A stretch of DNA of 64,000 nucleotides from a virus (lineage: Duplodnaviria > Heunggongvirae > Uroviricota > Caudoviricetes). A model generated the notes under the pieces. That model was not told the origin of the DNA, ran no database searches, and saw nothing but the letters and a program-made list of their open reading frames with translations. Each line of letters opens with the position of its first letter. Positions within the stretch are counted from its first letter, which is position 1. The position numbers were made by a program, and so were the translations under genes. Positions 1-64,000 of this stretch are shown piece by piece. The DNA lies in IMG/VR virus record IMGVR_UViG_3300012007_000011, positions 155 through 64,154 of that record; one strand, written 5' to 3'.

Positions 1-179
1 AAAGTCCGAATAATCATTGTGATTTTGAAAAAGTCTCAAATATTTCTTCATTTTAACTTTAATTTTGTTTAAACAATTATTTTTATCTACAATATAAATA
101 TTGCAATTTTTCTTTAAAAAACATTTGGTAGTTTAATTTTTTTGCACTATCTTTGTAAAAGAACAAGTGAAAGTATAGT

Positions 180-515
180 ATGGCAACAGAATATGAAGGT
201 TTAGAAACGGTCAGTTCATTTTTAGATAAACATCAAGAATTAAGAGATGATATAGTTAATTTGTGGCACATTGAGAAAATATTAACCAACGTACAACTCA
301 GATATCTTTACCTTGTATCATTAATCAGTTCTGACAATATATACGATTTTGAGACTGCTGAAAAGGCAATGGAAAAGATAACTTTTCTCAAACGAAACCT
401 ACATTATCTTAATTTGGATGATGATGTTTTAAAAGAGGTGAAAAGATATATAAACAAAGGTATAAGAATCATTAATAAGGAAATCAAGGAGTATCAAGAT
501 GAAGTTAGAGATTAA
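180..515 (+). CDS. hypothetical protein (111 aa)
   Basis: Long ORF, first in a + strand gene run; 3' end overlaps the next gene. Confidence 0.4.
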   Translation: MATEYEGLETVSSFLDKHQELRDDIVNLWHIEKILTNVQLRYLYLVSLISSDNIYDFETAEKAMEKITFLKRNLHYLNLDDDVLKEVKRYINKGIRIINKEIKEYQDEVRD

Positions 516-954
516 TAACATTCCGTCAAAAAGTAAAAATGTAACGGAAAAAGATAGGGAGATTATAAACCGTGCATTATTTTCATATCAGATTGTATTG
601 GGTCAATATGAGAAATATACAGATGAAATGAAACAAAAGGATTTGGAAAGACTTGCAAAGCAAAATAACCAAAATCCGCTTGATACATTGAATCCGTTTA
701 ATGTTGACCTTACTGAAGAGAAAACATATGAACCAACGTTTGAAGATACAAAGACGTTTGTATATTCCTCTTGGGCAGAAGCAATTGCAAATGTCAAAAC
801 ACCACGTATATGTGATGGCGCAAAGAAAAAAGGTATCAGAAGACAAGCGTTTAGGGACGTACAAAACGGTAAATATCTTACAAAAAAAGTGAGAGACGTT
901 ATGAATGATTTCATAACAAGACTATCAGTTGGTAAAACAGAAAATGAAAAATAA
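499..954 (+). CDS. hypothetical protein (151 aa)
   Basis: ORF coupled to the upstream gene; no recognisable motif. Confidence 0.4.
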   Translation: MKLEINNIPSKSKNVTEKDREIINRALFSYQIVLGQYEKYTDEMKQKDLERLAKQNNQNPLDTLNPFNVDLTEEKTYEPTFEDTKTFVYSSWAEAIANVKTPRICDGAKKKGIRRQAFRDVQNGKYLTKKVRDVMNDFITRLSVGKTENEK

Positions 955-987
955 ATTTATGTTAAATTTTAAAACGTTTTAAAAATT

Positions 988-1464
988 ATGAGAACATTAC
1001 AAGTAACTGGCCACATTGTGGCTGATGCAGAGAAGAAACTTAGCAAAAGCGGTAAGGAATATCTTACATTCAGAATTGCAAACAATGAGTTTAATGACGA
1101 AAAGGGACAGGACGGAAAGCAAAAACCATATTGGATTAGCGTAACGTCACTTAATCAGAGACATTTCAGCATGACTCAGTATCTCACAAAGGGAAAACCC
1201 GTAATTGTCGTAGGTGATTATAGTGACAGAATTTATCAGAACAGAGAAGGAAATTGCGAGATTTCACGTGACATCCTTGCAAATGCTATCTATTTCCTTC
1301 CTGGTAGCGGAGAGAATGGAAACAGTTCTTCAACACCGAAGACAACAGAAACACCATCAGTTCAGACAAAGATGGAAACACCAAAGCCCACAACAGCAGA
1401 AATTAAAGTGCCACCTGTAACAAGTGCTGTAAACAATAGTGACGATGACGATTTGCCATTCTAA
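988..1464 (+). CDS. ssb: single-stranded DNA-binding protein
   Basis: OB-fold-like N-terminal region, Gly/Ser/Pro/Thr-rich linker and acidic C-terminal tail DDDDLPF (SSB tail consensus DDDIPF). Confidence 0.7.
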   Translation: MRTLQVTGHIVADAEKKLSKSGKEYLTFRIANNEFNDEKGQDGKQKPYWISVTSLNQRHFSMTQYLTKGKPVIVVGDYSDRIYQNREGNCEISRDILANAIYFLPGSGENGNSSSTPKTTETPSVQTKMETPKPTTAEIKVPPVTSAVNNSDDDDLPF

Positions 1465-1485
1465 TAGACACATAATGAAATATAA

Positions 1486-1520
1486 AAGGTGATAAACATT
1501 TAATTATCACCTTTTTATTT
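1486..1520. terminator. bidirectional rho-independent terminator
   Basis: AAGGTGATAA..loop..TTATCACCTT hairpin flanked by an A-run and a T-run, between convergent genes. Confidence 0.6.
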
Positions 1521-1526
1521 TGTATT

Positions 1527-2005
1527 TTATTTACCGTTCCATATATAATATGTTTGATAAGTCACATCTTCATTATTAATATTGAAAGTAATTGTAATTA
1601 CCCAATTAGTTGTTTTAGAAATAGTTGATGATAAATTACAGTTCCAGTTAATACCGTCTTCGCTTGTTGCTGATGCAGATTCCTTTAATTCTCCTGGTCC
1701 TAACATATTATCATTTTCATCATATTGTGGATAATGAATACTAATAATTGGATTATTAGCATTTACTGCACCGAGCATTGTCATAGTAAAAGGATTGTCA
1801 AAGAATGTAGTAGAATTACCGGTAATAAAAGGTACATTATAACCGTTTATTTGTGTAATTTTTTGTACCCAAGGATTGTAGTGTACCTCATTCTCAGTGA
1901 TACAGTGTGATACATTAGGTGTTATAAATGGGGTATCTCCCCCCCCCCCCCAATAAACGTTTCGTATTGGGTGTGTTCGTTAAAAAGTTTTAAATAATTT
2001 GCCAT
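1527..2005 (-). CDS. poly-G-interrupted adhesin-like gene (locus A), out of frame in this sequence; conserved 26-aa N-terminal module MANYLKLFNEHTQYETFIGGGG then a stop
   Basis: ATG at 2005 (- strand) opens a frame that runs into a G13 tract (C13 on + strand, 1939..1951) and stops at 1922..1924. The downstream 85-aa ORF (1527..1784) lies in the frame reached by adding 1 G (or removing 2). Paralogous to 11033..11619. Confidence 0.55.
1876..2005 (-). repeat. ~130-bp conserved 5' module shared with 11490..11619
   Basis: About 80-85% nucleotide identity from the ATG through the poly-G tract and ~80 bp beyond; similarity ends where the C-terminal domains diverge. Confidence 0.8.
1939..1951 (-). 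repeat. homopolymeric G13 tract (C13 on + strand) inside the coding sequence
   Basis: Counted directly; encodes the Gly run of FIGGGG; run length is 1 mod 3, which is the OFF state. Confidence 0.9.
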
Positions 2006-2071
2006 TATGTGTTTTTCTATATGAAATTAATTTTATCTTTTTCTATATAAATATCTGAATTTATTTTGAAA

Positions 2072-2095
2072 TTTGGGTGAAATGCACTATATTTG
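2072..2095 (+). promoter_or_regulatory. Bacteroidetes-type promoter (-7 TATATTTG at 2088..2095)
   Basis: TAnnTTTG motif ~35 bp upstream of the ATG at 2132; the nearest upstream TTTG (2072..2075) is only 12 bp away, so the -33 spacing is atypical. Confidence 0.4.
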
Positions 2096-2131
2096 CAACA
2101 AAGAATAACATAATATTTTTTAAATTGATAT

Positions 2132-2740
2132 ATGTTTAAACATAAATGTTATATAAGGAAAAATAATGAATTTCTCCGTGAAACATTAAAGAAATTGGGT
2201 TATAGTGAGTTTGCCCCCAATGATAAAGATACAATAATTGCCACTTTTGACGGACATGATACAAATTATTTTACGACAATAGATAAAGAAAGTATCAATA
2301 ATTTGGGTAATATGTTTATTGATTGCGGTACTTCTGAAACTTTATTCCTTGGTATTGCTTCAATTACGGATGAACATGATAAGTTTCAGTTTTTCACAAC
2401 ATTAGCCGATAGACATTGGTATAATTTGGGAACATATAGTCCAAAGGGTAGTCTTGAATTTTGCATGGTTACGGACAGACATATGGGACAACACCCATTG
2501 TTTGACAATATGACCGTGCCTGCAAAGAAATCAACCATTGAAGAACTTATGGCGAATTTCAAGGACAAGGAAGAGGACACTGAATTTTACAGCAAGATAC
2601 CAAATGAACGATGGAAAAAAGACATATATGACTTTGAATACTATCCACTTACAGAAGAGGAAAAGAAAGAGATAAATGAACTTTTAACCAAAGATGAAAA
2701 CATTGAATGTATATTCAGTTCAGCAAGTACTGAAGATTAA
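2132..2740 (+). CDS. hypothetical protein (202 aa)
   Basis: ORF downstream of the 2072..2095 promoter. Confidence 0.5.
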   Translation: MFKHKCYIRKNNEFLRETLKKLGYSEFAPNDKDTIIATFDGHDTNYFTTIDKESINNLGNMFIDCGTSETLFLGIASITDEHDKFQFFTTLADRHWYNLGTYSPKGSLEFCMVTDRHMGQHPLFDNMTVPAKKSTIEELMANFKDKEEDTEFYSKIPNERWKKDIYDFEYYPLTEEEKKEINELLTKDENIECIFSSASTED

Positions 2741-2814
2741 CTATTTTTAACATTATTTTCTTGGTTTATATAAAAAAATATTATTACTTTTGCAAAGTAA
2801 AATAGAGACAAAAT

Positions 2815-3057
2815 ATGCAGAAGAGGAAAATTGTAAAAGTAACTTATAAAAATGGCAAAGTTGACTATAAGGTAAAAAAGAGAATTTTTCCGTTTATTTG
2901 GATAACGGATTCCTATGACTATTGGTATGGTCCTGGTATTTGTGAAGTCGTATGTAGACATATGACACTGAAACAGGCGGAAAACTACATGGAATGCATT
3001 AGGAAAAAGGAAGATGAGCGGAAAGGTTCAAAAATAATAGAGGAAACTGATTTGTAA
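2815..3057 (+). CDS. hypothetical protein (80 aa)
   Basis: ORF after a TTTGCAAAG promoter-like motif at ~2795. Confidence 0.4.
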   Translation: MQKRKIVKVTYKNGKVDYKVKKRIFPFIWITDSYDYWYGPGICEVVCRHMTLKQAENYMECIRKKEDERKGSKIIEETDL

Positions 3058-3058
3058 T

Positions 3059-3604
3059 ATGGCAAAGATACATTATATCATAGGTGATGCAACACTTCCT
3101 ATTGAGACAGAAGCAGAGAACAGACTAATAGTTCATTGTTGCAATACGCTTGGTGCTTGGGGTGCGGGTTTTGTTGTTCCTCTTGGCAGACGTTATCCAT
3201 TGGCAAAAGAAAAGTATAAGAAGTTCATTGAGGAAAATAAGGGTAAATCCATTTTGGGTGAAGTGAACGAAGTACCTGTTGGGGAACATCTGTATGTTGA
3301 AAACCTTATTGGTCAGAGTTTTCTTTATAAGAAGCCAAATGGTGAAATACCTTGTAATTATATTGCAATTGAAACGGGTTTTCTCAACATAATAAGAAAA
3401 TGGTTTTCATATAACTCAACGATACACAAGGATAAGCAAAACTTTTCAATTCATATGCCACGTATAGGTTGTGGTCTTGCTGGTGGTGATTGGAAAACAA
3501 TTGAAGAAATTATATATAGAACATTCATTGATATTGCCGATGTGGATGTATATGTGTATGATTTAAAGGAACAAAAAGATACCATTTATGATAACAGAGG
3601 ATAA
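3059..3604 (+). CDS. Macro-domain protein (ADP-ribose binding/hydrolase fold)
   Basis: IIGDATLPIETEAENRLIVHCCNTLGAWGAGFV matches the macro-domain core GDIT..DAIVNAAN..L..GGGV; the later GCGLAGG motif matches; 181 aa is the right size. Confidence 0.5.
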   Translation: MAKIHYIIGDATLPIETEAENRLIVHCCNTLGAWGAGFVVPLGRRYPLAKEKYKKFIEENKGKSILGEVNEVPVGEHLYVENLIGQSFLYKKPNGEIPCNYIAIETGFLNIIRKWFSYNSTIHKDKQNFSIHMPRIGCGLAGGDWKTIEEIIYRTFIDIADVDVYVYDLKEQKDTIYDNRG

Positions 3605-3857
3605 GATAAAGGATATAATTCTAACAATGATTGAGAACAACATGTTGGATAGTACACGTATCTTTGACAAAGAATATGTCTTGGAGAGAGTTAATTCATA
3701 TATTAAATCAGCCAACATGGTACGTTCAATGATGAACATGCCACTATTATAAAAAACACAAAAAATATGAAGTTTAAGAAGGCAATGTATATTTTCATAC
3801 TTTTTCTGTTATTGTAATATTTATAATAAAAAGAAATAATATTTTAACATTTAAAGT

Positions 3858-5000
3858 ATGGCAAAAAAATTAACAACTGAAGAGTTTGTACAAAGAGCGA
3901 GAAAGGTACATGGTAATAAATACGATTATTCGAAAGTGGAGTACTTAAATAATAGGACAAAGGTATGTATAATTTGTCCCGAACATGGAGAGTTTTGGCA
4001 AACACCTGATAGTCATATGTCAGGGAATAAATGCCCAAAGTGTTCTGGAACCAAGAAATTAACAACAGAAGAATTTATAGAACAAGCAAGAAAGATTCAT
4101 GGAAATAAATATGATTATTCAAAAGTTGAATATATTAACAATCATAGCAAAGTATGCATCATATGTCCAGAACATGGAGAGTTTTGGCAAACACCAATAA
4201 ACCATTGTTCAAAAAATAATCATAATGGATGTCCAATATGTGCAAAAACAATAATTGGTAATAAATTAAGAAAAAATAATTCATGTTTTATTGAAAAAGC
4301 AAGAGAAGTACATGGTGATAAATATGATTATTCAAAGGTCGAATATATAAATAACAGAACAAAGGTTTGTATAATTTGTCCTAAACATGGAGAGTTTTGG
4401 CAAACACCTGTCAATCATTTAAAAGGTCATAATTGCCCTAAATGTATTGGAAGGGGTGCATATAAATTAACAACAGAAGAGTTTATTGAAAAAGCAAAAC
4501 AAATACATGGTGATAAATATGACTACTCAAAGGTCAAATATGTAAATGCAAAAACCAAAGTTTGTATAATCTGTCCGGAACATGGAGAGTTTTGGCAAAC
4601 ACCAACCAGTCATATTGATGGAAAATGTGGATGTCCAGATTGTAATAAATTATTCAATGAAAAGAAAATAGGCGTTTTTCTAAATGAAAATGGAATTAGA
4701 TATATAAAACAAAAAACATTTAAATGGTTAGGTAAATTAAGGTTGGATTATTATTTAGTAGATTATAATATAGCAATCGAATATCAAGGCGAACAACATT
4801 TTCACTCAGTAAAATATTTTGGTGGTAATAAAAGATTTATTGATAGAATAGAGAGAGATAAAAGAAAAAAAGAATTGTGTGATAAAAATAATGTAAAAAT
4901 ATTATATGTATCGTTTTATAAAAAACCAACATATGATGTTATAAATAATTTTAAAGATTTGTTATATGAAATTCAAAGAAATATTTACAGAAAATTATAG
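3858..5000 (+). CDS. homing-endonuclease-like protein: 4 tandem zinc-ribbon modules plus a Vsr/PD-(D/E)XK-like nuclease C-terminus
   Basis: Four ~48-aa repeats of KYDYSKVEY.NN.TKVCIICPEHGEFWQTP..H..G..CP.C; the C-terminus LDYYLVDYNIAIEYQGEQHF resembles the Vsr/DUF559 nuclease core. Paralogous to 33001..33996. Confidence 0.6.
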   Translation: MAKKLTTEEFVQRARKVHGNKYDYSKVEYLNNRTKVCIICPEHGEFWQTPDSHMSGNKCPKCSGTKKLTTEEFIEQARKIHGNKYDYSKVEYINNHSKVCIICPEHGEFWQTPINHCSKNNHNGCPICAKTIIGNKLRKNNSCFIEKAREVHGDKYDYSKVEYINNRTKVCIICPKHGEFWQTPVNHLKGHNCPKCIGRGAYKLTTEEFIEKAKQIHGDKYDYSKVKYVNAKTKVCIICPEHGEFWQTPTSHIDGKCGCPDCNKLFNEKKIGVFLNENGIRYIKQKTFKWLGKLRLDYYLVDYNIAIEYQGEQHFHSVKYFGGNKRFIDRIERDKRKKELCDKNNVKILYVSFYKKPTYDVINNFKDLLYEIQRNIYRKL

Positions 5001-6375
5001 CGTTAATTGGGATTTCCTATTAACAATATCGCCATTTTCAAAAATGGTTAATTTAGAACAAAACAAGGAGTGGCATAAGGAAGATTGTTGGAAACATACA
5101 GTACTGGTTACACAAGAAATGGAAAAATTACTTAAAAGAAATCTTATTGAGAGAGGTTCTGAGAATTGGGTTATGTGTATGGCTGCTGCCTTGTGTCACG
5201 ATTTGGGAAAGGCTGATACAACCAAATGGTCTGAGGAAAAAAATGATTGGACAACAAAGAATCATGGTGTTGTCGGTGAGAGGATTACACGTCATCTTTT
5301 CTATGATGAAAACATTGTTTTAAGGGAAAAGGTATGTTATATGGTACGTCACCATATGACACTTCATCATGTATATGACAAACCAGAGGAAACAAATAAA
5401 AGGTTGATAAAATTATCACATGGTATTGTTGAAATGAGATTTATGATTTTATTGAACATTGCAGATTCGTTAGGCTCATACAATGATATAGAAACTGAAG
5501 ATAGTATTTATGACAAAGAGATGAAACTTATTAACGATGTAAGTTGTCTGCGTTGTTATCAGAAACCTTATTCTTTTATTGATAAGTCGCAACTGATTAG
5601 GAATTTCATTGACTATACTGGTGAAGTTATAAACGATAGAAATGACTTTTGTGTTTATATTCTTTGTGGTTTTCCTGGTTGTGGTAAAAGTACGTATTAT
5701 AATATGTTTCTTAATTCAAAACCTATTATATCAAGAGATATAATTCGTGGTGAGTTAGGTATTGACGGTGCAACCACAACCAACGACAAAAAAGTTGTTG
5801 GTACAAGGGAAGAGGAAGATAAAGTATCTGAAATTTTTAATAAGAAAATGATTGAATATTGTGAAAATAAGGAAAGTTTTGTTCTTGACAATACTAATCT
5901 TAAATATCAATATCGTAAAGATTATCTGTTAAAAATAATGAAATATAATCCTAAAGTGAAGATTATATATATTGAAGCACCGAATTACATTAAGGACTGT
6001 ATTGACAGAAGAAAGGGTGAGATACCGAAGAGAGTCTATGACAGAATGGAGAATAATTTTGATTTTCCACAATTGTATGAATGTGATGAGTTAACAATTG
6101 TTAAACAAGTGACAATAGAACAAGACAATGTATTTGTGTTTAAAGGCGATTTTACACCTGATTTGATATGTAATACTAATACCGTTAATGGGCGTGATTA
6201 TATATCAAAAGTAAAAGTACTAAATGATTTGTACATAACAAGAGGCGCAATGATATTGGATGGCTATGAATGTTATGACAGTTGTGTCAAATATATGGAT
6301 GAATTAATCAGCACATATAAGAACATGTTTGACTATACCGAACTGTTTGGTGAAATACCCTTAAAAAATGATTAA
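4966..6375 (+). CDS. HD-phosphohydrolase fused to a T4-Pnk-like polynucleotide 5'-kinase
   Basis: N-terminus has H..HD (HTVLV...ALCHDLGKADT) plus further His clusters. C-terminus has Walker A GFPGCGKST, IISRDIIR, and VLDNTNL matching T4 Pnk GCPGSGKST...ISDTNLNPERR. The true start may be the ATG at 5044. Confidence 0.6.
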   Translation: MKFKEIFTENYSVNWDFLLTISPFSKMVNLEQNKEWHKEDCWKHTVLVTQEMEKLLKRNLIERGSENWVMCMAAALCHDLGKADTTKWSEEKNDWTTKNHGVVGERITRHLFYDENIVLREKVCYMVRHHMTLHHVYDKPEETNKRLIKLSHGIVEMRFMILLNIADSLGSYNDIETEDSIYDKEMKLINDVSCLRCYQKPYSFIDKSQLIRNFIDYTGEVINDRNDFCVYILCGFPGCGKSTYYNMFLNSKPIISRDIIRGELGIDGATTTNDKKVVGTREEEDKVSEIFNKKMIEYCENKESFVLDNTNLKYQYRKDYLLKIMKYNPKVKIIYIEAPNYIKDCIDRRKGEIPKRVYDRMENNFDFPQLYECDELTIVKQVTIEQDNVFVFKGDFTPDLICNTNTVNGRDYISKVKVLNDLYITRGAMILDGYECYDSCVKYMDELISTYKNMFDYTELFGEIPLKND

Positions 6376-6378
6376 TAT

Positions 6379-6672
6379 ATGGCTTGGTTTGAAATAAACG
6401 GAAATCGCATTGTAAGCAAAGATTACAACCCTTGGAGTGCGGATAATAGTGCTGTGTGGGGCTTATATATAGGTGGTAGGTGGTGTTTGGACTACACTTG
6501 GAAACTTATGTTTGGTATATCAACTGATGATTGGAATAACAGATGCAGCAACATTAAAACCGACAATGATTTTTACAATTTCTGTGAGTGGTTGGGGGTA
6601 TACTATAAAAAGGATGGTGTCATATATAGATGTGGTGAAAAATATAATGAATATGGTGAAAAGTTAAAATAA
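6379..6672 (+). CDS. hypothetical protein (97 aa, Trp-rich)
   Basis: ORF. Confidence 0.4.
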   Translation: MAWFEINGNRIVSKDYNPWSADNSAVWGLYIGGRWCLDYTWKLMFGISTDDWNNRCSNIKTDNDFYNFCEWLGVYYKKDGVIYRCGEKYNEYGEKLK

Positions 6673-6678
6673 AAAAAA

Positions 6679-6936
6679 ATGAAAGAAGAAAAATATAAAA
6701 GAGCCGTTGAGATAAAAGATAAAATTTACTCATTACAGAAAAACCTTGAAGACTTAAAAGGCGGCCATTGGGACAAAACCCGTATCGAACTTAAAACAGG
6801 TTATTCCGACATGGGAATGGATTTTACGGTTTCAACAACATTTGACGAGGAAATTGGATATAAAATTCGTGATTTTATAAATGACACGATTAACAGTAAA
6901 ATTGCTGAATTGGAAAATGAGTTTGAAAATTTATAG
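6679..6936 (+). CDS. hypothetical protein (85 aa, coiled-coil)
   Basis: ORF. Confidence 0.4.
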   Translation: MKEEKYKRAVEIKDKIYSLQKNLEDLKGGHWDKTRIELKTGYSDMGMDFTVSTTFDEEIGYKIRDFINDTINSKIAELENEFENL

Positions 6937-6943
6937 GTATTTT

Positions 6944-7783
6944 ATGGAAAAGATAGAAAAATGGATACCACAAGTGGGTGATACTGTTAGGTTAAAAGGT
7001 ACTGAAAAGCCATTGTATCATTTATGTGGAATAACAAATTATGGTATGTTTTCATTTGTACAAGAAATGGAAAATGGTATTGCTGGTGGTGAGGTTTCTG
7101 AATATAGTTTACTTAGGAACTATGAACTTGTGGAACGCCCACAAAAATTAGAGGATTTCTTAAATGATATGATAACAAAGCCAATTTTGGAAAATATGAA
7201 TAAAACAAGATTTGAAAAATTTGGGAATGTGATGATAGATTTGGAAACACTATCAACGCACAACAATGCTGCCATTATAGAGATTGGTGCTGTTGAGTTT
7301 AATAAATATACGGGTGAGGTTGGCGAGAAGTTCAATGTAATTATTGACCCAAAGGATTGGTGTAAAAATGATAGACACGTTGACGGTGAAACAATTCAGT
7401 GGTGGTTTAACCAGACAAATGAAGCAAGAAAAAGATTTACACGCAAAAATAATGCGTATGTTACACTTAAGCAAGCGTTATGGCAATTGAGATATTTCAT
7501 TATGGATTGTGACACTGTTGATGATGATAAAGATGTTGTTGTATGGGGAAACGGTGCAACAATGGACATTAGCATATTAGAAAGTGCATTCAATTATTTC
7601 GACATAGAAGTACCTTGGAAATTTTGGGCAGTGAATGATGTAAGAACTATTGTTGACCTTAATCCGTCAATTAAGAAGAATTGTGAATTTGATTGTGGTG
7701 TTCGGCATAGTGCTATTGCTGATTGTCTCTATCAGATAAAATATACAACAGATACCATAAAATCATTAAAACTGAAATCATGA
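6944..7783 (+). CDS. DEDDh-family 3'-5' exonuclease (DnaQ-like)
   Basis: MIDLETLS (Exo I D.E), a conserved acidic motif, and HSAIADC (Exo III H...D). Start taken at the first ATG after the upstream stop. Confidence 0.65.
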   Translation: MEKIEKWIPQVGDTVRLKGTEKPLYHLCGITNYGMFSFVQEMENGIAGGEVSEYSLLRNYELVERPQKLEDFLNDMITKPILENMNKTRFEKFGNVMIDLETLSTHNNAAIIEIGAVEFNKYTGEVGEKFNVIIDPKDWCKNDRHVDGETIQWWFNQTNEARKRFTRKNNAYVTLKQALWQLRYFIMDCDTVDDDKDVVVWGNGATMDISILESAFNYFDIEVPWKFWAVNDVRTIVDLNPSIKKNCEFDCGVRHSAIADCLYQIKYTTDTIKSLKLKS

Positions 7784-8430
7784 CATTAAAAGACTTGAAG
7801 CCATTTATTGAGAAGTTGGGGGAATATGATAAGATTTGTATTTTCGATAAAAAAGAAGGCTTTCTTATTGATACAATATATATTAACCCTATTGACAATA
7901 AACTTTATGAATATATTAGTATTTTTTATCAACATAAAGTTGACTATGATAAAACTCCTTATTTTTTAAGGAATTATAAATATGAGGATGTTGAAATAAA
8001 GATATTATCAATGAAAGAATGGTGTGCATTTGTGCGGAAACGTAATTATGATTCATTTATGGAAGCATTAAATGATACAAAAGGAATATACTTTTGGAGA
8101 AATGGTATGAATAACGCTAAATTAATATACAATCAGATTATTACAGACCAAGGAAAATTTGTGTCATTTGGTTTGTTTAAAAACGATGAAGACGAAAAAT
8201 ATAAGGGTGTCCTTTTATCGGTATGCGCAAGTGACGAGGATTATTATTATGTGTATTTAAAGGAAGATAATACTATAGGTCTAATGACTTGTGTCGGTTG
8301 CTATAAAGTAACAGACGAGAATTACCAAACAAAGATATCTGATAAAGAAATAGCAAAAATGTTAAGTGATAAATTTGATTCTGACACAAGTTTGGACGCA
8401 TTGATATATCGTGGAAAATACTCCATTTAA
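7780..8430 (+). CDS. hypothetical protein (~216 aa)
   Basis: ORF with an ATGA overlap onto the exonuclease gene. Confidence 0.45.
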   Translation: MTLKDLKPFIEKLGEYDKICIFDKKEGFLIDTIYINPIDNKLYEYISIFYQHKVDYDKTPYFLRNYKYEDVEIKILSMKEWCAFVRKRNYDSFMEALNDTKGIYFWRNGMNNAKLIYNQIITDQGKFVSFGLFKNDEDEKYKGVLLSVCASDEDYYYVYLKEDNTIGLMTCVGCYKVTDENYQTKISDKEIAKMLSDKFDSDTSLDALIYRGKYSI

Positions 8431-8449
8431 GTATTTTTAACATAAAGTA

Positions 8450-8481
8450 TTTGGTTAATGCAAATAAAAATATTAGTTTTG
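8450..8481 (+). promoter_or_regulatory. Bacteroidetes sigma-A type promoter (TTTG-N20-TAGTTTTG)
   Basis: -33 TTTG at 8450..8453, -7 TAnnTTTG at 8474..8481; part of the conserved TTTTTAAC..ATTTGG module. Confidence 0.6.
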
Positions 8482-8518
8482 TAAATGTAAAATAACTTTG
8501 AATAAAATTTGAATAACT

Positions 8519-8770
8519 ATGGGAATTTTTAATAAAAAGAAAGTAGAAAATGTAATATCTGTTGAGGGTTATGCAGATGATTTATATGAAATAAGTAAGA
8601 ATGGCGAGATGAAACAGACAAGATTGTTCTATGTAATTCCTGAGAATCTTGAAGAGAATCAAGAAACAATGGACTTATGTATTACTTCGACTAATCCATA
8701 TCATTCGTTTCCGATTTTTGATAATCTATTGGGTAAGAAAATTAGAATTACAGTTGACATTATTGATTAA
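8519..8770 (+). CDS. hypothetical protein (83 aa)
   Basis: ORF after the promoter. Confidence 0.45.
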   Translation: MGIFNKKKVENVISVEGYADDLYEISKNGEMKQTRLFYVIPENLEENQETMDLCITSTNPYHSFPIFDNLLGKKIRITVDIID

Positions 8771-8800
8771 ACAGAACTATTTATAGACAGTATCAAAAAA

Positions 8801-9658
8801 ATGAACAAGAAAAAATTGATAGACATTTTTAATATTGATAAACCCAACATTTGTTTTGTTGGTGATATACATGGTGAATTTAATTCACTGCAAGGTTTAA
8901 TGAAGAAAACAAATTTCAAAGATACTGCCTATATTGTGTGTGGTGATATTGGTTTTGGCTTTAATAAGAAAGAATATTATTCCAAAATCTTCAATAAACT
9001 GACAAAAACAGCCTCCAAACTTAATTGTGAATTTATTTTTATTAGGGGTAATCACGATGATAAGAAATATTTTGACAAACGTTTAATCAACAGAAAATGT
9101 TTTAAGACAATTCCTGATTATTCCGTCATACAGACACCTTTATATAATGTATTGTGTATTGGTGGTGCAATTTCAATTGACAGAACATATAGAAAATTGG
9201 TTTTAAAGGAAAATGCTTTGAAATATTCTATTTATCATGGTTGCACTCCCAATGAAGCTGAGAAGTTATGTCAGCAAGTATATTGGGATGATGAACCTTG
9301 TTACTATGATGAAGAGAAATTAACGCAATTAAAACTAAATAACATAAACATTGATATTGTTTGTACCCATACATGTCCGTCATTCACAAAACCCTTTGGA
9401 AAAGAAAATATTGGCTATTGGTTATCCAAAGATGAAAGCCTTGAACGTGATATTGACAATGAGCGTGAGGTAATGGATAAGGTTTATAATAAACTTAAAA
9501 CAGACGGTCACACCCTTGATATGTGGTTCTATGGACATTTTCATTATCATAACGTGCAATTTGTTGATAAGACTAAATTTGTAATGCTTGATATGTATCG
9601 TAACGGAAACTATGACATTTATGATGTTTACAATACAAAAGAAACTATTTATAATTGA
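8801..9658 (+). CDS. calcineurin-like metallophosphoesterase
   Basis: GDIHG, GDIGFG and GNHDD motifs in canonical order. Confidence 0.6.
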   Translation: MNKKKLIDIFNIDKPNICFVGDIHGEFNSLQGLMKKTNFKDTAYIVCGDIGFGFNKKEYYSKIFNKLTKTASKLNCEFIFIRGNHDDKKYFDKRLINRKCFKTIPDYSVIQTPLYNVLCIGGAISIDRTYRKLVLKENALKYSIYHGCTPNEAEKLCQQVYWDDEPCYYDEEKLTQLKLNNINIDIVCTHTCPSFTKPFGKENIGYWLSKDESLERDIDNEREVMDKVYNKLKTDGHTLDMWFYGHFHYHNVQFVDKTKFVMLDMYRNGNYDIYDVYNTKETIYN

Positions 9659-9687
9659 TATAATGTATTAATATTTGTTGTAAAATC

Positions 9688-10170
9688 ATGAAACAAACAA
9701 TAAGATTAACAGAATCAGAACTTAGAAATCTGATTACTAAGACAGTAAAAAGAGTTTTAAAAGAAAATAAAATAAATGAAGTAAGTGGTTGGACGCTTGA
9801 AAAAGATGATGTTACATGGGTAAATGATGCGGAAAGTGGTGCTTCTGATAAGGCTTGGATGGTAAGACTTTGGCCAGGTAGTGGCTATATTCTTCCTGCA
9901 TTTGGCGCATATGCTTCTTCAGAAGAAGATGCCCTTGAAAAAGTTGTAGCATATCTTGACCAAGAAGGTGATGATAGTTTCTTCTGTGACGATTATATCG
10001 ACCAAATGAGAGAGGAATTGGCAGAAGAAGGTAAAAACGAAGAGGAAATAAACGAAGAAATACAAGCAATGTTTTGTTATGTTGATGCAACAATGGATGG
10101 TGGTGAATGTCATTATGTATTTTGGGAAAATTTGAGTGTTTATCCATATGATGAAAAAAGGTTTAGGTAA
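9688..10170 (+). CDS. hypothetical protein with a conserved N-terminal I.L.ESEL.N.I..TVK.VL.E motif
   Basis: N-terminal 30 aa paralogous to 13173..13511; acidic C-terminal half. Confidence 0.45.
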   Translation: MKQTIRLTESELRNLITKTVKRVLKENKINEVSGWTLEKDDVTWVNDAESGASDKAWMVRLWPGSGYILPAFGAYASSEEDALEKVVAYLDQEGDDSFFCDDYIDQMREELAEEGKNEEEINEEIQAMFCYVDATMDGGECHYVFWENLSVYPYDEKRFR

Positions 10171-10195
10171 AACAAAATAAATAAAAAGTTAATTT

Positions 10196-11017
10196 ATGCA
10201 AATTAATAACAATTGTGAGATTTATAATGGTGACTGCATAGAAGTAATGCAGGAAATAATAGATAAAGGTGTTAAGGTGGATTTGACTGTTACAAGTCCA
10301 CCTTATGATAACCTTAGAAGTTATGAAAATGAAGTGACGTGGGATTTTGAGAAATTTAAGGATGTGGCTAACAAACTATATGAAATAACTGCTGATGGTG
10401 GTGTTGTTATATGGGTTGTAAATGACCAAGTAAGAAATGGTTCTGAGACAGGTACTTCATTTAAACAAGCACTTTATTTCATGGAAATTGGTTTCAGATT
10501 GCATGATACGATGATTTTTCAAAAAGCAAACTATATTCCTTTGACACATAACAGATATGAACAGTCATTTGAATATATGTTTTGTTTCTCAAAAGGTAAA
10601 CCAAAGACATTTAATCCCATTATGATTCCTTGTAAAAACGCAGGAAAGGTTGAAAGTTATGGTAATGAAAGACGTTCATTGTTAGACAAGAAGCAAGCGA
10701 TGAGAGCACCTGAGGGTAAAACTTTTATGAAGACAAAAGACACCAAGTATCACCCTAATATTTTTACATATACACTTGGTGGTCAAAAAACAGGACACCC
10801 TGCTGTGTTTCCTGACAAGTTGGCAGAAGACCAAATAATAACTTGGTCAAATGAAAATGATTTGGTTTTTGACCCATTTATGGGAAGTGGAACAACTGGT
10901 AAAATGGCAATAATAAATAATAGAAGATTTATTGGTGTTGAACTTGTAAAAGACTATTATGATATTTCAGTCAGAAGAATTGAAAATGAAACACAAATAG
11001 AAAAAGCAGCCTTTTGA
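10196..11017 (+). CDS. DNA methyltransferase (beta-class N6A/N4C; motif IV SPPY before motif I)
   Basis: TVTSPPYDN (motif IV) and VFDPFMGSGTTG (motif I) near the C-terminus; paralogous to 20184..20984. Confidence 0.7.
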   Translation: MQINNNCEIYNGDCIEVMQEIIDKGVKVDLTVTSPPYDNLRSYENEVTWDFEKFKDVANKLYEITADGGVVIWVVNDQVRNGSETGTSFKQALYFMEIGFRLHDTMIFQKANYIPLTHNRYEQSFEYMFCFSKGKPKTFNPIMIPCKNAGKVESYGNERRSLLDKKQAMRAPEGKTFMKTKDTKYHPNIFTYTLGGQKTGHPAVFPDKLAEDQIITWSNENDLVFDPFMGSGTTGKMAIINNRRFIGVELVKDYYDISVRRIENETQIEKAAF

Positions 11018-11031
11018 GACTGCTTTTTTAT
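11005..11031. terminator. weak bidirectional terminator
   Basis: AGCAG..CTGCT stem followed by a T-run between convergent genes; imperfect. Confidence 0.3.
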
Positions 11032-11032
11032 T

Positions 11033-11619
11033 TTATTTTTCCCATCTAAATGCTTGATTATTATAAGAATATATTGTATCTACAATATCACTATTCAAAG
11101 AATTGTTATTACAGTCAGCAAACGCATAGTCAGCAATTGTTGTAATAGAATCTGGTATATTAATTGTTTCTAAATTATCACAAAATCCGAAAGCATAACT
11201 TTCAATAGTGGTGACAGCATTATCAAGTGTAACTGATACAAATGCACAGTCACTAAAAGCCTTTCGGCCGATGACTGTGGGGTTTTTTAATGTGTATCTA
11301 ACAGTATGTTCACCAACAGACAACTGATATTCACCATACACTCTATCAAGGTCAGCAATTGACACCTCAACACCATCAACCTCAATTTTTTTAAATAATG
11401 AAGTAGGCGATACATTGCCATATAATTTTGTTGGAGAAGTTGCATCCTCTACATTAAATATAGCAATAACAGGTCCGGGTAGAACAATTGGGTTATAATG
11501 TACATCATTTTCCTCAATGCAATGTGACACGTTAGGTTTTATGAATGGGGTGTCTCCCCCCCCCCAATAAACGTTTCGTATTGGGTATGGTTTTCAAAAA
11601 GTTTTAAATATTTAGGCAT
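11033..11619 (-). CDS. poly-G-interrupted BspA-type leucine-rich-repeat adhesin-like gene (locus B), out of frame in this sequence
   Basis: ATG at 11619 gives MPKYLKLFENHTQYETFIGGG, then a G10 tract (C10 at 11556..11565), then a stop. Adding 1 G joins it to the 165-aa ORF 11033..11530. That ORF carries LRR units (IGRKAFSDCAFVSVTL / IESYAFGFCDNLETINIPDSITTIADYAFADC). Confidence 0.55.
11490..11619 (-). repeat. ~130-bp conserved 5' module shared with 1876..2005
   Basis: See locus A. Confidence 0.8.
11556..11565 (-). repeat. homopolymeric G10 tract (C10 on + strand) inside the coding sequence
   Basis: Counted directly; same phase (1 mod 3) as the locus A tract. Confidence 0.9.
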
Positions 11620-11764
11620 AGTTCCTTTTTTTAATTTATTATTTATTATAAATAGTTTAGTACTCTATCACTAAGTTTTATTGTTTTCTTCATATTAATA
11701 TTGCGTATACCTTTATTCATAAATAAATATGGAATTGAATATTAAAAAAAAAAACAATAAATAT

Positions 11765-11795
11765 TTTGTTAATTCACATTATTGAATTATATTTG
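11765..11795 (+). promoter_or_regulatory. Bacteroidetes-type promoter (TTTG-N19-TATATTTG)
   Basis: Motif match; ~100-nt leader before metK. Confidence 0.5.
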
Positions 11796-11894
11796 CAAAC
11801 AGAGGAAAGATTTGGGGCATATTGCAACCTCTTTAAAAATGCTAAAAAGTCCCATTTAATAAATTATTTGTTTAACTTTTTAAATATTGATTAA

Positions 11895-13079
11895 ATGGTA
11901 AAAAGAATTAGTGAGAATGGAAACAAACTCATTGCAAGCGAGTTTGTTAGTTTTGGACATCCCGACAAGATTGCTGACCAAATTGCTGATGCAATTGTTG
12001 ATAATTTTTTGGCACGTGATAAAAATGCACGTACAGGAATTGAAGTCTTGGTTAAGGATAATATTGTTGTCCTTGGTGGTGAGGTTAATTCAACAGCAAG
12101 TTTCGATTATGAAAAAATTGTTCGTTTTGTTTTTTCTGAACTTAATTTTCCGTCAAATCATCATTTGTCACCGGATGAAATTAAAATTATTAACTTGATT
12201 GGAAAACAGTCAGAGGAAATACATAGTGGTGTTGACAAGGTAGATGAAATTGGGGCAGGGGACCAGGGATTCATGGTTGGCTACGCTACAAATGAAACAA
12301 GTGTATATATGCCTCTTGGACATTACATTGCTAAGAAAATCTGTAATTATGTTGCAAATTGTAGTCAATTGGGTCCTGATACTAAATCACAAGTTATTAT
12401 AGAATATGATAGTAATAACAAGGCAATAGGTATTCATAGCATTCTTGTTTCCACTATGCACCAATGTTCTCTTGAAGTGTGTCGTGAACGTGTAACTAAC
12501 GCAATTATGAATAATTTGGTTGGTATTGATAAGGATATCTATGAAAAATTCATAAAGGATAAAAATGTTAGAGTTGATGTAAATCCTTGTGGTTCTTGGC
12601 AAATTGGCGGTCCGATTTCTGATTGTGGAATTACAGGACGAAAATTGGTGGTAGATTCCTATGGTGGTTATTGTAACGTTGGTGGTGGCAATTACAGTGG
12701 TAAGGATTTCTCAAAGGTTGACCGTTCAGGTGCATATATGGCACGTTATCTTGCAAAGAACATTGTTGCAAGTGGCTTCTGTGATACTTGCCGTGTTACC
12801 TTGTCGTATATGATTGGTGTTGCACAACCTTGTTCCGTTGAAATTGATGTCAATCGTAATTTTGACAAACTTCCACAATTGAAAAAATGGATTTTGGAGA
12901 ATATTGATTTAACTCCAAATGGAATTACAGAAAGATTGCGTCATGGTGTGCTTTTATATGATTGTTCAAAATACGGACATTTCGGTTTTAAAGACAAAAA
13001 AGACAAAGATGTAATAACACTTCAAGAAAGAAAGTGGGAAAATCTTGACCTTGTTGAAGACTTGAAACAATTTGTATAA
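11895..13079 (+). CDS. metK: S-adenosylmethionine synthetase
   Basis: EFVSFGHPDKIADQIADAIVD matches MetK ESVSEGHPDKIADQISDA; GAGDQGFMVGYA matches MetK GAGDQGLMFGYA; 394 aa. Confidence 0.85.
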   Translation: MVKRISENGNKLIASEFVSFGHPDKIADQIADAIVDNFLARDKNARTGIEVLVKDNIVVLGGEVNSTASFDYEKIVRFVFSELNFPSNHHLSPDEIKIINLIGKQSEEIHSGVDKVDEIGAGDQGFMVGYATNETSVYMPLGHYIAKKICNYVANCSQLGPDTKSQVIIEYDSNNKAIGIHSILVSTMHQCSLEVCRERVTNAIMNNLVGIDKDIYEKFIKDKNVRVDVNPCGSWQIGGPISDCGITGRKLVVDSYGGYCNVGGGNYSGKDFSKVDRSGAYMARYLAKNIVASGFCDTCRVTLSYMIGVAQPCSVEIDVNRNFDKLPQLKKWILENIDLTPNGITERLRHGVLLYDCSKYGHFGFKDKKDKDVITLQERKWENLDLVEDLKQFV

Positions 13080-13089
13080 TCATGTTGAA

Positions 13090-13127
13090 ATTAACCTCTG
13101 TTTTCTTTATGACAGAGGTTAATTTTC
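13090..13127 (+). terminator. rho-independent terminator
   Basis: TTAACCTCTGTC..GACAGAGGTTAA hairpin followed by TTTTCC, directly after metK. Confidence 0.65.
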
Positions 13128-13172
13128 CCTTTAAGATACTATTTATTTTTAAATATCTATTAATAAAATATT

Positions 13173-13511
13173 ATGGGAAAAATAGTGCATTTGAATGAAA
13201 GTGAATTGAAAAATATTATAGATGAAACAGTAAAAAAAGTGTTAAGTGAAGGAAAAACAAATTCATTTATTAATGAGGTTCGTAATTTCAATTCCATAAT
13301 AGATAAAACAAACAAGACCTTAAATGAAAGCAGCATTAACAGAATGTTGCAATGGCTGAAAAATTGTGACTGTGCTTTCATTAGTGCATTCAGGAATGAA
13401 TTGAAAGATGTTAGAGACATGAATGCGACTTATCTTGGACCTGACAATGAAAATCCGTGGCAATTGGAAAAGAATTTACCCATGAGGAAAATCGTCAGAA
13501 AAATAAGTTAA
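13173..13511 (+). CDS. hypothetical protein sharing the N-terminal motif with 9688..10170
   Basis: MGKIVHLNESELKNIIDETVKKVLSEGK versus MKQTIRLTESELRNLITKTVKRVLKENK. Confidence 0.45.
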   Translation: MGKIVHLNESELKNIIDETVKKVLSEGKTNSFINEVRNFNSIIDKTNKTLNESSINRMLQWLKNCDCAFISAFRNELKDVRDMNATYLGPDNENPWQLEKNLPMRKIVRKIS

Positions 13512-14119
13512 TGGTTGCTGAATTGTTACAATTAGGATATGGTGTTACAAAGGTAAAAGGTGTATATCCAGAAGGAATGACAGATGAAACATCAGAGGAA
13601 AGTTATTTGGTTGTCAATCGTAATGATGACAAGAACTTTTTGAATAACTTATTGCGTATTTCTGAATATTATAATCAAGATTCAATTTATTATAAAGAAA
13701 AGGGTAAAACAAAGGGTAATTTGATTGGCACTAATGATAACGGTTTCCCCGAATACCACCAAAAAGGTGAAGATAGTGAAATGAAAACCAGTACCGCTTC
13801 AAACTATATGTCAAGAATGGGTAATAAAGCGTTTTCTTTTGTTGGAAAGGATGCAGAAAAAGTAAATAACCGCAAAGAAGCAATGGATAGTATTGAAAAA
13901 AGTAGAGGTACTGATGATGAATGGAGACAAAGATATTGGCGTGACAATGACGGTACTTCATTTAGGGGACGTAAGGAAAACCGCAAAAATAAAATGTCTG
14001 AGGCTGTTAACTTTTGGAGAAACATGGTAGATGGCAAAATGATTATAAAAGAAGATATCCATCCATTGACAAGAAAAACAATGGGGGAGGCTTTGAGAAA
14101 AATGAGAAACAAGAAATGA
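13511..14119 (+). CDS. hypothetical protein (~202 aa)
   Basis: TAATG overlap with the upstream gene; start chosen at that ATG. Confidence 0.4.
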   Translation: MVAELLQLGYGVTKVKGVYPEGMTDETSEESYLVVNRNDDKNFLNNLLRISEYYNQDSIYYKEKGKTKGNLIGTNDNGFPEYHQKGEDSEMKTSTASNYMSRMGNKAFSFVGKDAEKVNNRKEAMDSIEKSRGTDDEWRQRYWRDNDGTSFRGRKENRKNKMSEAVNFWRNMVDGKMIIKEDIHPLTRKTMGEALRKMRNKK

Positions 14120-14901
14120 ACATTAAAAGAATACAAGAATTATATACATATAATCCGTCAAAGGGTATTATAAAGGAAGCCTATGGTGATGTAGATACAA
14201 GTAATTATATTTGTATTGGAGAAGTACCATATGACCCTTGGTTGAATGGTACTAAAAAACTGTATATAATGGTAAGTCCACAAAAGATAATGAAATATGG
14301 ACGAGAAGAATATGACGTAAGATATACAAAAAATAGTGATGGTAGTGGCGGTCAGATAGAAAGCATTCCAACAAATGTAAAGCATAATGCAGTAATCTAT
14401 CCGGAACATCAAGATGATGAATATGGTGAGATTTTTCTTGGTAAAAGAAAAGATAAGGATTTGTTAATTCAACAACATAAAGAATTTGAATCCAAACTCT
14501 TTAAATCCGGTGACAACATTATATTACATCACAATAGTTCTTTTAAGGTGAATGATGGTTTTGTCAAAAAAGGAAAGCCAAATGGATGGTCAAATAATTC
14601 AGATAAAGGAATATACTTTTGGGGAAGTAGAACAGGCGGAAAAGACCCATCTAATGGAGGATTGTATACATATTATTGCTTAATTAAAAAAGGAGATTTA
14701 TACGACCTTGAAACCAATGAAGAAAGACTTAGTTTGGAACAAGCAATGAAAAAATATCCCTATGTCGGCCAAAATTGGCAAGATGAGGAAAATGTAATTG
14801 TGGTTAATACTTATCAGCCCACACCAATTTGGTGCATTCTTGATACACAAACAGGTAAATGGTATGATAAGGATTGGAATGAGATACAAAAACCTTTTTA
14901 A
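14116..14901 (+). CDS. hypothetical protein (~261 aa)
   Basis: ATGA overlap start. Confidence 0.4.
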   Translation: MNIKRIQELYTYNPSKGIIKEAYGDVDTSNYICIGEVPYDPWLNGTKKLYIMVSPQKIMKYGREEYDVRYTKNSDGSGGQIESIPTNVKHNAVIYPEHQDDEYGEIFLGKRKDKDLLIQQHKEFESKLFKSGDNIILHHNSSFKVNDGFVKKGKPNGWSNNSDKGIYFWGSRTGGKDPSNGGLYTYYCLIKKGDLYDLETNEERLSLEQAMKKYPYVGQNWQDEENVIVVNTYQPTPIWCILDTQTGKWYDKDWNEIQKPF

Positions 14902-14974
14902 TATATTTTGTTATCTGGGTTTTTTGCATTATATTTGTTCACAGACAATAAAGTTTGTGAACATTTATTTTTTA

Positions 14975-15754
14975 GTGGAAATTTTTAAATTTGATATTAA
15001 CAAATGTATAGAGTGTAAGAAAATATTAAACAGCAATGCGAAATCAAGAACAATATATAAGACTAAATGTTCTTATAGCAGATTTATAGGTAATTGCACT
15101 AATCTTTATTACAAGTTAAAACCAACCAATTATTTTGATTTTTATGAGAAGGAATTGAAATATGCTGAAGAAAATCATGACTTACCAATTGAGGAAAGGG
15201 GTTTGACATATGAGGAATTTTATATGTTAGCACACAAATATAAAGTGCTTCTTGAAGACTGTACGACATTGAAATATGATATCAGCGTTTACTTCTATTC
15301 ATTGGTTTGTCATGCGATTGTTGAGACATTTGTCGGTCAAAAGAAAGAAGAAACAATAATGAAATACATATCAGACAAAGGTTTTACAGTAAATAAGGTA
15401 GAAGGTAAAAAGGATGCAAAATATGGAGTCGATATTGAAGTGTTTGGTAAAGGACAACATTTCTATTTACAAGTAAAACCTATTTCATTTTTTAAATCTG
15501 AATATCCCGATACACATGAAGATAGAATTGATGCATGTAGAAAAAGAGAAGAAGTATTGAAATTAGAGGGGCTTGACACATATTATATAATATACGATTT
15601 GGATTGGGAAACATCACAGATTAAATGGGTTAATAATAAAAACAGTGGTATTTTATTCAAAATAAACGACTTGTTTGACTATGATAAAGATAATATTAAA
15701 TCCACACTTATTAGGCATCAGTTACCAACAGAAGAAATAATAATAGGTTTTTAG
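14975..15754 (+). CDS. hypothetical protein with a Cys-cluster (zinc-ribbon-like) N-terminal region; start uncertain
   Basis: The frame stays open from a TATATTTG promoter at ~14930 and has no ATG before 15224. A GTG start at 14957 or 14975 is possible; the ORF-track start at 14798 lies inside the upstream gene. Confidence 0.3.
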   Translation: MEIFKFDINKCIECKKILNSNAKSRTIYKTKCSYSRFIGNCTNLYYKLKPTNYFDFYEKELKYAEENHDLPIEERGLTYEEFYMLAHKYKVLLEDCTTLKYDISVYFYSLVCHAIVETFVGQKKEETIMKYISDKGFTVNKVEGKKDAKYGVDIEVFGKGQHFYLQVKPISFFKSEYPDTHEDRIDACRKREEVLKLEGLDTYYIIYDLDWETSQIKWVNNKNSGILFKINDLFDYDKDNIKSTLIRHQLPTEEIIIGF

Positions 15755-15773
15755 CAATTTTTAACACAATTTT

Positions 15774-15805
15774 TTTGGTCATTTAAAAATAAATTCATAT
15801 TTTTG
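15774..15805 (+). promoter_or_regulatory. Bacteroidetes sigma-A type promoter (TTTG-N20-TATTTTTG)
   Basis: Motif and spacing match; TTTTAAC module upstream. Confidence 0.6.
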
Positions 15806-15854
15806 CATTGAAAAAGTTAATTAAATATATTGTTTAACATTTATTTTTAAAGAA

Positions 15855-16226
15855 ATGACGGAAGAAAAAGTTAAAGAATTTGAAAATTTGTACAACGAGT
15901 TTCTTACAAAGTGTAAGAAGGTTTGTGAAGAATTACAACGTTTGGAAGGTGGCTATGGTTATTGTAATGAATTTATACCTATGGGCGATGATGTGTATTG
16001 TCATGGACATGAATATTGGAGTTATGGAGGTCATCAGGAACATGAAAAATATTTTCCAACAATGTTATTGACCTATACAGAAGAAGAGGTTAAAAACTAT
16101 GTTGATAATATTTTGACGTTGGAAGAAGAAGAAGAACGTAAAAAAGCAGAACGTTTGAAAGAAGAGAAAGAAAAGAAAGAAATGGCTGAATATCAGCGTT
16201 TAAAAGAGAAATTTGAAAAAAAGTAA
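15855..16226 (+). CDS. hypothetical protein (Glu/Lys-rich coiled-coil C-terminus)
   Basis: ORF after the promoter. Confidence 0.45.
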   Translation: MTEEKVKEFENLYNEFLTKCKKVCEELQRLEGGYGYCNEFIPMGDDVYCHGHEYWSYGGHQEHEKYFPTMLLTYTEEEVKNYVDNILTLEEEEERKKAERLKEEKEKKEMAEYQRLKEKFEKK

Positions 16227-16234
16227 GAGAAAAT

Positions 16235-16537
16235 ATGGTAGAACCGATTAGTCCAAGTGACGTTAAAAAGTTTATCCCCGATTTTATAATTGAAACTGTG
16301 AATAAACTTATTGTGGAAAAGTGGGATGGTGATAAAGCAATCATCTTACAGGATGATATTATGGATATAGTTTCAAGCGATGACCCAGACATTGATAAAC
16401 CTTCAAGACGAGAGGTTTTTGATAAAGGATGGTTGGACTTTGAACCACTTTATAGAAAAAAGGGTTGGGATGTTGAATATGACAAACCCGGATATAATGA
16501 ATTTTATAAAGCACGTTTTATTTTTAAAAAGAAATAG
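16235..16537 (+). CDS. hypothetical protein (100 aa)
   Basis: ORF. Confidence 0.4.
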   Translation: MVEPISPSDVKKFIPDFIIETVNKLIVEKWDGDKAIILQDDIMDIVSSDDPDIDKPSRREVFDKGWLDFEPLYRKKGWDVEYDKPGYNEFYKARFIFKKK

Positions 16538-16543
16538 TATTTT

Positions 16544-18055
16544 ATGAGAACAGTTTATTTAAAGAATTTTAGAAAGGGATTTGCTACAAACAGTAGTTCA
16601 ACTCATTCTGTCATATACCGTAATAAAGAGGATTTATTCAAAGATTTGGATATTTTTGAATTAAACTATTATGATAGATTTGACAATACGATTGCGGCTT
16701 CAAAAGAAGCAAAAATCAAGTATGTTGCAGCCAATATTATGTGGCATGACAAATTATATGAAATAATGTCGTTGTATTATCCACAGATGAATGAATACAA
16801 AGAACTTATCAAAGAAACCAAAAATAAAGAAACATTATATGGTGATGATGAAAAGTTTGGAATGTATGCAAGGGGTAGACTGTATTTCGGTAATAGTAAA
16901 TACTTGGAGGCAAGTATTGATTATCTTCGTAATGTTATAGATAATGACGATATAATCATAGTTGGTGGTTCTGATGAAACTGATTTTGTTTGGGAAACCA
17001 TTGAAGGACATAAAACATTACCGCAACCAGATGAAATAAATGACTACAATGATAACTGTAATATTGTTAAAAATGGAAATTATTGGGTTGGTTTTGGCTA
17101 TAATGGAAAAGTGAGATTTTCTAATAGTAACGATAAATGTATTCCGAGTTATCCGGAACTGATTGACTTGAAAATTACAAATCAGTGTGACCACGGATGT
17201 AATTTTTGCTACATGGATTCGAATATGCAAGGAAAACATGCAGATATTAATTTTCTTAAAAAAATCATTAGTAGATTGTCTTCAAATGACAGTAATACCT
17301 ATGACACACGTGTTGAATTTTCAATCGGTGGCGGTAATGTACTTTTGTATCCACATCTTGAAGAGTTGTTTAGTTTCATGAAGGAGAAAAGACATATCAT
17401 TAATACAACAATTAATGTTAAGGATTGTCAGAAAATCTTAAATGACTCTAACTTACTTAAAGTTTTTAAAAAATATGTCAATGGAATTGGTGTATCAGTA
17501 AATTCTGATGAAAACATTAACGATGTTAAAGAATTAAAGGAAAAATTGAATGACACAAGCAATTATCCTTATTACACTTATAAAGAGATTGTAATACATA
17601 TGATACCAGAACTTCTTGGCAGGGAAAAAACCAAAAATCTTTTGAAAAAACTTTATGATAATAATTTATATGACATACTTTTCCTTGGTTATAAGACAAA
17701 TGGACGTGGTGTGACACAAAAGCACAATAGGCTAACAAATGAAGATTTAAGTTATATTCTTGAAGATGCTTATAGTATAAATGTTGACACAACATTTGCG
17801 AATACATACAAAGATTGGCTGCAAAACAATTTTGATATTAAATATAGTATCACGTTTGATGAAGGCGAATATAGTATGTATATTGATGGCGTTACAGAAA
17901 ATGCTTACAAATCTTCTTATCAACTTGACAAACCATATAATCTGACTTGTACAACTATGAATTGGCAAGCAAAAAATAAAGAATGGTTCGAAGTAATAGA
18001 TGCATTCAAAAACATAAGAAAAGACAATGGTTTTGAAAATATAGAAAAAGAATAA
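16544..18055 (+). CDS. radical-SAM protein (503 aa) with a ~200-aa N-terminal extension
   Basis: CDHGCNFCY is a CX3CX2C radical-SAM cluster motif; Gly-rich IGGGNVLLYP SAM-binding motif. Confidence 0.6.
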   Translation: MRTVYLKNFRKGFATNSSSTHSVIYRNKEDLFKDLDIFELNYYDRFDNTIAASKEAKIKYVAANIMWHDKLYEIMSLYYPQMNEYKELIKETKNKETLYGDDEKFGMYARGRLYFGNSKYLEASIDYLRNVIDNDDIIIVGGSDETDFVWETIEGHKTLPQPDEINDYNDNCNIVKNGNYWVGFGYNGKVRFSNSNDKCIPSYPELIDLKITNQCDHGCNFCYMDSNMQGKHADINFLKKIISRLSSNDSNTYDTRVEFSIGGGNVLLYPHLEELFSFMKEKRHIINTTINVKDCQKILNDSNLLKVFKKYVNGIGVSVNSDENINDVKELKEKLNDTSNYPYYTYKEIVIHMIPELLGREKTKNLLKKLYDNNLYDILFLGYKTNGRGVTQKHNRLTNEDLSYILEDAYSINVDTTFANTYKDWLQNNFDIKYSITFDEGEYSMYIDGVTENAYKSSYQLDKPYNLTCTTMNWQAKNKEWFEVIDAFKNIRKDNGFENIEKE

Positions 18056-18060
18056 AACTG

Positions 18061-18090
18061 ATATCCCAAGATTTTTCTTGGGATATTTTG
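18061..18090 (+). terminator. rho-independent terminator
   Basis: ATATCCCAAG..CTTGGGATAT hairpin followed by TTTTG. Confidence 0.65.
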
Positions 18091-18139
18091 TTATAACATT
18101 TATTTGAACTATATTTGCCATTGTAAAAAGAAAAATAGT

Positions 18140-18394
18140 ATGGATAAATTCTTAAACAATATTTTAATTGTTGTACCAGTGTGCATTGCTTTAGTGTTGT
18201 GGATAGCATTTTCATTTAAATGCTGTCTGATATTTTATGGACTATATTCATTGGGAATGTATCTTCATATAACAGTTACAACATTATCCAATGCATTTAT
18301 TGGTAGGGAAATAAATAGTAAGGGCGATTTATTTTGGAAAATAGTGTTTGTAATTTTAGCATCACTATGTCTAAGTGTTTCTTATTTTGTATAA
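18140..18394 (+). CDS. small membrane protein (2 predicted TM segments)
   Basis: TATATTTGCC promoter at ~18108; the first ATG after it is at 18140; hydrophobic segments. Confidence 0.4.
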   Translation: MDKFLNNILIVVPVCIALVLWIAFSFKCCLIFYGLYSLGMYLHITVTTLSNAFIGREINSKGDLFWKIVFVILASLCLSVSYFV

Positions 18395-18413
18395 CATTTT
18401 TTAACATAAAAAA

Positions 18414-18445
18414 TTTGGTGGTATAGAATTATTTATCTATCTTTG
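18414..18445 (+). promoter_or_regulatory. Bacteroidetes sigma-A type promoter (TTTG-N20-TATCTTTG)
   Basis: Motif and spacing match. Confidence 0.6.
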
Positions 18446-18474
18446 CACAAGTATTAAAAACAAAATTTTAAATT

Positions 18475-19497
18475 ATGGCTAATGAAATTTTAAACAACGC
18501 TAAAAATAGATTGCGTATTTTTGAAAACGCAATCGTGTATGATAAAGAACTTCCAAAATTTAAAACATTGGAAGAGTATAAAAGAGCGCATCGTAGCGAT
18601 GATAAAATGTCAATGAATACATTTGCGTTCCCAAATACAAATAATGAACCAATTGAAATAATGTCATATGAAAATTTGAAAAATTATTTCCTTTCAAAAA
18701 GTGAAATTAATATTAAAGATTTCAATATTGACATAACAGAAAAAATGCGTGATATTGCCAATAAAACAAAAGGCAATGCTCGTTTTACTGTTGAGGGTAG
18801 TTCAATGATGACTATTACAGATAATCGTAAGAAAAGTTTAGTTGATAATATCAAGGATTTCTTCAGCAAGAAAATACAACAAAATAAGGAAAAGAAAATT
18901 GCAAATAAATTTGATGTAGTAAAATTTTTCTCTGATGTAAAGTTATCTGCTGAAGATGAAGCAACCAAATACCGTGATAGGTTGGCAGAATATGTGAATT
19001 GTATTGGTATTGCCGAAAAGTCCGGACAAATTGCTTTAAAGGAGAAACTTTTCAATAATCTCGTTATTAACAAATATGAAACAATCCTTTTTTCAAAGGG
19101 TTTGGTAAAGGCTGTAACAGAAGAAACAATTGTCAAGTTGGCAAAAGATTCTCCAAAGGCTTTGGCACTTGATTATATTCAAAACTATATAAGGAATATA
19201 CCAATTAGTGTGATTAAAAAGAAGTTTGAAATTGACCAATTGGAAATTTTTGATAATTATGTAATTCTTCATTACGACCCAAATGGTGTTTCTTATGCTC
19301 AAACAAATAAAGAGAAAGAGGAAGAGGAAAAAAAGAAACGTGACCCTATTATGTTTGGCGTAATAGAAGGCAGCACCAAGTTATATTATATTGATTCTTG
19401 GGAAGACGAATATTGTGATTTGACTTGGGATAAAATGGTAGACATTATCGGTAAAAAAACTATTGAAAAAGATTTCATTTCAGAAACTATTAAATAA
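18475..19497 (+). CDS. hypothetical protein (340 aa)
   Basis: ORF after the promoter. Confidence 0.5.
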   Translation: MANEILNNAKNRLRIFENAIVYDKELPKFKTLEEYKRAHRSDDKMSMNTFAFPNTNNEPIEIMSYENLKNYFLSKSEINIKDFNIDITEKMRDIANKTKGNARFTVEGSSMMTITDNRKKSLVDNIKDFFSKKIQQNKEKKIANKFDVVKFFSDVKLSAEDEATKYRDRLAEYVNCIGIAEKSGQIALKEKLFNNLVINKYETILFSKGLVKAVTEETIVKLAKDSPKALALDYIQNYIRNIPISVIKKKFEIDQLEIFDNYVILHYDPNGVSYAQTNKEKEEEEKKKRDPIMFGVIEGSTKLYYIDSWEDEYCDLTWDKMVDIIGKKTIEKDFISETIK

Positions 19498-19499
19498 TA

Positions 19500-19718
19500 A
19501 TGTTAATTAAAAATACAAATACAAAAGACTGTTGGAGATATTCTTTGGTTGGGAATGGTGATTGTTGCTGTAATTGTAAGCATCGTTACACATTAACGAC
19601 TTGTGGAATACCAACAGGATTTGTATGTAAATTAGTATTTGAAAAGAATGATACAATAATTGTAAAATTACCAAATAACGGACATTCAATGTGTGAAATG
19701 CACGAAAGAAATTTTTAG
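19500..19718 (+). CDS. Cys-rich small protein (72 aa)
   Basis: ORF; CC.NC...C...C..H pattern. Confidence 0.35.
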   Translation: MLIKNTNTKDCWRYSLVGNGDCCCNCKHRYTLTTCGIPTGFVCKLVFEKNDTIIVKLPNNGHSMCEMHERNF

Positions 19719-19723
19719 AAAAT

Positions 19724-20179
19724 ATGGATAACAAACAGATAATTTATTTTTCGGAAACGCATCCCGGAATGACACTTAAAGAATTTGCCGACAGCCTTAA
19801 AGAAAAAGAAGAGGAATTAAAGAAAAAAGAAGAAATTCGAAGAGATAACGAAATAAAATGGTTTGACGATTTAATTGGTAAATACGTATCAATAAATCAC
19901 AACGGTGTTTCGTATACTGTTTTATATGTTGATAAAACTCCTGTATATGGCTTATGTACTAAATATGATGTCTTTAATGTTTACAGGTCAAAAAACAAAT
20001 TCTCTATTGAAAAAGAAGTTGGAAGAGAAATTAATAAATATTGGTTTAAATGCCCATATAGTGAAATTTCCTACGGTGGAGAACATAGCAGCATGAAGAT
20101 AATCACCAAGGAAGAATATCAAGAAATTGAAAAAACATTTAATGAATACAAAACAAAAGGTGAACTTTTAAATTTATAA
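19724..20179 (+). CDS. hypothetical protein (151 aa)
   Basis: ORF. Confidence 0.45.
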   Translation: MDNKQIIYFSETHPGMTLKEFADSLKEKEEELKKKEEIRRDNEIKWFDDLIGKYVSINHNGVSYTVLYVDKTPVYGLCTKYDVFNVYRSKNKFSIEKEVGREINKYWFKCPYSEISYGGEHSSMKIITKEEYQEIEKTFNEYKTKGELLNL

Positions 20180-20183
20180 ACAT

Positions 20184-20984
20184 ATGACAAAGATTCAATT
20201 TAGGAATGAAGATTGTTTTAAAACGATGGATTTATTCATTAGTAAAGGGAAAAAAGTTGATATTATATTGACTTCACCCCCTTATAATACGGCCAGAAAG
20301 GTTAAAACGCAAAAAGCGTTAGATACTCATAATAATCGTTATGATGAATATAATGACAATATGACTAATGAAGAGTATTGTAAATGGAGTGTTAACTTGT
20401 TCAATAAATTTGATGAGGTTCTTAACAAAAATGGTGTGATTCTTTATAATCTTTCATATGGTTCTGAAAATCCAGATGTAATGTGGCTTGCAATTTGCGA
20501 TATTCTTCGTAATACCAATTTTATGATTGCTGATACAATTATATGGAAGAAGAAATCCGCACTACCGAACAATGTAAGTCATAACAAGTTGACACGTATT
20601 ACTGAGTTTGTATTTGTTATTTGTCGAAAGGATGAATTTAAAACTTTCAATGCAAATAAAAAAGTAACAAAGGAAAGTGCAACTGGACAGAAATATTATG
20701 AAAATGTATACAACTTCATTGAAGCACCAAATAATGACGGTTCTTGCAGTATCAACAAAGCCACATATTCAAGTGAATTGTGTGAGAAACTATTAAATAT
20801 ATATGCAAAAACCAATTCTATTGTTTATGACCCATTTATGGGAACTGGCACAACGGCAATAGCTTGTCAGAAATTTAATAACATGAGTAATGATATGGTG
20901 TGCATTGGTAGTGAGATTTCTGAGAAACAAGTTGAGTATTCAAAAGAAAGATTAAATAAATTTTTAGAGGAAAATAAGTTATAG
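20184..20984 (+). CDS. DNA methyltransferase (beta-class, SPPY)
   Basis: ILTSPPYNTARK (motif IV) and VYDPFMGTGTTA (motif I). Confidence 0.7.
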   Translation: MTKIQFRNEDCFKTMDLFISKGKKVDIILTSPPYNTARKVKTQKALDTHNNRYDEYNDNMTNEEYCKWSVNLFNKFDEVLNKNGVILYNLSYGSENPDVMWLAICDILRNTNFMIADTIIWKKKSALPNNVSHNKLTRITEFVFVICRKDEFKTFNANKKVTKESATGQKYYENVYNFIEAPNNDGSCSINKATYSSELCEKLLNIYAKTNSIVYDPFMGTGTTAIACQKFNNMSNDMVCIGSEISEKQVEYSKERLNKFLEENKL

Positions 20985-20985
20985 T

Positions 20986-21450
20986 ATGGAAGAAATTGTA
21001 TATTTTGAAATTAACAATTGGTTTGCAGGCAGAGACTATCCAAATGATGAGATTTTCTACAAATGGATTAAGGATTGTCAGTTTAGGGATGATGAATGGT
21101 GCAAGCAAAATAAACTTTGCGTAATGTGTGGTGCAATTGATATGTCCATGAACTATTGTGTGGCAGCACCAAAATCATGGGTGGAAAAGAATTGTCCTAA
21201 ACTACTTACAGATGAAGAATATGAATATAAGATTATTACAAGTGGTTGGGATAAGGAAACAAATGACGTAAAAGAAACTATAACCACCTACACAAAGAAG
21301 TATTCAGATTTTCTATGTCAGCCAGACGAAGATGGATATGCGTATGGTCATATTAGCGGATGGGAGTTTCCAGAATATTGTGAAGAAAATTTTGGTGTAA
21401 CATGGAACAATAGTTGGTGGGGAGATGAAGACGAAGATGATGAAGATTAA
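20986..21450 (+). CDS. hypothetical protein with an acidic C-terminal tail
   Basis: ORF; ends DEDEDDED. Confidence 0.45.
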   Translation: MEEIVYFEINNWFAGRDYPNDEIFYKWIKDCQFRDDEWCKQNKLCVMCGAIDMSMNYCVAAPKSWVEKNCPKLLTDEEYEYKIITSGWDKETNDVKETITTYTKKYSDFLCQPDEDGYAYGHISGWEFPEYCEENFGVTWNNSWWGDEDEDDED

Positions 21451-21483
21451 AACATAATAAACATTTAAAATTTATAAAGACAT

Positions 21484-22608
21484 ATGTTAATAAAGGAAAT
21501 GAAATATTCTTACAATGATATTGGCATTGTACCCGCTATCAAGAGTAATATTGAACATCGTTCAGAATGTAATCCGTTTACAGGACAATTCAACAATAGT
21601 GACTTACCAATATTCACTGCGCCAATGAGCACTGTTGTTAACGAGCAAAATTTTAACTTATTTGAAAAAAACCATATTATACCAATTCTTCCAAGAAACT
21701 TTGACCTTGAAACACGTATTGACTACCTCAGACGTGGAAAATGGGCTGCTGTTGGACTTCAAGAATTTGAAACCTTGTTTATAAACAATGATTGGGATAT
21801 GGAAATATATCCTGATGTTAATGTCCTTATTGATATTGCAAACGGTCATATGTCTAAGTTGCATTGTCTGATACATGATGCAAAAGTTAAGTATAAATGG
21901 TCACTCAGATTCAAGATTATGGCAGGTAATATCGCCAATCCAATGACATATTATGAACTTGCAAAGGCTGGATGTGATTACGTAAGGTTATCAGTTGGTT
22001 CGGGAAGTGGTTGCATAACAAGCACACTCACAGGTATCCATTATCCAATTGTTTCATTAATTGACGAAACATACAAGATTAAAAAGAAATTAGAACAGAT
22101 AGGTGAATGGCCACCGATGATTATTGCCGATGGTGGTATCAGGGATTATGATGATGTAAATAAAGCATTGGTTTCAGGTGCCGATTATGTTATGATTGGC
22201 GGTCTTTTCTCAAAACTTGTTGAAAGTGCTGCACCGACATTTTATTATGATAAAGACGGTGTTTCAATACATGAAATCAACCCGTTTGAACACAAGATTG
22301 ACGCATATTCTGATGGAACATTTGATATTGATGAGGAATATATAGTTGATAATCTTCATAAAGTATTCTATGGTATGGCTTCACGTAGAGGACAAGAGGA
22401 TATTAATGGGGAGAAAACGAAAACAAGCGAAGGGGTTGAAAAAATGTTTGATTGTACAACCAATCTGAGAAAATGGAGTGAAAACATGGTTACTTTTATG
22501 CAGTCAGCAATGAGTTACACAAATTGTATGTATCTTGGTGATTTCAATCCTGAAAATGTTGATTGCTGCATTATTTCCAATCAGACACAAGAATCAATTA
22601 ATAAATGA
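21484..22608 (+). CDS. guaC: GMP reductase-like IMPDH/GMPR-family oxidoreductase (no CBS insert)
   Basis: Collinear with GuaC throughout. PMSTVV matches ANMDTV; LIDIANGH matches CIDVANGY. The catalytic-Cys loop LSVGSGSGCITS matches VGIGPGSVCTT. IIADGGIRDYDDVNKALVSGADYVMIGG matches IVSDGGC..GDVAKAFGGGADFVMLGG. Confidence 0.65.
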   Translation: MLIKEMKYSYNDIGIVPAIKSNIEHRSECNPFTGQFNNSDLPIFTAPMSTVVNEQNFNLFEKNHIIPILPRNFDLETRIDYLRRGKWAAVGLQEFETLFINNDWDMEIYPDVNVLIDIANGHMSKLHCLIHDAKVKYKWSLRFKIMAGNIANPMTYYELAKAGCDYVRLSVGSGSGCITSTLTGIHYPIVSLIDETYKIKKKLEQIGEWPPMIIADGGIRDYDDVNKALVSGADYVMIGGLFSKLVESAAPTFYYDKDGVSIHEINPFEHKIDAYSDGTFDIDEEYIVDNLHKVFYGMASRRGQEDINGEKTKTSEGVEKMFDCTTNLRKWSENMVTFMQSAMSYTNCMYLGDFNPENVDCCIISNQTQESINK

Positions 22609-22620
22609 TAAAACCAATTT

Positions 22621-23577
22621 ATGTTTAATAGTACTTTTAATAAGTTATTGACTGAAGAAATGGGGATTATCCGCAATGTCCAAACAGATACAACGGTTAT
22701 TGCGGATAAGATAAAACATTTAATAAAAAACACGGCTAGTAGTCCAACAAGTTTTGATATGACTACGTATAAAAATGGTATCTTTCAAATTGATGTGACA
22801 ACTTCTGTTGATGGTAATGTTTCTCAGTCAAAGAAAACAATAAATGTGAAATGGTATTATTTCAGTTTTTCTGATGAACAGACAAAAGAAGATGCTATAA
22901 CGAAAATCCCAATGAGGACAAGTTACAATAAAAGTATAAATACACTTTCCATTGTTGTTTTGGCAATAAGAGGGGTAATTGACAGTAATACGTTGGAAGA
23001 TTCTATCGCACATGAATTGACTCATAATTTCCAAACGCATTTAAAAGGTGACGAACTTTTAAGTAATGATAATATAAAGGCAAAGTATCAAGCAGCAAAC
23101 AGAAATTTTGTAAGTAGTAGTGAAAGTGTCAGAGTAATTGCATCGGTATTGTACCTTACATATAAATTTGAGCAAGATGCTTTTTTGAATGGTGCATATG
23201 CTTATATAATATCCGAGCATGAAAAAGGTAATGACATTACTGGGGCATACGAGAAAACCGATGCATATAAGTCATTACACTCATTGAGGTATTATCTTAA
23301 CATTATGCAGAATGCAATGGCAAACAACCGTATTGGCGAAACAACAAAACAACATTGCAAATCAGAATACAATCTCTCTTTTGAGAAAATTATTACTATT
23401 GGAGAGAAAGCATATTCAAGATACTCAAGGAAATTGGCAAGAATGTATGCACAAGCATTAGCAGATATACGTAATAAAAATATAATGGAAAGCAAAACAT
23501 ATCATACAATGAGTTTCTATATGCAACCACCATTGGAAGAGTTAAAGAAAACAATAAATGAAATAATTTTTAAGTAA
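22621..23577 (+). CDS. HExxH-motif protein (possible zinc metallopeptidase)
   Basis: IAHELTHNF is the only motif found. Confidence 0.3.
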   Translation: MFNSTFNKLLTEEMGIIRNVQTDTTVIADKIKHLIKNTASSPTSFDMTTYKNGIFQIDVTTSVDGNVSQSKKTINVKWYYFSFSDEQTKEDAITKIPMRTSYNKSINTLSIVVLAIRGVIDSNTLEDSIAHELTHNFQTHLKGDELLSNDNIKAKYQAANRNFVSSSESVRVIASVLYLTYKFEQDAFLNGAYAYIISEHEKGNDITGAYEKTDAYKSLHSLRYYLNIMQNAMANNRIGETTKQHCKSEYNLSFEKIITIGEKAYSRYSRKLARMYAQALADIRNKNIMESKTYHTMSFYMQPPLEELKKTINEIIFK

Positions 23578-23581
23578 TATT

Positions 23582-23977
23582 ATGAAGAAGAATAATTTTG
23601 AAGAGGTAAGGGATACGTTCAAAAAGTATGTTGTCAATTCTAACAACATGGACGTTATTGAGGACATTCTTGCAAAGGAATGCAGTGATGAAATGGTCAA
23701 TACATTTGTGTCAGAAAGTGGTAAATTCTTAACTGATAGTTTTACGTTCTTGAAAGAAATGGAAAATGTGCCACAAATGTATCGTGAAAGATTGTTTAAT
23801 AGTTTCTATGGTTCAAAGAAAACTGATTTGACAAAAAAGTGGTTTAAGACATTATTCAAGAATGATAATACTTTTGATAAGCATCTTTCAAGTCATGTTC
23901 TGTGTATTATGAGAGGCTTTATTAATGAACAGAAACGTAAATATCATATTGAAAATGTAAAAAGTATGCGCATTTAA
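23582..23977 (+). CDS. hypothetical protein (131 aa)
   Basis: ORF. Confidence 0.45.
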   Translation: MKKNNFEEVRDTFKKYVVNSNNMDVIEDILAKECSDEMVNTFVSESGKFLTDSFTFLKEMENVPQMYRERLFNSFYGSKKTDLTKKWFKTLFKNDNTFDKHLSSHVLCIMRGFINEQKRKYHIENVKSMRI

Positions 23978-23996
23978 TATTTTTTAACTAAAAATA

Positions 23997-24028
23997 TTTG
24001 GCTTATTCAATTTTAATGTGTATCTTTG
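23997..24028 (+). promoter_or_regulatory. Bacteroidetes sigma-A type promoter (TTTG-N20-TATCTTTG)
   Basis: Motif match; followed by an A10 tract (24035..24044) in the leader. Confidence 0.6.
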
Positions 24029-24049
24029 CAACGTAAAAAAAAAAGATTT

Positions 24050-24361
24050 ATGATGAAAGAAAAACAGATTTCAGAATCAATACTTAAACTTAAGTTATTA
24101 AAAGAAAGGTTTAATGAGAGACAACGTATTCAAGAAAAAAGTAGAAATGATTTAAAAAGGTATGAAAATCTTGATAAACAATATCCAGAACATAAATATG
24201 TAGAAAATTATATAAGATACCTTGAACAAATTGTTTTTGAAAATAAGGTACTTCTTAATGCTTTGCAAAAACAGTGCCTTGATATTAAGAAAAAAATCAA
24301 AAAATTGAATAAGGAACAAAATATTAGAAACAATAAAAAGTTAGAAAAACATGACAAATAA
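24050..24361 (+). CDS. coiled-coil small protein (~103 aa)
   Basis: First ATG downstream of the promoter; the ORF-track start at 24026 is a TTG inside the -7 box. Confidence 0.45.
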   Translation: MMKEKQISESILKLKLLKERFNERQRIQEKSRNDLKRYENLDKQYPEHKYVENYIRYLEQIVFENKVLLNALQKQCLDIKKKIKKLNKEQNIRNNKKLEKHDK

Positions 24362-26126
24362 CATTTTTACAAAGAGTGATTCGTTCAAGAGTGAGTACTG
24401 TTGCAGTATCATCCGTGTGGGTGAAGTAAAACCAATTGAGGGTAAGGACAAAATTGGCTACACTCTTGTCAATGGTGAGACAATTGTGGTACGTAAAGAC
24501 CAAATTAAAGAAGGTGATGTTTTGCTTTATGCAAGCAATGAAACACAACTTGACAAGGATTTCCTTGGAGCAAACAATCTTTTTGAAAGTTCTTCATACC
24601 AACTTAATAGTAATGCAAATGAGATTGAACCTTATATTTTAAAGAATAAGGAACTTAAGGCAGAAGCAGAAAATCTTGAAAAGGTAATAAAGAAACTTTT
24701 TGTTTGTTCTAAGTTCTTGATTGGCTATGATAGTGCTGTTATTGCAGCAGGAGACAATGAGGAAGAGAAGAGTGAGTTGGAAACTCGTCTTAATAATTCA
24801 CGCAAGACAATAAGTAAGTATATAGGTGGTAGTTTTAATGAGGATAGCACACTAATAGACTATGTGACAACAGCACAGAAATATTGTGCTGAGAAGAAAA
24901 CACAACTTGATATTATTAAAAAAGAAATTGATGAAACCACTGCTTATATTCGTGGACATGTAGGATTTTTTAATAAGACTGGACGTGTCCGCTCAATTCG
25001 TCTTGGTGGTGTACAATCAATGGGTTATCTTTTCACTCTTGATGAACTTGCAAAGTATAATCCCAATGTCAAAAATATTTCTCTTAACCAATATGTTGGG
25101 GAGGATTTTGATACAATTGAAGACAAACTGTTTATCAAGGCATATGTTCCCTTTGTGCCTGAACGCAGACAAGTCTCAAAGGTGGAAAAGAGAAATAAGA
25201 AAATTGAACAGTTTGACCGTATGGTGAAAGGTGAGTTTTCTTTCCATTATGATACTGCACCACTTCCAAAGTGTATCGGAAGACTAAAGCCAAGTGATGT
25301 CGTAACAATAACAAGCAAGTTACATGGAACTTCAATTTGTATTGGTAAACTCCACGTTAAGACACCAATTAAACTTCCATTCTATAAGTGGATTTGGAAT
25401 AAGTTTGTTGACTTGACAGGACTTTTCAAGGCACATCGTATTACCGATTATGTTATTGATTACGGTAATGTCACTGCTTCACGTACAGTAATCAAAAACC
25501 AATATATCAATGAAAATGTCTCTGACGGATACTATGGTGTTGATGTATGGTCTGAGTATGGTAATCTCATTTATCCTTTCCTTTCTGAAGGAATGATTAT
25601 CTATGGTGAAATCATTGGTTATCTCACTGATAGTGATAAGATGATTCAGAAGAATTATGACTATGGCTGTAATAAGGGTAAAAACAAACTCATGATATAT
25701 CGTATCACTACAAATAATGAAGATGGAACGAAGCATGAGTGGAATGTAACAGAAGTTAAGGAATGGACTGAGAAACTTGTCAAAGACCATCCAGAAATTG
25801 CTGATAGAATCCATGTTATTGACTTGTTGTATCATGGCACACTTGCAGACCTTTATCCAAATATTTCTTATATGGACCATTGGCATGAAAATGTCCTTGA
25901 GGCATTGAGAAATGAAAAGGAACGTTTCAATATGGAGAAAAATGACCCAATCTGTAAGAATAAAGTTCCATTTGAGGGGGTCGTTCTAAGAATTGATAAT
26001 GATGAGTTTGCAGAAGCATTCAAACTTAAATGTGCAAAATTCCTTTCTAAAGAAAGAGAGGAAATTGACAAGGGAGAAGTTGATATGGAAATGCTTGATA
26101 ACTACGGAAATAATGAGGGAGTATAA
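24351..26126 (+). CDS. ATP-dependent RNA ligase (Rnl2-type nucleotidyltransferase) with an N-terminal tRNA-binding OB (Myf/Trbp111-like) domain
   Basis: N-terminal IIRVGEVKPIEGKDKIGYTLVNGETIVV matches the tRNA-binding-domain consensus (vG.v....HP.ADKL.v..vd.G....iv). Ligase motifs: I SKLHGTS (KxHGxN), III YGEIIG, IV FEGVVLR, V KLKCAKF. Confidence 0.6.
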   Translation: MTNNIFTKSDSFKSEYCCSIIRVGEVKPIEGKDKIGYTLVNGETIVVRKDQIKEGDVLLYASNETQLDKDFLGANNLFESSSYQLNSNANEIEPYILKNKELKAEAENLEKVIKKLFVCSKFLIGYDSAVIAAGDNEEEKSELETRLNNSRKTISKYIGGSFNEDSTLIDYVTTAQKYCAEKKTQLDIIKKEIDETTAYIRGHVGFFNKTGRVRSIRLGGVQSMGYLFTLDELAKYNPNVKNISLNQYVGEDFDTIEDKLFIKAYVPFVPERRQVSKVEKRNKKIEQFDRMVKGEFSFHYDTAPLPKCIGRLKPSDVVTITSKLHGTSICIGKLHVKTPIKLPFYKWIWNKFVDLTGLFKAHRITDYVIDYGNVTASRTVIKNQYINENVSDGYYGVDVWSEYGNLIYPFLSEGMIIYGEIIGYLTDSDKMIQKNYDYGCNKGKNKLMIYRITTNNEDGTKHEWNVTEVKEWTEKLVKDHPEIADRIHVIDLLYHGTLADLYPNISYMDHWHENVLEALRNEKERFNMEKNDPICKNKVPFEGVVLRIDNDEFAEAFKLKCAKFLSKEREEIDKGEVDMEMLDNYGNNEGV

Positions 26127-26221
26127 AAATCCCTCATTTTTTTTTGTATATTTATACATTTTTTATACATTAAACACTATTTATTTGTATAAAAACTAAT
26201 CAATAATTTAGAATTATTCTT

Positions 26222-26329
26222 ATGAAGAAACTTTGGAAAAAATTAGATTGGAAACTACAGTATTTACTGATTGGTTGTGGCATTCTCGCAATAATTTGTG
26301 GTTTTGGATGGCTTAGTACCTTAACATAA
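26222..26329 (+). CDS. small hydrophobic peptide (35 aa)
   Basis: Short ORF MKKLWKKLDWKLQYLLIGCGILAIICGFGWLSTLT immediately upstream of a strong terminator. Confidence 0.25.
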   Translation: MKKLWKKLDWKLQYLLIGCGILAIICGFGWLSTLT

Positions 26330-26340
26330 ATTATCTTAAC

Positions 26341-26371
26341 ATGGAAGCATAGGAATGCTTCCATTTTTTTG
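26341..26371 (+). terminator. rho-independent terminator
   Basis: ATGGAAGCAT-agg-AATGCTTCCAT perfect hairpin followed by T7. Confidence 0.8.
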
Positions 26372-26469
26372 TTGTTTTAAGAAAATTTAACATAGAATAT
26401 TTTGTTATATTATTTTTTTATATTATTTTTGCAACTGTAAATGAGAATGGTTCAAAAATAAACTTTAAT

Positions 26470-26964
26470 ATGGAAAAAGATTTGACAATAGTTTCTTCTA
26501 AAACCGCAAAAGAATTAAAAGACTTCGGTTTTGATATTATTTGTCCTAACTGTTATGGTGTGGCTGTAATGCATAATGGTGAATATCTTGGGTGTGATGA
26601 AGAATATGAACTTCGTGCCGAAGGACGTGGTGATGAAATCGAATACATCGACTACGGAATGCTATATAATATGTGGTTTAAGAATAATGATAAAGAAGAC
26701 CACGATGTATGTGCGGCACCAGATATTGAAATTGTAAGGAAATGGTTTAGAGATAAATATAGTATTCATATTACCGCAATGCCATATATAACTGTTGAAG
26801 GATGTTTTTGGCTATCTGAAGTTTACACTTATAATGATGTAATGTATAATAAATTGCCACTGACAACAATGGTATGTGAGACATATGAAGAAGCCATTGA
26901 AAAAGGTATTAATAAAACAGTAAATTATCTTAAAGAGAAAGAAAAAGAAGATGAAACATTATGA
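26470..26964 (+). CDS. hypothetical protein (164 aa)
   Basis: ORF after a TTTTGCAACTG promoter at ~26435. Confidence 0.45.
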   Translation: MEKDLTIVSSKTAKELKDFGFDIICPNCYGVAVMHNGEYLGCDEEYELRAEGRGDEIEYIDYGMLYNMWFKNNDKEDHDVCAAPDIEIVRKWFRDKYSIHITAMPYITVEGCFWLSEVYTYNDVMYNKLPLTTMVCETYEEAIEKGINKTVNYLKEKEKEDETL

Positions 26965-27631
26965 TTCAATACCACGCATTCAAGATGATGGAACACTTCT
27001 TGGTTGTGATATTTGGGCATTTAACAAACTTGACGGACAAAATTTTTGTGTTAACTATTCTCCAAAAACAAAGGAGTTTAAAAATTTTGGCAGCAGAACT
27101 GTAATGGTTGATGAGACTTCTGACCAATTTGGTGATACGGTTCGTTATTTTAAAACAAGTAATATTCCAGATACACTTAAAGAAATCATTAAACAAAATA
27201 GTGGTAAAGGAAAAATTTTCAAGGGGATAGATGAAATAACTTTTTATTTTGAGTGGTATGGAGAACATTCCTTTGCAGGTAGGCATGACGAAAATGATAC
27301 GATGCATCTTGCGTTGATTGATGTCTTTTTGAAAAAGAAAGGTTATATTGAACCAAAGGATTTTTATGAAATTTTCGGTCAGAATGACAATATAGAAACA
27401 CCAGACTTGATTTATCATGGAAAATTAACAAAGGAGTTTATCAATGATATTTGGAACAACGAGGTAGGAAATGAAAACGCCCAATATCCAAGTGTGAAAG
27501 AAGGTGTTGTTTGCCGTAATAGCCATTTGTTAAAGGGACAGAGAATGCCAAAGGTCAAATTTAAGACAAAATGGTGGATTGACAAACTCCATTCAATGTA
27601 TAGCGAGGAAGAATGTAAAAAATTAGAATAA
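26951..27631 (+). CDS. minimal ATP-dependent ligase (nucleotidyltransferase domain only, 226 aa)
   Basis: Motifs I NKLDGQN (KxDGxN), III EWYGEH, IV KEGVVCRN, V KVKFKTK. Confidence 0.55.
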   Translation: MKHYDSIPRIQDDGTLLGCDIWAFNKLDGQNFCVNYSPKTKEFKNFGSRTVMVDETSDQFGDTVRYFKTSNIPDTLKEIIKQNSGKGKIFKGIDEITFYFEWYGEHSFAGRHDENDTMHLALIDVFLKKKGYIEPKDFYEIFGQNDNIETPDLIYHGKLTKEFINDIWNNEVGNENAQYPSVKEGVVCRNSHLLKGQRMPKVKFKTKWWIDKLHSMYSEEECKKLE

Positions 27632-27633
27632 AA

Positions 27634-27840
27634 ATGAGAAAAGTTACATTATTAAAACTTAATAACTGTATTAACACAGAAAATAACATAATTGCAGCCG
27701 AAAATGTTGTGTCAATTCTCCCGGTTATTGACAAAGAAGGAAAAGAGGGATTATTCGTTACATTTTATGATGAAGAGTTCTGTATAAACCGTACTTGGTA
27801 TTGTACAGATATTGAATTTGACACAAAAGAAGTTGATTAA
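27634..27840 (+). CDS. hypothetical protein (68 aa)
   Basis: ORF coupled to the ligase gene. Confidence 0.35.
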   Translation: MRKVTLLKLNNCINTENNIIAAENVVSILPVIDKEGKEGLFVTFYDEEFCINRTWYCTDIEFDTKEVD

Positions 27841-27918
27841 CACTTTTTAATATAAAAATTTTGTATTATTCAGTTTTTATTTGTATATTTGCACTGTCAA
27901 ACTGAAAATTTAAAATTT

Positions 27919-28461
27919 ATGAGAAAGAACAAAGGTTATCTAAAAGATATGCGTAAGTGTTGGCATAAGAAAGAACCCCATAATAGTTGTGCCAAAGGAG
28001 AAAACCTTACTCTTGAGCAATATGTCGGAAAGATAAATAACGCTTTTGATAGACGTATTGAAGGCTGCAAAAAAGACTATCAAAAGATATTAGAGAAAAC
28101 AACTCTTGTCGGTGATGATTTGCGAAAATATTGCCATGACCAACTAATGTGGGATGTGTTATTTGATGAAAAATCAAATTTAGTTCCGCTTAAAGATGCA
28201 ATTGCATATATTGAAGAACAAAGACGGAGAACTATTGGAAAACGTTTATATAGCAAATGGAACGGTTATCAGAAACGGATTGTTAATAAGGATAATCAGA
28301 AGTTTGTATATAATGATAGTAATGGCGGTAGTAATAAAAACACTATTCGTATTCCATCATTAAAACGTTCAAATGCGACTTGGAAAAGATTCTATGAGTT
28401 ATTTCCATTCCTAAAAGGTGAAAAAACATATAGAGGAATTAAATTAAAGAAAATTGATTAA
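27919..28461 (+). CDS. hypothetical protein (~180 aa)
   Basis: First ATG after the TATATTTGCACTG promoter (~27884). Confidence 0.45.
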   Translation: MRKNKGYLKDMRKCWHKKEPHNSCAKGENLTLEQYVGKINNAFDRRIEGCKKDYQKILEKTTLVGDDLRKYCHDQLMWDVLFDEKSNLVPLKDAIAYIEEQRRRTIGKRLYSKWNGYQKRIVNKDNQKFVYNDSNGGSNKNTIRIPSLKRSNATWKRFYELFPFLKGEKTYRGIKLKKID

Positions 28462-28746
28462 TTGACAATTATGGTAGAATTTGTATCTTATGACGGAAAG
28501 TACCCTTGTCTGTGTATGGGGACTCTTACAATTAAGGTTGACGGAAAGGCTTATCGTTTCAATCATGCTATGTCAAGCGGTGGCCATATTTGTGGCGGTC
28601 CCAGCACAGATTGGGATATGTGGGCTGAAGAAGGTGATTGGGAGGTTAATTTATATGAGCATCCTGAACTTGAACCTTACAAGGAAGAGATTACACGTGT
28701 AGTTAACGAAAATGTTGAACATGGTTGCTGTGGTGGCTGCATCTAA
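28462..28746 (+). CDS. Cys-rich small protein (94 aa)
   Basis: ORF. Confidence 0.4.
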   Translation: MTIMVEFVSYDGKYPCLCMGTLTIKVDGKAYRFNHAMSSGGHICGGPSTDWDMWAEEGDWEVNLYEHPELEPYKEEITRVVNENVEHGCCGGCI

Positions 28747-28751
28747 GTAAA

Positions 28752-29168
28752 ATGGAAATAAAAGATTACAAAATTGGAACATCTTTTGAGATAACATGTT
28801 CAAAAGAAAAACATAGAGTATCAGGAAAGGAAGATGGTAAATACTATTATCAAAATTTTGGAATAGTTAAAGAACATGCTTATATGTGGGGTGCTAATCC
28901 GGAGAATGTGATTACAGTAAAAGCCACTATTATTGAAGAAGACGTAATGTGTCAAAAATTAATGGTGGACAAAAACTATGATAACAATTCAATAGATTAT
29001 TTTGGTAGAATATCTTTTGATGAGGGGAAAATGGATATTCATTTAATATACCCAAATATTAAACAATATTTTATTTGTTTCCCTTATGGTACAGATGTTG
29101 GTCTATTTGACAAAGATGGAAATAGGGAAGAAATGAATGTCAGACTTAAAATTGAAGAATTATCATGA
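28752..29168 (+). CDS. hypothetical protein (~138 aa)
   Basis: ORF; start at the first ATG after the upstream stop. Confidence 0.4.
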   Translation: MEIKDYKIGTSFEITCSKEKHRVSGKEDGKYYYQNFGIVKEHAYMWGANPENVITVKATIIEEDVMCQKLMVDKNYDNNSIDYFGRISFDEGKMDIHLIYPNIKQYFICFPYGTDVGLFDKDGNREEMNVRLKIEELS

Positions 29169-29908
29169 GATATTGCGGAAGTAAAAGAAAATTTATGAAG
29201 TATCTTCTTCCTATTTTGACAAAGGATATGGACGAAAATACGCTGTTTGTTGACCTGTTTGGCGGTGGTATGAATGTTGTGTGTGAAATTCCTTGTGAAG
29301 TGAAAATTGCTGTTGATTATAATAAGTATGTTATTGCATTATGGAAAGAACTGCAAGAAAACGGCATGAAGAACATACCAACAGAGGTATCAGAGGAAAT
29401 GTATAATGATGTAAAATCAGATTACATAAATCACAGCAACAAATATGAAGACTATATTATTGGCTATGTCGGTACATGTTGCAGTTTTGGTGGCTCATGG
29501 TTCAATGGCTATGCAAGATTCAATCCAAACAAAAATGAAGACCACATCAAGGAGGCATATAATGGATTGAAAAAACAAGTTGAAAACTTTATTGGTCTTA
29601 AAAAGACTGTATTCCTGCATTGTACATATAATATGGTATTGCTGCACAAAAACGATATTGTGTATTGTGACCCACCATACGCTTCAACAAAGAAATATGA
29701 ATCTGATTTTGACAATAATCTGTTTTGGGAGTGGGCAAGGGAAGCAAGTAAAAAAGTGAAGAAACTTTATGTGTCGGAATATGACGCACCAGACGATTTC
29801 GAATGTATTTGGCAAATGGAAAAAAAGGATTCTCTTGGTACACAGAAAGGAAAGAAACAGAACACAAAAGTAGAGAAATTATTTGTATATAAAGGAAAAA
29901 ATAATTAA
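29165..29908 (+). CDS. Dam-like N6-adenine DNA methyltransferase (alpha-class)
   Basis: Motif I VDLFGGGMNV comes before motif IV VYCDPPYAS, the order typical of T4-Dam/Dam-family enzymes. Confidence 0.65.
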   Translation: MRYCGSKRKFMKYLLPILTKDMDENTLFVDLFGGGMNVVCEIPCEVKIAVDYNKYVIALWKELQENGMKNIPTEVSEEMYNDVKSDYINHSNKYEDYIIGYVGTCCSFGGSWFNGYARFNPNKNEDHIKEAYNGLKKQVENFIGLKKTVFLHCTYNMVLLHKNDIVYCDPPYASTKKYESDFDNNLFWEWAREASKKVKKLYVSEYDAPDDFECIWQMEKKDSLGTQKGKKQNTKVEKLFVYKGKNN

Positions 29909-29911
29909 GTT

Positions 29912-30409
29912 ATGAAAGTAGAAGGTATTACATTGGTCATTACCGACCCTTGTTACATTAAAAAATCACCTGGTGTAACAAAGTATCTTGATAGAAGTAC
30001 TATCTATGGTGATTGGAGTTGTATGTGTTATAAAGGTGACAAGGAAGAGGCAAAGAAGAAGTCAAAAGAGTGGGACAATTATTATTTTAATTTCTTCAAT
30101 ACATACAATTTTGGTGACTTAAATGAAGAAGAAAAGAAGAATTTATCCAAAGAGTTCGCTAAAACAAAGAAAGAATTTATTGAAGCAAACTGTTATGGTG
30201 AGTTTTGTGCTGATAGCGGTCAAGTTGCCGTGTTTGACTATGGTACATTGAGCGAAACGGATAAGGAGTGGATTAAACAACACGATTGGTGTGCTTGTAT
30301 AGTTCCAGATTACACTGGTGAGTTTGTATATGTTATAGAAGGTGAAGGTGACAATCGTTCAGCGCATATTGTCGGTGATGGTTTTTATACAACACAGAGT
30401 GGTCTTTAA
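29912..30409 (+). CDS. hypothetical protein (165 aa)
   Basis: ORF. Confidence 0.45.
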   Translation: MKVEGITLVITDPCYIKKSPGVTKYLDRSTIYGDWSCMCYKGDKEEAKKKSKEWDNYYFNFFNTYNFGDLNEEEKKNLSKEFAKTKKEFIEANCYGEFCADSGQVAVFDYGTLSETDKEWIKQHDWCACIVPDYTGEFVYVIEGEGDNRSAHIVGDGFYTTQSGL

Positions 30410-30428
30410 CATTATTTTAACAAAAAAA

Positions 30429-30460
30429 TTTGGTCATTTAAAAATTTTACACTAATTTTG
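30429..30460 (+). promoter_or_regulatory. Bacteroidetes sigma-A type promoter (TTTG-N20-TAATTTTG)
   Basis: Motif and spacing match. Confidence 0.6.
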
Positions 30461-30486
30461 CAAACAGAAATTAAAAACAGAACAAA

Positions 30487-31017
30487 ATGACTTGGTTTAA
30501 TATTTTATTTTTTAGCGTTTTTGCTATCCTATTTCTAAAATCATTTATATCATGGGTTATAGGTGATGTTGATGTGGATATTGATTTTGATGGTGACACT
30601 GATATTGATGTAAGTGGAATGTTGTCCTTTAAAGGTATGTTACATTTCTTATTGGGCTTCTCATCAGTTCTAACGGCTGTTGGTTATGAGAATACACATT
30701 CATTAGCCATACCGTATACATTCTCTCTAAGCACTTATATTTTCGCTGTATGCGTTGGAATCGTAATGATGGTATCATTGTTCTACTTATACAAATTTAT
30801 GCTTAAATTAAACCATTATACAAGTGATAACCCAAATTTAAATAATACGAATGGTAAAATATATTTGATTGATGGTGACGGACAATATCAAGTGTTGGTA
30901 GACACGCCAAATGGTACATTCAAAAAGACAGCATATTCAGAAAACAAGAATCACAAAATTGGTGAGGATATTATATTGAAATGGGATGAGGAAAATAAGA
31001 GATATTTTTTTAATTAA
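30487..31017 (+). CDS. YqiJ/NfeD-like membrane protein (partner of an SPFH protein)
   Basis: N-terminal TM segment, acidic DVDVDIDFDGDTDIDV repeat as in YqiJ (DUF1449), 2 further TM segments, and a C-terminal OB-like soluble domain. Confidence 0.55.
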   Translation: MTWFNILFFSVFAILFLKSFISWVIGDVDVDIDFDGDTDIDVSGMLSFKGMLHFLLGFSSVLTAVGYENTHSLAIPYTFSLSTYIFAVCVGIVMMVSLFYLYKFMLKLNHYTSDNPNLNNTNGKIYLIDGDGQYQVLVDTPNGTFKKTAYSENKNHKIGEDIILKWDEENKRYFFN

Positions 31018-31043
31018 TTAACTTTTAAAATTTATAACAAAAA

Positions 31044-32966
31044 ATGGAAACAGGAACAATTATTAGTTTGGTATTGATTGCAGTTGCTGCAATAGTTGTA
31101 ATTGGAACTATTTGGGGGCTTCTTTCACGTTATCGGAGGTCTGCACCTGATGAGTTGCTGGTTGTCTTTGGTAAGGCGGGAAAGATGAAGACTGAAGATG
31201 GTAAGACAATTGTGACACCCTCAAAGATTATTCAAGGTGGTGGTGCATTTGTGTGGCCAATTATTCAAGACTTCAAGAAAATGTCAATGAAGCCTATTCA
31301 GATTAAGGTTAATGTTGACGGTATTGATTCACAGGCGATTCCTATGCATTTGCCAGTTGTATTGACTACTGCAATTTCGCAAGACAAACTTATTCAGCAA
31401 AATGCTGCAACACGTTTTTTGAGTGCTAACCCTGCCGAGGTTGAACGACAGATTTCTGAGATTTTGGTTGGTGAGACACGTGCTATCATGGCAACAATGC
31501 TTATTGAGGAAATCAATGCAGACCGTAACACATTCTTGGGTAAGGTCCGTGAATCACTTGAACAAGAGTTAACCAAGGTTGGTTATGAACTTACCAATAT
31601 TAACATTTCAGAAATTACGGATGATGCAGATTATATCCGCAATATGGGTAAGAAAGCAGCAACCAAGGCAAAGGCTAATGCTGAAGCAGATATTGCCGAG
31701 CAGACCAAGCAAGGTAATGTAAAGATTGCCAATACTCGCAAGGAAGAGGAAATTGCAGTATCACAAGCAGAGCGTGACAAGCAGATTAGTGTTAACCAAG
31801 CAAAGCAGGAACAAGAGGTAAAGGTTGCCGAGATTAACCGAGAAAAGGAAATCAAACTTGCAGAAGCCGATAAGGAGCGTGAGTCTGGTATTGCTCTCCA
31901 AGAGGCTGAAAAGGTAGCCAATATTGCAAGGGCTAATGCTGATGCAGAGTCTAAAAAGGCCGAATATGAAGCACTTCAGACAAAGAACATTGCAAAGGCA
32001 GAAGCCGATGCCGAAGCCGCACAGAATGAGGCAGAAGCACAAAAGCAAGTACGTATTGCCAAAGCAAAGCAGGAACAAGAGGCTGAGACTATTAAGGCAA
32101 CACAGGAAAAGGAAGCAAAGGCCGCTGAGTATGAATCAAACAAACGTCAGCGCAAGGCAGAACAGGACAAGTTGGCTGGTGTTGCAGAGCAGGAAGCAAA
32201 GATTGATGTTGCCAAGGCACGTGCCAAGGCAGGACAAGCAGAAGCAGATGCTGTAAAGGTATCAGAGACCGCAAAGGTAGAGGCAGAAATGTCAGTTGCA
32301 AAGACACGTCAAGAACGTCAGTTGGAGGTAAATCAAGCAGAGGCAAAGGCACAGGAAGCAAAACTGAGAGCAACTGAGATTGTACCGGCAGAGAAGGCAA
32401 AGGAAAAGGCTGTGATTTTCGCAGAAGCCACAAAGAAGAAGGCTGAATTGGAAGCAGAAGCAACAAAGGCTAAGATTCTTCGTGAAGCAGAGGCAGAAGC
32501 AGAGAAAATCCGTTTGGCTAAGAATGCAGAAGCAGAGGGTGAAAAGAACATCCTTATGGCACAGGCAGAAGGTAAGAGGGCATCATTACTTGCAGAAGCA
32601 GAAGCTGAGCAGCAAAAAGCACTTGCAGAAGCAATGGCGTTTGAATATATGATTAAGGCTTCTGGAAGCCCTGATATGGCTGTTCAGTGGAAGATGGTTG
32701 ACCAATACAAGGGTATTGCGGAAGCACAGGCACACGCACTTGAACATATCAATTTGGGTAATGTGACGGTATGGGGGTCCGAAAATACGGGAGCATCTTT
32801 TGCAAGTAGTTTTGTAAAGAATTTCGCCCCGGTTCTTGCAACAATTAATTCGGAAGTTAAAGACCAATTTAAAGATTTGTTTGGAATTGCTAAAAATAAA
32901 GAAGAGGTAAAAGCTGTTGAAGATAAAAGTAAAGAATCTGAGAATAATTTTGAAAATGTAGATTGA
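31044..32966 (+). CDS. flotillin-like SPFH (band-7) protein, YqiK-like
   Basis: N-terminal TM segment, SPFH domain (PDELLVVFGKAG...WPIIQDF...), then a ~350-aa Ala/Glu/Lys/Gln-rich coiled coil typical of flotillin/YqiK. Confidence 0.75.
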   Translation: METGTIISLVLIAVAAIVVIGTIWGLLSRYRRSAPDELLVVFGKAGKMKTEDGKTIVTPSKIIQGGGAFVWPIIQDFKKMSMKPIQIKVNVDGIDSQAIPMHLPVVLTTAISQDKLIQQNAATRFLSANPAEVERQISEILVGETRAIMATMLIEEINADRNTFLGKVRESLEQELTKVGYELTNINISEITDDADYIRNMGKKAATKAKANAEADIAEQTKQGNVKIANTRKEEEIAVSQAERDKQISVNQAKQEQEVKVAEINREKEIKLAEADKERESGIALQEAEKVANIARANADAESKKAEYEALQTKNIAKAEADAEAAQNEAEAQKQVRIAKAKQEQEAETIKATQEKEAKAAEYESNKRQRKAEQDKLAGVAEQEAKIDVAKARAKAGQAEADAVKVSETAKVEAEMSVAKTRQERQLEVNQAEAKAQEAKLRATEIVPAEKAKEKAVIFAEATKKKAELEAEATKAKILREAEAEAEKIRLAKNAEAEGEKNILMAQAEGKRASLLAEAEAEQQKALAEAMAFEYMIKASGSPDMAVQWKMVDQYKGIAEAQAHALEHINLGNVTVWGSENTGASFASSFVKNFAPVLATINSEVKDQFKDLFGIAKNKEEVKAVEDKSKESENNFENVD

Positions 32967-32986
32967 GTTTACATTTGAAATCTTAA

Positions 32987-33021
32987 AAGATGGTGGACTA
33001 TTAGTGTATTCCACCATCTTT
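32987..33021. terminator. bidirectional terminator hairpin overlapping the 3' end of the - strand gene
   Basis: AAAGATGGTGGA..loop..TCCACCATCTTT. Confidence 0.4.
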
Positions 33022-33996
33022 CTTGTATTTAATGTCATATAACATTTCGTTTAAATCTGCATAATATGTGTGTTTATTTTTAAAAGTAGTTGGTACATTT
33101 TGGTCAGTGAAATAAAAAACATCAATACCATGTTCTTTGCATTGTTTAAATTTTAATTCATCTCGTTCTATTAATTCGTTAAATGTAAATATTTTTGTTT
33201 CTGTTGAAATGTTTGAAGAAAATGACGTTGCTTGAAAATGTTGTATTCCTTGACATTCAATTGCACTGTTATATTCCGGTAAATAAAAATCTAATTTCAT
33301 ATTAGTTTTATTTTTTAACCATTTAAACGTCTTTTCTTCAATAAAATATATTTTATTCTCTGACAAAAAATTAGATAAATATTTTTCAAGTTTTGATTTT
33401 TGACACTTTGGACAACCATTTCCTTGTAAATGTTTGTCTGGTGTTTGCCAAAACTCACCATGTTCTGGACATATGATACATACCTTTGTTTTGTTATTAA
33501 TATAATTTACGTTAGAATAATCATACAGGTTGTTATGTATATATTTTGCTTTCTCTATAAAAGTATTATTGTTTGAGGCTAATTTTTGTTTGTATTTTAT
33601 TTTTCCACATTCAGGACATCCGCAACCTCTGATATGTGAATTTGCTTCTTGCCAAAATTCACCATGTTCTGGACATATGATACAAACCTTTTTAGTGTTA
33701 TCAATATAGATTGTCTTAGAATAATCGTATTTGTTATTATGCACCCTTTGTGCTTCTTTAATAAAATCTTCATTTGTTTTGGTTAAACGCTTTTTATGGT
33801 TTTCGTATTTACATTTTCTACATCCTTTACCACTTAAATGGCAATTTGGCGTTTGCCAAAACTCTCCGTGTTCGGGACATATGATGCACACCTTTGTTTT
33901 ATTGTTAACATATTCCACCTTTGAATAATCATACTTGTCACCATGTACTTTTCTTGCATGTTCTATAAATTCCTCTGTTGTTACTCTTTGTTGCAT
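33001..33996 (-). CDS. homing-endonuclease-like protein: 3 zinc-ribbon modules plus a Vsr/PD-(D/E)XK-like C-terminus (paralogue of 3858..5000)
   Basis: The same repeat signature (YDYSKVEY.NN.TKVCIICPEHGEFWQ..H..G.GC..C) three times, and a C-terminal LDFYLPEYNSAIECQGIQHF. Start taken at the ATG at 33996 (the track start is a GTG at 34002). Confidence 0.6.
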   Translation of the reverse strand: MQQRVTTEEFIEHARKVHGDKYDYSKVEYVNNKTKVCIICPEHGEFWQTPNCHLSGKGCRKCKYENHKKRLTKTNEDFIKEAQRVHNNKYDYSKTIYIDNTKKVCIICPEHGEFWQEANSHIRGCGCPECGKIKYKQKLASNNNTFIEKAKYIHNNLYDYSNVNYINNKTKVCIICPEHGEFWQTPDKHLQGNGCPKCQKSKLEKYLSNFLSENKIYFIEEKTFKWLKNKTNMKLDFYLPEYNSAIECQGIQHFQATSFSSNISTETKIFTFNELIERDELKFKQCKEHGIDVFYFTDQNVPTTFKNKHTYYADLNEMLYDIKYKKDGGIH

Positions 33997-34003
33997 AATC
34001 ACA

Positions 34004-34174
34004 TCACTTGTTGTTAATTATATTATCAATATCCTCAATTCTATATTTCCGTCTGTTTGTCGGTGTGCGTACAGATTTCAATTTACCCCATTTGTCCCAA
34101 TTTCTTAAAGTTTGCTGTGTTACACCTAATATTTTGGCTGTCTCTTTAATTCCAAGTAAAGATTCGTTTGTCAT
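34004..34174 (-). CDS. small MerR/excisionase-type helix-turn-helix protein (56 aa)
   Basis: MTNESLLGIKETAKILGVTQQTLRNWDKWGKLKSVRTPTNRRKYRIEDI matches the MerR-N/Xis HTH pattern (..LGVS..TLR.WE..GLL.P.R...G.R.Y...D). Its stop overlaps the start of the endonuclease gene. Confidence 0.5.
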   Translation of the reverse strand: MTNESLLGIKETAKILGVTQQTLRNWDKWGKLKSVRTPTNRRKYRIEDIDNIINNK

Positions 34175-34251
34175 ATTTTTATAATTTTTGTTATTTATTT
34201 ATAATAAATATAATGTTTTTATAGTTTTTTTCAATTTTTAACATCAATATT

Positions 34252-34282
34252 TTTGCCGACTAAAATATTTGTATTATATTTG
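34252..34282 (+). promoter_or_regulatory. Bacteroidetes sigma-A type promoter (TTTG-N19-TATATTTG)
   Basis: Motif and spacing match. Confidence 0.55.
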
Positions 34283-34308
34283 CAGTAGTAAAATAAATAA
34301 GGAGAAAT

Positions 34309-35136
34309 ATGACAGAAAAAATAGTATTTGATTATAAGCGTGTTACAAAGGGTGATGTAAATGACCATGTTTTTGACAATTATGGAAATGAGTATATCCA
34401 CTTTAAAACAGATAATGATGGCATAGTGTGGTTTAAAAAATTGGAGAATAATGATTATTATGCTTTCAATAAAAAGGGCGAAATGCTAAACCGTAAAGAA
34501 GTATTTCTACACATTGAACATAAAACAGATATTAAGAAATATAAGTATTTGGTTCGTAATTTATCATGTAAAGAAAATAAGATTTTTTATTTAAAAATAA
34601 GTGATAATTGTTATTTTGAATTTAGAACTGATAATTTATATGTTGATTATAAGTTTGTAAAGGGTCATGAATATTATTTTGAAAATTGCCATGAACCTGA
34701 CTATGACGAAAAAAAAGTTATGTTTAACCGTCTATATGATTTGGGCTATGGTTATAATTGGGCAAAACAAGAAATATTCCAAAACATTGATTTAATACAA
34801 AGAGACAAATTTTATATATACAGTAATACGGTATTTAAAGCGTCTCATGACATTGTTTACGATTATAGAAAGGACAACATGTCAATTCCTTATGAATTTC
34901 TTGTTGATTTGGATTCTAAAAAACAAAGACGAATGTATGAGAATGCAACTTTGGGACTGCCGAGTTACATATGTGTAAGAGAAGCAACCGAACAGGAAAT
35001 AGGACAAGCAAAAGAAATTTATGAAAGTATGAAAGTAACTTTCCAGAATGTTGAACGTAAACTAATAAATATTAAAATTGATTTAGATGAAACATTACAA
35101 ATGTTGTACAAACTAAAAAACGAAAATGGACAATAA
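34309..35136 (+). CDS. hypothetical protein (275 aa)
   Basis: ORF after the promoter. Confidence 0.5.
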   Translation: MTEKIVFDYKRVTKGDVNDHVFDNYGNEYIHFKTDNDGIVWFKKLENNDYYAFNKKGEMLNRKEVFLHIEHKTDIKKYKYLVRNLSCKENKIFYLKISDNCYFEFRTDNLYVDYKFVKGHEYYFENCHEPDYDEKKVMFNRLYDLGYGYNWAKQEIFQNIDLIQRDKFYIYSNTVFKASHDIVYDYRKDNMSIPYEFLVDLDSKKQRRMYENATLGLPSYICVREATEQEIGQAKEIYESMKVTFQNVERKLINIKIDLDETLQMLYKLKNENGQ

Positions 35137-35368
35137 GGGTAGGAAATTCTTTTTTGGAAAATATAAAGGAAAATATATTAATGATATCATTATCAACGAT
35201 ACACAATATATCACATGGTCAATGAAAAATATTGATTGGTTTTGGTATAATCATGATGAAGTAGAACTCTACAAGCAACAGATTAAACTTGGAAAAAAGC
35301 CAAAAAACCAATATGAATTAATAATGGAAAACATTAAGCAAGAAGAAAATGGAAATACAAGAGGTTAA
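35126..35368 (+). CDS. small protein with an FGKYKGKYI motif (DUF3820-like)
   Basis: FFFGKYKGKYINDII..W motif; paralogous motif in 42734..43054. Confidence 0.4.
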   Translation: MDNKGRKFFFGKYKGKYINDIIINDTQYITWSMKNIDWFWYNHDEVELYKQQIKLGKKPKNQYELIMENIKQEENGNTRG

Positions 35369-35729
35369 AGACAAATTGAAAAAAGAAAAAGAAGAAAGAT
35401 ATAATACTGTTCTCAACCATTGGAAAGAACGAAAACCTTTCAGAGACGAGGATGATATTCCGCCAATACCAATTGTATTGCCAAAAGACTATGAGGAAAT
35501 AATTGTTCCAAACATTATAAGATGCGGAGGCATTCCAAAAGATAAACTGATAGTTGGCAAAACATATATTGGAGATTGTAGGAACGCAACAGAAGCTGTT
35601 TGGGATGGTGAGAAATTTACATATATGCGGACAAAGTTCGGAAGTACTTATCCAGAAACAATAAATCATTTTCAAGATGATGATGGATATGACCTATTTG
35701 TTCCATTAAAAATAAAAGATGAAAAATAA
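35349..35729 (+). CDS. hypothetical protein (126 aa)
   Basis: ORF. Confidence 0.4.
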   Translation: MEIQEVKDKLKKEKEERYNTVLNHWKERKPFRDEDDIPPIPIVLPKDYEEIIVPNIIRCGGIPKDKLIVGKTYIGDCRNATEAVWDGEKFTYMRTKFGSTYPETINHFQDDDGYDLFVPLKIKDEK

Positions 35730-35734
35730 CATAT

Positions 35735-36157
35735 ATGGCTAGCATTATTAACTTAAACAATATTTGTAAAATTGTTTTAAGGAAAAAAGAAAAAACTGAC
35801 GATTTTAAATGGGTAACAAGGCAAACTTTTTCACAGTGGTTTATGAACTTGTTTCGCAAAGATAAAGTTACAACAAGTTATGTCAAATTTCGTCTAAAAG
35901 GTGATTGCTACATAGTCACTGACATTGAAAATGATTTATTAGGAGAAGAATGGTTTAACAAAAAATATGAATATAATAGTGCAACCAAAATATTTTTTGA
36001 AAAACCACATGTTGCATTATGGTATTCTGATTTTAATCATTCATATGAAATACGATACTTCGAAAGTAATAAAGAAGCAACTGATTATTTTAACAAACTA
36101 AATGATTATGCGCAAAAACAGAATGTACCATTTATAAACATGGATGCCGGAAAATAA
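35735..36157 (+). CDS. hypothetical protein (140 aa)
   Basis: ORF. Confidence 0.45.
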   Translation: MASIINLNNICKIVLRKKEKTDDFKWVTRQTFSQWFMNLFRKDKVTTSYVKFRLKGDCYIVTDIENDLLGEEWFNKKYEYNSATKIFFEKPHVALWYSDFNHSYEIRYFESNKEATDYFNKLNDYAQKQNVPFINMDAGK

Positions 36158-36179
36158 ATTTGATATAATATAATTTTTT

Positions 36180-36470
36180 ATGTTTAAAGATGTTGAAGAA
36201 TTAAAGGATTTATTAAGAGAAATGGGATATGGGGACACTGTTGTGTTTGAAAATCCCTCATATATTAAAGCAATAATTGGAATAAGTGATGTTGGTGGTC
36301 TATGTTATTCATATGAAAAAATGATTCAATGCCTAATGGAAGAAGACGGAATGAATTATGAGGAAGCAATGGAATTTATTGATTATAATACTGTGAGAGC
36401 ATTACCTTATACTTCATCATATGGTAATAGACCGATTATAGTATATAATGATTTTTCCCAAGAGGAATAA
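36180..36470 (+). CDS. hypothetical protein (96 aa)
   Basis: ORF. Confidence 0.4.
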   Translation: MFKDVEELKDLLREMGYGDTVVFENPSYIKAIIGISDVGGLCYSYEKMIQCLMEEDGMNYEEAMEFIDYNTVRALPYTSSYGNRPIIVYNDFSQEE

Positions 36471-36488
36471 AACTTTAAAAATAATATA

Positions 36489-37361
36489 ATGTTAAACTTA
36501 AATAGAATAAAAGAAAGCAATGAGAATAAACATATTCCAAAGGAAATTGAGGAAACACGTAATCTGATTACTGAATCCTTTAAAGATTTGGAATTTGTTG
36601 AAGACGTTCATAAATACTTTTTGCCAAAAGGAAAAAAGAAAATTGAACTACCAAGTGTAAGTTCGATTATTAAACGTTGGGAACAAGAAGTTGATTGGGA
36701 TGAAAAGGCTGAACTTAAAGCATTAAGTTTGGGTATTCCAACAGAAGAATTGAAAAGGCAATGGCATGAAAACAATATAATCAGTACATCTTGTGGTTCA
36801 AAAACGCACTTTTTCGGTGAAAACGCAATGAATATGTTCATTGGTAGGGAGGATTTGGCGAAACAGAATATGCCTTTCCAATATACCGAAGATGGTTATC
36901 TTATACCATATTGTCCGAAAGAATGGGCGATTACGCAATATTATGAGGATATAATGAACAATGAAAACGTCTATCCTGTAATGCCGGAGGCAAAAATATA
37001 CACTAATTATAACAAGACGTTTAAAATGAAACAACCATATGCAGGTACTTTTGATATACTACTTGCATATAGATATAAAGGGGAAATAGTATACAGCATT
37101 CATGATTTCAAAACAAATAAGGATTTATATAAAGCATTTAGCAGAAGTAATGGCGTAATGATGCTTCCACCATTTGATGAAATGGGATTTTATGAAGAAC
37201 CATATTACCATTATGTAATTCAATTAAATTGTTATCAGTTAGGGTTAATGCAATTGGGTTTGAAAATTGTTGACAGAAATCTTATTTGGCTTAAAGAAGA
37301 TGGTACTTATGAAAAAATTAAAGTACCAGATATTACACAAGTTTTATTACCATTATTATAA
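36489..37361 (+). CDS. PD-(D/E)XK nuclease of the RecB/Cas4/YqaJ/lambda-exonuclease type
   Basis: Ordered motifs GTFDILLAY (motif II D), IHDFKTNK (D.K) and YHYVIQLNCYQ (QxxxY). Confidence 0.5.
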   Translation: MLNLNRIKESNENKHIPKEIEETRNLITESFKDLEFVEDVHKYFLPKGKKKIELPSVSSIIKRWEQEVDWDEKAELKALSLGIPTEELKRQWHENNIISTSCGSKTHFFGENAMNMFIGREDLAKQNMPFQYTEDGYLIPYCPKEWAITQYYEDIMNNENVYPVMPEAKIYTNYNKTFKMKQPYAGTFDILLAYRYKGEIVYSIHDFKTNKDLYKAFSRSNGVMMLPPFDEMGFYEEPYYHYVIQLNCYQLGLMQLGLKIVDRNLIWLKEDGTYEKIKVPDITQVLLPLL

Positions 37362-37373
37362 AAGAAGAAAATT

Positions 37374-38183
37374 ATGGAAACATTAAAGGAAAAATGTCAA
37401 GAGTTAAGAGCAAAATATGATGTCAGTATGCCAAAGAAAACATACGCAATGGCAATGATTGATGGTAAGAACTTTTCACGTCTTATTAAAAACAAATATG
37501 AAAAACCATTTGATGATAAATTCATTAATATGATGAATGAAGTGGCAATTTATGTTTGCAAGAACGTACAAGGTTGCAAATTCGCATATACACAATCAGA
37601 TGAAATTACATTTGTTCTAACTGATTTTGAAAACGAAGAAACAAGTGCATATTTTGATTATCGTTTATGCAAAATGTTATCAATTATACCGTCACTTGCA
37701 ACGGCAAAGTTTAACCAATTGGTAACATTGAATCTGCTTGATACACCTTGTTCAACAGAAGACATGAAACAAATCATCAAACATATGTCGCTTGCACAAT
37801 TTGACTGCAAAGTGTGGAATACAGATAACTTTAATGATGTGTTTGCATATTTCCTTTGGAGGCAGATAGATTGTGTGAGAAATTCAAAACAACAAGCAGC
37901 ACAAACATATCTTTCGCATAAAGAACTTATGGGAAAACATACAGATGAACAAATTAGACTGTTGTTCGAAAAGAAAGGAATTGATTGGAACGAATATTCT
38001 GATGATAAAAAATACGGACGTTTCATATATAAGGAACAAATCGAAAAGCCATTACCAAATCATGAAGAGAATACATGTCTGAGAAATGTGTGGCTTGCGC
38101 ACGATGCGTTTGAATTATACGAAAGTGGTGGAAAACAAAGACTTTTGGAACTTGGTGTCATTCCGATTAAGATTATTGAATAA
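37374..38183 (+). CDS. Thg1-like protein (tRNA-His guanylyltransferase family 3'-5' nucleotidyltransferase)
   Basis: AMAMIDGKNFSRL matches Thg1 VVRIDGKKFHEFS. YEKPFDDKF matches FAKPNDENA. KFAYTQSDEITFVL matches ILAFGESDEYSFIL. The catalytic D (in IDG) and SDE acidic residues are conserved. Confidence 0.6.
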   Translation: METLKEKCQELRAKYDVSMPKKTYAMAMIDGKNFSRLIKNKYEKPFDDKFINMMNEVAIYVCKNVQGCKFAYTQSDEITFVLTDFENEETSAYFDYRLCKMLSIIPSLATAKFNQLVTLNLLDTPCSTEDMKQIIKHMSLAQFDCKVWNTDNFNDVFAYFLWRQIDCVRNSKQQAAQTYLSHKELMGKHTDEQIRLLFEKKGIDWNEYSDDKKYGRFIYKEQIEKPLPNHEENTCLRNVWLAHDAFELYESGGKQRLLELGVIPIKIIE

Positions 38184-38330
38184 TGCACAACTATTTATAT
38201 GTAGTGAATAATTTCAAAAAGGCAAAAATTATGAAATGGTTATTATTCAAATACACGGAGAATGCATTTTTCTATAATCAATTCGTTACAGAGTGTTTGT
38301 TTTTAATACTTGGTTTATATGGATGAAAAA

Positions 38331-38363
38331 TGGGAGTAATTTATAACTACTCCCATATTTTAT
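38331..38363. terminator. bidirectional terminator
   Basis: TGGGAGTA..loop..TACTCCCA hairpin with an A-run on one side and a T-run on the other, between convergent genes. Confidence 0.55.
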
Positions 38364-38383
38364 ACTTTATGCAGTTGTGTTTT

Positions 38384-40126
38384 TTATCCTTCAGAAGTGC
38401 TTGCATTTTCAAGAGCGGTAACTCTTTGTGTAAGTTCGTCTATTTTATTTAATAATGAATTAATTGATGAAAGATTTGTTTCTACTCTCGTATTCAAGTC
38501 ATTTAATGAAGAAGAAATAACAAGTTCATCGTCTTCCATATCATTTCTTAATGTTTGAATATTTGCTTCTACATTTGCGATTTGAGTATTTTTCAAATCT
38601 TCAATTCTATCATTCAAGTCATTTAATGAAGAAGATACAACAAGTTCCAAATCATCAATACCCTCATCGAAATCAGTCATTCTTTCATTAATGGTAGTGA
38701 ATTGATTTGTGGTGTTGGTACTCAATTCTTCAATTCTTGTGTTGAGGTCATTAAGTGAAGCAGAAACTGTATGTTCGATTTCGTCAAACTGATTGTCAAC
38801 TTCTGATTTGGTATACGTATCTACCTTATCTGCTTTTGTTTCAAGTGTTGAATTAATTGCTTCATCTGCGGCAGTTCTTGCAGCAATTTCTTCATTCACA
38901 ACTGTTTGTGTTGCAAATGTACTATCAGCAGTTGTCTTGTCGTAATAATTTGCAGGATTGAAGATGTCTGTAAGTGCAATTGAGATTGGTTCTTGACCCG
39001 CATCAGTATTGAAAGTAATGACAAGATTACCTTCTGAAATCTCAACATTTGATACCATACCATCCTTAATGAAGTTAGTTGCATCAATTGTCGCAATTAC
39101 ATCAAGCCCATTTCTAAAAATGATTTCTTTGCTATTTGAATCATATCTTACATTATCAAAGAAATTAGAAGTTAAATCATTTACTTCTTGTTTGGTGTAT
39201 GTTTCGTCATTATGTTTTATGATACGAGTGTTAAGGTCATTGAGTGCGGCAGAGATAACAAGTTCGTTATCGTCAATTCTCTGATTTACTTCATCAAATT
39301 TAGCATTTGTTTCTTCTGCTTGTGTTTCACTATTGTTTGACAATTCATCAATTCTGCTGTTCAAGTCATTTAATGAAGAAGATACAACAAGTTCCAAATC
39401 ATCGATACCTTTATTAAATTCTTCTGCCTCATCATCAATTCTTTGGTTTATGGCATCTATTTTAGAATTAATATCTTCAAATGCAGCGTCTGAATCTTCA
39501 TCTAATTCTCTTATTCTTGTATTCAAGTCATTTAATGAAGAAGAAATAACAAGTTCAAGTTTTTCAACATTTTCGTCAAAAGTATCAAACCTGTTATCGA
39601 CACTTTCGCTGAGATTGTCAATTTTATTATTAAGTTCTTCATATCTTGCATTTCCGCCACCGTCAATATCATTAATTCTATCATTTAAATCATTAAGTGC
39701 GGCAGAGATAACAAGTTCGTTATCGTCAATATTCTTAGCGTTTTCCTCACTAATATCATTGAGTTTGTCAATTTTTTCTTCAAGTTTGGAAATACTTTCA
39801 ATTCTATCATTCTTTTCTTGTCCTAAAGCACTGGAAATTATTTCTTGGGCTTGGAAAAATTCATTTTCATTAACAAAACCAACAATTTCATCTTCTGAAT
39901 TTTTAATTGAGAGTGTTTCATGCCCTTTTAGATAGTTGACAGCAATTTCACCTTCGATAAGATTATCTTTGGTTGGAAGTTTTGGAAATTTGACTTTAAT
40001 AGGAGAACTACCTTCCGCATCACTATTATCTACTGTTGGTGTCAAACCATAAAACTCTTCAGGATTAATATTTTCTTTTGGGAGTTTACTTTTAATGTGA
40101 GATACGTGTTCAAAATTTTTTGCCAT
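38384..40126 (-). CDS. tail-fibre-like repeat protein (580 aa)
   Basis: At least 9 degenerate ~40-aa repeats with the core (D/N).ELV(I/V)S(S/A)(S/A)LNDLN.RI..L (coiled-coil/beta-helical fibre-like); low-complexity Asn/Asp/Glu-rich. Confidence 0.5.
   Translation of the reverse strand: MAKNFEHVSHIKSKLPKENINPEEFYGLTPTVDNSDAEGSSPIKVKFPKLPTKDNLIEGEIAVNYLKGHETLSIKNSEDEIVGFVNENEFFQAQEIISSALGQEKNDRIESISKLEEKIDKLNDISEENAKNIDDNELVISAALNDLNDRINDIDGGGNARYEELNNKIDNLSESVDNRFDTFDENVEKLELVISSSLNDLNTRIRELDEDSDAAFEDINSKIDAINQRIDDEAEEFNKGIDDLELVVSSSLNDLNSRIDELSNNSETQAEETNAKFDEVNQRIDDNELVISAALNDLNTRIIKHNDETYTKQEVNDLTSNFFDNVRYDSNSKEIIFRNGLDVIATIDATNFIKDGMVSNVEISEGNLVITFNTDAGQEPISIALTDIFNPANYYDKTTADSTFATQTVVNEEIAARTAADEAINSTLETKADKVDTYTKSEVDNQFDEIEHTVSASLNDLNTRIEELSTNTTNQFTTINERMTDFDEGIDDLELVVSSSLNDLNDRIEDLKNTQIANVEANIQTLRNDMEDDELVISSSLNDLNTRVETNLSSINSLLNKIDELTQRVTALENASTSEG
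38479..39760 (-). repeat. intragenic near-identical DNA repeats (35-50 bp) in the fibre gene
   Basis: tattcaagtcatttaatgaagaag(a/at)a(t/c)aacaagttc recurs at ~38484, 38610, 39360 and 39520; ttaaggtcattgagtgcggcagagataacaagttcgttatcgtcaat recurs at ~39228 and ~39686. Confidence 0.8.
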
Positions 40127-40344
40127 TTTATATAGACGTTTAAAGGTTATTTTATTTTAATTGAGATAATGACACTATACACCCTTAAAACAGATATATA
40201 AAAGAAACTGTTCAAATCATTTTTAAAATGCTTTAGGAATAGAGATTCCACTTATCAAGGGCAAGAATGCCATCACTTCAACATCATTTAATAATAAATA
40301 TCAGATATGTGTGGTAAATTTTATAATTTTTTAACTGAAAATAT

Positions 40345-40375
40345 TTTGTAATTTCTAAAAATTATCTTATATTTG
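40345..40375 (+). promoter_or_regulatory. Bacteroidetes sigma-A type promoter (TTTG-N19-TATATTTG)
   Basis: Motif and spacing match. Confidence 0.55.
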
Positions 40376-40413
40376 CAAATGGAAAAAGAATAGTAACAAT
40401 AAAAGTATAAAAT

Positions 40414-40782
40414 ATGGAAAAGTTTACAAAAGAGTTTTATCTTGAAAACAGACAGAAAAAACGTTATAACAAGCAGGCTTTTTTCTTCGGTCCTGGTGCT
40501 GCCTACAAATTTAGTGACCTGATACAGAAACTCAGTGAACTTGAAAAAGAATTTAAGGACAAAGAAGAAGTTGACCTTTGGGTTGATGCATCTGAGTATG
40601 ATGAACTTGGTGAGTGTTATCTTATGGTATCTTGGATAGATTGGGAAACAGAAGAAGATTTCGAATTGCGAATGTACGAAAAAGAATGGGCAAAGGAGAG
40701 AGCCGTAAATTCTCTAAAACAACTCATTACAAGAAATCCACAGGAGGCGGTTGAAATTATAAAAGAATTAAAACTTATATAA
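40414..40782 (+). CDS. hypothetical protein (122 aa)
   Basis: ORF after the promoter. Confidence 0.5.
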   Translation: MEKFTKEFYLENRQKKRYNKQAFFFGPGAAYKFSDLIQKLSELEKEFKDKEEVDLWVDASEYDELGECYLMVSWIDWETEEDFELRMYEKEWAKERAVNSLKQLITRNPQEAVEIIKELKLI

Positions 40783-40785
40783 AAT

Positions 40786-41259
40786 ATGAGTAGTTATTTA
40801 ACATTTTATCTTGTACCAAAGAAGACAAGAAAAAAGTATGATTTCAATAAAGATGATGGTCATACAGAAATAGAGGTAGAGTTATCAACCGGTACACCAC
40901 TTGTTTTCCTCAGTTATTCAAGAAGCAATGAAATATATCGTGCTTTCAATGAAACTTTAAACCCTGCATATGCAGGTATGGAAGAAAAGTATACAGAACT
41001 TACAAGTAAAGATTGCAAAAACGTAATTTATGATTTGGAATGTGAGATAAAATCAACAGAGAAACGCCTTGAAATAGATTACAAGATGTTAAAAGAGGGT
41101 GGTTTTAGTTCTGAGTTGTGGGAAGATATTCATTCAATGGAAGAATATTTGTCAGAACAGAACCAAACGCTTGATGAAATAAAATATATAAGTAGACTTG
41201 TATACGAATGTACAGAAGGCTACAACGATTTTGAAAAAGTATTGATAAATATTGATTAA
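40786..41259 (+). CDS. hypothetical protein (157 aa)
   Basis: ORF. Confidence 0.45.
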   Translation: MSSYLTFYLVPKKTRKKYDFNKDDGHTEIEVELSTGTPLVFLSYSRSNEIYRAFNETLNPAYAGMEEKYTELTSKDCKNVIYDLECEIKSTEKRLEIDYKMLKEGGFSSELWEDIHSMEEYLSEQNQTLDEIKYISRLVYECTEGYNDFEKVLINID

Positions 41260-41403
41260 TGATGAGTGACAATGAAATTATAGGACTTATTCGTACTTGT
41301 GTTGAATTGGCTACTGATGAGGAAGGTTGCCAGTTATTTACAATGCCCGAGTATGAGGAAATTGAAAATTTCTTGCAAAAAATTGAAAAGTTGAAGATTT
41401 AGT

Positions 41404-41778
41404 ATGGATAGTATTTTAAGTATTCTTCCGGAAAATGTGCATATTCGTATTGGTATTGAGGAAATGCCAACATTTATGAATCCGCATCCATCAACAGAAT
41501 GGCGTGATTATAAGATTCCCAAGAAATGGCTGAAGCATGGTGAACGTGGCTGTTACAATGAATGGACTATCAAAAAACACTATGAAAAGAAATATAAGCA
41601 GACTGTTGGAGAACATACATCGTCATTTGCAATTAGTGCCGTACTTGAGTGGAATCAGATTGAGAACATTTGCCAAGTTTTAAAGCATGCGAAAAAAATC
41701 GGTTTTGATAACATTATGGAACTTGTGCCACAAGTAGACAGTAAAGATGTTAAGTATTTCAATCAAATATTAATGTAA
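41404..41778 (+). CDS. hypothetical protein (124 aa)
   Basis: ORF. Gaps on either side hold 37-49-aa ORFs (41260..41403; 41786..41935 zinc-ribbon CxxC..CxxC; 41938..42049). Confidence 0.45.
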   Translation: MDSILSILPENVHIRIGIEEMPTFMNPHPSTEWRDYKIPKKWLKHGERGCYNEWTIKKHYEKKYKQTVGEHTSSFAISAVLEWNQIENICQVLKHAKKIGFDNIMELVPQVDSKDVKYFNQILM

Positions 41779-42052
41779 AGACAAATGGGATATTTTGTTT
41801 GTCAACATTGTGGAGCACACCTCCACGATAGTAAAGTAGAGGACTTGTATCAATGGGACGATGACAAATCAATGGGATGGTCATTTGTCTGCCCAAAATG
41901 TAAAGAAGAAAACTATAAGGAAATCACTTTTTAGAAATGAAAGAAATAAAAGATAAAATTAAACAATTGTTAATTGAAAACAAATGTTATGTAGGTAACT
42001 CAGAAGTGGCAAAAATGCTAAGAGAACTTGCTGACGAATGGGATGATTAGTT

Positions 42053-42730
42053 ATGGAAAAGGAAATTAAAAAACCGTCAGAAATATTCGGTGTTAAAGTG
42101 TGGTTTACGTCAGATAGCCACATACAACATAGGAATATTTTGAAACATTGTCCCAAACGTGCTGAGATTGGTGGTTTTGATATAGATGATGTTGAAGCAC
42201 ATGACAAATGGCTGATTGATATTTGGAACAAAACAATCGGTAAAAGGGATATTGTATATATTCTTGGTGATTTTTCTTTTGCCTCTCCTGAAATTATAAA
42301 GAAACAAATTCTTCCAAAACTTAATGGCCAGAAATATCTTATATTGGGAAACCATGACAAATCCTCTGAGCATCTTCAAGGCTATTTTACACAGATAACA
42401 CAAATGAAAGAAGTGGTTTTCAAAAAGAAAAACTTTCCGTTTATTGAAGAGGATAGTTTTAGGGTATTTATGTGCCATTATCCGATGGTAACTTGGCCCG
42501 GAAAACATCATGGTGTTGTAAATGCGCACGGGCACTGTCACTCACATTTAGATGACTTTAACGAACAAAGTAGTGACTTACGTGTGGATGTTGGCATAGA
42601 TGGTAAACTTGCTGATTTTAAACCGATTTCACTTGAAAAGTTATATTATCACTTTAAGAATAAAACAGGTGGTAAGACGTTTGAGGAATATGTAACATTA
42701 CAGAAAGAATTAGGTACAACGCAATTTTAA
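42053..42730 (+). CDS. calcineurin-like metallophosphoesterase
   Basis: SDSH, LGDFSF, LGNHD and HGHCH motifs in order. Confidence 0.55.
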   Translation: MEKEIKKPSEIFGVKVWFTSDSHIQHRNILKHCPKRAEIGGFDIDDVEAHDKWLIDIWNKTIGKRDIVYILGDFSFASPEIIKKQILPKLNGQKYLILGNHDKSSEHLQGYFTQITQMKEVVFKKKNFPFIEEDSFRVFMCHYPMVTWPGKHHGVVNAHGHCHSHLDDFNEQSSDLRVDVGIDGKLADFKPISLEKLYYHFKNKTGGKTFEEYVTLQKELGTTQF

Positions 42731-42733
42731 GTT

Positions 42734-43054
42734 ATGGATATTAAAGAAGTACTACAAAACAAAATAGATGACAGAAGTATTTGTGATGATGACCTTCTTA
42801 TTGGAAGACAAATGAGTTTTGGAAAATATAAAGGCAAATATATTCTTTGGCTTTTAAGCAAGCACCCATTTTATATGAAATGGATTATTGAGAATACTTC
42901 ATTTCAATTAAATGACATAGAACAATGGTGGAAAGAAGAGGTAGAAACTGCATTATTACTTGCTCATGTGGATTCTATTATTTACGGACTTGGTAAACAA
43001 GTTGTCAAATGTGGTGATTTACCTGAAAGCAACCCTCATTATATTATAGAGTAG
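42734..43054 (+). CDS. small protein with an FGKYKGKYI motif (DUF3820-like)
   Basis: MSFGKYKGKYILWLL..YMKW; paralogue of 35126..35368. Confidence 0.4.
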   Translation: MDIKEVLQNKIDDRSICDDDLLIGRQMSFGKYKGKYILWLLSKHPFYMKWIIENTSFQLNDIEQWWKEEVETALLLAHVDSIIYGLGKQVVKCGDLPESNPHYIIE

Positions 43055-43057
43055 AAC

Positions 43058-43312
43058 ATGAGTTTAGGCAATTGCATAGTATATAGGGCAACAAAGTTGG
43101 AAACTTTTTTATCAAAGTTTCTCCCATATCATTTGCCCTTTATCAGTAAACGCAAAAGGGTTAGGATAAGAAATTATTTCAGATATGCTTATCAACGTAG
43201 GTTAATGAAAGATATGACTAATGCACTTAAAGAACTTTATGCTGAACCACTTGATTCAATACGTGACAGTTTTGAGTGGAAAATAGAAGATTATGAGTGG
43301 GAAGTTGTTTAA
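43058..43312 (+). CDS. hypothetical protein (84 aa)
   Basis: ORF. Confidence 0.35.
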   Translation: MSLGNCIVYRATKLETFLSKFLPYHLPFISKRKRVRIRNYFRYAYQRRLMKDMTNALKELYAEPLDSIRDSFEWKIEDYEWEVV

Positions 43313-43331
43313 CTTTTTTTAACTAAAAAAA

Positions 43332-43363
43332 TTTGGACTTTTCAAAAATACGTATTATCTTTG
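43332..43363 (+). promoter_or_regulatory. Bacteroidetes sigma-A type promoter (TTTG-N20-TATCTTTG)
   Basis: Motif and spacing match. Confidence 0.6.
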
Positions 43364-43384
43364 CAGTGTAAAAATAAATAATAT

Positions 43385-43879
43385 ATGTATAAGATTAAAG
43401 AAATACTTCAAAAAGTAGATAAAAACTTAAAATTAGATTATGATAATAGACTGTGTGTTAAAGACACATTGTCAGAAAGTTTACATTTGTTATCAAAATC
43501 TGAACACAATGACAAAATTGTTGAAACACTTAACAATATACTTAGTAAATATAAGTATGGCTACTATATTGAATATACAGACATAATTCGTGGTGTTAAT
43601 ATACCATCATATACTGAAAAGTATGATGGCATTAACATCAATATTGAATATTTCAATGGTTCAGAATATTTTGGATATTATATCTTAAACATTGTTGACA
43701 GTAACGATAAAAAAGTAGATTCGGGAGCATGGTTTTTTAAAGAAAAAGACTATCGTGACGATGAATTTGATGAAGAATTTGCAAGAGCAACAAGACAATG
43801 TTTAAATCATATTGACGATATTAAAGAGACATTCAATTATACAATGGAACAATTTAATAAATCAGAATATAAAATATAG
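43385..43879 (+). CDS. hypothetical protein (164 aa)
   Basis: ORF after the promoter. Confidence 0.5.
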   Translation: MYKIKEILQKVDKNLKLDYDNRLCVKDTLSESLHLLSKSEHNDKIVETLNNILSKYKYGYYIEYTDIIRGVNIPSYTEKYDGININIEYFNGSEYFGYYILNIVDSNDKKVDSGAWFFKEKDYRDDEFDEEFARATRQCLNHIDDIKETFNYTMEQFNKSEYKI

Positions 43880-43880
43880 T

Positions 43881-44288
43881 ATGTTTAGCAGTAATCAAGA
43901 ATTTAAGATATCGGGTGATTTTAGTCAGTTGCAATCAGCATTGGAATTTGCGCTTGGCTATGACGAAACAAGTGGAAATCAGATTGTATATCAGACAACA
44001 GAGGATGGAAAGTATTGTATAGGGTGGAAACCTGATGATGGTCCAACTAAAGGTTGGCAAAATTTTCAATTTGACTATGATTCAGAAATTGTGGCAAAGA
44101 TAATTGTCCAGTTTCTTCAAAAACAGAAATATAAAGAGAGTCCTTATGAATATTTTGACGGTTGCACAAATAAAGGATTTCTGATGAAGAATATTCCGGA
44201 AACATTTTCAGATGAAGAGAATATGATTAAAAATCCGTTTTATGGTATTGTAAGTTTTGAAACATTTACTAATTTTTATTCAAAATAA
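43881..44288 (+). CDS. hypothetical protein (~135 aa)
   Basis: Start at the first ATG after the upstream stop. Confidence 0.4.
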   Translation: MFSSNQEFKISGDFSQLQSALEFALGYDETSGNQIVYQTTEDGKYCIGWKPDDGPTKGWQNFQFDYDSEIVAKIIVQFLQKQKYKESPYEYFDGCTNKGFLMKNIPETFSDEENMIKNPFYGIVSFETFTNFYSK

Positions 44289-44297
44289 TTTTTAATT

Positions 44298-44855
44298 ATG
44301 GGTTGTGATATACATTTAAGAATTGAAAAAAGGAAAAGGGTGAATCCTTATCCTAATGACCGACACGAATGGTATAATGTTGGTATTTATGGTGAATTTA
44401 GTAGCCGCATATACGGAATGTTTGCACGAATGGCAAATGTGAGAACATATGGTGATAAATATAAAGTTCAGTTTGAACCACGTGGACTTCCTGATGATAT
44501 GACCGATTGGGCTACTTGTGAAAGTTTCTATCTGCACGTAACAGACGATAAAGGTGCTATAGATTGGGGCAGAAACTACTGCTCCAAGGAGTCGGCTGAA
44601 AGTTGGGTAGAAAAAGGTTATTCAAAATGGGTAGACGAAAACCATACAAGAATAACAGACCCAGACCATCATTCTCATTCATGGCTTACTACACAGGAAT
44701 TAAGACAATGTTTTGATGATTGTTTCAAACAAGAAGATGGTACGTATATGCCAAACTCAGATTATGCCGAATGGCTTGGTTTGGTGTCCTTGTGTGAGGG
44801 GATTGAATCTGACGGAATACATGAATGCAGAGTAGTATTTGCATTTGATAATTAA
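44298..44855 (+). CDS. hypothetical protein (185 aa)
   Basis: ORF. Confidence 0.45.
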   Translation: MGCDIHLRIEKRKRVNPYPNDRHEWYNVGIYGEFSSRIYGMFARMANVRTYGDKYKVQFEPRGLPDDMTDWATCESFYLHVTDDKGAIDWGRNYCSKESAESWVEKGYSKWVDENHTRITDPDHHSHSWLTTQELRQCFDDCFKQEDGTYMPNSDYAEWLGLVSLCEGIESDGIHECRVVFAFDN

Positions 44856-44868
44856 TGTATAAAATGTC

Positions 44869-45075
44869 ATGGGTTTCAAAATTGGTGACATAGTAATGAG
44901 GTTGGATGGTGATAAGAGACCACATAAAATTGTGGATATTACCATCCATTATCCCCTCAATCATAATGAGCATACTTTCTTCCAATACCATTATGAGGAT
45001 GGCGGAAGTGATGTTGCAGAATGGGGAGACATATTGAGATTATATGATGGTAAATTTAAAAGAAGAAAAACATGA
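44869..45075 (+). CDS. hypothetical protein (68 aa)
   Basis: ORF. Confidence 0.35.
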   Translation: MGFKIGDIVMRLDGDKRPHKIVDITIHYPLNHNEHTFFQYHYEDGGSDVAEWGDILRLYDGKFKRRKT

Positions 45076-45380
45076 AAGCAAGGGTAATTGAAACAGGAGA
45101 AATGGTTAATGTAACTCCATATCCTACATGGTATCAAGAGAACGGTCAAGGACCGGATAGAAGAGAATGGGATGAAGACGAACTTGAGTTTATTTATTCT
45201 GATAAAAAACAAGAAAACTTTGATTTAGAAAAGGCATTATCAGATTTGGACAGAGAGATAAAGGACTTTGTAACTACTGACGAGTTTGAAAGGGATTCTG
45301 CAATTGCCGGTCATTATTGGGCTATTGCCAAACACGCTTTTTTATTGGGATTGAAAGTAAAGAAAGGAGAAGAGGTATGA
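45072..45380 (+). CDS. hypothetical protein (102 aa)
   Basis: ORF with ATGA coupling. Confidence 0.4.
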   Translation: MKARVIETGEMVNVTPYPTWYQENGQGPDRREWDEDELEFIYSDKKQENFDLEKALSDLDREIKDFVTTDEFERDSAIAGHYWAIAKHAFLLGLKVKKGEEV

Positions 45381-45559
45381 CATATACAATAGAAGAAATA
45401 TATAGAGTTGTTTGTACTGACCAATATCAATCAACTACACCTGAGACTTGTTGGACAACAAATAAACAATCTTGTGAAGAATATATTGCAAATAGTTACT
45501 ATAAACATTGTTTAAGCATTGAAACAAGTAGAATGTCAGATATAGCAGTAAAGTTATGA
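45377..45559 (+). CDS. hypothetical protein (60 aa)
   Basis: ATGA-coupled short ORF. Confidence 0.3.
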   Translation: MTYTIEEIYRVVCTDQYQSTTPETCWTTNKQSCEEYIANSYYKHCLSIETSRMSDIAVKL

Positions 45560-45792
45560 AAATACCAAAGAAAGTTTATATAGATGATTTTGGCTCAGGA
45601 TTCAGTCACGGTTGGCATACTGAGCATTCTTACGAAAAAGATATTGAGTATGTTCGCAAGGATGTTTTTATTGAGAATGCTTGTGATGCTTATTGCAAAG
45701 TTTGCGGGCATTATCCTCACACCGTTCCGTCTCATATATGCAGGCAAGACTGTGATTATTTCAAAGATTTCAAAAATCACATGAAAGAATAA
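45556..45792 (+). CDS. Cys/His-rich small protein (78 aa)
   Basis: CDAYCKVCGHYPH...HICRQDCDYF. Confidence 0.35.
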   Translation: MKIPKKVYIDDFGSGFSHGWHTEHSYEKDIEYVRKDVFIENACDAYCKVCGHYPHTVPSHICRQDCDYFKDFKNHMKE

Positions 45793-45963
45793 GTTATGAT
45801 GTGCAGAATGTTTGATGATACAAAGAAAAGGTGTCGAGAAGCCAATTGTGAAAAATGCAAAATGTTTTCACCTATACGAGAAGATGAATACGAACCTTTA
45901 TTTGATATTGAATATGGGCTTGGCATTAACCATTAATTAAAGCACAGAAAGGAGAATAAGGTT

Positions 45964-46335
45964 ATGAACATATTTAGAAAATTATTCAAGAAGAGGAAAA
46001 CGGAAAAAATTATGGAGTGTGAGACTAATAAGAAGAAAAAATTTATGGAATGTGAGACTCTTGAAGAGTTTATCAAAGACTATAAGATGTTTCACAAACA
46101 AGAGTTAGCACTGAAAGACGGACGTAGTTACTTTAACGTTGAAACGTCAAATGTTGACGGACATTTTTGGGGAGAATATTTTGATAATGGAATAAGGATT
46201 AAAGCACTTAATGACAATAATCCGCAATTCTTGGCACAAATTAATGAGGAAGAGTTACAAGCCGAAATACTCAAAGAGTATAAAGAGGACTTAGAAAAAT
46301 CAGAGTCAGTGGAAAATAACCCAAATGAAGAATAA
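45964..46335 (+). CDS. hypothetical protein (123 aa)
   Basis: ORF. Confidence 0.4.
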   Translation: MNIFRKLFKKRKTEKIMECETNKKKKFMECETLEEFIKDYKMFHKQELALKDGRSYFNVETSNVDGHFWGEYFDNGIRIKALNDNNPQFLAQINEEELQAEILKEYKEDLEKSESVENNPNEE

Positions 46336-46369
46336 TTATGGTATTTTTTACAAACTTTAACGTAAAATA

Positions 46370-46401
46370 TTTGGTTGTTTGAAAAATAAACACTATATTT
46401 G
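46370..46401 (+). promoter_or_regulatory. Bacteroidetes sigma-A type promoter (TTTG-N20-TATATTTG) driving the non-coding RNA
   Basis: Canonical module; the predicted start is ~46407..46412, exactly where the tRNA-like acceptor strand begins; no ORF follows. Confidence 0.6.
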
Positions 46402-46411
46402 CAAATGAAAA

Positions 46412-46616
46412 CGGTGGGATAGCTCAATTTGGAGCAGAGCGCAGTCGAGGCGGTGTCCATGACGATGGGATAACACTGCTGAACATGACTGAGGGCTTTA
46501 GAAAGTCACTAAACTGTTATGTACTATAATGACACTTGGATGTAGTCTAGAATGCATTGGGAAGTAGTTACGGGAGAAACGGTGAAGTATTGGGGGTTCG
46601 AATCCTTCCCCACTGA
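46412..46616 (+). ncRNA. tRNA-like structured RNA (~205 nt): acceptor stem, D-arm and T-arm enclosing a ~130-nt insert
   Basis: 5' CGGUGGG (46412..46418) pairs with 3' CCCACUG (46609..46615): 7 bp including one G-U, then discriminator A. D-arm AGCUC-AAUUUGGAGCA-GAGC resembles the tRNA consensus uAGCUCAgUUGGuAGAGC. T-arm GGGGG-UUCGAAU-CCUUC has a canonical T-loop. No anticodon arm can be folded; the surrounding region is ~45-50% GC against ~30% background. Confidence 0.5.
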
Positions 46617-46804
46617 CTAATTGGCAAGTTATATATGAGTGGCAGTCACACTCAAGTGTAATTGGGAAACGGTATCTGAGAATTATTCCTAACCTTGGGC
46701 TGAAGGAAAGGTGACAAAAGGGGTACAATGAGGCACGGTTAAGTACACGCACGGCAATATATAATCCAAGCCATTTTTTTTTTAACCAATGAAATGTGTA
46801 AAAT

Positions 46805-47359
46805 ATGAAAGGTAGCAGTAACACGAAAAAATTTAAGAAATTTCAGATAAGATGGGCAGAGAGGTTGGGTTATGAAAATAACCCATATCTTATTAGATGG
46901 ACTTTCATCTTTTTTGGATATTCAATGAGAATACACCATTGGATTAAATCTGATGACAATAGATTTTTTCATGACCATTCTGCTGACCTTCTCAGCATTG
47001 TACTAAAGGGAAGATATTGGAATGTAAAACCAATTGTCAATGACAAGAATCCAAATGATATGGTAAATGTAATCCAATATGAAAAGGATTTGGGTGAGGT
47101 TTTGGGAAGGAACGAAAAATGGTGTTATGTTGAAGGAATTTTCAATTCTTGGCGCAATTTCTTTCATATGAAAAATTCAATTTGGTTTTCAAAGGCAGAA
47201 GATAGACATTATCTCAGCATTCCAAAAGGTGGTGCTTGGACTTTAATGTTTGAAGGAAAACCAAGGCATAAATGGGGATTTTATGTGAACGGTCACAAAT
47301 GGAGACCATTGCGTTATTTTCATAAATATGGTATAAGACAAGATGCAGAATATCAATAA
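46805..47359 (+). CDS. hypothetical protein (184 aa), upstream partner of the radical-SAM gene
   Basis: ORF overlapping the radical-SAM gene by 17 nt. Confidence 0.45.
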   Translation: MKGSSNTKKFKKFQIRWAERLGYENNPYLIRWTFIFFGYSMRIHHWIKSDDNRFFHDHSADLLSIVLKGRYWNVKPIVNDKNPNDMVNVIQYEKDLGEVLGRNEKWCYVEGIFNSWRNFFHMKNSIWFSKAEDRHYLSIPKGGAWTLMFEGKPRHKWGFYVNGHKWRPLRYFHKYGIRQDAEYQ

Positions 47360-48497
47360 GTTACTATTTGTACAGTTTGCCAATAGTATGTTTTTAAGAC
47401 ATGGCGAATGTGATAGATATTGGGATGTATTTTATCGGAAATGGGAGAACATCGGCTATTATATGGGAAAATATGTATTTGAGATACCTAAGTGGGTGGC
47501 TGAAATTGCATATTTTCTTCCACAGGACAATAAGGAAATGTTCTATTGTAAATATAATACAGAGGAAGCAATTTCGAAGATAAAGAATGGTAACTATGAT
47601 TATGTGCTGATGTCATTGATGAATGCCAACCAGTATATGATTTATGAGGTTATCAAGAATTGTCCTAAACAGAAATTCCTTGTTGGCGGTTATAATGAGA
47701 AGTTTATGAGGGAGATGGAAAAAGAACTTCCAAACGTTCAAATTTGTGATACAACACAAGAGACCGCTATGCAATTGGGTGTACCTTATAAGTTTGGAAC
47801 TGATTATAGTCTTTTTAGGGGAGACCATGTTATTCCAAGACTGACACTATCTTACGGCTGTCTTAACAATTGTAAATTCTGCATAGTTCCACATGGAAAG
47901 GTAACACCAATACCGGATGGGGTTATAATTCAACAAATGAAATCTTTTACAGACTTGGATTATAGACTTGTATATATAGATGATAAAACATTTGGACAAT
48001 CCCCAAATTACAGAATATTAAAAGAACTTTCAAAATATTCGGATAGAAAGGATTTCAATGGTTTTATTGTACAAACCACGACAGGATTAGTTGCGAAGAA
48101 AGCAAAAGAGTTTAGGGAAATAAATGTAAAGGTCGCAGAAATAGGGCTTGAAACATATAATGACAGTATATTGAGAAAATACAGGAAACCAAGTAGTGAA
48201 AAGTTTATTCGTGAATCTGTGGATGCAGCAAATGAAAATGACTTGATGTTAATTGCAAACATTATCGTTGGTTTGCCGGGTGAAACGGAAGAAACTTACA
48301 CAAGAACATATGATTTTATCATGCCTTTGCTTGAAAATGGTAAATTAATAGGTATTAATCCTGCAATATATACTGATTATGATAATGATGAGAATCTTGG
48401 AGAAATTGACTTTTTAAAAGACGAACAATATGAACTTAATAAAATATGGTGGAATAAGTTTAATCAAACTGCTGCTAATATTTTAAACAAAAATTAA
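47343..48497 (+). CDS. radical-SAM protein with an N-terminal Rossmann-like (B12-binding-like) domain
   Basis: GCLNNCKFC is a CX3CX2C motif at ~aa 175; the N-terminal alternating hydrophobic/Gly pattern (KFLVGGYNE) resembles the cobalamin-binding domain of class-B radical-SAM enzymes. Confidence 0.55.
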   Translation: MQNINKLLFVQFANSMFLRHGECDRYWDVFYRKWENIGYYMGKYVFEIPKWVAEIAYFLPQDNKEMFYCKYNTEEAISKIKNGNYDYVLMSLMNANQYMIYEVIKNCPKQKFLVGGYNEKFMREMEKELPNVQICDTTQETAMQLGVPYKFGTDYSLFRGDHVIPRLTLSYGCLNNCKFCIVPHGKVTPIPDGVIIQQMKSFTDLDYRLVYIDDKTFGQSPNYRILKELSKYSDRKDFNGFIVQTTTGLVAKKAKEFREINVKVAEIGLETYNDSILRKYRKPSSEKFIRESVDAANENDLMLIANIIVGLPGETEETYTRTYDFIMPLLENGKLIGINPAIYTDYDNDENLGEIDFLKDEQYELNKIWWNKFNQTAANILNKN

Positions 48498-48506
48498 CAA
48501 AAAATA

Positions 48507-48538
48507 TTTGGTTGTTCCAAAAATATGTATTATCTTTG
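48507..48538 (+). promoter_or_regulatory. Bacteroidetes sigma-A type promoter (TTTG-N20-TATCTTTG)
   Basis: Motif and spacing match. Confidence 0.6.
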
Positions 48539-48587
48539 CAAACAGTAAGAAAAAGAAATGTTTAACGTTAAAAAAAAATGAGAAATT

Positions 48588-49136
48588 ATGAGTAAGATTA
48601 AGATTAACGACAAGGTAATTGTCAAGGCAACTGGAAAGACTGGCGTAGTAAAGGGTCGTGAGGTACATGACGAGGGAAATGGCCGTGTAAAGATTGAGTA
48701 TGTTGTGAAAACTGGCGAGGGTTTTAGCAATTGGGGTACATATAGTAAGAATGAACTTACTAAGGTTGTTAGAAAGAAGGATGAAAAGGTAAATCCAACT
48801 ATTGTACTTGATGCACCAAACGGCTATAAGGTAACTCTTGTTGCTATCGTGCGTAATGAGGATATATGGAAGGATGCCTTTGATAAGGACGGTTATTATT
48901 CTCCATATAGACGTAAGGGAAAGGATTTGACGATTGGAATGGCTATCTATAACCCAAATGACACATATGACTACAATTTTGGTGTACGTATCGCAACACA
49001 TCGTGCCAAGACTTCACCTTTCTGTCACCTTATCAGTGATTTCAATGGTGAGTTTAACAAGGAAACGGTTGAAGCACTTTTGAACGTCAAGGGTAATTAT
49101 ATTGTAAAGAATATTGAGCATTTTGTCACGCTCTAA
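48588..49136 (+). CDS. hypothetical protein (182 aa; KOW-like N-terminal KVIVKATGKTGVVKG)
   Basis: ORF after the promoter. Confidence 0.5.
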   Translation: MSKIKINDKVIVKATGKTGVVKGREVHDEGNGRVKIEYVVKTGEGFSNWGTYSKNELTKVVRKKDEKVNPTIVLDAPNGYKVTLVAIVRNEDIWKDAFDKDGYYSPYRRKGKDLTIGMAIYNPNDTYDYNFGVRIATHRAKTSPFCHLISDFNGEFNKETVEALLNVKGNYIVKNIEHFVTL

Positions 49137-49159
49137 GTTGACATACCTCCTTTCAGCCA

Positions 49160-49190
49160 ATATGGGACAATATATTGTCCCATATTTTTT
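49160..49190 (+). terminator. rho-independent terminator
   Basis: ATATGGGACAATA/TATTGTCCCATAT palindrome followed by T6. Confidence 0.7.
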
Positions 49191-49251
49191 GTTATATTAA
49201 CATTTTGCATTATATTTGTAAAAGATAATATAAAGTTATATAATTTTACAA

Positions 49252-49824
49252 ATGACGAAAATTACATATCGTACCATATTGGTAATTGGGGACAATCATG
49301 CGGATATTGCAAGAAAGTATAGTGCTGATTTAGAAGGAAATGAAAATGCATATTATAAATATGAACGTTGTCAACAACATCGTTTAGATGTTACTGGTGA
49401 AGAAGGAGATTTTTCAGACCCATTTCCCTTAAAAAATGGCGGAAAAGCCTACTCTGCACGTTTTAATGATATTGATTGGGAGAAAATACACAGAAATCCA
49501 AGACAGATGGAATTAAGCAAACGGGCTTGGGAAATCATAGTTGAGGGTTCTGAACCTGTCAATGAACAAGAAAGATATCTAAAAGCCAGAATGGAGCATA
49601 GAATTTCTTATTTTATAGATAATTTTGCAACAAAAGAAGTATATATGCAATATTATTCAAGTCTATGGTATTATGGGGTCGCAACTGAAGAAAAATACGA
49701 AGAAGTGGATACATGGAACTTTTCAATATTGGAATGGTGCATTAATTTCTTTGATAAATTCCTTAAAGGACTTGAAGAAACAAATCCATTGATTACTATA
49801 TATGAAACACATAGTTTAGATTAA
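49252..49824 (+). CDS. hypothetical protein (190 aa)
   Basis: ORF after a TATATTTGTAAAAG promoter at ~49215. Confidence 0.5.
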   Translation: MTKITYRTILVIGDNHADIARKYSADLEGNENAYYKYERCQQHRLDVTGEEGDFSDPFPLKNGGKAYSARFNDIDWEKIHRNPRQMELSKRAWEIIVEGSEPVNEQERYLKARMEHRISYFIDNFATKEVYMQYYSSLWYYGVATEEKYEEVDTWNFSILEWCINFFDKFLKGLEETNPLITIYETHSLD

Positions 49825-49855
49825 AATATAATAACACATTAAATATAAAATAGTT

Positions 49856-50107
49856 ATGGTAAATTCATTAAATGAAACTATTGAACTTATGACAAGTTCA
49901 GATTACAAAGACAGATTCAAGGCAGAATATTATCAACTTGAATATCGTTACAACAAATTGAAGAAAATGCTTGAAGATTGGGATGCTGATAAATTATCAT
50001 TCACACCAACCTGTAATAGAGACATTTACACATCACAAATTGTTTCAATGGGTGTTTACCTCAATGTACTACGTCAAAGGGCTGAAATCGAGAATGTTGA
50101 ATTGTAA
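49856..50107 (+). CDS. hypothetical protein (83 aa)
   Basis: ORF. Confidence 0.4.
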   Translation: MVNSLNETIELMTSSDYKDRFKAEYYQLEYRYNKLKKMLEDWDADKLSFTPTCNRDIYTSQIVSMGVYLNVLRQRAEIENVEL

Positions 50108-50109
50108 GG

Positions 50110-50418
50110 CTATTCTTCTTCGGGAGTAGCATCTTCTTCATCTTGTTTTTCCATAAAGTGGGTATTATACCTTTTTTCGTATTTCTCAGACCAAGCCTTT
50201 GTTATACCAGCTGTTGCAAACAAACTAGCAACAGAACCAATATAGGCGGCCATTGAAGATAAATCGGTTGCGATTGTGTGAGTGAAAAATGCTTCAATTG
50301 ACAAAGCAAAAACTGGCACTAAAAGTAACAAACAGCCAATAATTGTTATAACAACCAAAAAGAAATTTTTTGAACTTACACCTGTATTGTTAGAGACTAA
50401 TTTGCTGAAATAATTCAT
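50110..50418 (-). CDS. small 2-TM membrane protein with a charged C-terminus (holin-like topology); lone - strand ORF
   Basis: Two hydrophobic segments then an EKQDEEDATPEEE tail; convergent with the upstream gene; no canonical promoter on the - strand. Confidence 0.3.
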   Translation of the reverse strand: MNYFSKLVSNNTGVSSKNFFLVVITIIGCLLLLVPVFALSIEAFFTHTIATDLSSMAAYIGSVASLFATAGITKAWSEKYEKRYNTHFMEKQDEEDATPEEE

Positions 50419-50453
50419 TTTTTAAAGGGTTTAACATTTTTTATATAAATAGT

Positions 50454-50485
50454 TTTGGTTAATTGATTTTTTTGCTTTATCTTTG
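50454..50485 (+). promoter_or_regulatory. Bacteroidetes sigma-A type promoter (TTTG-N20-TATCTTTG)
   Basis: Motif and spacing match. Confidence 0.55.
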
Positions 50486-50510
50486 CAATGTAAATGTAAA
50501 AATAATAGTT

Positions 50511-51362
50511 ATGGGAATAAAACTTGAGAATGAGAAGAATCATAAGTATTTTGTAGATACAGTATATAATATTTTGAGCAGTTTAAAGTTCAAATATTCC
50601 TATGATGAGATAGAACAAATGTCAATTAAAGAAGGCTACTTACTATATTTTAAAAATAAGAAAATTACAGGAAGATGGCATCTTGGCATATGGGCTGTCG
50701 GAGAATGGGATATTAAATCGGAATATGATGGACATGTTTACAAAAGTGGGTATGGTATTGAAACATATAAACCGTTAACAATATGTGTTTTTCTGATTCA
50801 TGATTGGACGTTTGATAAATTCAGACCGTCATATGCTGATTGGGAGATACTGATAAAATATGGCGAAAGTTGTGATAATGTAAACAAACAATTGAAAGAC
50901 ATATTTGGTAATAAACTGAAAAGTTATTATAACATCGTTGATGAAGATTCATACAATTTTCAACATGTTTCAAAAAACAAATATGTTGCTTATTTAAAAG
51001 GATGGTATTATAATGTATTTGCAGCAACACTAAAAGCAAAGAAAAGACGTATAAATGGTTATATTGCCTCAAAAATTATATTGTTTTTAGCCGCATTAGA
51101 CAAACGTGTTGCTTATAAAAAGCATAAATTTCACAAAGATGAATGGAATGCAGAATTTGAGGTTGCAATAGTTTTCAAATATGGTGATACGGCTTGGGAC
51201 GATTGGAAGGCATGGAATGATTATAATAAATTATATAAATTTTTGCGTAAGCATCTAACATGGAACATTGGTATTGATTTTACATATTTTGACGAAGAAG
51301 GAAATATGCCAGACAATATATGGAGAGGCGTATATTGGACTGAAGAACCGGAAAAAGAATAA
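50511..51362 (+). CDS. hypothetical protein (~283 aa, Trp-rich)
   Basis: First ATG after the promoter (the track start at 50463 lies in the promoter). Confidence 0.5.
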   Translation: MGIKLENEKNHKYFVDTVYNILSSLKFKYSYDEIEQMSIKEGYLLYFKNKKITGRWHLGIWAVGEWDIKSEYDGHVYKSGYGIETYKPLTICVFLIHDWTFDKFRPSYADWEILIKYGESCDNVNKQLKDIFGNKLKSYYNIVDEDSYNFQHVSKNKYVAYLKGWYYNVFAATLKAKKRRINGYIASKIILFLAALDKRVAYKKHKFHKDEWNAEFEVAIVFKYGDTAWDDWKAWNDYNKLYKFLRKHLTWNIGIDFTYFDEEGNMPDNIWRGVYWTEEPEKE

Positions 51363-51374
51363 AAAATTAAAAAT

Positions 51375-51665
51375 ATGATTATGACTGACAATTTAAAGAA
51401 AACATTAGTTATTCTCCTTGATACATACAAGGAAGATAAAATAGATAAGGAAGATATACTTACTATTTTAGAAACAATACTCGATAATAATTGTTCATGT
51501 GGAACGAATGTTATTACTTATCCTGTGACATATCCTTATTCTAATCCAAAAAGAAATTGGTGGGATGATTTACCGCAATGGACAACAACATGCACAACAA
51601 CAGGGGACATCAAAGATTTTAAACAAAGCAGTACAGATAATGTCAACATTAAAAGTAATGTATAA
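51375..51665 (+). CDS. hypothetical protein (96 aa)
   Basis: ORF. Confidence 0.4.
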   Translation: MIMTDNLKKTLVILLDTYKEDKIDKEDILTILETILDNNCSCGTNVITYPVTYPYSNPKRNWWDDLPQWTTTCTTTGDIKDFKQSSTDNVNIKSNV

Positions 51666-51982
51666 TGGAAGATAAAATTTATCCTTTACAGAAATCTCAG
51701 GACAGAGATTTAAAGAAAAAATTCGATAATCTTCACGTTGAGATTGTTAACAAAGTTATTGATTTCTGTAAGGAAAACAATATACAGATTGATGAGTTCA
51801 ACATATATGCCGATGGTGTCAGAGAGAGTATTCCTTTTGGTAAATGGACTTCTGTCACCGATAGCAGTTTTAGAATGGATGAATCATTAAGCAATGAGAA
51901 CGGCAAAGATGTGTATAAAATGTCTGATAAAGAATATAAATTAGCAAAAATTAATCACAAACCATTTTTATTAAGTGTGTAA
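51665..51982 (+). CDS. hypothetical protein (105 aa)
   Basis: ORF. Confidence 0.4.
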   Translation: MEDKIYPLQKSQDRDLKKKFDNLHVEIVNKVIDFCKENNIQIDEFNIYADGVRESIPFGKWTSVTDSSFRMDESLSNENGKDVYKMSDKEYKLAKINHKPFLLSV

Positions 51983-52595
51983 AATTATGTGGAATACATT
52001 TAAAACAAGCATTATGGCCGGTATTTGTATCGGTCTTGGTGGACTTATCTTTATGAAAGTCGGTGGTGTCATTGGTGCTGTGATGTTTGCATTTGGTTTA
52101 TTGTGTGTGTTACAGTTTTCAATGCCACTTTATACCGGAACAGCAGGTTTTATAAACCTCAAGAAATACAAAGATTGGTTCTATATGATTTTTGTGCTTT
52201 TCGGTAACATTATCGGCTGTTTCTTGCTCTCGCTCATATTGCCGAATGAAGTCAATGCAGATAGTATAATTCAATCAAGGATTGATACCGGATTTCTGCA
52301 AGCAACATTGAATGGTATCGGTTGTGGAATCATAATGACACTAATTGTACAAGGTGGAAGAGATAAATTAGAATGGTTCAAAGGAAGCGTAATGGGCGGT
52401 AGGGAAAAAAACCTATTACTTACATTGTTTGGAATACCGTTGTTTATCCTGTGTGGTTTCTATCACAGTATTGCTGATGCATTCTATATGTTCAATGCTA
52501 ATTACAACTTATTGTTAGAATATCTTCCAACATATAGTTTTATTGTTCTTGGTAACTTTATTGGATGTAATATACCACGTTTTTTACTGAAATAA
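51975..52595 (+). CDS. formate/nitrite-transporter (FNT)-family-like membrane channel, compact (206 aa)
   Basis: IMAGICIGLGG matches the FNT N-terminal AGAYIGLG motif; LYTGTAG matches LFTGN; ILCGFYHSIADAFYM matches the FNT signature CGFEHSIANMF; multiple TM segments. Confidence 0.45.
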   Translation: MCKIMWNTFKTSIMAGICIGLGGLIFMKVGGVIGAVMFAFGLLCVLQFSMPLYTGTAGFINLKKYKDWFYMIFVLFGNIIGCFLLSLILPNEVNADSIIQSRIDTGFLQATLNGIGCGIIMTLIVQGGRDKLEWFKGSVMGGREKNLLLTLFGIPLFILCGFYHSIADAFYMFNANYNLLLEYLPTYSFIVLGNFIGCNIPRFLLK

Positions 52596-52688
52596 GTCCT
52601 TTTTTGAAAAATGTGCTTATCCCAACGTATATTTGCTTACGTTGGGATATTTATATTTTACACAATAACAAAACTAAACAATGAACAT

Positions 52689-53276
52689 ATGATTTTAGGG
52701 TCACATAATTCGTGGTCTTATTTAAAACCACAAAAATGGTGGATGAGGTTATTATCATTTACTGCTAAATGCCAGTGCAAAACAATAGAGGAACAATATG
52801 AAAAATATGGGGTAAGGTGTTTTGACTTACGTTTAAGATACATTAATGGCGAAGCATATGTTGTTCATAATGATTTTGTATATGCCAAATTTTGGGGCGA
52901 AATAAGTCAGACATTACAATGGCTTAATGATAAAAGAGACGTTGCAATACGTGTAATACATGATGTAAGAACAAAGAACAAATATAAACCATTAAGTGTC
53001 AAGTTATTTAAGGATGATTGCAAACGTCTGGAAGAAGAATATCCAAACATCTTATTTTGGAATGGTAAGAATCTTTATAATCTTGAATATGATTATAATT
53101 TTCAATATTTTCCCAAATGTATTGAAAAATATTCTTCTGCATGCCCACCAAGAATACTTGACGATTGGCTACCATTTTTATATGCAACAATTAAAAACAA
53201 ATGGATTTATAGAAAACATAAATTGGACAATACATATGCATCAATACTTTTAATTGATTTTGTTAACATAAAATAA
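52689..53276 (+). CDS. PI-PLC X-domain-like phosphodiesterase
   Basis: ILGSHNSWSY...YGVRCFDLRLRY matches the PI-PLC X-box (GTHNSY...GVRYLDLRV). Start at the first ATG after the hydrophobic leader ORF. Confidence 0.4.
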   Translation: MILGSHNSWSYLKPQKWWMRLLSFTAKCQCKTIEEQYEKYGVRCFDLRLRYINGEAYVVHNDFVYAKFWGEISQTLQWLNDKRDVAIRVIHDVRTKNKYKPLSVKLFKDDCKRLEEEYPNILFWNGKNLYNLEYDYNFQYFPKCIEKYSSACPPRILDDWLPFLYATIKNKWIYRKHKLDNTYASILLIDFVNIK

Positions 53277-53277
53277 T

Positions 53278-53321
53278 GGGATAACGTTTTTTGTTATCCC
53301 ATTATTATAGTTTTTTTTTTT
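53278..53321. terminator. bidirectional terminator
   Basis: GGGATAAC-GTTTTTT-GTTATCCC hairpin then T11 (53311..53321), between the + and - strand gene blocks. Confidence 0.65.
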
Positions 53322-53328
53322 AATTTTC

Positions 53329-54519
53329 TTACATTTTGCAGAAAGGAATTACATAAGCCTTATTAATATTACCACTATATGTAGTAACTTCTCCGTTATT
53401 TACTATTCCATAAAAAAGTATTTTGTTTTCACTTACCGTTTGATTCGGCATTTCGTGTGTTGGTGGCACTACAGGTTCTGTCTCAGGAAGAACAGATTGT
53501 TGTTTACATGTTGAAGAAGCAATGGGTACATTTACTTCGGATAATGTTTTACCAATTTGCTCTAAAGCATAATTTATTTTACTTTTACGTGAGAAATAAT
53601 AACCAATTTCACCCATTGATGGTATATACCAAGGCATTGTCTGTAAGTTTTCTTCTACACTTTTAGTTCTATCAAATGAACTTGGTTTTAATACAGAACC
53701 ATAACGCACACAAGCAATTGCAGCTGGATATGTCAGATATTCTTCTCCTATAGTAATACTGTCATCATTATGTATGGTTTCTGCATACAGTATTTCCTGT
53801 ATGGCATTTTCATTAATATTTTTAACTATATTCTTTGTATTATCTTCTCCGTCCATATCAGTAAATGGTGTTTCAGTAAATTCTGAAAAATCGCCAATGG
53901 AGTGGTATGCTTCATTTTTTGAACCATCATTATTATAAGGAGAAGGTAATATGTTATTAGGAAAACTTGTTCCGTTATCATAGTTTGTTTCAGCATCGAA
54001 AGGATTTAAAACACCTTCAATAGCATCACTAGGCATAGTTCCACAGTCACGTGTTCCAAATGTATATTCAGATGTTTGTCCATTAATTGCATCAAATGTT
54101 ACAAAGGAATCATATCGTTTTAAGATTTCTGGACTTATTTCTGCACCAAATATGATTTCTTCACCATTTCCACCTTCATTGGGGGTTTCAACACTTGCAT
54201 AGTTCAAACCCATAACCCGTACCGTACCATCACCAGTATGGCTATAAGGTACTACAACAATAGTATCAGCCTTCCAATAATCATCTTCTTTATTATATGC
54301 CTGTGCTTTCATGTATTTGACGGTTTTTGTACCATCTTCTTCTTCATGATAAACAACAATATCGCCAGCTTCTGCTAATTCTTTTGGAACAAATGCTGAA
54401 TTAATATATGTTTCACCTGTTTCGACAATTTTAGAAATATTAGGGACTAACAAGTGATTTCTTTTTGCTGTTTTATAATCTTCTTCTTTTTGAAATTTGA
54501 ATAAATGTTGTACTGACAT
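53329..54519 (-). CDS. hypothetical protein (396 aa; Asn/Gly/Thr/Ser-rich, possibly structural)
   Basis: Last gene of the - strand block. Confidence 0.5.
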   Translation of the reverse strand: MSVQHLFKFQKEEDYKTAKRNHLLVPNISKIVETGETYINSAFVPKELAEAGDIVVYHEEEDGTKTVKYMKAQAYNKEDDYWKADTIVVVPYSHTGDGTVRVMGLNYASVETPNEGGNGEEIIFGAEISPEILKRYDSFVTFDAINGQTSEYTFGTRDCGTMPSDAIEGVLNPFDAETNYDNGTSFPNNILPSPYNNDGSKNEAYHSIGDFSEFTETPFTDMDGEDNTKNIVKNINENAIQEILYAETIHNDDSITIGEEYLTYPAAIACVRYGSVLKPSSFDRTKSVEENLQTMPWYIPSMGEIGYYFSRKSKINYALEQIGKTLSEVNVPIASSTCKQQSVLPETEPVVPPTHEMPNQTVSENKILFYGIVNNGEVTTYSGNINKAYVIPFCKM

Positions 54520-54827
54520 TTTATATTGTGTTTTTAACTATTTTATTTTAAGTTCTGTAAAATCTGAGCGTGTATCCATCTTTTTGTTACCGTTTTCGTC
54601 AATATGATAACCTAACCAAACTTCTTTGTAGGTTTCTTTCAGATTTTTAATTCTTGCAATTACTTTGCCTTCCTTTGCAATAAGATGCTTTGGATTGTTT
54701 GGGTCTATAATCATATGTAATAAAAATACTATAAAATTATCTTAATAATAAATATCTTTAATATCAGATAAAAACACAAAGAAATATAAAAAATCCCCAA
54801 ACCTATTAAGTATGGGGATTTAATGTT

Positions 54828-55610
54828 TCACCTTCTCTTTTTGTTTACATTATATTTTCTTAAACCATTCAATGTATTCTCTATTTCTTCGTCATCCATA
54901 AAATCAAAATAGGTTATCTTTTTTTTCAATGATTTCTTGAATACAAGGAAATATGAATGGAACGACCTTGCGTGTTGTTGTTCTTTAACTTTTCCGCTAA
55001 TCAGTCTATTCTTTGCCAACAGTATAAACTCATCCAAACTGTCAAACCCAAGGCTTTCAGCAATCATTCTGCTATAATATGGAGTATTCAGCATTTTACT
55101 ACCAGTGATTGTTGCTTGAGTCTTGAAACACATTATTCCGTCTTCCTTCAGTACTCTGTATGCCTCCTCAATCCAATGCTTATATGATTCTAAAAGTTGC
55201 GCCACAGGATAGTATGCTGCAAATCTTCTTGATATGAGATTGTTTTTTACCTTATTACCGTTTTCATCATAATCAGGTGTTTTCATACTTGGACCGCAAC
55301 TAATAACAAACGGAAGGTCAATGCAAATACTACTAATTGAATTGTCTTCCAATGGAAGAGGTCCAAGCGGTTCAATCTTTTCAACACCATCAACTTGCGG
55401 ACAAACATCAAACTTATAGTTTGGTTGAGGTATCTCTATTTCAAGTGTTTCCCCATTGTCCTTTGTAATGTTGAACTTTCCATAAAAGTTTCCAATCGAA
55501 TAAGTAGGGTCACAATCAAACGGTTTCCCATCATTATGCAGTTGCATAATATTATATAAGATTTCGTGCTGATTGTAACCAATACTCTTTACTACTCCAT
55601 CATATGCCAT
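54828..55610 (-). CDS. hypothetical protein (260 aa)
   Basis: ORF in the - strand operon. FDCDPTYS loosely resembles an MTase motif IV but no motif I was found. Confidence 0.45.
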   Translation of the reverse strand: MAYDGVVKSIGYNQHEILYNIMQLHNDGKPFDCDPTYSIGNFYGKFNITKDNGETLEIEIPQPNYKFDVCPQVDGVEKIEPLGPLPLEDNSISSICIDLPFVISCGPSMKTPDYDENGNKVKNNLISRRFAAYYPVAQLLESYKHWIEEAYRVLKEDGIMCFKTQATITGSKMLNTPYYSRMIAESLGFDSLDEFILLAKNRLISGKVKEQQHARSFHSYFLVFKKSLKKKITYFDFMDDEEIENTLNGLRKYNVNKKRR

Positions 55611-55613
55611 ACT

Positions 55614-55883
55614 TTACACTTCCATATCTCCGTTATTACGATGCTTGCTTACATTCTTCCTAAGATTCTTGTAATTTCCACTCATAATAAGTTCATTCTT
55701 GCCAATCTTACATGTTGCATAGACATTGTTATTTCCATTCAAGAAATCAAGATTTCTTTTATTAACGATAATGTTATATCTGTTACAGAAATCAAGGAAA
55801 CAATCGTTGTCCAAGAAACCAATCGGCTGTCTATTTACATCAGACCACTCATAAAAAAGTACTTTTACATCATTACATTCCAT
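55614..55883 (-). CDS. hypothetical protein (89 aa)
   Basis: ORF. Confidence 0.4.
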   Translation of the reverse strand: MECNDVKVLFYEWSDVNRQPIGFLDNDCFLDFCNRYNIIVNKRNLDFLNGNNNVYATCKIGKNELIMSGNYKNLRKNVSKHRNNGDMEV

Positions 55884-55941
55884 AATTCAAAATATTTTAA
55901 CATTTTATTATCCTTTTACAAATATAATTCAAATTTTTCAC

Positions 55942-56652
55942 TTAACGAAATAATTTTGGGGTTTTTATTGGTTTTCCACCATTTTTAATTGAATCATACC
56001 ACTGACCATTGGTATCCAAACCAAGTATCTCTGTGCCGATTAACTTATCAGCAACTATCTTCACTATATCTTCACCACATCTTCCTTCATAATCCTTTTT
56101 CAAATAGTTTTCTCTTTCTTCTTGGTATTTCTTGCTCTGTATGAAACCACAACAAGACAACTCCGGACAAAATCCCCTATAAACACAATCGGGAACCATC
56201 TTGTCAGCCATTACCGGGTCAATCTTCCTAATTGCTTCCCTTACTTGTTTCCATGCTTCCCTTGTTTCCGTGCTTGCACAACCACACAAACGCTTTCTTG
56301 ATATGTTTATCAGTGACTGAGCGTTGCAACTCATCATCATATCGTTAAGGCTTCCTTGCGGCATTTCATCACGTGGAACAGGGTTATCACGTCTGTCTTG
56401 TCTTTGGGAATGTACAAACTTCTCACAACCTATGTAGTGTCGTACAAGATGTGTAGTAACCCAAGTCTTGATATTATTCCATTTGAAATCATATTCAACA
56501 AGTCTGATTGGAGAATGTTCTGCCAATAATATAGAAGCCCACCATTTCTTAGTAGGCTCTTTATTTATTTCTTCTTTGCCAATTGTTTCCCTTGCAGCGT
56601 TCAATGCCCTTTTCCATGTTGTAGCCATTGTACATTTTACTATCTCACTCAT
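55942..56652 (-). CDS. thyX: flavin-dependent thymidylate synthase ThyX-like
   Basis: LVRHYIGCEKFVHSQRQDR matches the ThyX signature RHR-x7-8-SQR; 236 aa is the right size. Confidence 0.5.
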   Translation of the reverse strand: MSEIVKCTMATTWKRALNAARETIGKEEINKEPTKKWWASILLAEHSPIRLVEYDFKWNNIKTWVTTHLVRHYIGCEKFVHSQRQDRRDNPVPRDEMPQGSLNDMMMSCNAQSLINISRKRLCGCASTETREAWKQVREAIRKIDPVMADKMVPDCVYRGFCPELSCCGFIQSKKYQEERENYLKKDYEGRCGEDIVKIVADKLIGTEILGLDTNGQWYDSIKNGGKPIKTPKLFR

Positions 56653-57676
56653 TGTCTGCTTCCATTAAATCCGTTATTATTACTGTTTTGTTTTCTCTGA
56701 AATATCTGAATCCATTTAGGAAATCCTCAATATTCATAATTTTCTTACTGGCAATCTGTATTCTCTTTATATAAACACATTTTCCACAATCCGCCAAATT
56801 CAATCTCACAAACGTTTTGCCATCACTTTCACAATACAAAGTCTGCACGTTCATTGGTGTTTCTTCTTTATTAACAACTTCAACATCATAAATCTTGGCT
56901 TCAAATTTCTTCTCATTATTGTCTTCGTCAATTACATAGATAATGCAAGGTAAACCAACATTGTCAACAGAATTGACCAACCTTTGCATTCTTTCACAAT
57001 CAAAATGAGACCAATGACAACGGAAATAATCTGAATTTATCTTATGTGCGTCAATAACATATTCATGTTCATGATTCCAACTTGGTTGTACAATCAAACA
57101 ATCCTTCCAATCTTCATGTTGAAGGACATCTTCAATGACATGTCCCGTAAAGTCCACACAAGCATTCGATAACTTCTTGTATAAGGTGGTATATTTCTCT
57201 CCTGCTGCGATTTTAACTCTTGTGTTGGCAATTATATCACCGTGGTCAATTTTGTCGTTTAGAACGAATGCTGTAAGTCCCGTCTCCTTATAACCAAGTT
57301 TGATTGCCCAATTGATTGGTGCTGCACCACGAAGAAATGGTAAAAGAGAAGCATGAACATTAAAAGCACACTTCTTCGCAAGTTTGATTATTTCCTTTGG
57401 CAGTTTCTTAAATGAAATAACACAGAAGATATCGGCATCCATTCTTTTCAACCAATCAATAAAGAAAGCATCTTCTTCAAACTTTTCTCCCTTTATCATA
57501 TAATAAGGAACTCTTAGTTCCTCTGCAACTTGTTTTATTGTCTTCTTGTGAAACCTGACTTTATCATTAGCACAAGTAACAAGACCAACAATATTGCTGC
57601 CATTATTTACCAATGTTTCAAACGTGTCAATTGCAAAATCACCATTTGCAAAAAATACTACTCTATCCTTTGTCAT
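56645..57676 (-). CDS. formyltransferase, methionyl-tRNA formyltransferase (Fmt)-like with a C-terminal domain
   Basis: N-terminal RVVFFANGDFAIDTFETLV...IVGLVTCAND matches the Fmt IVFMGTPDFA...VVT.PD motif; NVHASLLPFLRGAAPINWAI is the formyltransferase catalytic motif; the 343 aa include an Fmt-like C-terminal domain. Overlaps thyX by 8 nt. Confidence 0.6.
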   Translation of the reverse strand: MTKDRVVFFANGDFAIDTFETLVNNGSNIVGLVTCANDKVRFHKKTIKQVAEELRVPYYMIKGEKFEEDAFFIDWLKRMDADIFCVISFKKLPKEIIKLAKKCAFNVHASLLPFLRGAAPINWAIKLGYKETGLTAFVLNDKIDHGDIIANTRVKIAAGEKYTTLYKKLSNACVDFTGHVIEDVLQHEDWKDCLIVQPSWNHEHEYVIDAHKINSDYFRCHWSHFDCERMQRLVNSVDNVGLPCIIYVIDEDNNEKKFEAKIYDVEVVNKEETPMNVQTLYCESDGKTFVRLNLADCGKCVYIKRIQIASKKIMNIEDFLNGFRYFRENKTVIITDLMEADNE

Positions 57677-57947
57677 TATAGTTCCCTTTTATTTTCTTAT
57701 TATCAACGATTTTATTTCCATACCATACTGTTTCTGTTCCAATATCACCTTCAGAATTACCCAAATCAATGTATGACCGAAAATCATATATTTGGCCTTT
57801 TGTAGTTATATCTTTCTTCATCCTGTATGTCAAAAATAACTTCCTTGCAATCCTTTTTTGTTTCTCCCTCACCGCCACCACCATAACATACGTTAGGCAA
57901 TGATATGCCTGTTGGAATGCCATTCGCATTAGTATAGACCAGTGCAT
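57663..57947 (-). CDS. hypothetical protein (94 aa)
   Basis: ORF in the operon. Confidence 0.4.
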   Translation of the reverse strand: MHWSILMRMAFQQAYHCLTYVMVVAVREKQKRIARKLFLTYRMKKDITTKGQIYDFRSYIDLGNSEGDIGTETVWYGNKIVDNKKIKGNYNDKG

Positions 57948-57982
57948 CCATGTTATAATCTAATAATATGGTAATCAATTCT

Positions 57983-58264
57983 TTAACTGTTAAAATCTTT
58001 CTCATATCGTTCTATGTATTTTCGTTTTATTTTTTCTATGTATTTCAATACATCCTCTTTATTTTCAAATTCGCCATTTTCCAAAAAAAGTTCAATAAAC
58101 TCTTCCGTGTTGCATATTGGACAAGGAATGTCACCACCAATAAAATAACCCTCACTGTCCCAAGAATCCATATCATACAGATAGCCATCCAAACATACAG
58201 CATCAGGATACGATGCACCGAAAAGTGGAAATTCTATACCACATCCTTTTTTATTCTTCTCCAT
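57983..58264 (-). CDS. hypothetical protein (93 aa, CPIC zinc-binding-like)
   Basis: ORF. Confidence 0.4.
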   Translation of the reverse strand: MEKNKKGCGIEFPLFGASYPDAVCLDGYLYDMDSWDSEGYFIGGDIPCPICNTEEFIELFLENGEFENKEDVLKYIEKIKRKYIERYEKDFNS

Positions 58265-58730
58265 TTTTCAATTGTTTATATAATTCCTCAATATATTCTT
58301 CCCTTTGTCTCTTCCATTCATCATAATTGTCAATGACTTCCCCGTAATAATCAATAGGGGGTGTTATTCGTTCTGGTGATATAAATGGAAACACTACTCT
58401 TAAAGGAAGCATATAAAGCATTTGCTTGGTCACGTTCTTCCTCACATCAGGTGCCCATTTCATCACATCTTCCCTGATATAATCAAAACAGTATTTCTTC
58501 TTTTGTCCAAGTGTTCTTTTCCATTCTTCAAAAAAATCATTCAGTCCGATTTTATTGCAATACATACCAGGTGCTATTTCATATTTATTTTCGTTTATTT
58601 TCTTCGGATAAGGAAATTCAATTTCCATTTCCTTTAACTCTTTCGTGAAATCAAATGGCAAACTTGGTGCTCCACGTCTTATAGGCTCAAATAGTTTTTT
58701 CTTCTTCTCCATAATAATCTTTAATTTCAA
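58251..58730 (-). CDS. hypothetical protein (159 aa)
   Basis: ORF; start uncertain because it overlaps 58687..58908. Confidence 0.4.
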   Translation of the reverse strand: MKLKIIMEKKKKLFEPIRRGAPSLPFDFTKELKEMEIEFPYPKKINENKYEIAPGMYCNKIGLNDFFEEWKRTLGQKKKYCFDYIREDVMKWAPDVRKNVTKQMLYMLPLRVVFPFISPERITPPIDYYGEVIDNYDEWKRQREEYIEELYKQLKNGEE

Positions 58731-58908
58731 ATGTTACGTCATCGCCATACATTACAAGAGTGTTTCCAATATTTGACATATCGCTCACCTTTGGTTCATC
58801 AATCATATGTTCAAGACAATAGCCAACAATTGTTATAAATGCAGTTTCCAATGATATGTTTTCTATTATTTCATCAAATTCTTTATCTAATATCCTAAGT
58901 GTTACCAT
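58687..58908 (-). CDS. hypothetical protein (73 aa)
   Basis: ORF. Confidence 0.3.
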   Translation of the reverse strand: MVTLRILDKEFDEIIENISLETAFITIVGYCLEHMIDEPKVSDMSNIGNTLVMYGDDVTFEIKDYYGEEEKTI

Positions 58909-59064
58909 ATTAAAGGTATTTTTGTTTCTGTTTTACAATCATGATGTTGCATTTTCATCCTATCCAATTCATATTGCACGTGTTGTTTGTACCAACAATT
59001 GTTACAATCGTTGTTGTTGAAGCAATACCTATCACATCCGTAGTGTGCTAAAAGACGTTCTATT

Positions 59065-59328
59065 TCACTCATTTTCTAATGTTTTGTAGAACTCGTCAAA
59101 TGCTATACTAAGACTATTCCCTCCATCATTCCAAAATGGTATAGGTTCGTTTTCCTTATGTGACGGAATACCATACTTTTCACATTCCTCTATCCATTTC
59201 TCCTTTATTGGGGCAATATTTACAGGAATGGCATCACCTCTTCCGTTGTCAGTTACCCAACCTAACTGCTGTTTAGAACCATCGTCTAAAATTCTAAATA
59301 ATCTGTCGTTTTCTACTTTATATTCCAT
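59065..59328 (-). CDS. hypothetical protein (87 aa)
   Basis: ORF. Confidence 0.4.
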   Translation of the reverse strand: MEYKVENDRLFRILDDGSKQQLGWVTDNGRGDAIPVNIAPIKEKWIEECEKYGIPSHKENEPIPFWNDGGNSLSIAFDEFYKTLENE

Positions 59329-59331
59329 ATT

Positions 59332-59802
59332 TCATTCATTTATAAGATTATCTCTTACTGAAGGTTTAACATTACATTCTCCATATTTTTCTTCTATTAA
59401 AGTCTTCTGTTTTTTTAATACTGCTATTAAGGATGCGTTGTCATCACCTTCATCCTCATGGTCAACATACAGACATTCATATTCATATTGTCCAAAGTCC
59501 TCAATGAAATTATATCTTATCATTTCTCTGATATGGTCTTCAAAATCAAGATACCCTATTCTCATTTCACCTGCATTTCCAACTACTTTAACGTATACCT
59601 CATTATATGGTATGGATGTATAGAAAAGAAATGAACCATTTTCATTGGTTACTGGCTTTATTTCAGTATAAGGGACAAAAATCTCCGTTAAAAGCACATC
59701 ATCAAATGTCATTCCTAATGATTTTGGTTCTTTAAATATGTATCTTTCAAACGGATAACATTCATTGAAACACTTTAAAAAATCTTCATCATAACTATTC
59801 AT
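59332..59802 (-). CDS. hypothetical protein (156 aa)
   Basis: ORF. Confidence 0.45.
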   Translation of the reverse strand: MNSYDEDFLKCFNECYPFERYIFKEPKSLGMTFDDVLLTEIFVPYTEIKPVTNENGSFLFYTSIPYNEVYVKVVGNAGEMRIGYLDFEDHIREMIRYNFIEDFGQYEYECLYVDHEDEGDDNASLIAVLKKQKTLIEEKYGECNVKPSVRDNLINE

Positions 59803-59805
59803 AAC

Positions 59806-60204
59806 TTATTCCTTTCTATTTCCTAATTTTAATATAAACACTTCCTTATCCTCTGGTGCTCCCCATTCTGTTTTTCCCTTTCCAATTGTAATACCTTTTA
59901 ATTCAAACAACATTGTTCGTTTGGTATATCCATAACGGAATCGGATGTGCGTATAAGCCCTTGTTCCATACTTATTTATCAAATATTTGTAACTATGACA
60001 TAATGGGTTTTCAATATTCGTTTCTGTAACACAATCGAACATATGTCCCTCATAGCATTTTATCCCTAATGGGTAAGAATATAACAATCTATTGCACCAA
60101 TATGGCTTAATCTCACGATATTCTTCTTTCTTGATACCACTTTCAATCATTTCGTACCACTCTTTTTTCAGTGGTAAATCAAGTACTATATTTTGTTTTA
60201 TCAT
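59806..60204 (-). CDS. hypothetical protein (132 aa)
   Basis: ORF. Confidence 0.45.
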   Translation of the reverse strand: MIKQNIVLDLPLKKEWYEMIESGIKKEEYREIKPYWCNRLLYSYPLGIKCYEGHMFDCVTETNIENPLCHSYKYLINKYGTRAYTHIRFRYGYTKRTMLFELKGITIGKGKTEWGAPEDKEVFILKLGNRKE

Positions 60205-60232
60205 AACATTTAATCGTATTGGTTTGACTTAT

Positions 60233-60451
60233 TCAATGTGCTAAATAATCGAATTTCCAACAAAAATCCATGTTATACATTGGTGTATCAAGACTTTCAT
60301 CTGGATAGAAATCATTCTTCCTGATATCAATACCAACCAATTCAACATCATATTCTTCTGAAAAATCTCTTATTAATTTTGAGATTTTTGTTTTGAGTTT
60401 GATTTCGTCATCAACTCTTTTCTTCGCCTTTTTATCTTTACTCGTCATCAT
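60233..60451 (-). CDS. hypothetical protein (72 aa)
   Basis: ORF. Confidence 0.35.
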   Translation of the reverse strand: MMTSKDKKAKKRVDDEIKLKTKISKLIRDFSEEYDVELVGIDIRKNDFYPDESLDTPMYNMDFCWKFDYLAH

Positions 60452-60723
60452 TTATAATAATATTTTTGTTTAGTCATAAAAACCTTATCGTAATCATCAA
60501 ATGCTAATTGTATGTTATCCTTATATTCTGAAATTTGCGTATCACCATCCTCAATGTAAAATTCAAGCCATTCATACACTTTTTCCTTAAGTTTTTTATT
60601 ACCCTTTGTTTGTATTTTGATAATATTAATAAGGTGAGATGAAACACCACCAACTTCAATACCATTTCCTGGATAACAGATATAATATGCTAATGCTTGT
60701 GCTAATTTTTCAATTCTGCTCAT
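60448..60723 (-). CDS. hypothetical protein (91 aa)
   Basis: ORF. Confidence 0.4.
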   Translation of the reverse strand: MSRIEKLAQALAYYICYPGNGIEVGGVSSHLINIIKIQTKGNKKLKEKVYEWLEFYIEDGDTQISEYKDNIQLAFDDYDKVFMTKQKYYYK

Positions 60724-61441
60724 TTTCTTTTTCAGTATTTATTCCTTTCAAAAAATCAATAATCTCGTCATGATACGGGTTATCTTCACTTGGAAGCACG
60801 GCCTTTATCCTGTCTATAACCTCCCTGTCATGATTATAAGTCTTCCACAAGATTTCTGCGCTTACTCTATTCTTGTCATAATTGCCACTGAACAATTTCT
60901 GCTCAATTTCCTTTTCTTTATCCCTAATCTTCTTGAGTTGTTCCTCAGTTACTCTATCCTTACACATAAGTCCAAGATAGAAAGCATTAGTCCATTCATT
61001 TTCAAGGGAATCAGCACATGTACCTTCAAATTTGAACAGTCTTTGATAGTCTTGTCTTCGTCCTCTGAAATAGTTTGAAAGTTCGTTATTAACAATTTGA
61101 TTCTTCCTTTTCTTTATGGTTTGAAGCACTTCATATCCTTCCTTCAATGACGGACATTCAACAATCTCATTAAGAATGGTCTTTATTCTTGCACAAACCT
61201 CTGCACGTCCCTGACTTATCCAACCCTGATATGTTGTTGTCCATAGGTTTTTCCGTTCGTCTGAGCGCACTTTATCCACCTCCTTGAGATATTGTTCAAC
61301 AGCATCATAAAGACGCTTCACAACACGCCTAATTCGGTCTTGAAACTCTGCTTCAGATATTTCAAGTGTGTCTTTATCATTCAGTAATTGTGAGAGAAGT
61401 TCACTCTTCTCTTGTTTTGATAAACTACTTACATTAATCAT
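60710..61441 (-). CDS. hypothetical protein (243 aa)
   Basis: ORF. Confidence 0.5.
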   Translation of the reverse strand: MINVSSLSKQEKSELLSQLLNDKDTLEISEAEFQDRIRRVVKRLYDAVEQYLKEVDKVRSDERKNLWTTTYQGWISQGRAEVCARIKTILNEIVECPSLKEGYEVLQTIKKRKNQIVNNELSNYFRGRRQDYQRLFKFEGTCADSLENEWTNAFYLGLMCKDRVTEEQLKKIRDKEKEIEQKLFSGNYDKNRVSAEILWKTYNHDREVIDRIKAVLPSEDNPYHDEIIDFLKGINTEKENEQN

Positions 61442-61839
61442 AATTCAATCTCTTTTTTAATTCCGCATAAACGCATAAGATGTTGCAGTTCATAAAGATA
61501 TGTTATTGGCATTTCTCTAATGGTAATACAACCGATACTTGCATCAATGTAATTGTAGAGGTGAGTATAATTGTACTCTTTTAGCATAAAAATGATTTGA
61601 TATTCATGTTCAGAATCATAGTAAATACAAGCATCATTTCTCTTTTCCCATTCATTTTTCTCAAGAATTTCTGAGGTAATGGGGATAGGCTCAATATTAT
61701 CATAAGTTTCCCAAACAAGTTCATCACTCCCACCGCATGAAACTAATAAACAACATTCATTAGGGGTTATACTTTGGATTAATGCAAATCTATTGCCATA
61801 TTTCACCCAATCCCCAACCATAACTTCTTTTGCTTCCAT
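61438..61839 (-). CDS. hypothetical protein (133 aa)
   Basis: ORF. Confidence 0.45.
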   Translation of the reverse strand: MEAKEVMVGDWVKYGNRFALIQSITPNECCLLVSCGGSDELVWETYDNIEPIPITSEILEKNEWEKRNDACIYYDSEHEYQIIFMLKEYNYTHLYNYIDASIGCITIREMPITYLYELQHLMRLCGIKKEIEL

Positions 61840-61842
61840 GAC

Positions 61843-62454
61843 CTATTCTATATTTTTTAAAACTTCTTTATTCTTTGTATACACAATTAACCAACCAATA
61901 TCATCAAATATACAGCATACAGACCAAAGGAAAAGTGATACTTTCAGACTTGGTAATGCAATGAGTGCAGAAACGTATCCAATAATACAAACAATTCCGC
62001 TTACAATGCTTACATTGTTATCATATATTTCCCTCTCTTTTTCAACCCACAATTTTGCTTTAAATGCCATTATACATTTTCCAACAAATGTTGATATGAT
62101 GGTTGTATATACCAGTGAAGCAATGGCAAATATCCACACATTCCAATTTATAAAACAAAGATAAAATCCCAATAAACAACCGCATAGTGATTCAGCAAAA
62201 GCAAGATAGAAAAAATACCTTATTGCTTTTTTTCTCACATTTTTCTGCCAAAACATTCCTATTAACAGTCCTGCAATTGAAGCAGCCAAACTTTCAAATG
62301 CAATCCATTGTGCTGGTAAGTTTGAAATGATTTCCTTTACCAATGTGGGATGGGCATAAGTGATTAAAAGACCGCTTACTACAAGACTCATTAAAAGCCA
62401 AGATTGGTTTTTATCTGGGTGTATGTTAACATATCCCAAAAGTTTCTTAATCAT
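61843..62454 (-). CDS. integral membrane protein (203 aa, about 5-6 TM segments)
   Basis: Hydrophobic segments throughout. Confidence 0.45.
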   Translation of the reverse strand: MIKKLLGYVNIHPDKNQSWLLMSLVVSGLLITYAHPTLVKEIISNLPAQWIAFESLAASIAGLLIGMFWQKNVRKKAIRYFFYLAFAESLCGCLLGFYLCFINWNVWIFAIASLVYTTIISTFVGKCIMAFKAKLWVEKEREIYDNNVSIVSGIVCIIGYVSALIALPSLKVSLFLWSVCCIFDDIGWLIVYTKNKEVLKNIE

Positions 62455-62780
62455 AATTTCTTCAATTCTGTAATTAGAGCATTCGCTTGTGAAACTGCCA
62501 TTGAAGCAATTTGTTTTTCATTAAATGTCATTTCTGTATCAGAAGTAATCAAAGCGTTCATTGCAAACATAGCAGCCAAATTGCGTATTGCATCCCAATT
62601 CGTAGTATCTTTTACAGTTTCGTTAGTTTCTGTTTCTTCATCAATGTCATCTTCACTACAAAGTCCATATTCAGTATTACCACATTTAGGACATCTGTAC
62701 ATATATTGTGGTGGATAAGAAGTAAAAACTTGGCTTCTGTCTGCAATCATTTTTGCTCCACAGTTACTGCATTTCTTCAT
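62451..62780 (-). CDS. zinc-ribbon protein (109 aa)
   Basis: CSNCG...CPKCG pair. Confidence 0.45.
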   Translation of the reverse strand: MKKCSNCGAKMIADRSQVFTSYPPQYMYRCPKCGNTEYGLCSEDDIDEETETNETVKDTTNWDAIRNLAAMFAMNALITSDTEMTFNEKQIASMAVSQANALITELKKL

Positions 62781-63781
62781 TTTTTATTATTGTTTTTATT
62801 TGTTATTTCCTCAATATCAAATTCCTCACAAAATCTTGCATTCATACTCTCATAATCAAAATGGTAATCAATTTCACTTAATTCCTTCCCCTTATAAAGT
62901 TTATATGCAATGGAGTGATATTGTAATGGTACACCAATCAATTTGAATTTCCCATCAGTACAGAAATAATCTTTCATAAAGAAAGTTTTCCTTACGCTTC
63001 TGCTTTCTTTAAACACAAGATTATAGCCCCTTAAATGAAAAAATTCAACATGTACATCAAAACCGATTTCTTTTGCTATTTTTTCAATATCTCTTCTTAA
63101 TGCAAAACATGTAAGTTTATCATTATATAAAAGAAATTCAGTCTTAAATATGATTTCATCATTTGATAATGATACACATTTATCTGTAACATATGGGAAA
63201 TACTCGATAACCTTTTTATAAATTTGTGTTATAAAATATTTCTCTGCCGTAATGTGTCTCTTTGGATTGAGTTTTCCAAAAATAACCTCACGTGTATACT
63301 TGCTCGTCTTCACATAATCCAAATCAGTGAATTTACCAATAAAATCTTCATATGTATCAGCACCAAACACAATATCTTTATCAATATTTCTTAATGTTTG
63401 AAAATTAGCCTTTTTCAAGTCAATTGATATGAAAAATTCGCCAATGTTATCGTTGTTATAAATGTTATTAGAAGTTATATTTGGTCTATCCTTAATTGTA
63501 AAAACATTCATATCCATTGTGTTAAATTTCTGGAATGCCTCACTATCCATAACAGTAGTAATAATTTTATCCCTGACATTGTAGTAATCTTCCAAAAACT
63601 TATTGCAATCCCCATCATATTTTTTATTAATCATATCAAGAAGTTGGTTGTATTTTTCTAATGAACCATAGTCATCTTGATACAGATTTAAATGATAGAA
63701 AAAATATTCCTCATTAATCAGTGGAATTGGAAGTTTGTAATCACTGATAAACCTTTTTGCTAATTCTCTGTTGTATAACAT
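62777..63781 (-). CDS. hypothetical protein (334 aa), first gene of the - strand block
   Basis: Long ORF. Confidence 0.5.
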   Translation of the reverse strand: MLYNRELAKRFISDYKLPIPLINEEYFFYHLNLYQDDYGSLEKYNQLLDMINKKYDGDCNKFLEDYYNVRDKIITTVMDSEAFQKFNTMDMNVFTIKDRPNITSNNIYNNDNIGEFFISIDLKKANFQTLRNIDKDIVFGADTYEDFIGKFTDLDYVKTSKYTREVIFGKLNPKRHITAEKYFITQIYKKVIEYFPYVTDKCVSLSNDEIIFKTEFLLYNDKLTCFALRRDIEKIAKEIGFDVHVEFFHLRGYNLVFKESRSVRKTFFMKDYFCTDGKFKLIGVPLQYHSIAYKLYKGKELSEIDYHFDYESMNARFCEEFDIEEITNKNNNKK

Positions 63782-64000
63782 ATTGTAAAAATTAAAAACC
63801 CCAATAGAGACTTATCCTGCCATTCTCCTTATACGGTGGTCAAATCCGAAGCCTGCGTTTCAAACAGGTATGGGGTAGATTTTTGTTTAATATTAAAATG
63901 AATTGGTCATCCAAGTATCCAAGAAATCGGATAATACTGATTTTGCCTCTTTTTTACCGATATAGCCTTTACCATAGAGCATTCTGCAAATTTCCCCTAA

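Follow-up and report, generated by a model that had tools for sequence, protein, structure and literature searches.

A huge-phage member of the bacterial HD-Pnk family and its predicted role in nucleic acid end healing

Introduction

Near the start of a 64,000-nt stretch of viral DNA (the window), one open reading frame (ORF) appears to join an HD phosphohydrolase to a polynucleotide kinase. This raises the questions of whether such an arrangement represents a new kind of end-healing enzyme, which ends it would act on, and which ligases would seal them. The original prediction, made from this DNA alone, proposed a T4-Pnk-like 5'-kinase preceded by an unusual phosphoesterase and serving ligases of the neighboring genome. 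Here, we compare the protein and its gene neighborhood with those of other phages and of bacteria.

Results

A single ORF encodes an HD domain followed by a P-loop kinase

The HD-Pnk gene (4966..6375, + strand) is an ATG-initiated ORF of 469 amino acids with Pfam matches to HD and AAA_33. It lies in an AT-rich window (~31% GC) whose + strand carries almost all genes up to ~53 kb. At E ≤ 1e-3, a search of 5.8 billion proteins returned 168 homologues. Both domains occur in nearly all of these; none bears a name more specific than "predicted kinase," and some come from contigs as long as 354 kb. The ATG start at position 4966 is supported by the conservation of the N terminus, MKFK(D/E)(L/I)F, among the homologues. 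The AlphaFold2 model of the 469-residue protein (mean pLDDT 86.1, pTM 0.80) consists of a helical N-terminal half and a second half with an α/β P-loop fold. In the PHROGs collection, phrog_6931, listed as "unknown function," matches both domains (E 9e-24), and phrog_505, "polynucleotide kinase," matches the C-terminal half (E 1.2e-13). Together, the ORF, its motifs, the Pfam and PHROGs matches, and the two-domain homologues confirm that an HD plus kinase gene is present at this position, far beyond chance. When 25 kb of the window were compared with GenBank phages by megablast, no related genome was found, and the phage is thus known from metagenomes only.

The predicted HD phosphoesterase module occupies residues 1-215 (4966..5610, + strand), with the Pfam HD profile (PF01966) aligned to residues 44-149 (E 8.6e-10, 39.4 bits, cut-off 22). 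Within the module, His-37, His-44, His-78–Asp-79 (nt 5197-5202), Lys-82, His-100, and Asp-167 are invariant, and His-130 is conserved in at least 90% of the sequences. The metal-binding set of the HD superfamily, H...HD...D, is conserved as His-44, His-78–Asp-79, and Asp-167, which, together with His-37 and His-100, are invariant across six phage and six bacterial sequences. The N-terminal HD domain with an HDLGKAD signature, as originally proposed, is borne out by the CHDLGKAD motif around His-78–Asp-79 and by the PF01966 match.

The closest relative of the HD half is the HD domain of tRNA nucleotidyltransferases; PhnZ, PDE, and HD-GYP proteins are among the weaker matches. The resemblance to class II CCA- and A-adding enzymes is confined to this domain, as the region aligned with the TIGR02692, PRK10885, and 3wfo models is the HD domain only. 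The pol-β-type nucleotidyltransferase head is absent from the ORF, in which Pfam detects no PolyA_pol domain. A (p)ppGpp-type or non-catalytic HD domain, either of which the original prediction had held to be incompatible with its proposal, was rejected on the aligned residues and on the profile and fold comparisons.

The kinase half carries the catalytic residues of Pnk

The C-terminal part of the protein contains a predicted Pnk-type P-loop kinase module (residues 225-380; 5638..6105, + strand), of which residues 230-368 match Pfam AAA_33 (PF13671; E 8.8e-12, 46 bits, cut-off 27). This match and the sequences GFPGCGKST (235-243), IISRD (254-258), and VLDNTNL (306-312) agree with the kinase motifs named in the original prediction. 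The motif set comprises the P-loop (Gly-235 to Thr-243, nt 5668-5694), S256-R-D258-x-x-R261, D308-N-T-N311, and R348-R349. In a multiple alignment, Lys-241, Asp-258, Arg-261, and Arg-349 are invariant and coincide with Lys-15, Asp-35, Arg-38, and Arg-126 of the T4 enzyme, residues that Wang and Shuman reportedly found to be essential in 2002. Phage-clade members carry an insertion of ~15 residues at about positions 266-283. They also differ in the lid motif RxxxR, whose first arginine (Arg-371 in the Deinococcus radiodurans protein) corresponds to Cys-345 in the phage clade, which has R348-R349 instead.

The same alignment gave 21% identity between T4 pseT and the kinase half, and pairwise BLASTP detected the P-loop alone (E 6e-4). 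The claim that the kinase matches T4 Pnk closely therefore holds for the motifs and the fold and fails for the overall sequence; as worded, it is overstated. The top PDB sequence match of the kinase half is not a Pnk; it is PSTK (E 8e-9, with a high compositional bias score of 12.7), which is the best Foldseek match as well, with Kti12 also among the matches. PSTK, Kti12, PFK-2, and Pnk belong to one clade of P-loop kinases that shares the D-x-T-N motif. We rejected an identification as PSTK or Kti12, enzymes that lack an HD domain and whose P-loop kinase is followed by a tRNA-binding domain at the C terminus.

The protein belongs to the HD-Pnk family

We took the definition of the HD-Pnk family from PMC6097658 and PMC1997131, with Runella slithyformis HD-Pnk and D. 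radiodurans DRB0098 as members. DRB0098 is described as a PNKP whose HD phosphatase domain precedes the kinase (PMC1997131; Blasius et al. 2007). Its 5'-kinase activity was demonstrated on a 5'-OH DNA 25-mer and was lowered by the R371K substitution; 3'-phosphatase activity could not be attributed to the HD motif (PMC1997131, Blasius et al.). The gene is part of a radiation-induced "DNA repair" operon that includes DRB0099, a macro-like protein that binds ADP-ribose, and the ligase-like DRB0100 (PMC1997131).

In the window protein, too, one chain carries an HD domain at the N terminus and a P-loop Pnk at the C terminus. Its residues 24-377 align with residues 30-403 of DRB0098 (MP1 locus) at 21% identity (E 2e-13), an alignment that places His-78–Asp-79 opposite His-81–Asp-82 of DRB0098 and superimposes the two P-loops. 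A homologue from Chondrinema litorale bridges the pair, with 27% identity to the window protein (E 3e-32) and 26% to DRB0098 (E 4e-26). The catalytic residues expected of a Pnk, namely the P-loop lysine, the aspartate general base, and the arginines that bind the 5' end and the transition state, are present as Lys-241, Asp-258, Arg-261, and Arg-349, with Cys-345 as the exception. Because the architecture, the two-domain homology, and the catalytic residues agree, these comparisons support the assignment of the gene as a phage-borne member of the known HD-Pnk family.

With the Runella and Deinococcus enzymes, the phage protein shares the two domains, their order, and the invariant catalytic residues of both modules. 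Association with a PF09414 ligase is also common to both groups, and in Deinococcus the surroundings further include an RNA ligase of the Rnl5 type and a protein with a macro fold. The phage protein is distinguished from bacterial HD-Pnk by its distance (21-27% identity), by an extra tail of ~90 residues, by the kinase insertion, and by Cys-345. The HD-Pnk architecture is already known from bacteria; the gene contributes a new member from a huge phage, without being a new kind of enzyme.

HD-Pnk differs from the other phage and bacterial end-healing enzymes

In T4 Pnkp (PseT), the kinase is N-terminal and the phosphatase is a C-terminal HAD domain (DxDxT), whereas here the phosphatase module is an N-terminal HD domain. 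The reversal of domain order relative to T4 was correctly anticipated, and a T4-type assignment (N-terminal kinase and then a C-terminal HAD DxDxT domain) does not describe this ORF. A closer parallel is phage RM378 Pnkp (Blondal et al. 2005), described in PMC1997131 as the one viral HD-containing PNKP, in which a Pnk kinase is likewise joined to an HD-superfamily 3'-phosphohydrolase. According to the same description, the kinase comes first in viral PNKPs, and this sets RM378 Pnkp apart from the window protein, in which, as in DRB0098, HD precedes the kinase. The matches listed for the phage collection do not include RM378. A survey of jumbo phages reports that, in a few of them, the RNA-repair 3'-phosphatase is calcineurin-like or HD-like (PMC7824862).

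Clostridium thermocellum Pnkp (Pnkp1), of the bacterial Hen1-Pnkp RNA repair system, carries a calcineurin-type metallophosphoesterase fused C-terminally to the kinase and followed by a ligase-like domain. In the window, by contrast, the metallophosphoesterase has a gene of its own (8801-9658), and what is fused to the kinase is an HD phosphoesterase. An assignment to this type, with kinase, metallophosphoesterase, and ligase-like domains in one polypeptide, was rejected, as the kinase domain alone matches.

HD-Pnk is widespread in bacteria and recurs in large phages

Using a bacterial profile and one genome per species, we found HD-Pnk relatives in at least 549 bacterial species; the matches listed include Bacteroidota, Pseudomonadota, Cyanobacteriota, Chloroflexota, Actinomycetota, Planctomycetota, Acidobacteriota, Bacillota, and Myxococcota. 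A gene for a DRB0100-type ligase, a member of PF09414 (RNA_ligase), ends directly upstream of HD-Pnk in 77 of the best 80 bacterial loci, a set that does not include Runella. This ligase is a frequent companion of the family and not an obligatory one. No such ligase abuts the phage gene, which has a homing endonuclease at that position instead.

Eleven further viral contigs in IMG/VR encode relatives at 37-42% identity; six exceed 200 kb, and the largest measures 373 kb. Among GenBank phages, only an uncultured phage of 462 kb, which has no annotation, and the Pnk of a Clostridium phage passed a threshold of E ≤ 1e-5. At permissive thresholds, annotated phage proteins matching the kinase half are mostly named "polynucleotide kinase," and Campylobacter CP220-like phages contain weak homologues over both domains, annotated as "putative polyA polymerase" or "AAA family ATPase." The likeness of the HD half to that of CCA-adding enzymes is probably why the "polyA polymerase" label was given. 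Our data suggest that these proteins of cultured Campylobacter phages are misnamed under both labels.

The window encodes two RNA ligases and other nucleic acid and ADP-ribose enzymes

Upstream of HD-Pnk lies a gene for a macro-domain protein of 181 amino acids (3059..3604, + strand), recognized through PDB phmmer searches and phrog_335. Its matches are BT1257 (2afc, E 5e-29), an SCO6735-type macrodomain (5e3b, E 2e-22), the ADP-ribose-1''-phosphate phosphatase Poa1p (6lfu, E 1.5e-10), and the macro domain of DarG (E 2e-9). An HNH/homing-endonuclease-like gene (3858..5000, + strand; phrog_559 HNH endonuclease, E 9e-85, and phrog_9084 homing endonuclease) separates the macro gene from HD-Pnk, whose start it overlaps by 35 nt. 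Downstream, also on the + strand, are genes for an Rv2179c-like DEDD 3'-5' exoribonuclease (6881..7783; Pfam PF16473, E 2.4e-48) and a calcineurin-like metallophosphoesterase (8801..9658; Pfam Metallophos, E 1e-13).

The original prediction invoked ligases; RNA ligase genes are present in the window, 18-21 kb from HD-Pnk and not adjacent to it. The larger (24351..26126, + strand; 591 aa) was identified by Pfam and by phrog_968 RNA ligase (E 5e-39). It combines an N-terminal PHA02142-type OB fold with a C-terminal PF09414 nucleotidyltransferase domain, the same pair as in DraRnl/DRB0094. A match to DraRnl (E 3e-4), a weak one to TIGR02306 (E 6e-4), and one to NgrRnl in the PDB that covers the OB domain only (E 0.45) suggest an Rnl5/DraRnl-like architecture. 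We regard this enzyme as the probable sealing partner of HD-Pnk. The second candidate sealing enzyme is a small RNA-ligase-family protein (26951..27631, + strand; 226 aa; PF09414, Pfam E 3.3e-7). Orthology of the small ligase with DRB0100 was considered and rejected: BLASTP against DRB0100 and against the Chondrinema ligase was not significant, motif I (KLDGxN) alone aligned, and only the Pfam family is shared.

The window additionally encodes a Thg1-like enzyme (37374-38183, Pfam scan), an Fmt-like tRNA enzyme, four methyltransferases, and an SSB. Its 64,000 nt contain no tRNA genes, and the ORFs scanned by Pfam (at least about 130 aa) include no Tpt1, RtcB, or 2H phosphoesterase and no DNA ligase.

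Related phages share an RNA-repair cassette

Four close relatives (L003, L005, L006, and L007), whose HD-Pnk proteins are 50-59% identical to that of the window, present the order IMPDH-like gene, large ligase (60-75% identity), macro domain (three of the four), HD-Pnk, exoribonuclease (three of four), and metallophosphoesterase (three of four). In all four, the large-ligase orthologue ends 1.0-2.7 kb upstream of HD-Pnk. In L003, L005, and L006, the gene immediately preceding HD-Pnk is that of the macro protein (58-70% identity to the window), and these three lack the homing endonuclease between the two genes. Compared with the order in its relatives, the window genome thus represents a rearranged version of a conserved cassette with a homing-endonuclease insertion.

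The exoribonuclease adjoins HD-Pnk downstream in L003 and L007 and lies two genes downstream in L006; it accompanies HD-Pnk in one of the 11 more distant IMG/VR loci. The metallophosphoesterase is found downstream in L003, L006, and L007 and in the company of HD-Pnk in 9 of those 11 loci, making it the most widely conserved neighbor of phage HD-Pnk. One of the two ligases is near HD-Pnk in 8 of the 11, with the small ligase within 6 kb in 5. Where bacterial loci have an abutting DRB0100-type ligase, the phage enzyme is thus accompanied by phage-type RNA ligases, a BT1257-type macro domain, a DEDD exoribonuclease, and a metallophosphoesterase. The Deinococcus MP1 region gathers within 6 kb DraRnl (OB plus PF09414), HD-Pnk, a macro-fold PARG-type protein, and the DRB0100 ligase; its functional composition is the same as that of the phage cassette, and its parts other than HD-Pnk are non-orthologous.

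Discussion

We consider it likely that HD-Pnk and the phage RNA ligases together heal and seal RNA ends as a counter-defense. The HD domain, a predicted metal-dependent phosphoesterase of the CCA-enzyme type, would convert 2',3'-cyclic-phosphate, 3'-phosphate, and 2'-phosphate ends to 3'-OH, and the P-loop kinase would transfer the γ-phosphate of an NTP to 5'-OH ends. Positive evidence for the phosphatase of HD-Pnk is said to have come, after the first Deinococcus work, from Munir and Shuman in 2017 and from Schmier and Shuman in 2018. Substrates with 2',3'>P and 5'-OH ends could be produced by metal-independent ribonucleases, for example host anticodon nucleases or ribotoxins. The healed 3'-OH and 5'-PO4 ends would then be joined by the ATP-dependent RNA ligases encoded at 24351-26126 and/or 26951-27631, restoring tRNA or other RNA during infection in a manner comparable with the action of T4 Pnkp and Rnl1 against PrrC. 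Because the separate metallophosphoesterase is the most conserved neighbor, 3'-end healing could be shared with, or performed by, that enzyme. Further points against this reading are the distance of the ligases from HD-Pnk in the window, the lack of tRNA genes there, the PSTK match of the kinase half, the replacement of the first lid arginine by Cys-345, and the failure of Blasius et al. to assign a 3'-phosphatase to the HD motif of DRB0098.

The characterized bacterial HD-Pnk members act on DNA besides RNA, an observation that runs counter to RNA repair as the sole role and makes DNA end healing its main rival. On that account, the phage enzyme would heal 3'-phosphate/5'-OH nicks or breaks in the phage genome for a DNA ligase, in keeping with what has been proposed for the HD-Pnk of D. 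radiodurans, an enzyme that adds to the resistance of this bacterium to radiation and mitomycin. As described above, DRB0098 phosphorylates a DNA oligonucleotide and is encoded in a radiation-induced "DNA repair" operon (PMC1997131), and the title of the paper on the Runella protein calls it a "DNA/RNA end-healing enzyme." The window itself contains many DNA-modification genes, four methyltransferases among them, as well as the SSB, and the macro neighbor matches DarG, a DNA ADP-ribosyl glycohydrolase. However, the linked ligases all belong to the RNA-ligase family PF09414 and none to the DNA-ligase families, the conserved downstream neighbor is an exoribonuclease-type DEDD enzyme, the HD half most resembles the HD domain of a tRNA-processing enzyme, and the ORFs scanned yielded no DNA ligase gene. 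We therefore judge DNA to be an unlikely primary substrate.

The resemblance to tRNA enzymes could also be taken at face value, with a PSTK/Kti12-like kinase and a CCA-like HD domain acting on one tRNA feature such as the 3'-terminal CCA, an aminoacyl group, or a modified nucleotide. The top matches of the kinase half by sequence and by Foldseek (PSTK in both cases), the appearance of Kti12, the tRNA nucleotidyltransferase as the closest relative of the HD half, and the Thg1-like and Fmt-like enzymes of the window are consistent with such a tRNA-specific enzyme, which we nonetheless hold to be highly improbable. We give equally little credence to a small-molecule counter-defense in which the HD domain degrades 2',3'-cyclic or other signaling nucleotides and the P-loop domain is a nucleoside or nucleotide kinase, altering nucleotide pools or signals. 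Nucleotide hydrolysis is common among HD domains, and PhnZ, PDE, and HD-GYP are among the weaker matches; Yakunin reportedly found in 2004 that the HD domain of a CCA-adding enzyme acts on 2',3'-cNMPs in vitro. A macro domain is encoded next to HD-Pnk, and enzymes that target nucleotides and NAD are numerous in jumbo phages (PMC7824862).

Counter-defense by RNA repair might have a further facet. A macro-fold protein accompanies HD-Pnk in two unrelated settings, each with an Rnl5-type ligase; the phage macro proteins are BT1257/Poa1p/DarG-like, and that of Deinococcus is a non-orthologous microbial-PARG-type protein. This recurrence raises the idea, rather doubtful at present, that macro, HD-Pnk, and ligase form a cassette for the repair of ends bearing NAD+-derived adducts. 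Host ART or NADase defense toxins might leave ADP-ribose on 5'- or 3'-phosphate ends or give rise to 2'-phosphate chemistry of the Tpt1 type; removal of the ADP-ribose would fall to the macro domain, resetting of the phosphates to HD-Pnk, and sealing of the break to the ligase. If correct, this would amount to a pathway that mends RNA or DNA ends carrying ADP-ribose, and no such pathway is known to have been described in phages.

These comparisons show that the HD-Pnk end-healing family, defined biochemically in bacteria, also has a widespread clade in huge phages, and they provide a predicted function for PHROG 6931. Phage HD-Pnk reveals no new enzymatic principle. The conserved phage RNA-repair cassette, consisting of an Rnl5-like ligase, a macro domain, HD-Pnk, an exoribonuclease, and a metallophosphoesterase, is a candidate module for countering host immunity that cleaves RNA, and it offers new enzymes for end healing and ligation.

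Finally, the protein ends in a C-terminal tail (residues 381-469; 6106..6372, + strand) that is restricted to a phage subclade. It comprises four short strands and two helices with a conserved LNDLKITRGAMILDGYDCYDSC core, and this clade-specific extension might recruit partner proteins.

Macro-fold Proteins Adjoining HD-Pnk

In these phages, the gene for HD-Pnk (an HD phosphoesterase joined to a P-loop kinase) is adjoined by a gene for a BT1257/Poa1p/DarG-like macro-domain protein, located in the window at 3059–3604 (+). In Deinococcus radiodurans, HD-Pnk is likewise adjoined by a macro-fold protein, in this case a microbial PARG of family PF10021 (28873–29730 of that locus). When we compared the phage macro protein with the D. 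radiodurans PF10021 protein, no similarity between the two was detectable. The independent recurrence of a macro-fold protein beside HD-Pnk hints at a functional link of ADP-ribose processing with end healing.

The macro and HD-Pnk genes are neighbors in the related phage loci; in the window, they are separated by the insertion of an HNH/homing-endonuclease-like gene (3858–5000, +), which overlaps the start of HD-Pnk by 35 nt. This gene has a paralogue at 33001–34002 (−), and both consist of repeats of a treble-clef zinc-finger module, KYDYSKVEY..CPEHGEFWQTP (DUF4379/DUF723).

HD-Pnk-like Genes in Other Phages

Homologues spanning both the HD and P-loop domains were also found in GenBank among cultured Campylobacter phages, for example in CP220 (NC_027997.1, 53629–54552), CP21 (HE815464.1), and CP20 (MK408758.1). 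These matches are weak, with 21–23% identity and E values of 3e-5 to 1e-2, and the genes are annotated as "putative polyA polymerase" or "AAA family ATPase." They are probably misannotated HD-Pnk-like enzymes, the "polyA polymerase" name being most likely traceable to an HD domain resembling that of CCA enzymes.

A more distant IMG/VR locus (IMGVR_UViG_3300021255_000114, 373 kb) is the only huge-phage locus carrying a small ligase of the bacterial DRB0100/Chondrinema type near HD-Pnk. This ligase (12565–13143, 31–41% identity) lies ∼5.4 kb downstream of HD-Pnk, and the phage-type large ligase is present too. Possibly, this locus represents a transitional form linking the bacterial type of cassette to the phage type.

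tRNA Repair and Exoribonuclease Genes

The window encodes a Thg1-like protein at 37374–38183 (+; PF04446, E 2.5e-25). Thg1 belongs to the tRNA-His guanylyltransferase/3′–5′ polymerase family, which repairs tRNA 5′ ends, thus adding one more tRNA-repair function to the same genome region.

The exoribonuclease ORF at 6881–7783 (+) encodes 300 amino acids compared with 196–212 in the relatives, is conserved only from approximately residue 107 onward, and overlaps the ORF at 6679–6936. Either its true start is an internal ATG (Met-97 or Met-106), or the protein carries an N-terminal extension of ∼100 residues in this phage.

SAM Metabolism and Other Cargo

A full-length match to the SAM-II riboswitch (Rfam RF01726) occupies 11796–11855 (+) and scores 46.4 bits, the gathering score being 44. 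The phage's own SAM synthetase gene, metK (11895–13079), lies 40 nt downstream of the riboswitch and is followed by an ORF of the SAM-lyase family (13457–14119, PF23780). The phage metK is apparently under the control of a phage-borne SAM-II riboswitch, with a SAM-degrading enzyme adjoining.

Two radical-SAM enzymes (16544–18055 and 47343–48497) and four DNA methyltransferases are also encoded. Further unusual cargo, located jointly at 55942–57676 (−), 51975–52595 (+), and 31044–32966 (+), comprises an Fmt-like formyltransferase (PF00551 and PF02911), a fragmentary ThyX-like match, a membrane protein of the formate/nitrite-transporter family, and a 640-residue SPFH/Band_7 protein. At ∼53 kb, gene orientation and GC/AT skew switch, with plus-strand genes before and minus-strand genes after this position, which is a divergence or convergence point of transcription modules.

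What the first reader, a model, noticed from the sequence alone, without database searches (positions are those of the whole stretch)
11033..11619. Second poly-G (G10) interrupted gene encoding a BspA-type leucine-rich-repeat domain, in the same phase as locus A
The architecture is paralogous to locus A. The conserved leader MPKYLKLFENHTQYETFIGGG is followed by G10 (C10 at 11556..11565) and a stop. Adding 1 G yields a ~195-aa protein whose C-terminus is a BspA/Treponema-type LRR (AFSDCAFVSVTL, AFGFCDNLETINIPDSITTIADYAFADC). LRRs of this type are cell-surface or host-binding modules in Bacteroidetes. Both loci are out of frame by exactly the same amount (need +1 G). That argues for a shared mechanism rather than two independent sequencing errors. 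The mechanism could be slippage-dependent expression or a synchronised OFF state.
Basis: seen in the sequence. Interest (0 to 1): 0.75.

Follow-up and report, generated by a model that had tools for sequence, protein, structure and literature searches.

The report
Poly-G on/off switch in phage adhesin gene
A giant gut phage carries a run of ten G's inside a small leucine-rich-repeat "sticky protein" gene; the run changes length between otherwise identical phage populations and so switches the gene on or off, a bet-hedging trick previously shown experimentally only in Campylobacter phages.

Summary
On the minus strand, ATG 11619 opens a conserved leader that runs into G10 (11556..11565). The frame breaks, and +1 G (or -2 G) gives a 195-aa protein with a BspA-type LRR_5 C-terminus (E = 3.5e-17). 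The tract is not chance: only two G/C runs of 6 or more exist in 64 kb, both in this gene family, and GGG is the rarest Gly codon (5.5%).

At orthologous loci in other metagenomes, the tract is G10, G11 or G12 with 0-1 mismatch in 595 flanking nt. All three reading phases are about equally frequent (about 26, 23 and 30 contigs). A 97.5%-identical strain carries G11, in frame. No frameshift-stimulating RNA structure is present.

Best explanation: a hypermutable contingency tract (replication slippage) that switches an adhesin-like protein ON or OFF, and it is OFF in this assembly. The conserved 41-aa N-module defines a large unannotated family (2,278 clusters) fused mostly to LRR_5. In related ~368-kb phages, which resemble Jug phages, a paralogue is a DGR target.

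This is a new member of a known kind (Fletchervirus poly-G receptor-binding proteins). The protein's function and within-population switching are inferred.

The parts
11033..11619 (-). Locus B: complete phase-variable gene (leader + G10 + body). It gives a 195-aa protein when the tract is G11 and is OFF as assembled.
   Evidence: An ON orthologue, P0122 (195 aa), was found in another sample.
11539..11619 (-). Leader ORF as assembled (MPKYLKLFENHTQYETFIGGGETPHS*). It encodes the first half of the conserved N-module (strand 5-8, helix 11-21).
11556..11565 (-). Poly-G tract (G10 on the coding strand, C10 on the + strand). It encodes the Gly linker. In-frame lengths are G8, G11 and G14.
   Evidence: The linker falls in the low-pLDDT loop of the model.
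11489..11554 (-). Second half of the conserved N-module (DTPFIKPNVSHCIEENDVHYNP), in the frame reached by +1 G.
11045..11278 (-). BspA-type leucine-rich repeat domain (LRR_5, residues 115-192 of the repaired protein).
11001..11028 (-). Terminator-like hairpin immediately after the stop codon, shared with the convergent methyltransferase gene.
1527..2005 (-). Locus A: a paralogue with the same leader and N-module and a different, unannotated C-terminal domain. OFF as assembled.
1939..1951 (-). Poly-G tract of locus A (G13; needs +1/-2).
1..51 (-). N-terminus of a third family member (MKKYLRLFQNHNDYSDF...), cut by the window edge. Its orthologue in related phages is a DGR target.

Best explanation
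Locus B is a simple-sequence-repeat contingency gene of a jumbo gut phage. A homopolymeric G tract sits in the flexible Gly linker of a conserved 41-aa N-terminal module. Slipped-strand mispairing during phage DNA replication adds or removes G's. Lengths of 3n+2 (G8, G11, G14) translate the full 195-aa protein (N-module, small beta domain, BspA-type LRR). Other lengths stop after a 26-aa leader peptide. Each family gene switches independently, so a phage population is a mixture of ON/OFF combinations of small adhesin-like proteins. In the assembled window both tract-bearing genes (A and B) are OFF.

Shown here: the tract is real and selected. Its length is the fastest-changing character between near-identical genomes. 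ON and both OFF phases coexist across samples. The product is an LRR_5 protein.

Inferred: the mutational mechanism, by analogy with established poly-G phase variation. That the proteins are virion- or host-surface-binding adhesins, based on the LRR_5, Lcl_C, SpaA and Big_2 partners and on a DGR-targeted paralogue. That the benefit is bet-hedging against the phase-variable surfaces of Bacteroidales hosts.
For: (1) Tract selection. These are the only two G/C runs of 6 or more in 64 kb, and both are in this family. GGG is 5.5% of Gly codons and is not used in the other Gly triplets. A tract occurs at the same linker position in divergent leaders (L009, L011, L019).

(2) Hypermutability. The orthologous locus has G10, G11 or G12 with 0-1 mismatch in 595 flanking nt, including within single study series. 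The neighbouring family gene has G9, G11, G12 or G15.

(3) ON and OFF states at population level. In cluster 2 there are about 26 contigs with full-length calls, about 23 with alternative-frame starts and about 30 with starts after the tract. In cluster 4, G9 is on 45 contigs, G12 on 5 and G11 (ON) on 2. Cluster 1 (locus B itself) holds 165-aa OFF forms and a 195-aa ON form.

(4) L034, 97.5% identical to locus B, has G11 in frame. L035, a second assembly 100% identical over 3.5 kb, reproduces G10.

(5) Independent switching: all four ON/OFF combinations of two adjacent genes are seen.

(6) The linker tolerates length change. The Gly run lies in the low-confidence loop between helix 11-21 and strand 31-34. 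Homologues have 2-5 Gly at this position.

(7) Decayed, interrupted tracts exist: L032 (G9AGG) is still out of frame, while L048 (GGGGAGGGAG) and P0081 (GGWG) read through.

(8) Binding-protein context. Of 104 diverse family representatives, 49 carry LRR_5 and single members carry SpaA, Lcl_C or Big_2. A paralogue is a DGR target with a textbook A-mutagenised VR/TR pair and an RT gene.

(9) Precedent: Fletchervirus phages use poly-G tracts for phase-variable receptor-binding proteins (Sorensen et al. 2021, Cell Rep 35:109214, as described in PMC11959909 and PMC12823448).
Against: No read-level data were available, so heterogeneity within one phage population and reversibility are not shown. 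Assembly consensus lengths of G9-G15 runs can be wrong by one or more bases, and L049 shows a garbled G/C junction. Contig counts are not independent events, because phage strains are shared between samples. The ON state is not favoured (about one third at one locus and about 4% at another), which also fits dispensable or decaying genes. Nothing shows that the protein is in the virion: the genes sit among replication and nucleotide-metabolism genes, and the N-module has no structural or sequence match to a known virion-anchor domain.
Confidence: 0.68

Rival explanations
1. Programmed recoding. The out-of-frame tract is the functional state, and full-length protein is made by -1 ribosomal frameshifting on G GGG GGG or by RNA-polymerase slippage on the C-template run. 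The DNA length would then matter little.
For: Both window loci need the same +1 nt. A run of G's is formally a slippery sequence, and long homopolymers can provoke transcriptional slippage (general knowledge). Out-of-frame states are common across samples.
Against: Orthologous loci occur in all three phases and in frame, whereas programmed sites conserve one out-of-frame arrangement. There is no significant structure in the 90 nt downstream (z = +0.86, +0.51, +0.54, -1.25). From my own knowledge, transcriptional slippage is well documented for A/T runs and much less for G/C runs. It could still make OFF states leaky, so it may be a complement rather than an alternative.
Confidence: 0.12
2. Homopolymer sequencing or assembly error. 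The true tract in this phage is in frame (G11), and the frame break is an artefact of consensus calling on a long G run.
For: Long G runs are error-prone for short-read chemistry and PCR (general knowledge). L049 shows an obviously garbled G11-T-G20-C13 junction at the same family position. The closest distinct strain has G11.
Against: A second assembly record (L035, ENA) is 100% identical over 3,498 nt and also has G10, and P0121, the same OFF call, is on 2 contigs. Within single study series, different samples give G10, G11 and G12. G9 is reproduced on 45 contigs. Even if this particular length were wrong, the tract and its variability remain.
Confidence: 0.12
3. Decaying pseudogenes. The family members are dispensable cargo, and the frame breaks are ordinary inactivating mutations at a mutation-prone site with no adaptive switching.
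For: ON is not enriched over OFF. The genes are isolated opposite-strand units among unrelated genes.
Against: The bodies downstream of the tract remain fully open and are 0-1 mismatch from ON alleles. The tract is maintained against strong codon bias in many paralogues and lineages. The family is large and its N-module is highly conserved. A paralogue is actively diversified by a DGR.
Confidence: 0.05

Closest known systems
Poly-G phase-variable receptor-binding proteins of Campylobacter Fletchervirus phages (Sorensen et al. 2021, Cell Rep 35:109214)
   Same: A phage-encoded gene for a binding-type protein carries an intragenic G tract of about 9-13 nt whose length sets the reading frame, giving ON and OFF subpopulations. 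The host group also has phase-variable surface structures (Campylobacter capsule there; Bacteroides capsules by DNA inversion, Porter et al. 2020, as cited in PMC12823448).
   Different: There is no sequence similarity (tblastn against 50,697 phage records gave no match). The phage is a jumbo gut phage of about 360 kb associated with Bacteroidales, not a Campylobacter myovirus. The tract sits in a conserved N-terminal linker shared by a multigene family rather than in individual RBP genes. A virion location and receptor binding are not demonstrated. The host itself is not known for poly-G phase variation.
Bacterial simple-sequence contingency loci (Campylobacter, Neisseria, Haemophilus, Helicobacter poly-G/C tracts in surface-structure genes)
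   Same: A homopolymer lies early in the ORF, frame-dependent truncation occurs, tract length is polymorphic on identical backgrounds, and several loci switch independently.
   Different: The tract is encoded by a virus, and the replication slippage would involve the phage's own replisome. The switching rate is unknown.
Diversity-generating retroelements targeting phage receptor-binding proteins (Bordetella phage BPP-1 Mtd)
   Same: Both give programmed diversification of a ligand-binding protein. In related phages a paralogue with the same N-module is a bona fide DGR target (VR/TR with adenine-specific differences and an RT gene).
   Different: Locus B itself shows no VR-type hypervariability (0-1 mismatch in 595 nt between samples). 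It is regulated ON/OFF and is not sequence-diversified.
BspA / TpLRR-type leucine-rich-repeat surface proteins (Pfam LRR_5; PDB 4fs7, 4gt6, 6mlx)
   Same: The C-terminal domain is a member by HMM and by predicted fold.
   Different: It is much shorter (about 3 repeats), has no signal peptide or cell-anchor region, and is fused to a phage-specific N-module.

Membership tests
Simple-sequence-repeat (homopolymer) phase-variable contingency locus | Homopolymeric tract of about 7 nt or more inside the coding region | tested here: met
   G10 at 11556..11565, 54 nt after the ATG.
Simple-sequence-repeat (homopolymer) phase-variable contingency locus | Tract length determines full-length versus truncated product | tested here: met
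   G10 gives a 26-aa peptide and G8 or G11 gives 194 or 195 aa. The matching ON protein P0122 exists.
Simple-sequence-repeat (homopolymer) phase-variable contingency locus | Tract over-represented relative to composition and codon usage | tested here: met
   Only 2 runs of 6 or more in 64 kb, both in the family. GGG is 5.5% of Gly codons.
Simple-sequence-repeat (homopolymer) phase-variable contingency locus | Length polymorphism among otherwise near-identical genomes | tested here: met
   G10, G11 and G12 with 0-1 mismatch in 595 nt. G9, G11 and G12 forms at the locus A position.
Simple-sequence-repeat (homopolymer) phase-variable contingency locus | High-frequency, reversible switching within one clonal population | not testable with these tools
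   This needs reads or culture. Only assembly consensus sequences are available.
Fletchervirus-type phase-variable phage receptor-binding protein | Encoded by a phage genome | tested here: met
   Relatives lie on 355-393-kb contigs with phage-type gene content and in IMG/VR viral contigs. Only 3 MAG contigs match among 185,579 species genomes.
Fletchervirus-type phase-variable phage receptor-binding protein | Product is a virion receptor-binding protein | not testable with these tools
   There is only indirect support: adhesin-type domains and a DGR-targeted paralogue. The N-module has no match to known virion domains.
Fletchervirus-type phase-variable phage receptor-binding protein | Sequence homology to the Campylobacter phage RBPs | tested here: not met
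   tblastn of the N-module plus middle domain against 50,697 phage records gave no match.
BspA-type LRR (Pfam PF13306 LRR_5) | HMM score above the gathering threshold | tested here: met
   62.9 bits against a 27.7 cut-off, E = 3.5e-17, residues 115-192.
BspA-type LRR (Pfam PF13306 LRR_5) | LRR solenoid fold similar to solved BspA/TpLRR structures | tested here: met
Programmed -1 ribosomal frameshift / transcriptional slippage site | Out-of-frame arrangement conserved among homologues | tested here: not met
   All three phases, including in-frame, occur at orthologous loci.
Programmed -1 ribosomal frameshift / transcriptional slippage site | Stimulatory RNA structure 5-9 nt downstream of the slippery run | tested here: not met
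   Folding z-scores are +0.86, +0.51, +0.54 and -1.25 for four loci.
Programmed -1 ribosomal frameshift / transcriptional slippage site | Frameshifted product detected | not testable with these tools
   This needs proteomics, ribosome profiling or RNA-seq.
DGR target gene | Variable region with an adenine-mutagenised template repeat and a nearby RT gene | tested here: not met
   Not met for locus B: its body is 0-1 mismatch in 595 nt across samples. It is met for the paralogue in relatives: L024 VR 15425-15612, TR 16420-16607, RT 16663-17838.

The most novel reading that the evidence does not exclude
Jumbo gut phages of Bacteroidales carry a large, undescribed cassette family. A 41-aa N-terminal module, possibly a virion anchor, is fused to interchangeable adhesin domains. 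The phage diversifies the family in two orthogonal ways: stochastic ON/OFF switching through poly-G tracts placed in the module's linker, and DGR mutagenesis of a paralogue's binding site. The conserved leader may also serve as a recombination handle for swapping C-terminal domains, given the different C-termini at syntenic positions and the L034 junction. This would give each virion one of many surface or host-range repertoires. It would make phage phase variation a general strategy in the human gut rather than a Campylobacter-phage curiosity.
Probability: 0.4. Interest if true: 0.75.

Novelty: new member of a known kind. Interest (0 to 1): 0.58.

Why it matters
A 2025 review still calls the Campylobacter Fletchervirus case "an exceptional case" of phage-encoded phase variation (PMC11959909). 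This locus gives a second, unrelated and very abundant system. Its relatives resemble the Jug phages, which were reported as about 1.1% of human gut metagenome reads (PMC12880540), and that paper does not mention the tracts, the family or the DGR.

If the switching is real, it affects three things. First, gene calling and pseudogene counts in huge-phage catalogues, because many database entries here are alternative-frame or truncated calls. Second, how these phages coexist with Bacteroides hosts whose surfaces are themselves phase-variable. Third, how host range should be predicted.

It is directly testable from existing read sets.

Tried and rejected
(1) Exact DNA pattern scans for the leader or tract flanks in IMG/VR found nothing. 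The single metagenome scan found only 2 loci. The informative data came from exact-protein cluster look-ups and contig fetches instead.

(2) Megablast of 3.2 kb and of 24 kb of the window, and tblastn of the N-terminal 114 aa, against 50,697 GenBank phage records gave no relevant match. The phage therefore could not be named from deposited genomes. The Jug-phage assignment rests on contig size, GC, habitat and genetic code only.

(3) PHROGs and Pfam give nothing for the N-module or for locus A's C-terminal domain. PDB sequence and fold searches match only the LRR part, so the N-module's role is unresolved.

(4) A suspected fourth family member at 53329..54519 (-) was rejected (hhalign probability 2.5%, no Pfam).

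(5) The palindrome TTGTTTAAACAA, found upstream of many family genes in relatives, occurs once in the window (65..76, upstream of the third paralogue). It is absent upstream of loci A and B and is not enriched over chance, so it is not a defining feature.

(6) The Sorensen 2021 paper is not held in the library. Its content is cited through papers that describe it.

(7) The Jug paper's supplementary tables are not held.

(8) The contig counts for the three phases were partly ascertained by my choice of proteins. The cluster-member counts and the unselected neighbour gene are the less biased figures.

Full report
**1. The observation**

The minus strand of 11033..11619 reads as the first-stage reader described. 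ATG at 11619 opens MPKYLKLFENHTQYETFI, then ten G's follow (C10 on the + strand at 11556..11565). In that frame the sequence continues GGGETPHS and stops. One extra G (G11) or two fewer (G8) joins this leader to the 165-aa ORF 11033..11530 listed mechanically. The product is 195 or 194 aa.

Locus A is equally real: ATG 2005, G13 at 1939..1951, stop at 1527, also needing +1 or -2. A third family N-terminus (MKKYLRLFQNHNDYSDF) runs off the window at 51..1.

In the assembled state neither A nor B has a start codon that could bring the N-module into the body frame. Both are genuinely OFF unless some recoding occurs.

**2. Not chance**

The window is 31.7% GC. Apart from these two tracts, the longest G or C run in 64 kb is 5. 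My own zero-order arithmetic expects about 0.002 runs of 10 or more.

GGG is the rarest glycine codon in the window's ORFs (49 of 886, 5.5%). The five other Gly-Gly-Gly stretches are all encoded with GGT, GGC or GGA. The tract is therefore maintained against codon preference.

Both loci are single minus-strand genes embedded in a plus-strand array. Each is followed directly by a terminator-like hairpin.

**3. The family**

A search with the repaired protein found many full-length, in-frame relatives. They share a roughly 41-45-aa N-terminal module (M-x-K-Y-L-K-L-F-x-x-H-x-x-Y-E-x-F, a linker, then P-N-V-S-H-C-I-x-E-N-E-V-H-Y-N-P) followed by different C-terminal domains.

A profile of the module alone finds 2,278 representative clusters (50% identity) at E <= 1e-3 and 723 at E <= 1e-10 among 1.84 billion proteins. 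The match is almost always at residues 1-41.

Of 104 diverse representatives, 49 carry LRR_5. The only other recognisable domains are also adhesin-type: other LRR classes, SpaA, Lcl_C and Big_2.

The module has no Pfam, PHROGs, PDB-sequence or fold match. About half of the close relatives (46 of 98) have three or more Gly in the linker. The others have sequences such as TQTEDF or TASTEF.

In the model, the Gly run lies in the low-confidence loop between helix 11-21 and strand 31-34. A linker of 3, 4 or 5 Gly should therefore be tolerated.

**4. The phage**

Relatives sit on contigs of 355-393 kb from gut metagenomes and on IMG/VR viral contigs. L024-L030 are syntenic with window 1..11000. Only three contigs in 185,579 bacterial and archaeal species genomes carry the module, and all three are MAG contigs, two of them Bacteroidales.

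Size, GC, habitat and standard code fit the recently described Jug phages: 360-402 kb, about 30% GC, T4-like, predicted hosts Bacteroides/Phocaeicola (PMC12880540). That paper does not mention homopolymers, DGRs or LRR proteins. I could not verify membership by sequence, because GenBank phage records give no match.

**5. Tract behaviour in relatives, the decisive evidence**

Cluster look-ups by exact sequence show that proteins identical downstream of the tract carry three kinds of N-terminus.

- **Cluster 2 (locus B orthologue in the ~368-kb phages, 85% identical).** Full-length MRKYLKLFNTHAEYTAYLGGGEMIL... is on about 26 contigs. The alternative-frame start MPSIQHTWGG(G)EMIL... is on about 23. 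Calls starting after the tract, MILPNVSHC..., are on about 30.
- **DNA confirmation.** The fetched DNA has G11, G12 and G10 respectively. There are 0-1 mismatches in 595 flanking nt, and different lengths occur within single study accession series.
- **The neighbour gene.** The divergently transcribed neighbour is another family member, with G9, G11, G12 or G15. The two genes show all four ON/OFF combinations.
- **Cluster 4 (locus A position).** The G9 form is on 45 contigs and G12 on 5. The G11 full-length protein that I predicted exists exactly, on 2 contigs.
- **Cluster 1 (locus B itself).** It contains 165-aa OFF calls and a 195-aa ON protein. L034, 97.5% identical, has G11 in frame. L035, a second assembly 100% identical over 3,498 nt, has G10.
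- **More distant viral relatives.** They carry G10-G11 at the same linker position in different leader sequences, in frame or not (L009, L011, L019).
- **Decayed tracts.** Interrupted tracts occur: L032 G9AGG (still out of frame), L048 GGGGAGGGAG and P0081 GGWG (both read through).

**6. Interpretation**

Tract length is by far the fastest-changing character of these genes. It samples all three phases. In-frame alleles encode the intact protein, and out-of-frame alleles keep a perfectly open body.

That is the signature of a hypermutable simple-sequence contingency locus. It is the mechanism shown experimentally for poly-G tracts in the receptor-binding proteins of Campylobacter Fletchervirus phages (Sorensen et al. 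2021, described in PMC11959909 and PMC12823448).

It does not survive. A fixed out-of-frame configuration is not conserved, there is no downstream RNA structure, and two loci sharing an OFF phase is expected about two times in nine. Leaky expression through transcriptional or ribosomal slippage on such a long run cannot be excluded, and I keep it as a minor rival. So do homopolymer consensus error for this particular assembly and plain pseudogenisation.

**7. Functional inference**

The C-terminal partners of the module are adhesin-type. In the ~368-kb relatives, the orthologue of the window's third paralogue (N-module plus an Lcl_C/FISUMP-like domain) is a textbook DGR target:

- a 188-nt VR/TR pair at 88% identity, whose differences fall at TR adenines;
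- VR sequences that differ between samples;
- an RT gene about 1 kb downstream.

DGR targets in phages are classically receptor-binding proteins (established knowledge, BPP-1 Mtd). I therefore infer, but have not shown, that family members are ligand-binding proteins displayed by the virion or acting on the host surface. I also infer that ON/OFF switching creates mixed populations as a hedge against the phase-variable surfaces of Bacteroidales.

Against this: the genes lie among replication and nucleotide-metabolism genes, the N-module has no known anchor homology, and ON is not enriched in bulk populations.

**8. Novelty and score**

The mechanism is of a known kind, while the phage group, the protein family and the placement of the tract in a shared modular linker are new. 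So is the coexistence with a DGR on a paralogue. I found no description of any of this in the searchable literature. I rate it a new member of a known kind, with interest 0.58.

Noticed in passing
window 11796..11855 (+): Rfam SAM-II long-loop riboswitch (RF01726; 46.4 bits against a gathering score of 44; E = 1.1e-5) lies immediately upstream of a phage-encoded S-adenosylmethionine synthetase gene (metK, 11895..13079). It sits in the same intergenic region as locus B's upstream sequence. A phage riboswitch controlling a phage metK would be unusual.
   Followed up: no
L024 14776..17838 (orthologue of the window gene cut at 51..1): A complete DGR in related ~368-kb phages: the target is a 295-aa family member, VR is 15425-15612, TR is 16420-16607 (88% identity, with differences at TR adenines), a 183-aa ORF follows, and the RT gene is at 16663-17838. 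The VR differs among L024-L027. The window's own DGR, if present, would lie just beyond its left edge.
   Followed up: partly
L024 15646..15657 (also L025-L028): A further G12 tract (G11 at a contig end in L028) lies about 40 nt 3' of the end of VR/TR homology, in the last codons of the DGR target, and is flanked by CCCC on both sides. It changes only the last few residues. It may be part of the DGR target-recognition hairpin rather than a phase switch. The N-terminal tracts of the DTPF subfamily are also followed by N5-CCCC (G...G AGAYA CCCC).
   Followed up: no
L034 (ENA ERZ28655252 scaffold_35705), 1..2381: The contig joins the 202-aa gene and locus A-type upstream region (94.6% identical to window 3038..1873) to locus B's body and the methyltransferase (97.5% identical to 11614..10272), with G11 in frame. 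This could be a leader-to-leader recombination (duplication or circle junction), a different gene order in that strain, or an assembly chimera at the shared repeat.
   Followed up: partly
L024 10001..10591 versus window 1527..2005: At the syntenic position (between the 202-aa gene and SSB), related phages carry the same leader fused to an LRR_5 body, whereas the window has an unrelated, unannotated body. This is C-terminal domain swapping behind a conserved leader.
   Followed up: partly
L018 and L021 (IMG/VR), leader codon 13: An in-frame TAG sits where family members have Gln (HTQYE), which suggests TAG-to-Gln recoding in those relatives. The window itself reads well in code 11.
   Followed up: no
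L004 and L022 (IMG/VR), linker before PNVS: An in-frame TAA sits where relatives have TTA (RQN*ILPNVS), in the same linker region where other members carry the poly-G tract. Cause unknown.
   Followed up: no
L049 2456..2500 (Christensenellaceae MAG contig): A garbled G11-T-G20-C13 stretch lies directly before a family PNVSHC motif. This is probably an assembly artefact caused by a poly-G tract.
   Followed up: no
L024 11282..14312 versus L025: IS605-type OrfB/TnpB (Cas12f-like TNB) genes sit next to the family gene. One copy is present in L024, L026 and L028 and absent in L025 and L027, so transposon content varies between near-identical phages.
   Followed up: no
window 65..76; also L031-L046 upstream of family genes: The perfect palindrome TTGTTTAAACAA lies about 20 nt upstream of the ATG of many family genes in relatives and of the window's third paralogue. 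It is absent upstream of loci A and B, and it is not enriched in the window (1 match against 2.0 expected).
   Followed up: partly
L024 ~10000 and L036 ~630: In some relatives an OFF phase brings an internal leader ATG into frame with the body (MKHLLGGGDTPF... with G9; MPSIQHTWGGGEM... with G12). Two of the three phases could then yield near-full-length proteins with different N-termini. The window's loci lack such ATGs.
   Followed up: partly
window 9688..10170 (+) and 13173..13511 (+): Two small proteins share a paralogous N-terminus (MKQTIRLTESELRNLITKTVKRVLKE / MGKIVHLNESELKNIIDETVKKVLSE). This is another small multigene family of unknown function.
   Followed up: no
window 3858..5000 (+) and 33001..33996 (-): Proteins built of repeated 'KYDYSKVEY...KVCIICPEHGEFWQTP' zinc-ribbon-like units, reminiscent of homing-endonuclease-associated domains. 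This would fit the intron- and endonuclease-rich genomes reported for Jug phages.
   Followed up: no

Follow-up and report, generated by a model that had tools for sequence, protein, structure and literature searches.

SPFH/NfeD operons are found throughout prokaryotes and are poorly understood, and the deletion of bacterial SPFH genes often gives weak phenotypes (PMC13086221). The NfeD partner was defined by three hydrophobic stretches and an all-beta OB domain, and by an operon with an SPFH2 gene, although sequence similarity is very weak (PMC2636767). Human flotillin is assembled into a 44-mer dome which delimits a 30-nm membrane domain (PMC13000311), and E. coli QmcA-YbbJ forms a cage of 26 heterodimers, NfeD being proposed to promote SPFH oligomerisation (PMC13086221). 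Phage-encoded flotillins were also known before, and "flotillin family protein" is already a GenBank annotation in phages. Such genes are carried by csAssE-Sib (OR575929) and Vibrio phage KIT04 (LC487410), phage GIB1 carries an SPFH gene of unclear role (PMC13239085), and the SPFH "lipoprotein" family PHROG 200 is another phage-encoded SPFH group. None of these four has been functionally characterised, and the literature searches turned up no work on the function of such a pair (flotillin and NfeD) in phages.

In this study, two adjacent genes were analyzed in a 64,000-nucleotide stretch of an IMG/VR phage record, the whole of which is called the window below. The upstream gene encodes a small membrane protein (hereafter S) and the downstream gene a flotillin-type protein (hereafter F).

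Organization and transcription of the locus

The features of the locus, all on the plus strand, were as follows.

30429 to 30460, plus strand: promoter-like element of Bacteroidota type (TTTG, 21 nt, TAATTTTG), recognised by sequence and pattern count
30487 to 31017, plus strand: S, predicted NfeD-like membrane partner of 176 aa
31018 to 31043, plus strand: A/T-rich S-F spacer of 26 bp
31044 to 32966, plus strand: F, flotillin-type SPFH protein of 640 aa

The start codon of S was located 27 bp downstream of the end of the promoter-like element. No promoter or terminator motif was detected in the S-F spacer and the promoter-like element was present upstream of S only, so S and F are probably co-transcribed as one unit from a Bacteroidota-type promoter. 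The pattern TTTG-N17-23-TAnnTTTG, which we take to reflect the Bacteroides sigma-A promoter consensus, occurred 27 times in the window compared to 8.0 ± 2.6 expected, and none of 100 shuffles reached 27. The scans for sigma-70 promoters (30 vs 22.6 expected) and intrinsic terminators (2 vs 2.9 expected) gave nothing informative. A "phage promoter" had been proposed before the pair in the first-pass annotation; a promoter-like element was indeed found upstream of S, but its motif was of the host (Bacteroidota) type and not phage-specific.

F is a flotillin-type SPFH protein

The regions of F were delimited as listed, the boundaries of the helices being rough.

Residues about 5-28: N-terminal transmembrane or anchor helix, followed by an invariant RYRR
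Residues 35-221: SPFH domain (Pfam Band_7)
Residues about 195-441: predicted very long helix CC1 (low-confidence AF2 model)
Residues 442-449: conserved IVPAE hinge
Residues 450-540: predicted CC2 (low-confidence AF2 model)
Residues 544-612: C-terminal cap-like region, followed by a disordered linker
Residues 636-640: conserved C-terminal tail F-E-x-V-[DK]

Pfam Band_7 (PF01145) matched F over residues 35-221 with E=4.9e-23 (82.5 bits, cut-off 23.6), and the match was found in all 14 clade members. The sole NCBIfam match was the FloT model (E=2.6e-44), whose score of 152 bits was far below the equivalog cut-off of 700 bits. The best matches of F in the PDB were human flotillin-2 (E=6e-21) and flotillin-1 (E=1e-18). 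A hydrophobic segment (residues 1-30) precedes RYRR, and Ala, Glu and Lys accounted for 56% of residues 195-540. The AF2 monomer model, with a pLDDT of 54.7, was used for secondary structure only and not for fold search; together with the hydrophobic N-terminal segment, it suggested the layout of a flotillin, in which a membrane anchor and the SPFH domain are followed by a long coiled coil and then by a cap region at the C-terminus. These profile and sequence matches identify F as a flotillin-type SPFH protein, and the earlier description of a flotillin-like protein with a long Ala/Glu/Lys coiled coil was borne out.

The Pfam Flot domain (PF15975) did not match F of the window even at E<=10, and among 14 aligned phage proteins only that of csAssE-Sib was matched. 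The Bacteroidales orthologs of F also matched Flot (E=4e-7). Since the corresponding region of phage F is colinear with theirs, the Flot domain in phage F looks like a diverged rather than an absent one.

S has the architecture of a short NfeD protein

The elements of S were assigned as follows.

Residues 3-25: predicted transmembrane helix TM1
Residues D27-D41: acidic alternating loop with a DxDxDG core, in which D31, D33, D35, G36 and D39 are invariant
Residues 48-70: conserved helix 2, SFKGxLHFxxGF
Residues 81-108: predicted transmembrane helix TM3
Residues 121-174: predicted C-terminal five-stranded OB fold

The AF2 model of S (pLDDT 80.6) comprised three helices (3-25, 48-70 and 81-108) and a five-strand beta domain. 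Two of the helices were strongly hydrophobic and the middle one, helix 2, only moderately. As modelled, S thus combines about three N-terminal hydrophobic stretches with a C-terminal all-beta OB fold, and its gene lies directly upstream of an SPFH gene on the same strand with a gap of 26 bp. No ClpP protease domain is present, which indicates the short NfeD form. The structural top match of S in BFVD was annotated in UniProt as "NfeD-like C-terminal domain-containing protein" and covered the full length (31% identity, E=4e-14), and in fold comparison generic OB folds scored as high as or higher than NfeD domains.

Searches of S against Pfam (E<=10), NCBIfam, PHROGs and PADLOC gave nothing significant; the best profile match, a crAss tail hub (E=0.03), was judged spurious. 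Pfam NfeD (PF01957) did not match S at E<=10 and was reached by 2 of 66 diverse S relatives (best E 6e-5), while the Paludibacteraceae ortholog gave E=0.0016 and 19.1 bits against a cut-off of 29.1. The family profile of S had zero matches among PDB sequences at E<=10. We conclude from the modelling that S is built like an NfeD protein, with membrane helices and a C-terminal OB fold, and that its link to Pfam NfeD is structural and transitive. Of the first-pass reading of S as NfeD-like with an OB domain, the helices and the OB fold were thus upheld by the model and BFVD, and a direct match to Pfam NfeD was not obtained.

The more specific assignment of S to YqiJ/DUF1449 was not supported. Pfam YqiJ_N (PF21001) and YqiJ_OB (PF07290) matched E. 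coli YqiJ with E=1e-15 and 2e-14, but neither matched S or any of the 66 diverse relatives. Comparison of the S family with the single YqiJ sequence by hhalign gave a probability of 0.3%, and comparison with a YqiJ family alignment, consisting of Enterobacteriaceae only, gave 16% (E=0.0016), the aligned region being TM3 and the OB domain, which are topologically equivalent in both. The acidic D-x-D repeat, which had been taken as a YqiJ feature, is absent from E. coli YqiJ; it marks instead a distinct NfeD-like family common to Bacteroidales and their phages.

The pair is homologous to a Bacteroidales chromosomal operon

For S, homology with the upstream gene of the bacterial pair was detected at E=6e-16 and 6e-13, and F aligned with the Bacteroidales flotillin over residues 9-602. 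The S-upstream-of-F pairing was present in the Bacteroidales genomes examined, such as Phocaeicola vulgatus ATCC 8482 (locus L038, 2427-2960 and 2986-4686) and Bacteroides finegoldii (locus L032), and in many Bacteroidales the orthologs formed ordinary chromosomal operons beside housekeeping-looking genes. These alignments show that each gene of the pair has its homolog in a Bacteroidales chromosomal operon. In a tblastn search of 185,579 species genomes, the closest cellular homologs of F were from the presumed host order and only 37-39% identical, so that the comparison with host copies requested by the first reading of the locus spoke against host contamination. In trimmed alignments, F was about 39-41% and S about 24-30% identical to the bacterial copies.

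Among phages, 10 distinct loci were examined, and in each of them S preceded F on the same strand. The F query was the more productive in locus scans; the scan with the S alignment was dominated by the common DxDxDG pattern and returned two loci only. The pair recurred with the same phage genes beside it on independent ENA, JGI and Logan contigs and on IMG/VR contigs of up to 376 kb. The neighbour-joining trees of S and F were congruent, with a monophyletic jumbo-phage clade as sister to Bacteroidales, and dN/dS was 0.12 for S and 0.06 for F. In a clade of large uncultivated phages from gut or rumen, the two genes have stayed together and are under purifying selection. The pair is probably a diverged copy, acquired long ago from Bacteroides-type bacteria which the phage probably infects, and the promoter motifs and the gene phylogeny independently support a Bacteroidota host. 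The pair of csAssE-Sib was nested inside Bacteroidales, its F being 65-69% identical to bacterial copies compared with 42% to F of the window, which indicates a separate and more recent capture. By this phylogenetic evidence, at least two lineages of gut phages acquired the operon independently of each other.

When 8-kb and 25-kb pieces of the window were compared by megablast with 50,697 deposited phages, no meaningful match was obtained. The GC content of about 30%, the relatives on 362.7-kb and 376-kb contigs and the Bacteroidota host signal form a circumstantial case that the window belongs to the Jug phages. Flotillin, SPFH and NfeD are not mentioned in the text of the paper describing these phages (PMC12880540).

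Proposed function and alternative explanations

The explanation we favour, and regard as reasonably probable, is that the phage has its own copy of the prokaryotic NfeD-SPFH2 (flotillin) operon, derived from a host, which is transcribed as a single unit and acts in membrane homeostasis or takeover. By analogy with the solved SPFH cages of human flotillin and QmcA-YbbJ, F would be anchored by its N-terminal helix, oligomerise at the inner membrane of the host on the cytoplasmic side, and build a large dome fencing off a membrane patch. S would lie in or at the rim of this patch, where it would bind F through its OB domain and promote or tune the assembly. The acidic DxDxDG loop of S, which is of the D-hydrophobic-D type and strictly conserved, may bind either divalent cations or a basic partner, for example the RYRR belt that is invariant in F. 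According to the published regression of subunit number on CC1 length, y = 0.1782x + 10.22 (PMC12624060), a CC1 of about 245 aa would correspond roughly to 54 subunits compared to about 42 for the shorter Bacteroidales proteins, an extrapolation beyond the fitted range with the CC1 length taken from the model of pLDDT 54.7. The likeliest benefit to the phage would be that the host flotillin system is replaced or overridden, with the membrane and its protein machinery kept both organised and intact during a long jumbo-phage infection, and the role would not be structural or lytic. This benefit is hard to predict, because bacterial SPFH deletions so often show weak phenotypes. The entire two-gene operon was taken from Bacteroidales by phage lineages which are unrelated, and one abundant jumbo-phage clade retained and remodelled it under strong purifying selection. 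Such capture and retention suggest a measurable fitness benefit during infection, and infection is thus a setting in which a phenotype could be sought.

Independent capture also suggests a generic benefit, which speaks for superinfection exclusion or defence, one of the roles suggested in the first-pass annotation, in which the flotillin cage and its partner would remodel the inner membrane and block the DNA ejection or membrane-dependent steps of competing phages. Exclusion proteins are typically small membrane proteins, and a predicted membrane pair with a host-type promoter is compatible with early expression. However, S, F and two neighbouring proteins had no PADLOC match (E<=0.01), the bacterial orthologs form ordinary chromosomal operons unlike the cargo of defence islands, and the literature search found no exclusion role for any flotillin/NfeD pair, so that we regard exclusion as rather unlikely.

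A role as proteostasis helper was rated slightly lower. The pair would stabilise unfolded or newly inserted membrane proteins, either of the phage or of the stressed host machinery, without ATP. There is a precedent in S. aureus FloA-NfeD, for which stabilisation of unfolded proteins in stress conditions was reported by Ukleja et al. 2024, as cited in PMC13086221, and membrane proteins like the Ca2+ P-type ATPase of the Jug-type phages, which the window resembles, could be clients. But F is of the long FloT/YqiK type, FloT being its sole NCBIfam match, rather than the short FloA type. Any client would be hypothetical, and such a role would refine the favoured homeostasis reading rather than exclude it.

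More speculative, and in our estimate improbable, is a reading in which the pair goes beyond a housekeeping scaffold borrowed from the host and forms a membrane compartment which the phage has customised and which divalent cations regulate; it would bring together a putative Ca2+ loop, the enlarged dome, the tail and a P-type ATPase. When S is compared with an EF-hand/DxDxDG Ca2+ site, its invariant residues D31-x-D33-x-D35-G36-x-x-D39 fall on positions 1, 3, 5, 6 and 9. The loop might serve as a Ca2+ sensor or gate within a flotillin dome of larger size (~54 or more subunits), and the clade-specific F-E-x-V tail of F might recruit a phage partner. Jug-type gut jumbo phages encode large membrane proteins, e.g. 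a Ca2+ P-type ATPase (PMC12880540); the pair could work jointly with this Ca2+ exporter to control ion flux or to set up a protected zone of the membrane while infection proceeds.

It is very unlikely that the pair sets the timing of lysis, with S as a holin-like or antiholin-like protein corralled by F into rafts that determine the moment of permeabilisation. The small S with two or three membrane helices bears a superficial likeness to class I holins, and the holin match of its Parabacteroides ortholog (PF16080, E=0.0043) was below threshold (17.5 bits, cut-off 28.8) and covered one TM helix only. Unlike holins, S has a conserved OB domain and chromosomal orthologs paired with flotillins, and profile searches of the neighbouring genes gave methyltransferases and RNA-repair enzymes but no endolysin or spanin. 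An assembly artefact, that is, a Bacteroidales flotillin operon mis-joined to a phage contig, as the host-order origin of the nearest cellular homologs might suggest, was refuted by the low identity of the best bacterial F (37-39%) and S (about 24-30%), by the recurrence of the pair with its flanking phage genes on the independent ENA/JGI/Logan and IMG/VR contigs, and by the GC content at the pair (0.36), which is near the window-wide range of 0.28-0.36.

Comparison with known systems

The operon logic of the pair is that of E. coli yqiJ-yqiK, in which a membrane protein with a C-terminal OB fold is followed by a long coiled-coil flotillin, and the earlier reading of a yqiJK-type architecture held, the order of an NfeD-like gene and then a flotillin gene being the same as in yqiJK and yuaFG. 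The E. coli gap is also 26 bp, which is a coincidence. Over about 490 aa, F and YqiK shared 26% identity (E=2e-17), whereas sequence comparison of S with YqiJ gave nothing significant. B. subtilis YuaF-YuaG (NfeD2-FloT) and P. horikoshii NfeD/stomatin, for which OB domains have been solved (2k14, 2exd, 3wwv and 3cp0), show three hydrophobic stretches and then an all-beta domain, like S. Among phages, csAssE-Sib carries an S-F pair as in the window, while in Vibrio phage KIT04 the gene before the flotillin encodes a membrane protein of 82 aa that lacks an OB domain.

The closest known system is the Bacteroidales operon, in which both genes are found in the order and relative orientation seen in the phage, about 20-30 bp apart. 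Its small protein has, in the same order as S, the alternating acidic loop, S-F-K-G..H-F..G-F, TM3 and the OB domain. Differences were found in F: the Bacteroidales protein matches Pfam Flot and the phage protein does not, and phage F has extra residues inserted into an SPFH loop, a CC1 extended by about 70-130 aa, a CC2 with 22 residues more, and the conserved F-E-x-V-[DK] tail, which the bacterial proteins do not have. In S, the strict DxDxDG loop was found in 33 of 33 phage sequences and was confined to the jumbo-phage clade. The acidic D-x-D loop and the SFKG..HF..GF helix in this way define an NfeD-like family which is missed by current Pfam models and occurs in major Bacteroides and Phocaeicola species of the human gut.

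Genomic setting of the S-F pair

The first-pass annotation had placed an NfeD-like membrane protein gene (S) and a flotillin-type SPFH gene (F) at 30487-32966, and both open reading frames were present exactly there on the same plus strand, separated by a gap of 26 bp. The features of the window were as follows.

Features of the window
30487-31017, plus strand, S, 176 aa
31044-32966, plus strand, F, 640 aa
29912-30409, 165-aa gene directly upstream of S, no family match
33001-34002, minus strand, HNH/treble-clef homing endonuclease in the insertion after F (PHROG 559, E=1e-64)
34004-34174, minus strand, 56-aa MerR/excisionase-like HTH protein in the same insertion
3858-5000, second endonuclease, also PHROG 559
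38384-40126, minus strand, 580-aa coiled-coil-rich protein, against the prevailing plus direction
16544-18055, Fe-S oxidoreductase/radical-SAM-like gene (PHROG 16999, E=2e-31), metabolic-looking
21484-22608, dehydrogenase gene (PHROG 9582, E=9e-53), metabolic-looking
4966-6375, 6881-7783, 24351-26126, 26951-27631 and 37374-38183, scattered RNA-repair-type genes: polynucleotide kinase/ATPase, Rv2179c-like 3'-5' exoribonuclease, RNA ligase(s) and Thg1-like tRNA-His guanylyltransferase

Profile searches revealed the gene set of a typical large phage, including 2 HNH homing endonucleases, 2 DNA methyltransferases, an RNA ligase, a polynucleotide kinase, a Thg1-like enzyme and an Rv2179c-like exoribonuclease. 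The GC content was about 31%, no tRNA genes were found in the window, and no close relative was detected among 50,697 deposited phage genomes. The RNA-repair genes could serve to mend tRNAs cut by host anticodon nucleases, and the two metabolic-looking genes are possible auxiliary metabolic genes. Right after F (32,980-34,190), about 1.2 kb of inserted DNA, missing in the 95%-identical relative L004, looked like a mobile homing-endonuclease cassette. For the 580-aa protein, the Pfam matches were only of low-complexity type (SF-assemblin, apolipoprotein), and a shorter minus-strand gene (361 aa) occupied the equivalent position in L004. The 165-aa gene upstream of S was 81% identical in the related loci L004-L006 by tblastn, with matches confined to the closest relatives and none in more distant pair-carrying phage loci; therefore, it probably lies outside the S-F module.

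Small membrane protein S

No significant match to S was obtained in Pfam (to E<=10), NCBIfam, PHROGs or PADLOC, and its family profile found nothing among PDB sequences. An AF2 model from 33 homologs was confident (pLDDT 80.6). It placed helices at 3-25, 48-70 and 81-108 and left the acidic loop (26-41) disordered, while residues 121-174 formed a beta domain of five strands; the hydrophobicity of helix 2 was only moderate. The top match in the viral structure library covered the full length (E=4e-14, 31% identity) and was labelled 'NfeD-like C-terminal domain-containing protein' in UniProt. The exhaustive profile search gathered 365 clusters at 50% identity, and among 66 diverse members Pfam NfeD was reached by 2 (best E=6e-5) and the Pfam YqiJ models by 0. 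As published, NfeD proteins combine three stretches of hydrophobic residues with a short hydrophilic one and an all-beta OB domain, and their genes share operons with SPFH1/2 genes although sequence similarity is very weak (PMC2636767). S fits this description.

The acidic loop (residues 27-42 of S read DVDVDIDFDGDTDIDV) carried strict DxDxDG in 33/33 phage-clade members, with D31, D33, D35, G36 and D39 invariant across the clade, matching positions 1, 3, 5, 6 and 9 of an EF-hand/DxDxDG calcium loop. In the wider family the loop alternated acidic and hydrophobic residues, lacked basic ones and had a net charge between -6 and -9. Its period-2 alternation would be just as compatible with an amphipathic acidic beta-hairpin.

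Flotillin-like protein F

Pfam Band_7 matched F at residues 35-221 (E=4.9e-23), and the sole NCBIfam match, to the flotillin model FloT (E=2.6e-44), scored 152 bits, far short of the equivalog cut-off of 700 bits. The closest solved structures were the human flotillin-2 (E=6e-21) and flotillin-1 (E=1e-18) chains of cryo-EM flotillin complexes. The AF2 model was of low confidence (pLDDT 54.7) and was taken for secondary structure only. In it, an N-terminal anchor helix leads into an alpha/beta SPFH domain, followed by helix CC1 (about 195-441), the conserved IVPAE hinge and helix CC2 (450-540), and then by a C-terminal region and a disordered tail. Ala, Glu and Lys made up 56% of residues 195-540. 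The Pfam C-terminal Flot model did not match F even at E<=10, whereas it matched the orthologs of Bacteroidales and of the deposited phage csAssE-Sib, with which the C-terminal region of F was colinear in alignment. The missing match is read as probable divergence rather than loss of the region.

Conservation, origin and selection

Close relatives in ENA, JGI and Logan assemblies had S and then F on one strand, with the same flanking genes; this arrangement of the pair was also found on IMG/VR viral contigs of 58-376 kb, and the nearest relatives additionally lay on a 362.7-kb contig. A scan of cellular genomes, each representing one of 185,579 species, found no close copy of F. The best cellular matches were flotillins of Bacteroides, Phocaeicola, Parabacteroides and Prevotella/Xylanibacter (37-39% identity), followed by Gemmatimonadota, Planctomycetota and Capnocytophaga (30-33%). 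Each of these Bacteroidales flotillin genes had a 164-177-aa gene upstream bearing the S signature (FFGD-I-D-V-D-I-D-G-D...SSLVSFKGLVHFGIGFG), whose products were homologous to S (E=6e-16 and 6e-13).

The neighbour-joining trees of S and F were congruent, with a monophyletic jumbo-phage clade sister to Bacteroidales and the csAssE-Sib pair (OR575929) nested within Bacteroidales. The csAssE-Sib F shared 65-69% identity with bacterial copies versus only 42% with the window. These placements mean that gut phages captured the whole operon at least 2 times independently, once long ago and once more recently. A host-contig chimera was excluded. Between the window and its 95%-identical relative, dN/dS was 0.12 for S and 0.06 for F, similar to neighbouring genes; both are under purifying selection.

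In four related loci a conserved ORF of about 55 aa with a single TM segment lay between the two genes:
L009, 5618-5788
L010, 5781-5945
L011, 5623-5793
L013, 5535-5699

This ORF, confined to one subclade of related phages and absent from the window, may be a third membrane component. The same position in L007, another related locus, held a 156-aa repeat protein with a signal-peptide-like N-terminus.

Expression signals and host

Sigma-70 and terminator scans were uninformative. The 78-bp region upstream of S contained TTTG, 21 nt and TAATTTTG, which matches the Bacteroides -33/-7 promoter consensus. TTTG-N17-23-TAnnTTTG occurred 27 times in the window versus 8.0 +/- 2.6 expected (about 3.4-fold; 0/100 shuffles reached 27), mostly on the coding strand immediately 5' of ORF starts. 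One copy ended 27 bp before the S start codon; other examples were:
2065-2095, 11765-11795, 15774-15805, 18414-18445, 26401-26431
34252-34282, 40345-40375, 43332-43363, 48507-48538, 49188-49218

As the motif precedes S and is missing from the gap between the genes, S and F look to be co-transcribed by host-type RNA polymerase as a bicistronic unit, and the enrichment suggests that much of the region is so transcribed. It also points independently to a Bacteroidota host, in agreement with the Jug gut jumbo phages (360-402 kb, 27-30% GC, Bacteroides/Phocaeicola hosts, many split genes; PMC12880540). That paper makes no mention of flotillin, and the case for placing the window in the Jug group is circumstantial.

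Discussion

The identity, pairing and origin of S and F and the selection on both were established here. By analogy with solved SPFH assemblies, F would build a dome attached to the cytoplasmic face of the membrane; human flotillin is a 44-mer defining a 30-nm domain (PMC13000311). S would join the dome via its OB domain, as in the QmcA-YbbJ cage of 26 heterodimers, and NfeD was proposed to promote oligomerisation (PMC13086221). From the published regression of subunit number on CC1 length (y = 0.1782x + 10.22; PMC12624060), the window F (CC1 about 245 aa) would extrapolate roughly, outside the fitted range, to about 54 subunits versus about 42 for the shorter Bacteroidales proteins.

The most likely benefit to the phage would be a host inner membrane maintained or reorganised through a long infection. 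Superinfection exclusion is a candidate rival role, and the PADLOC search gave no matches; proteostasis is another. Lysis timing is a third, and profile searches found no lysis genes among the neighbouring genes.

The functional analogy to E. coli yqiJ-yqiK drawn by the first-pass annotation holds, and F shared 26% identity with YqiK over about 490 residues; the 26-bp gap, also found in E. coli, is coincidental. The YqiJ family label was dropped, because E. coli YqiJ is matched by Pfam YqiJ_N and YqiJ_OB and S by neither, and the acidic D-x-D repeat, taken earlier as a YqiJ feature, is absent from YqiJ itself. Hhalign gave the S family 0.3% probability against YqiJ and 16% (E=0.0016) against a 20-member YqiJ alignment, the aligned part being the equivalent region, TM3 and OB.

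In the T5-like Vibrio phage KIT04 (L002, LC487410; genes 3689-3937 and 3938-5359), the partner directly upstream of the flotillin family protein has 82 aa and three hydrophobic helices, without the OB domain. This pair, with its partner truncated, may have been taken up by a phage on a third, independent occasion.

A few phage proteins are already labelled 'flotillin family protein' or 'NfeD-like' in GenBank/UniProt, therefore the S-F pair is not a new kind of system. The literature search yielded no study on the function or evolution of an NfeD/flotillin pair in a phage, and a 2026 paper stated that the reason for an SPFH gene in a phage 'remains unclear' (PMC13239085). Compared to the bacterial proteins, jumbo-phage F has an SPFH-loop insertion, a CC1 about 70-130 aa longer, 22 additional residues in CC2, and a conserved C-terminal F-E-x-V-[DK] tail beyond a variable linker, and CC1 indels of roughly 22 residues separate the phage lineages. 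The S-F pair is well delimited, with some clade-specific elaborations.
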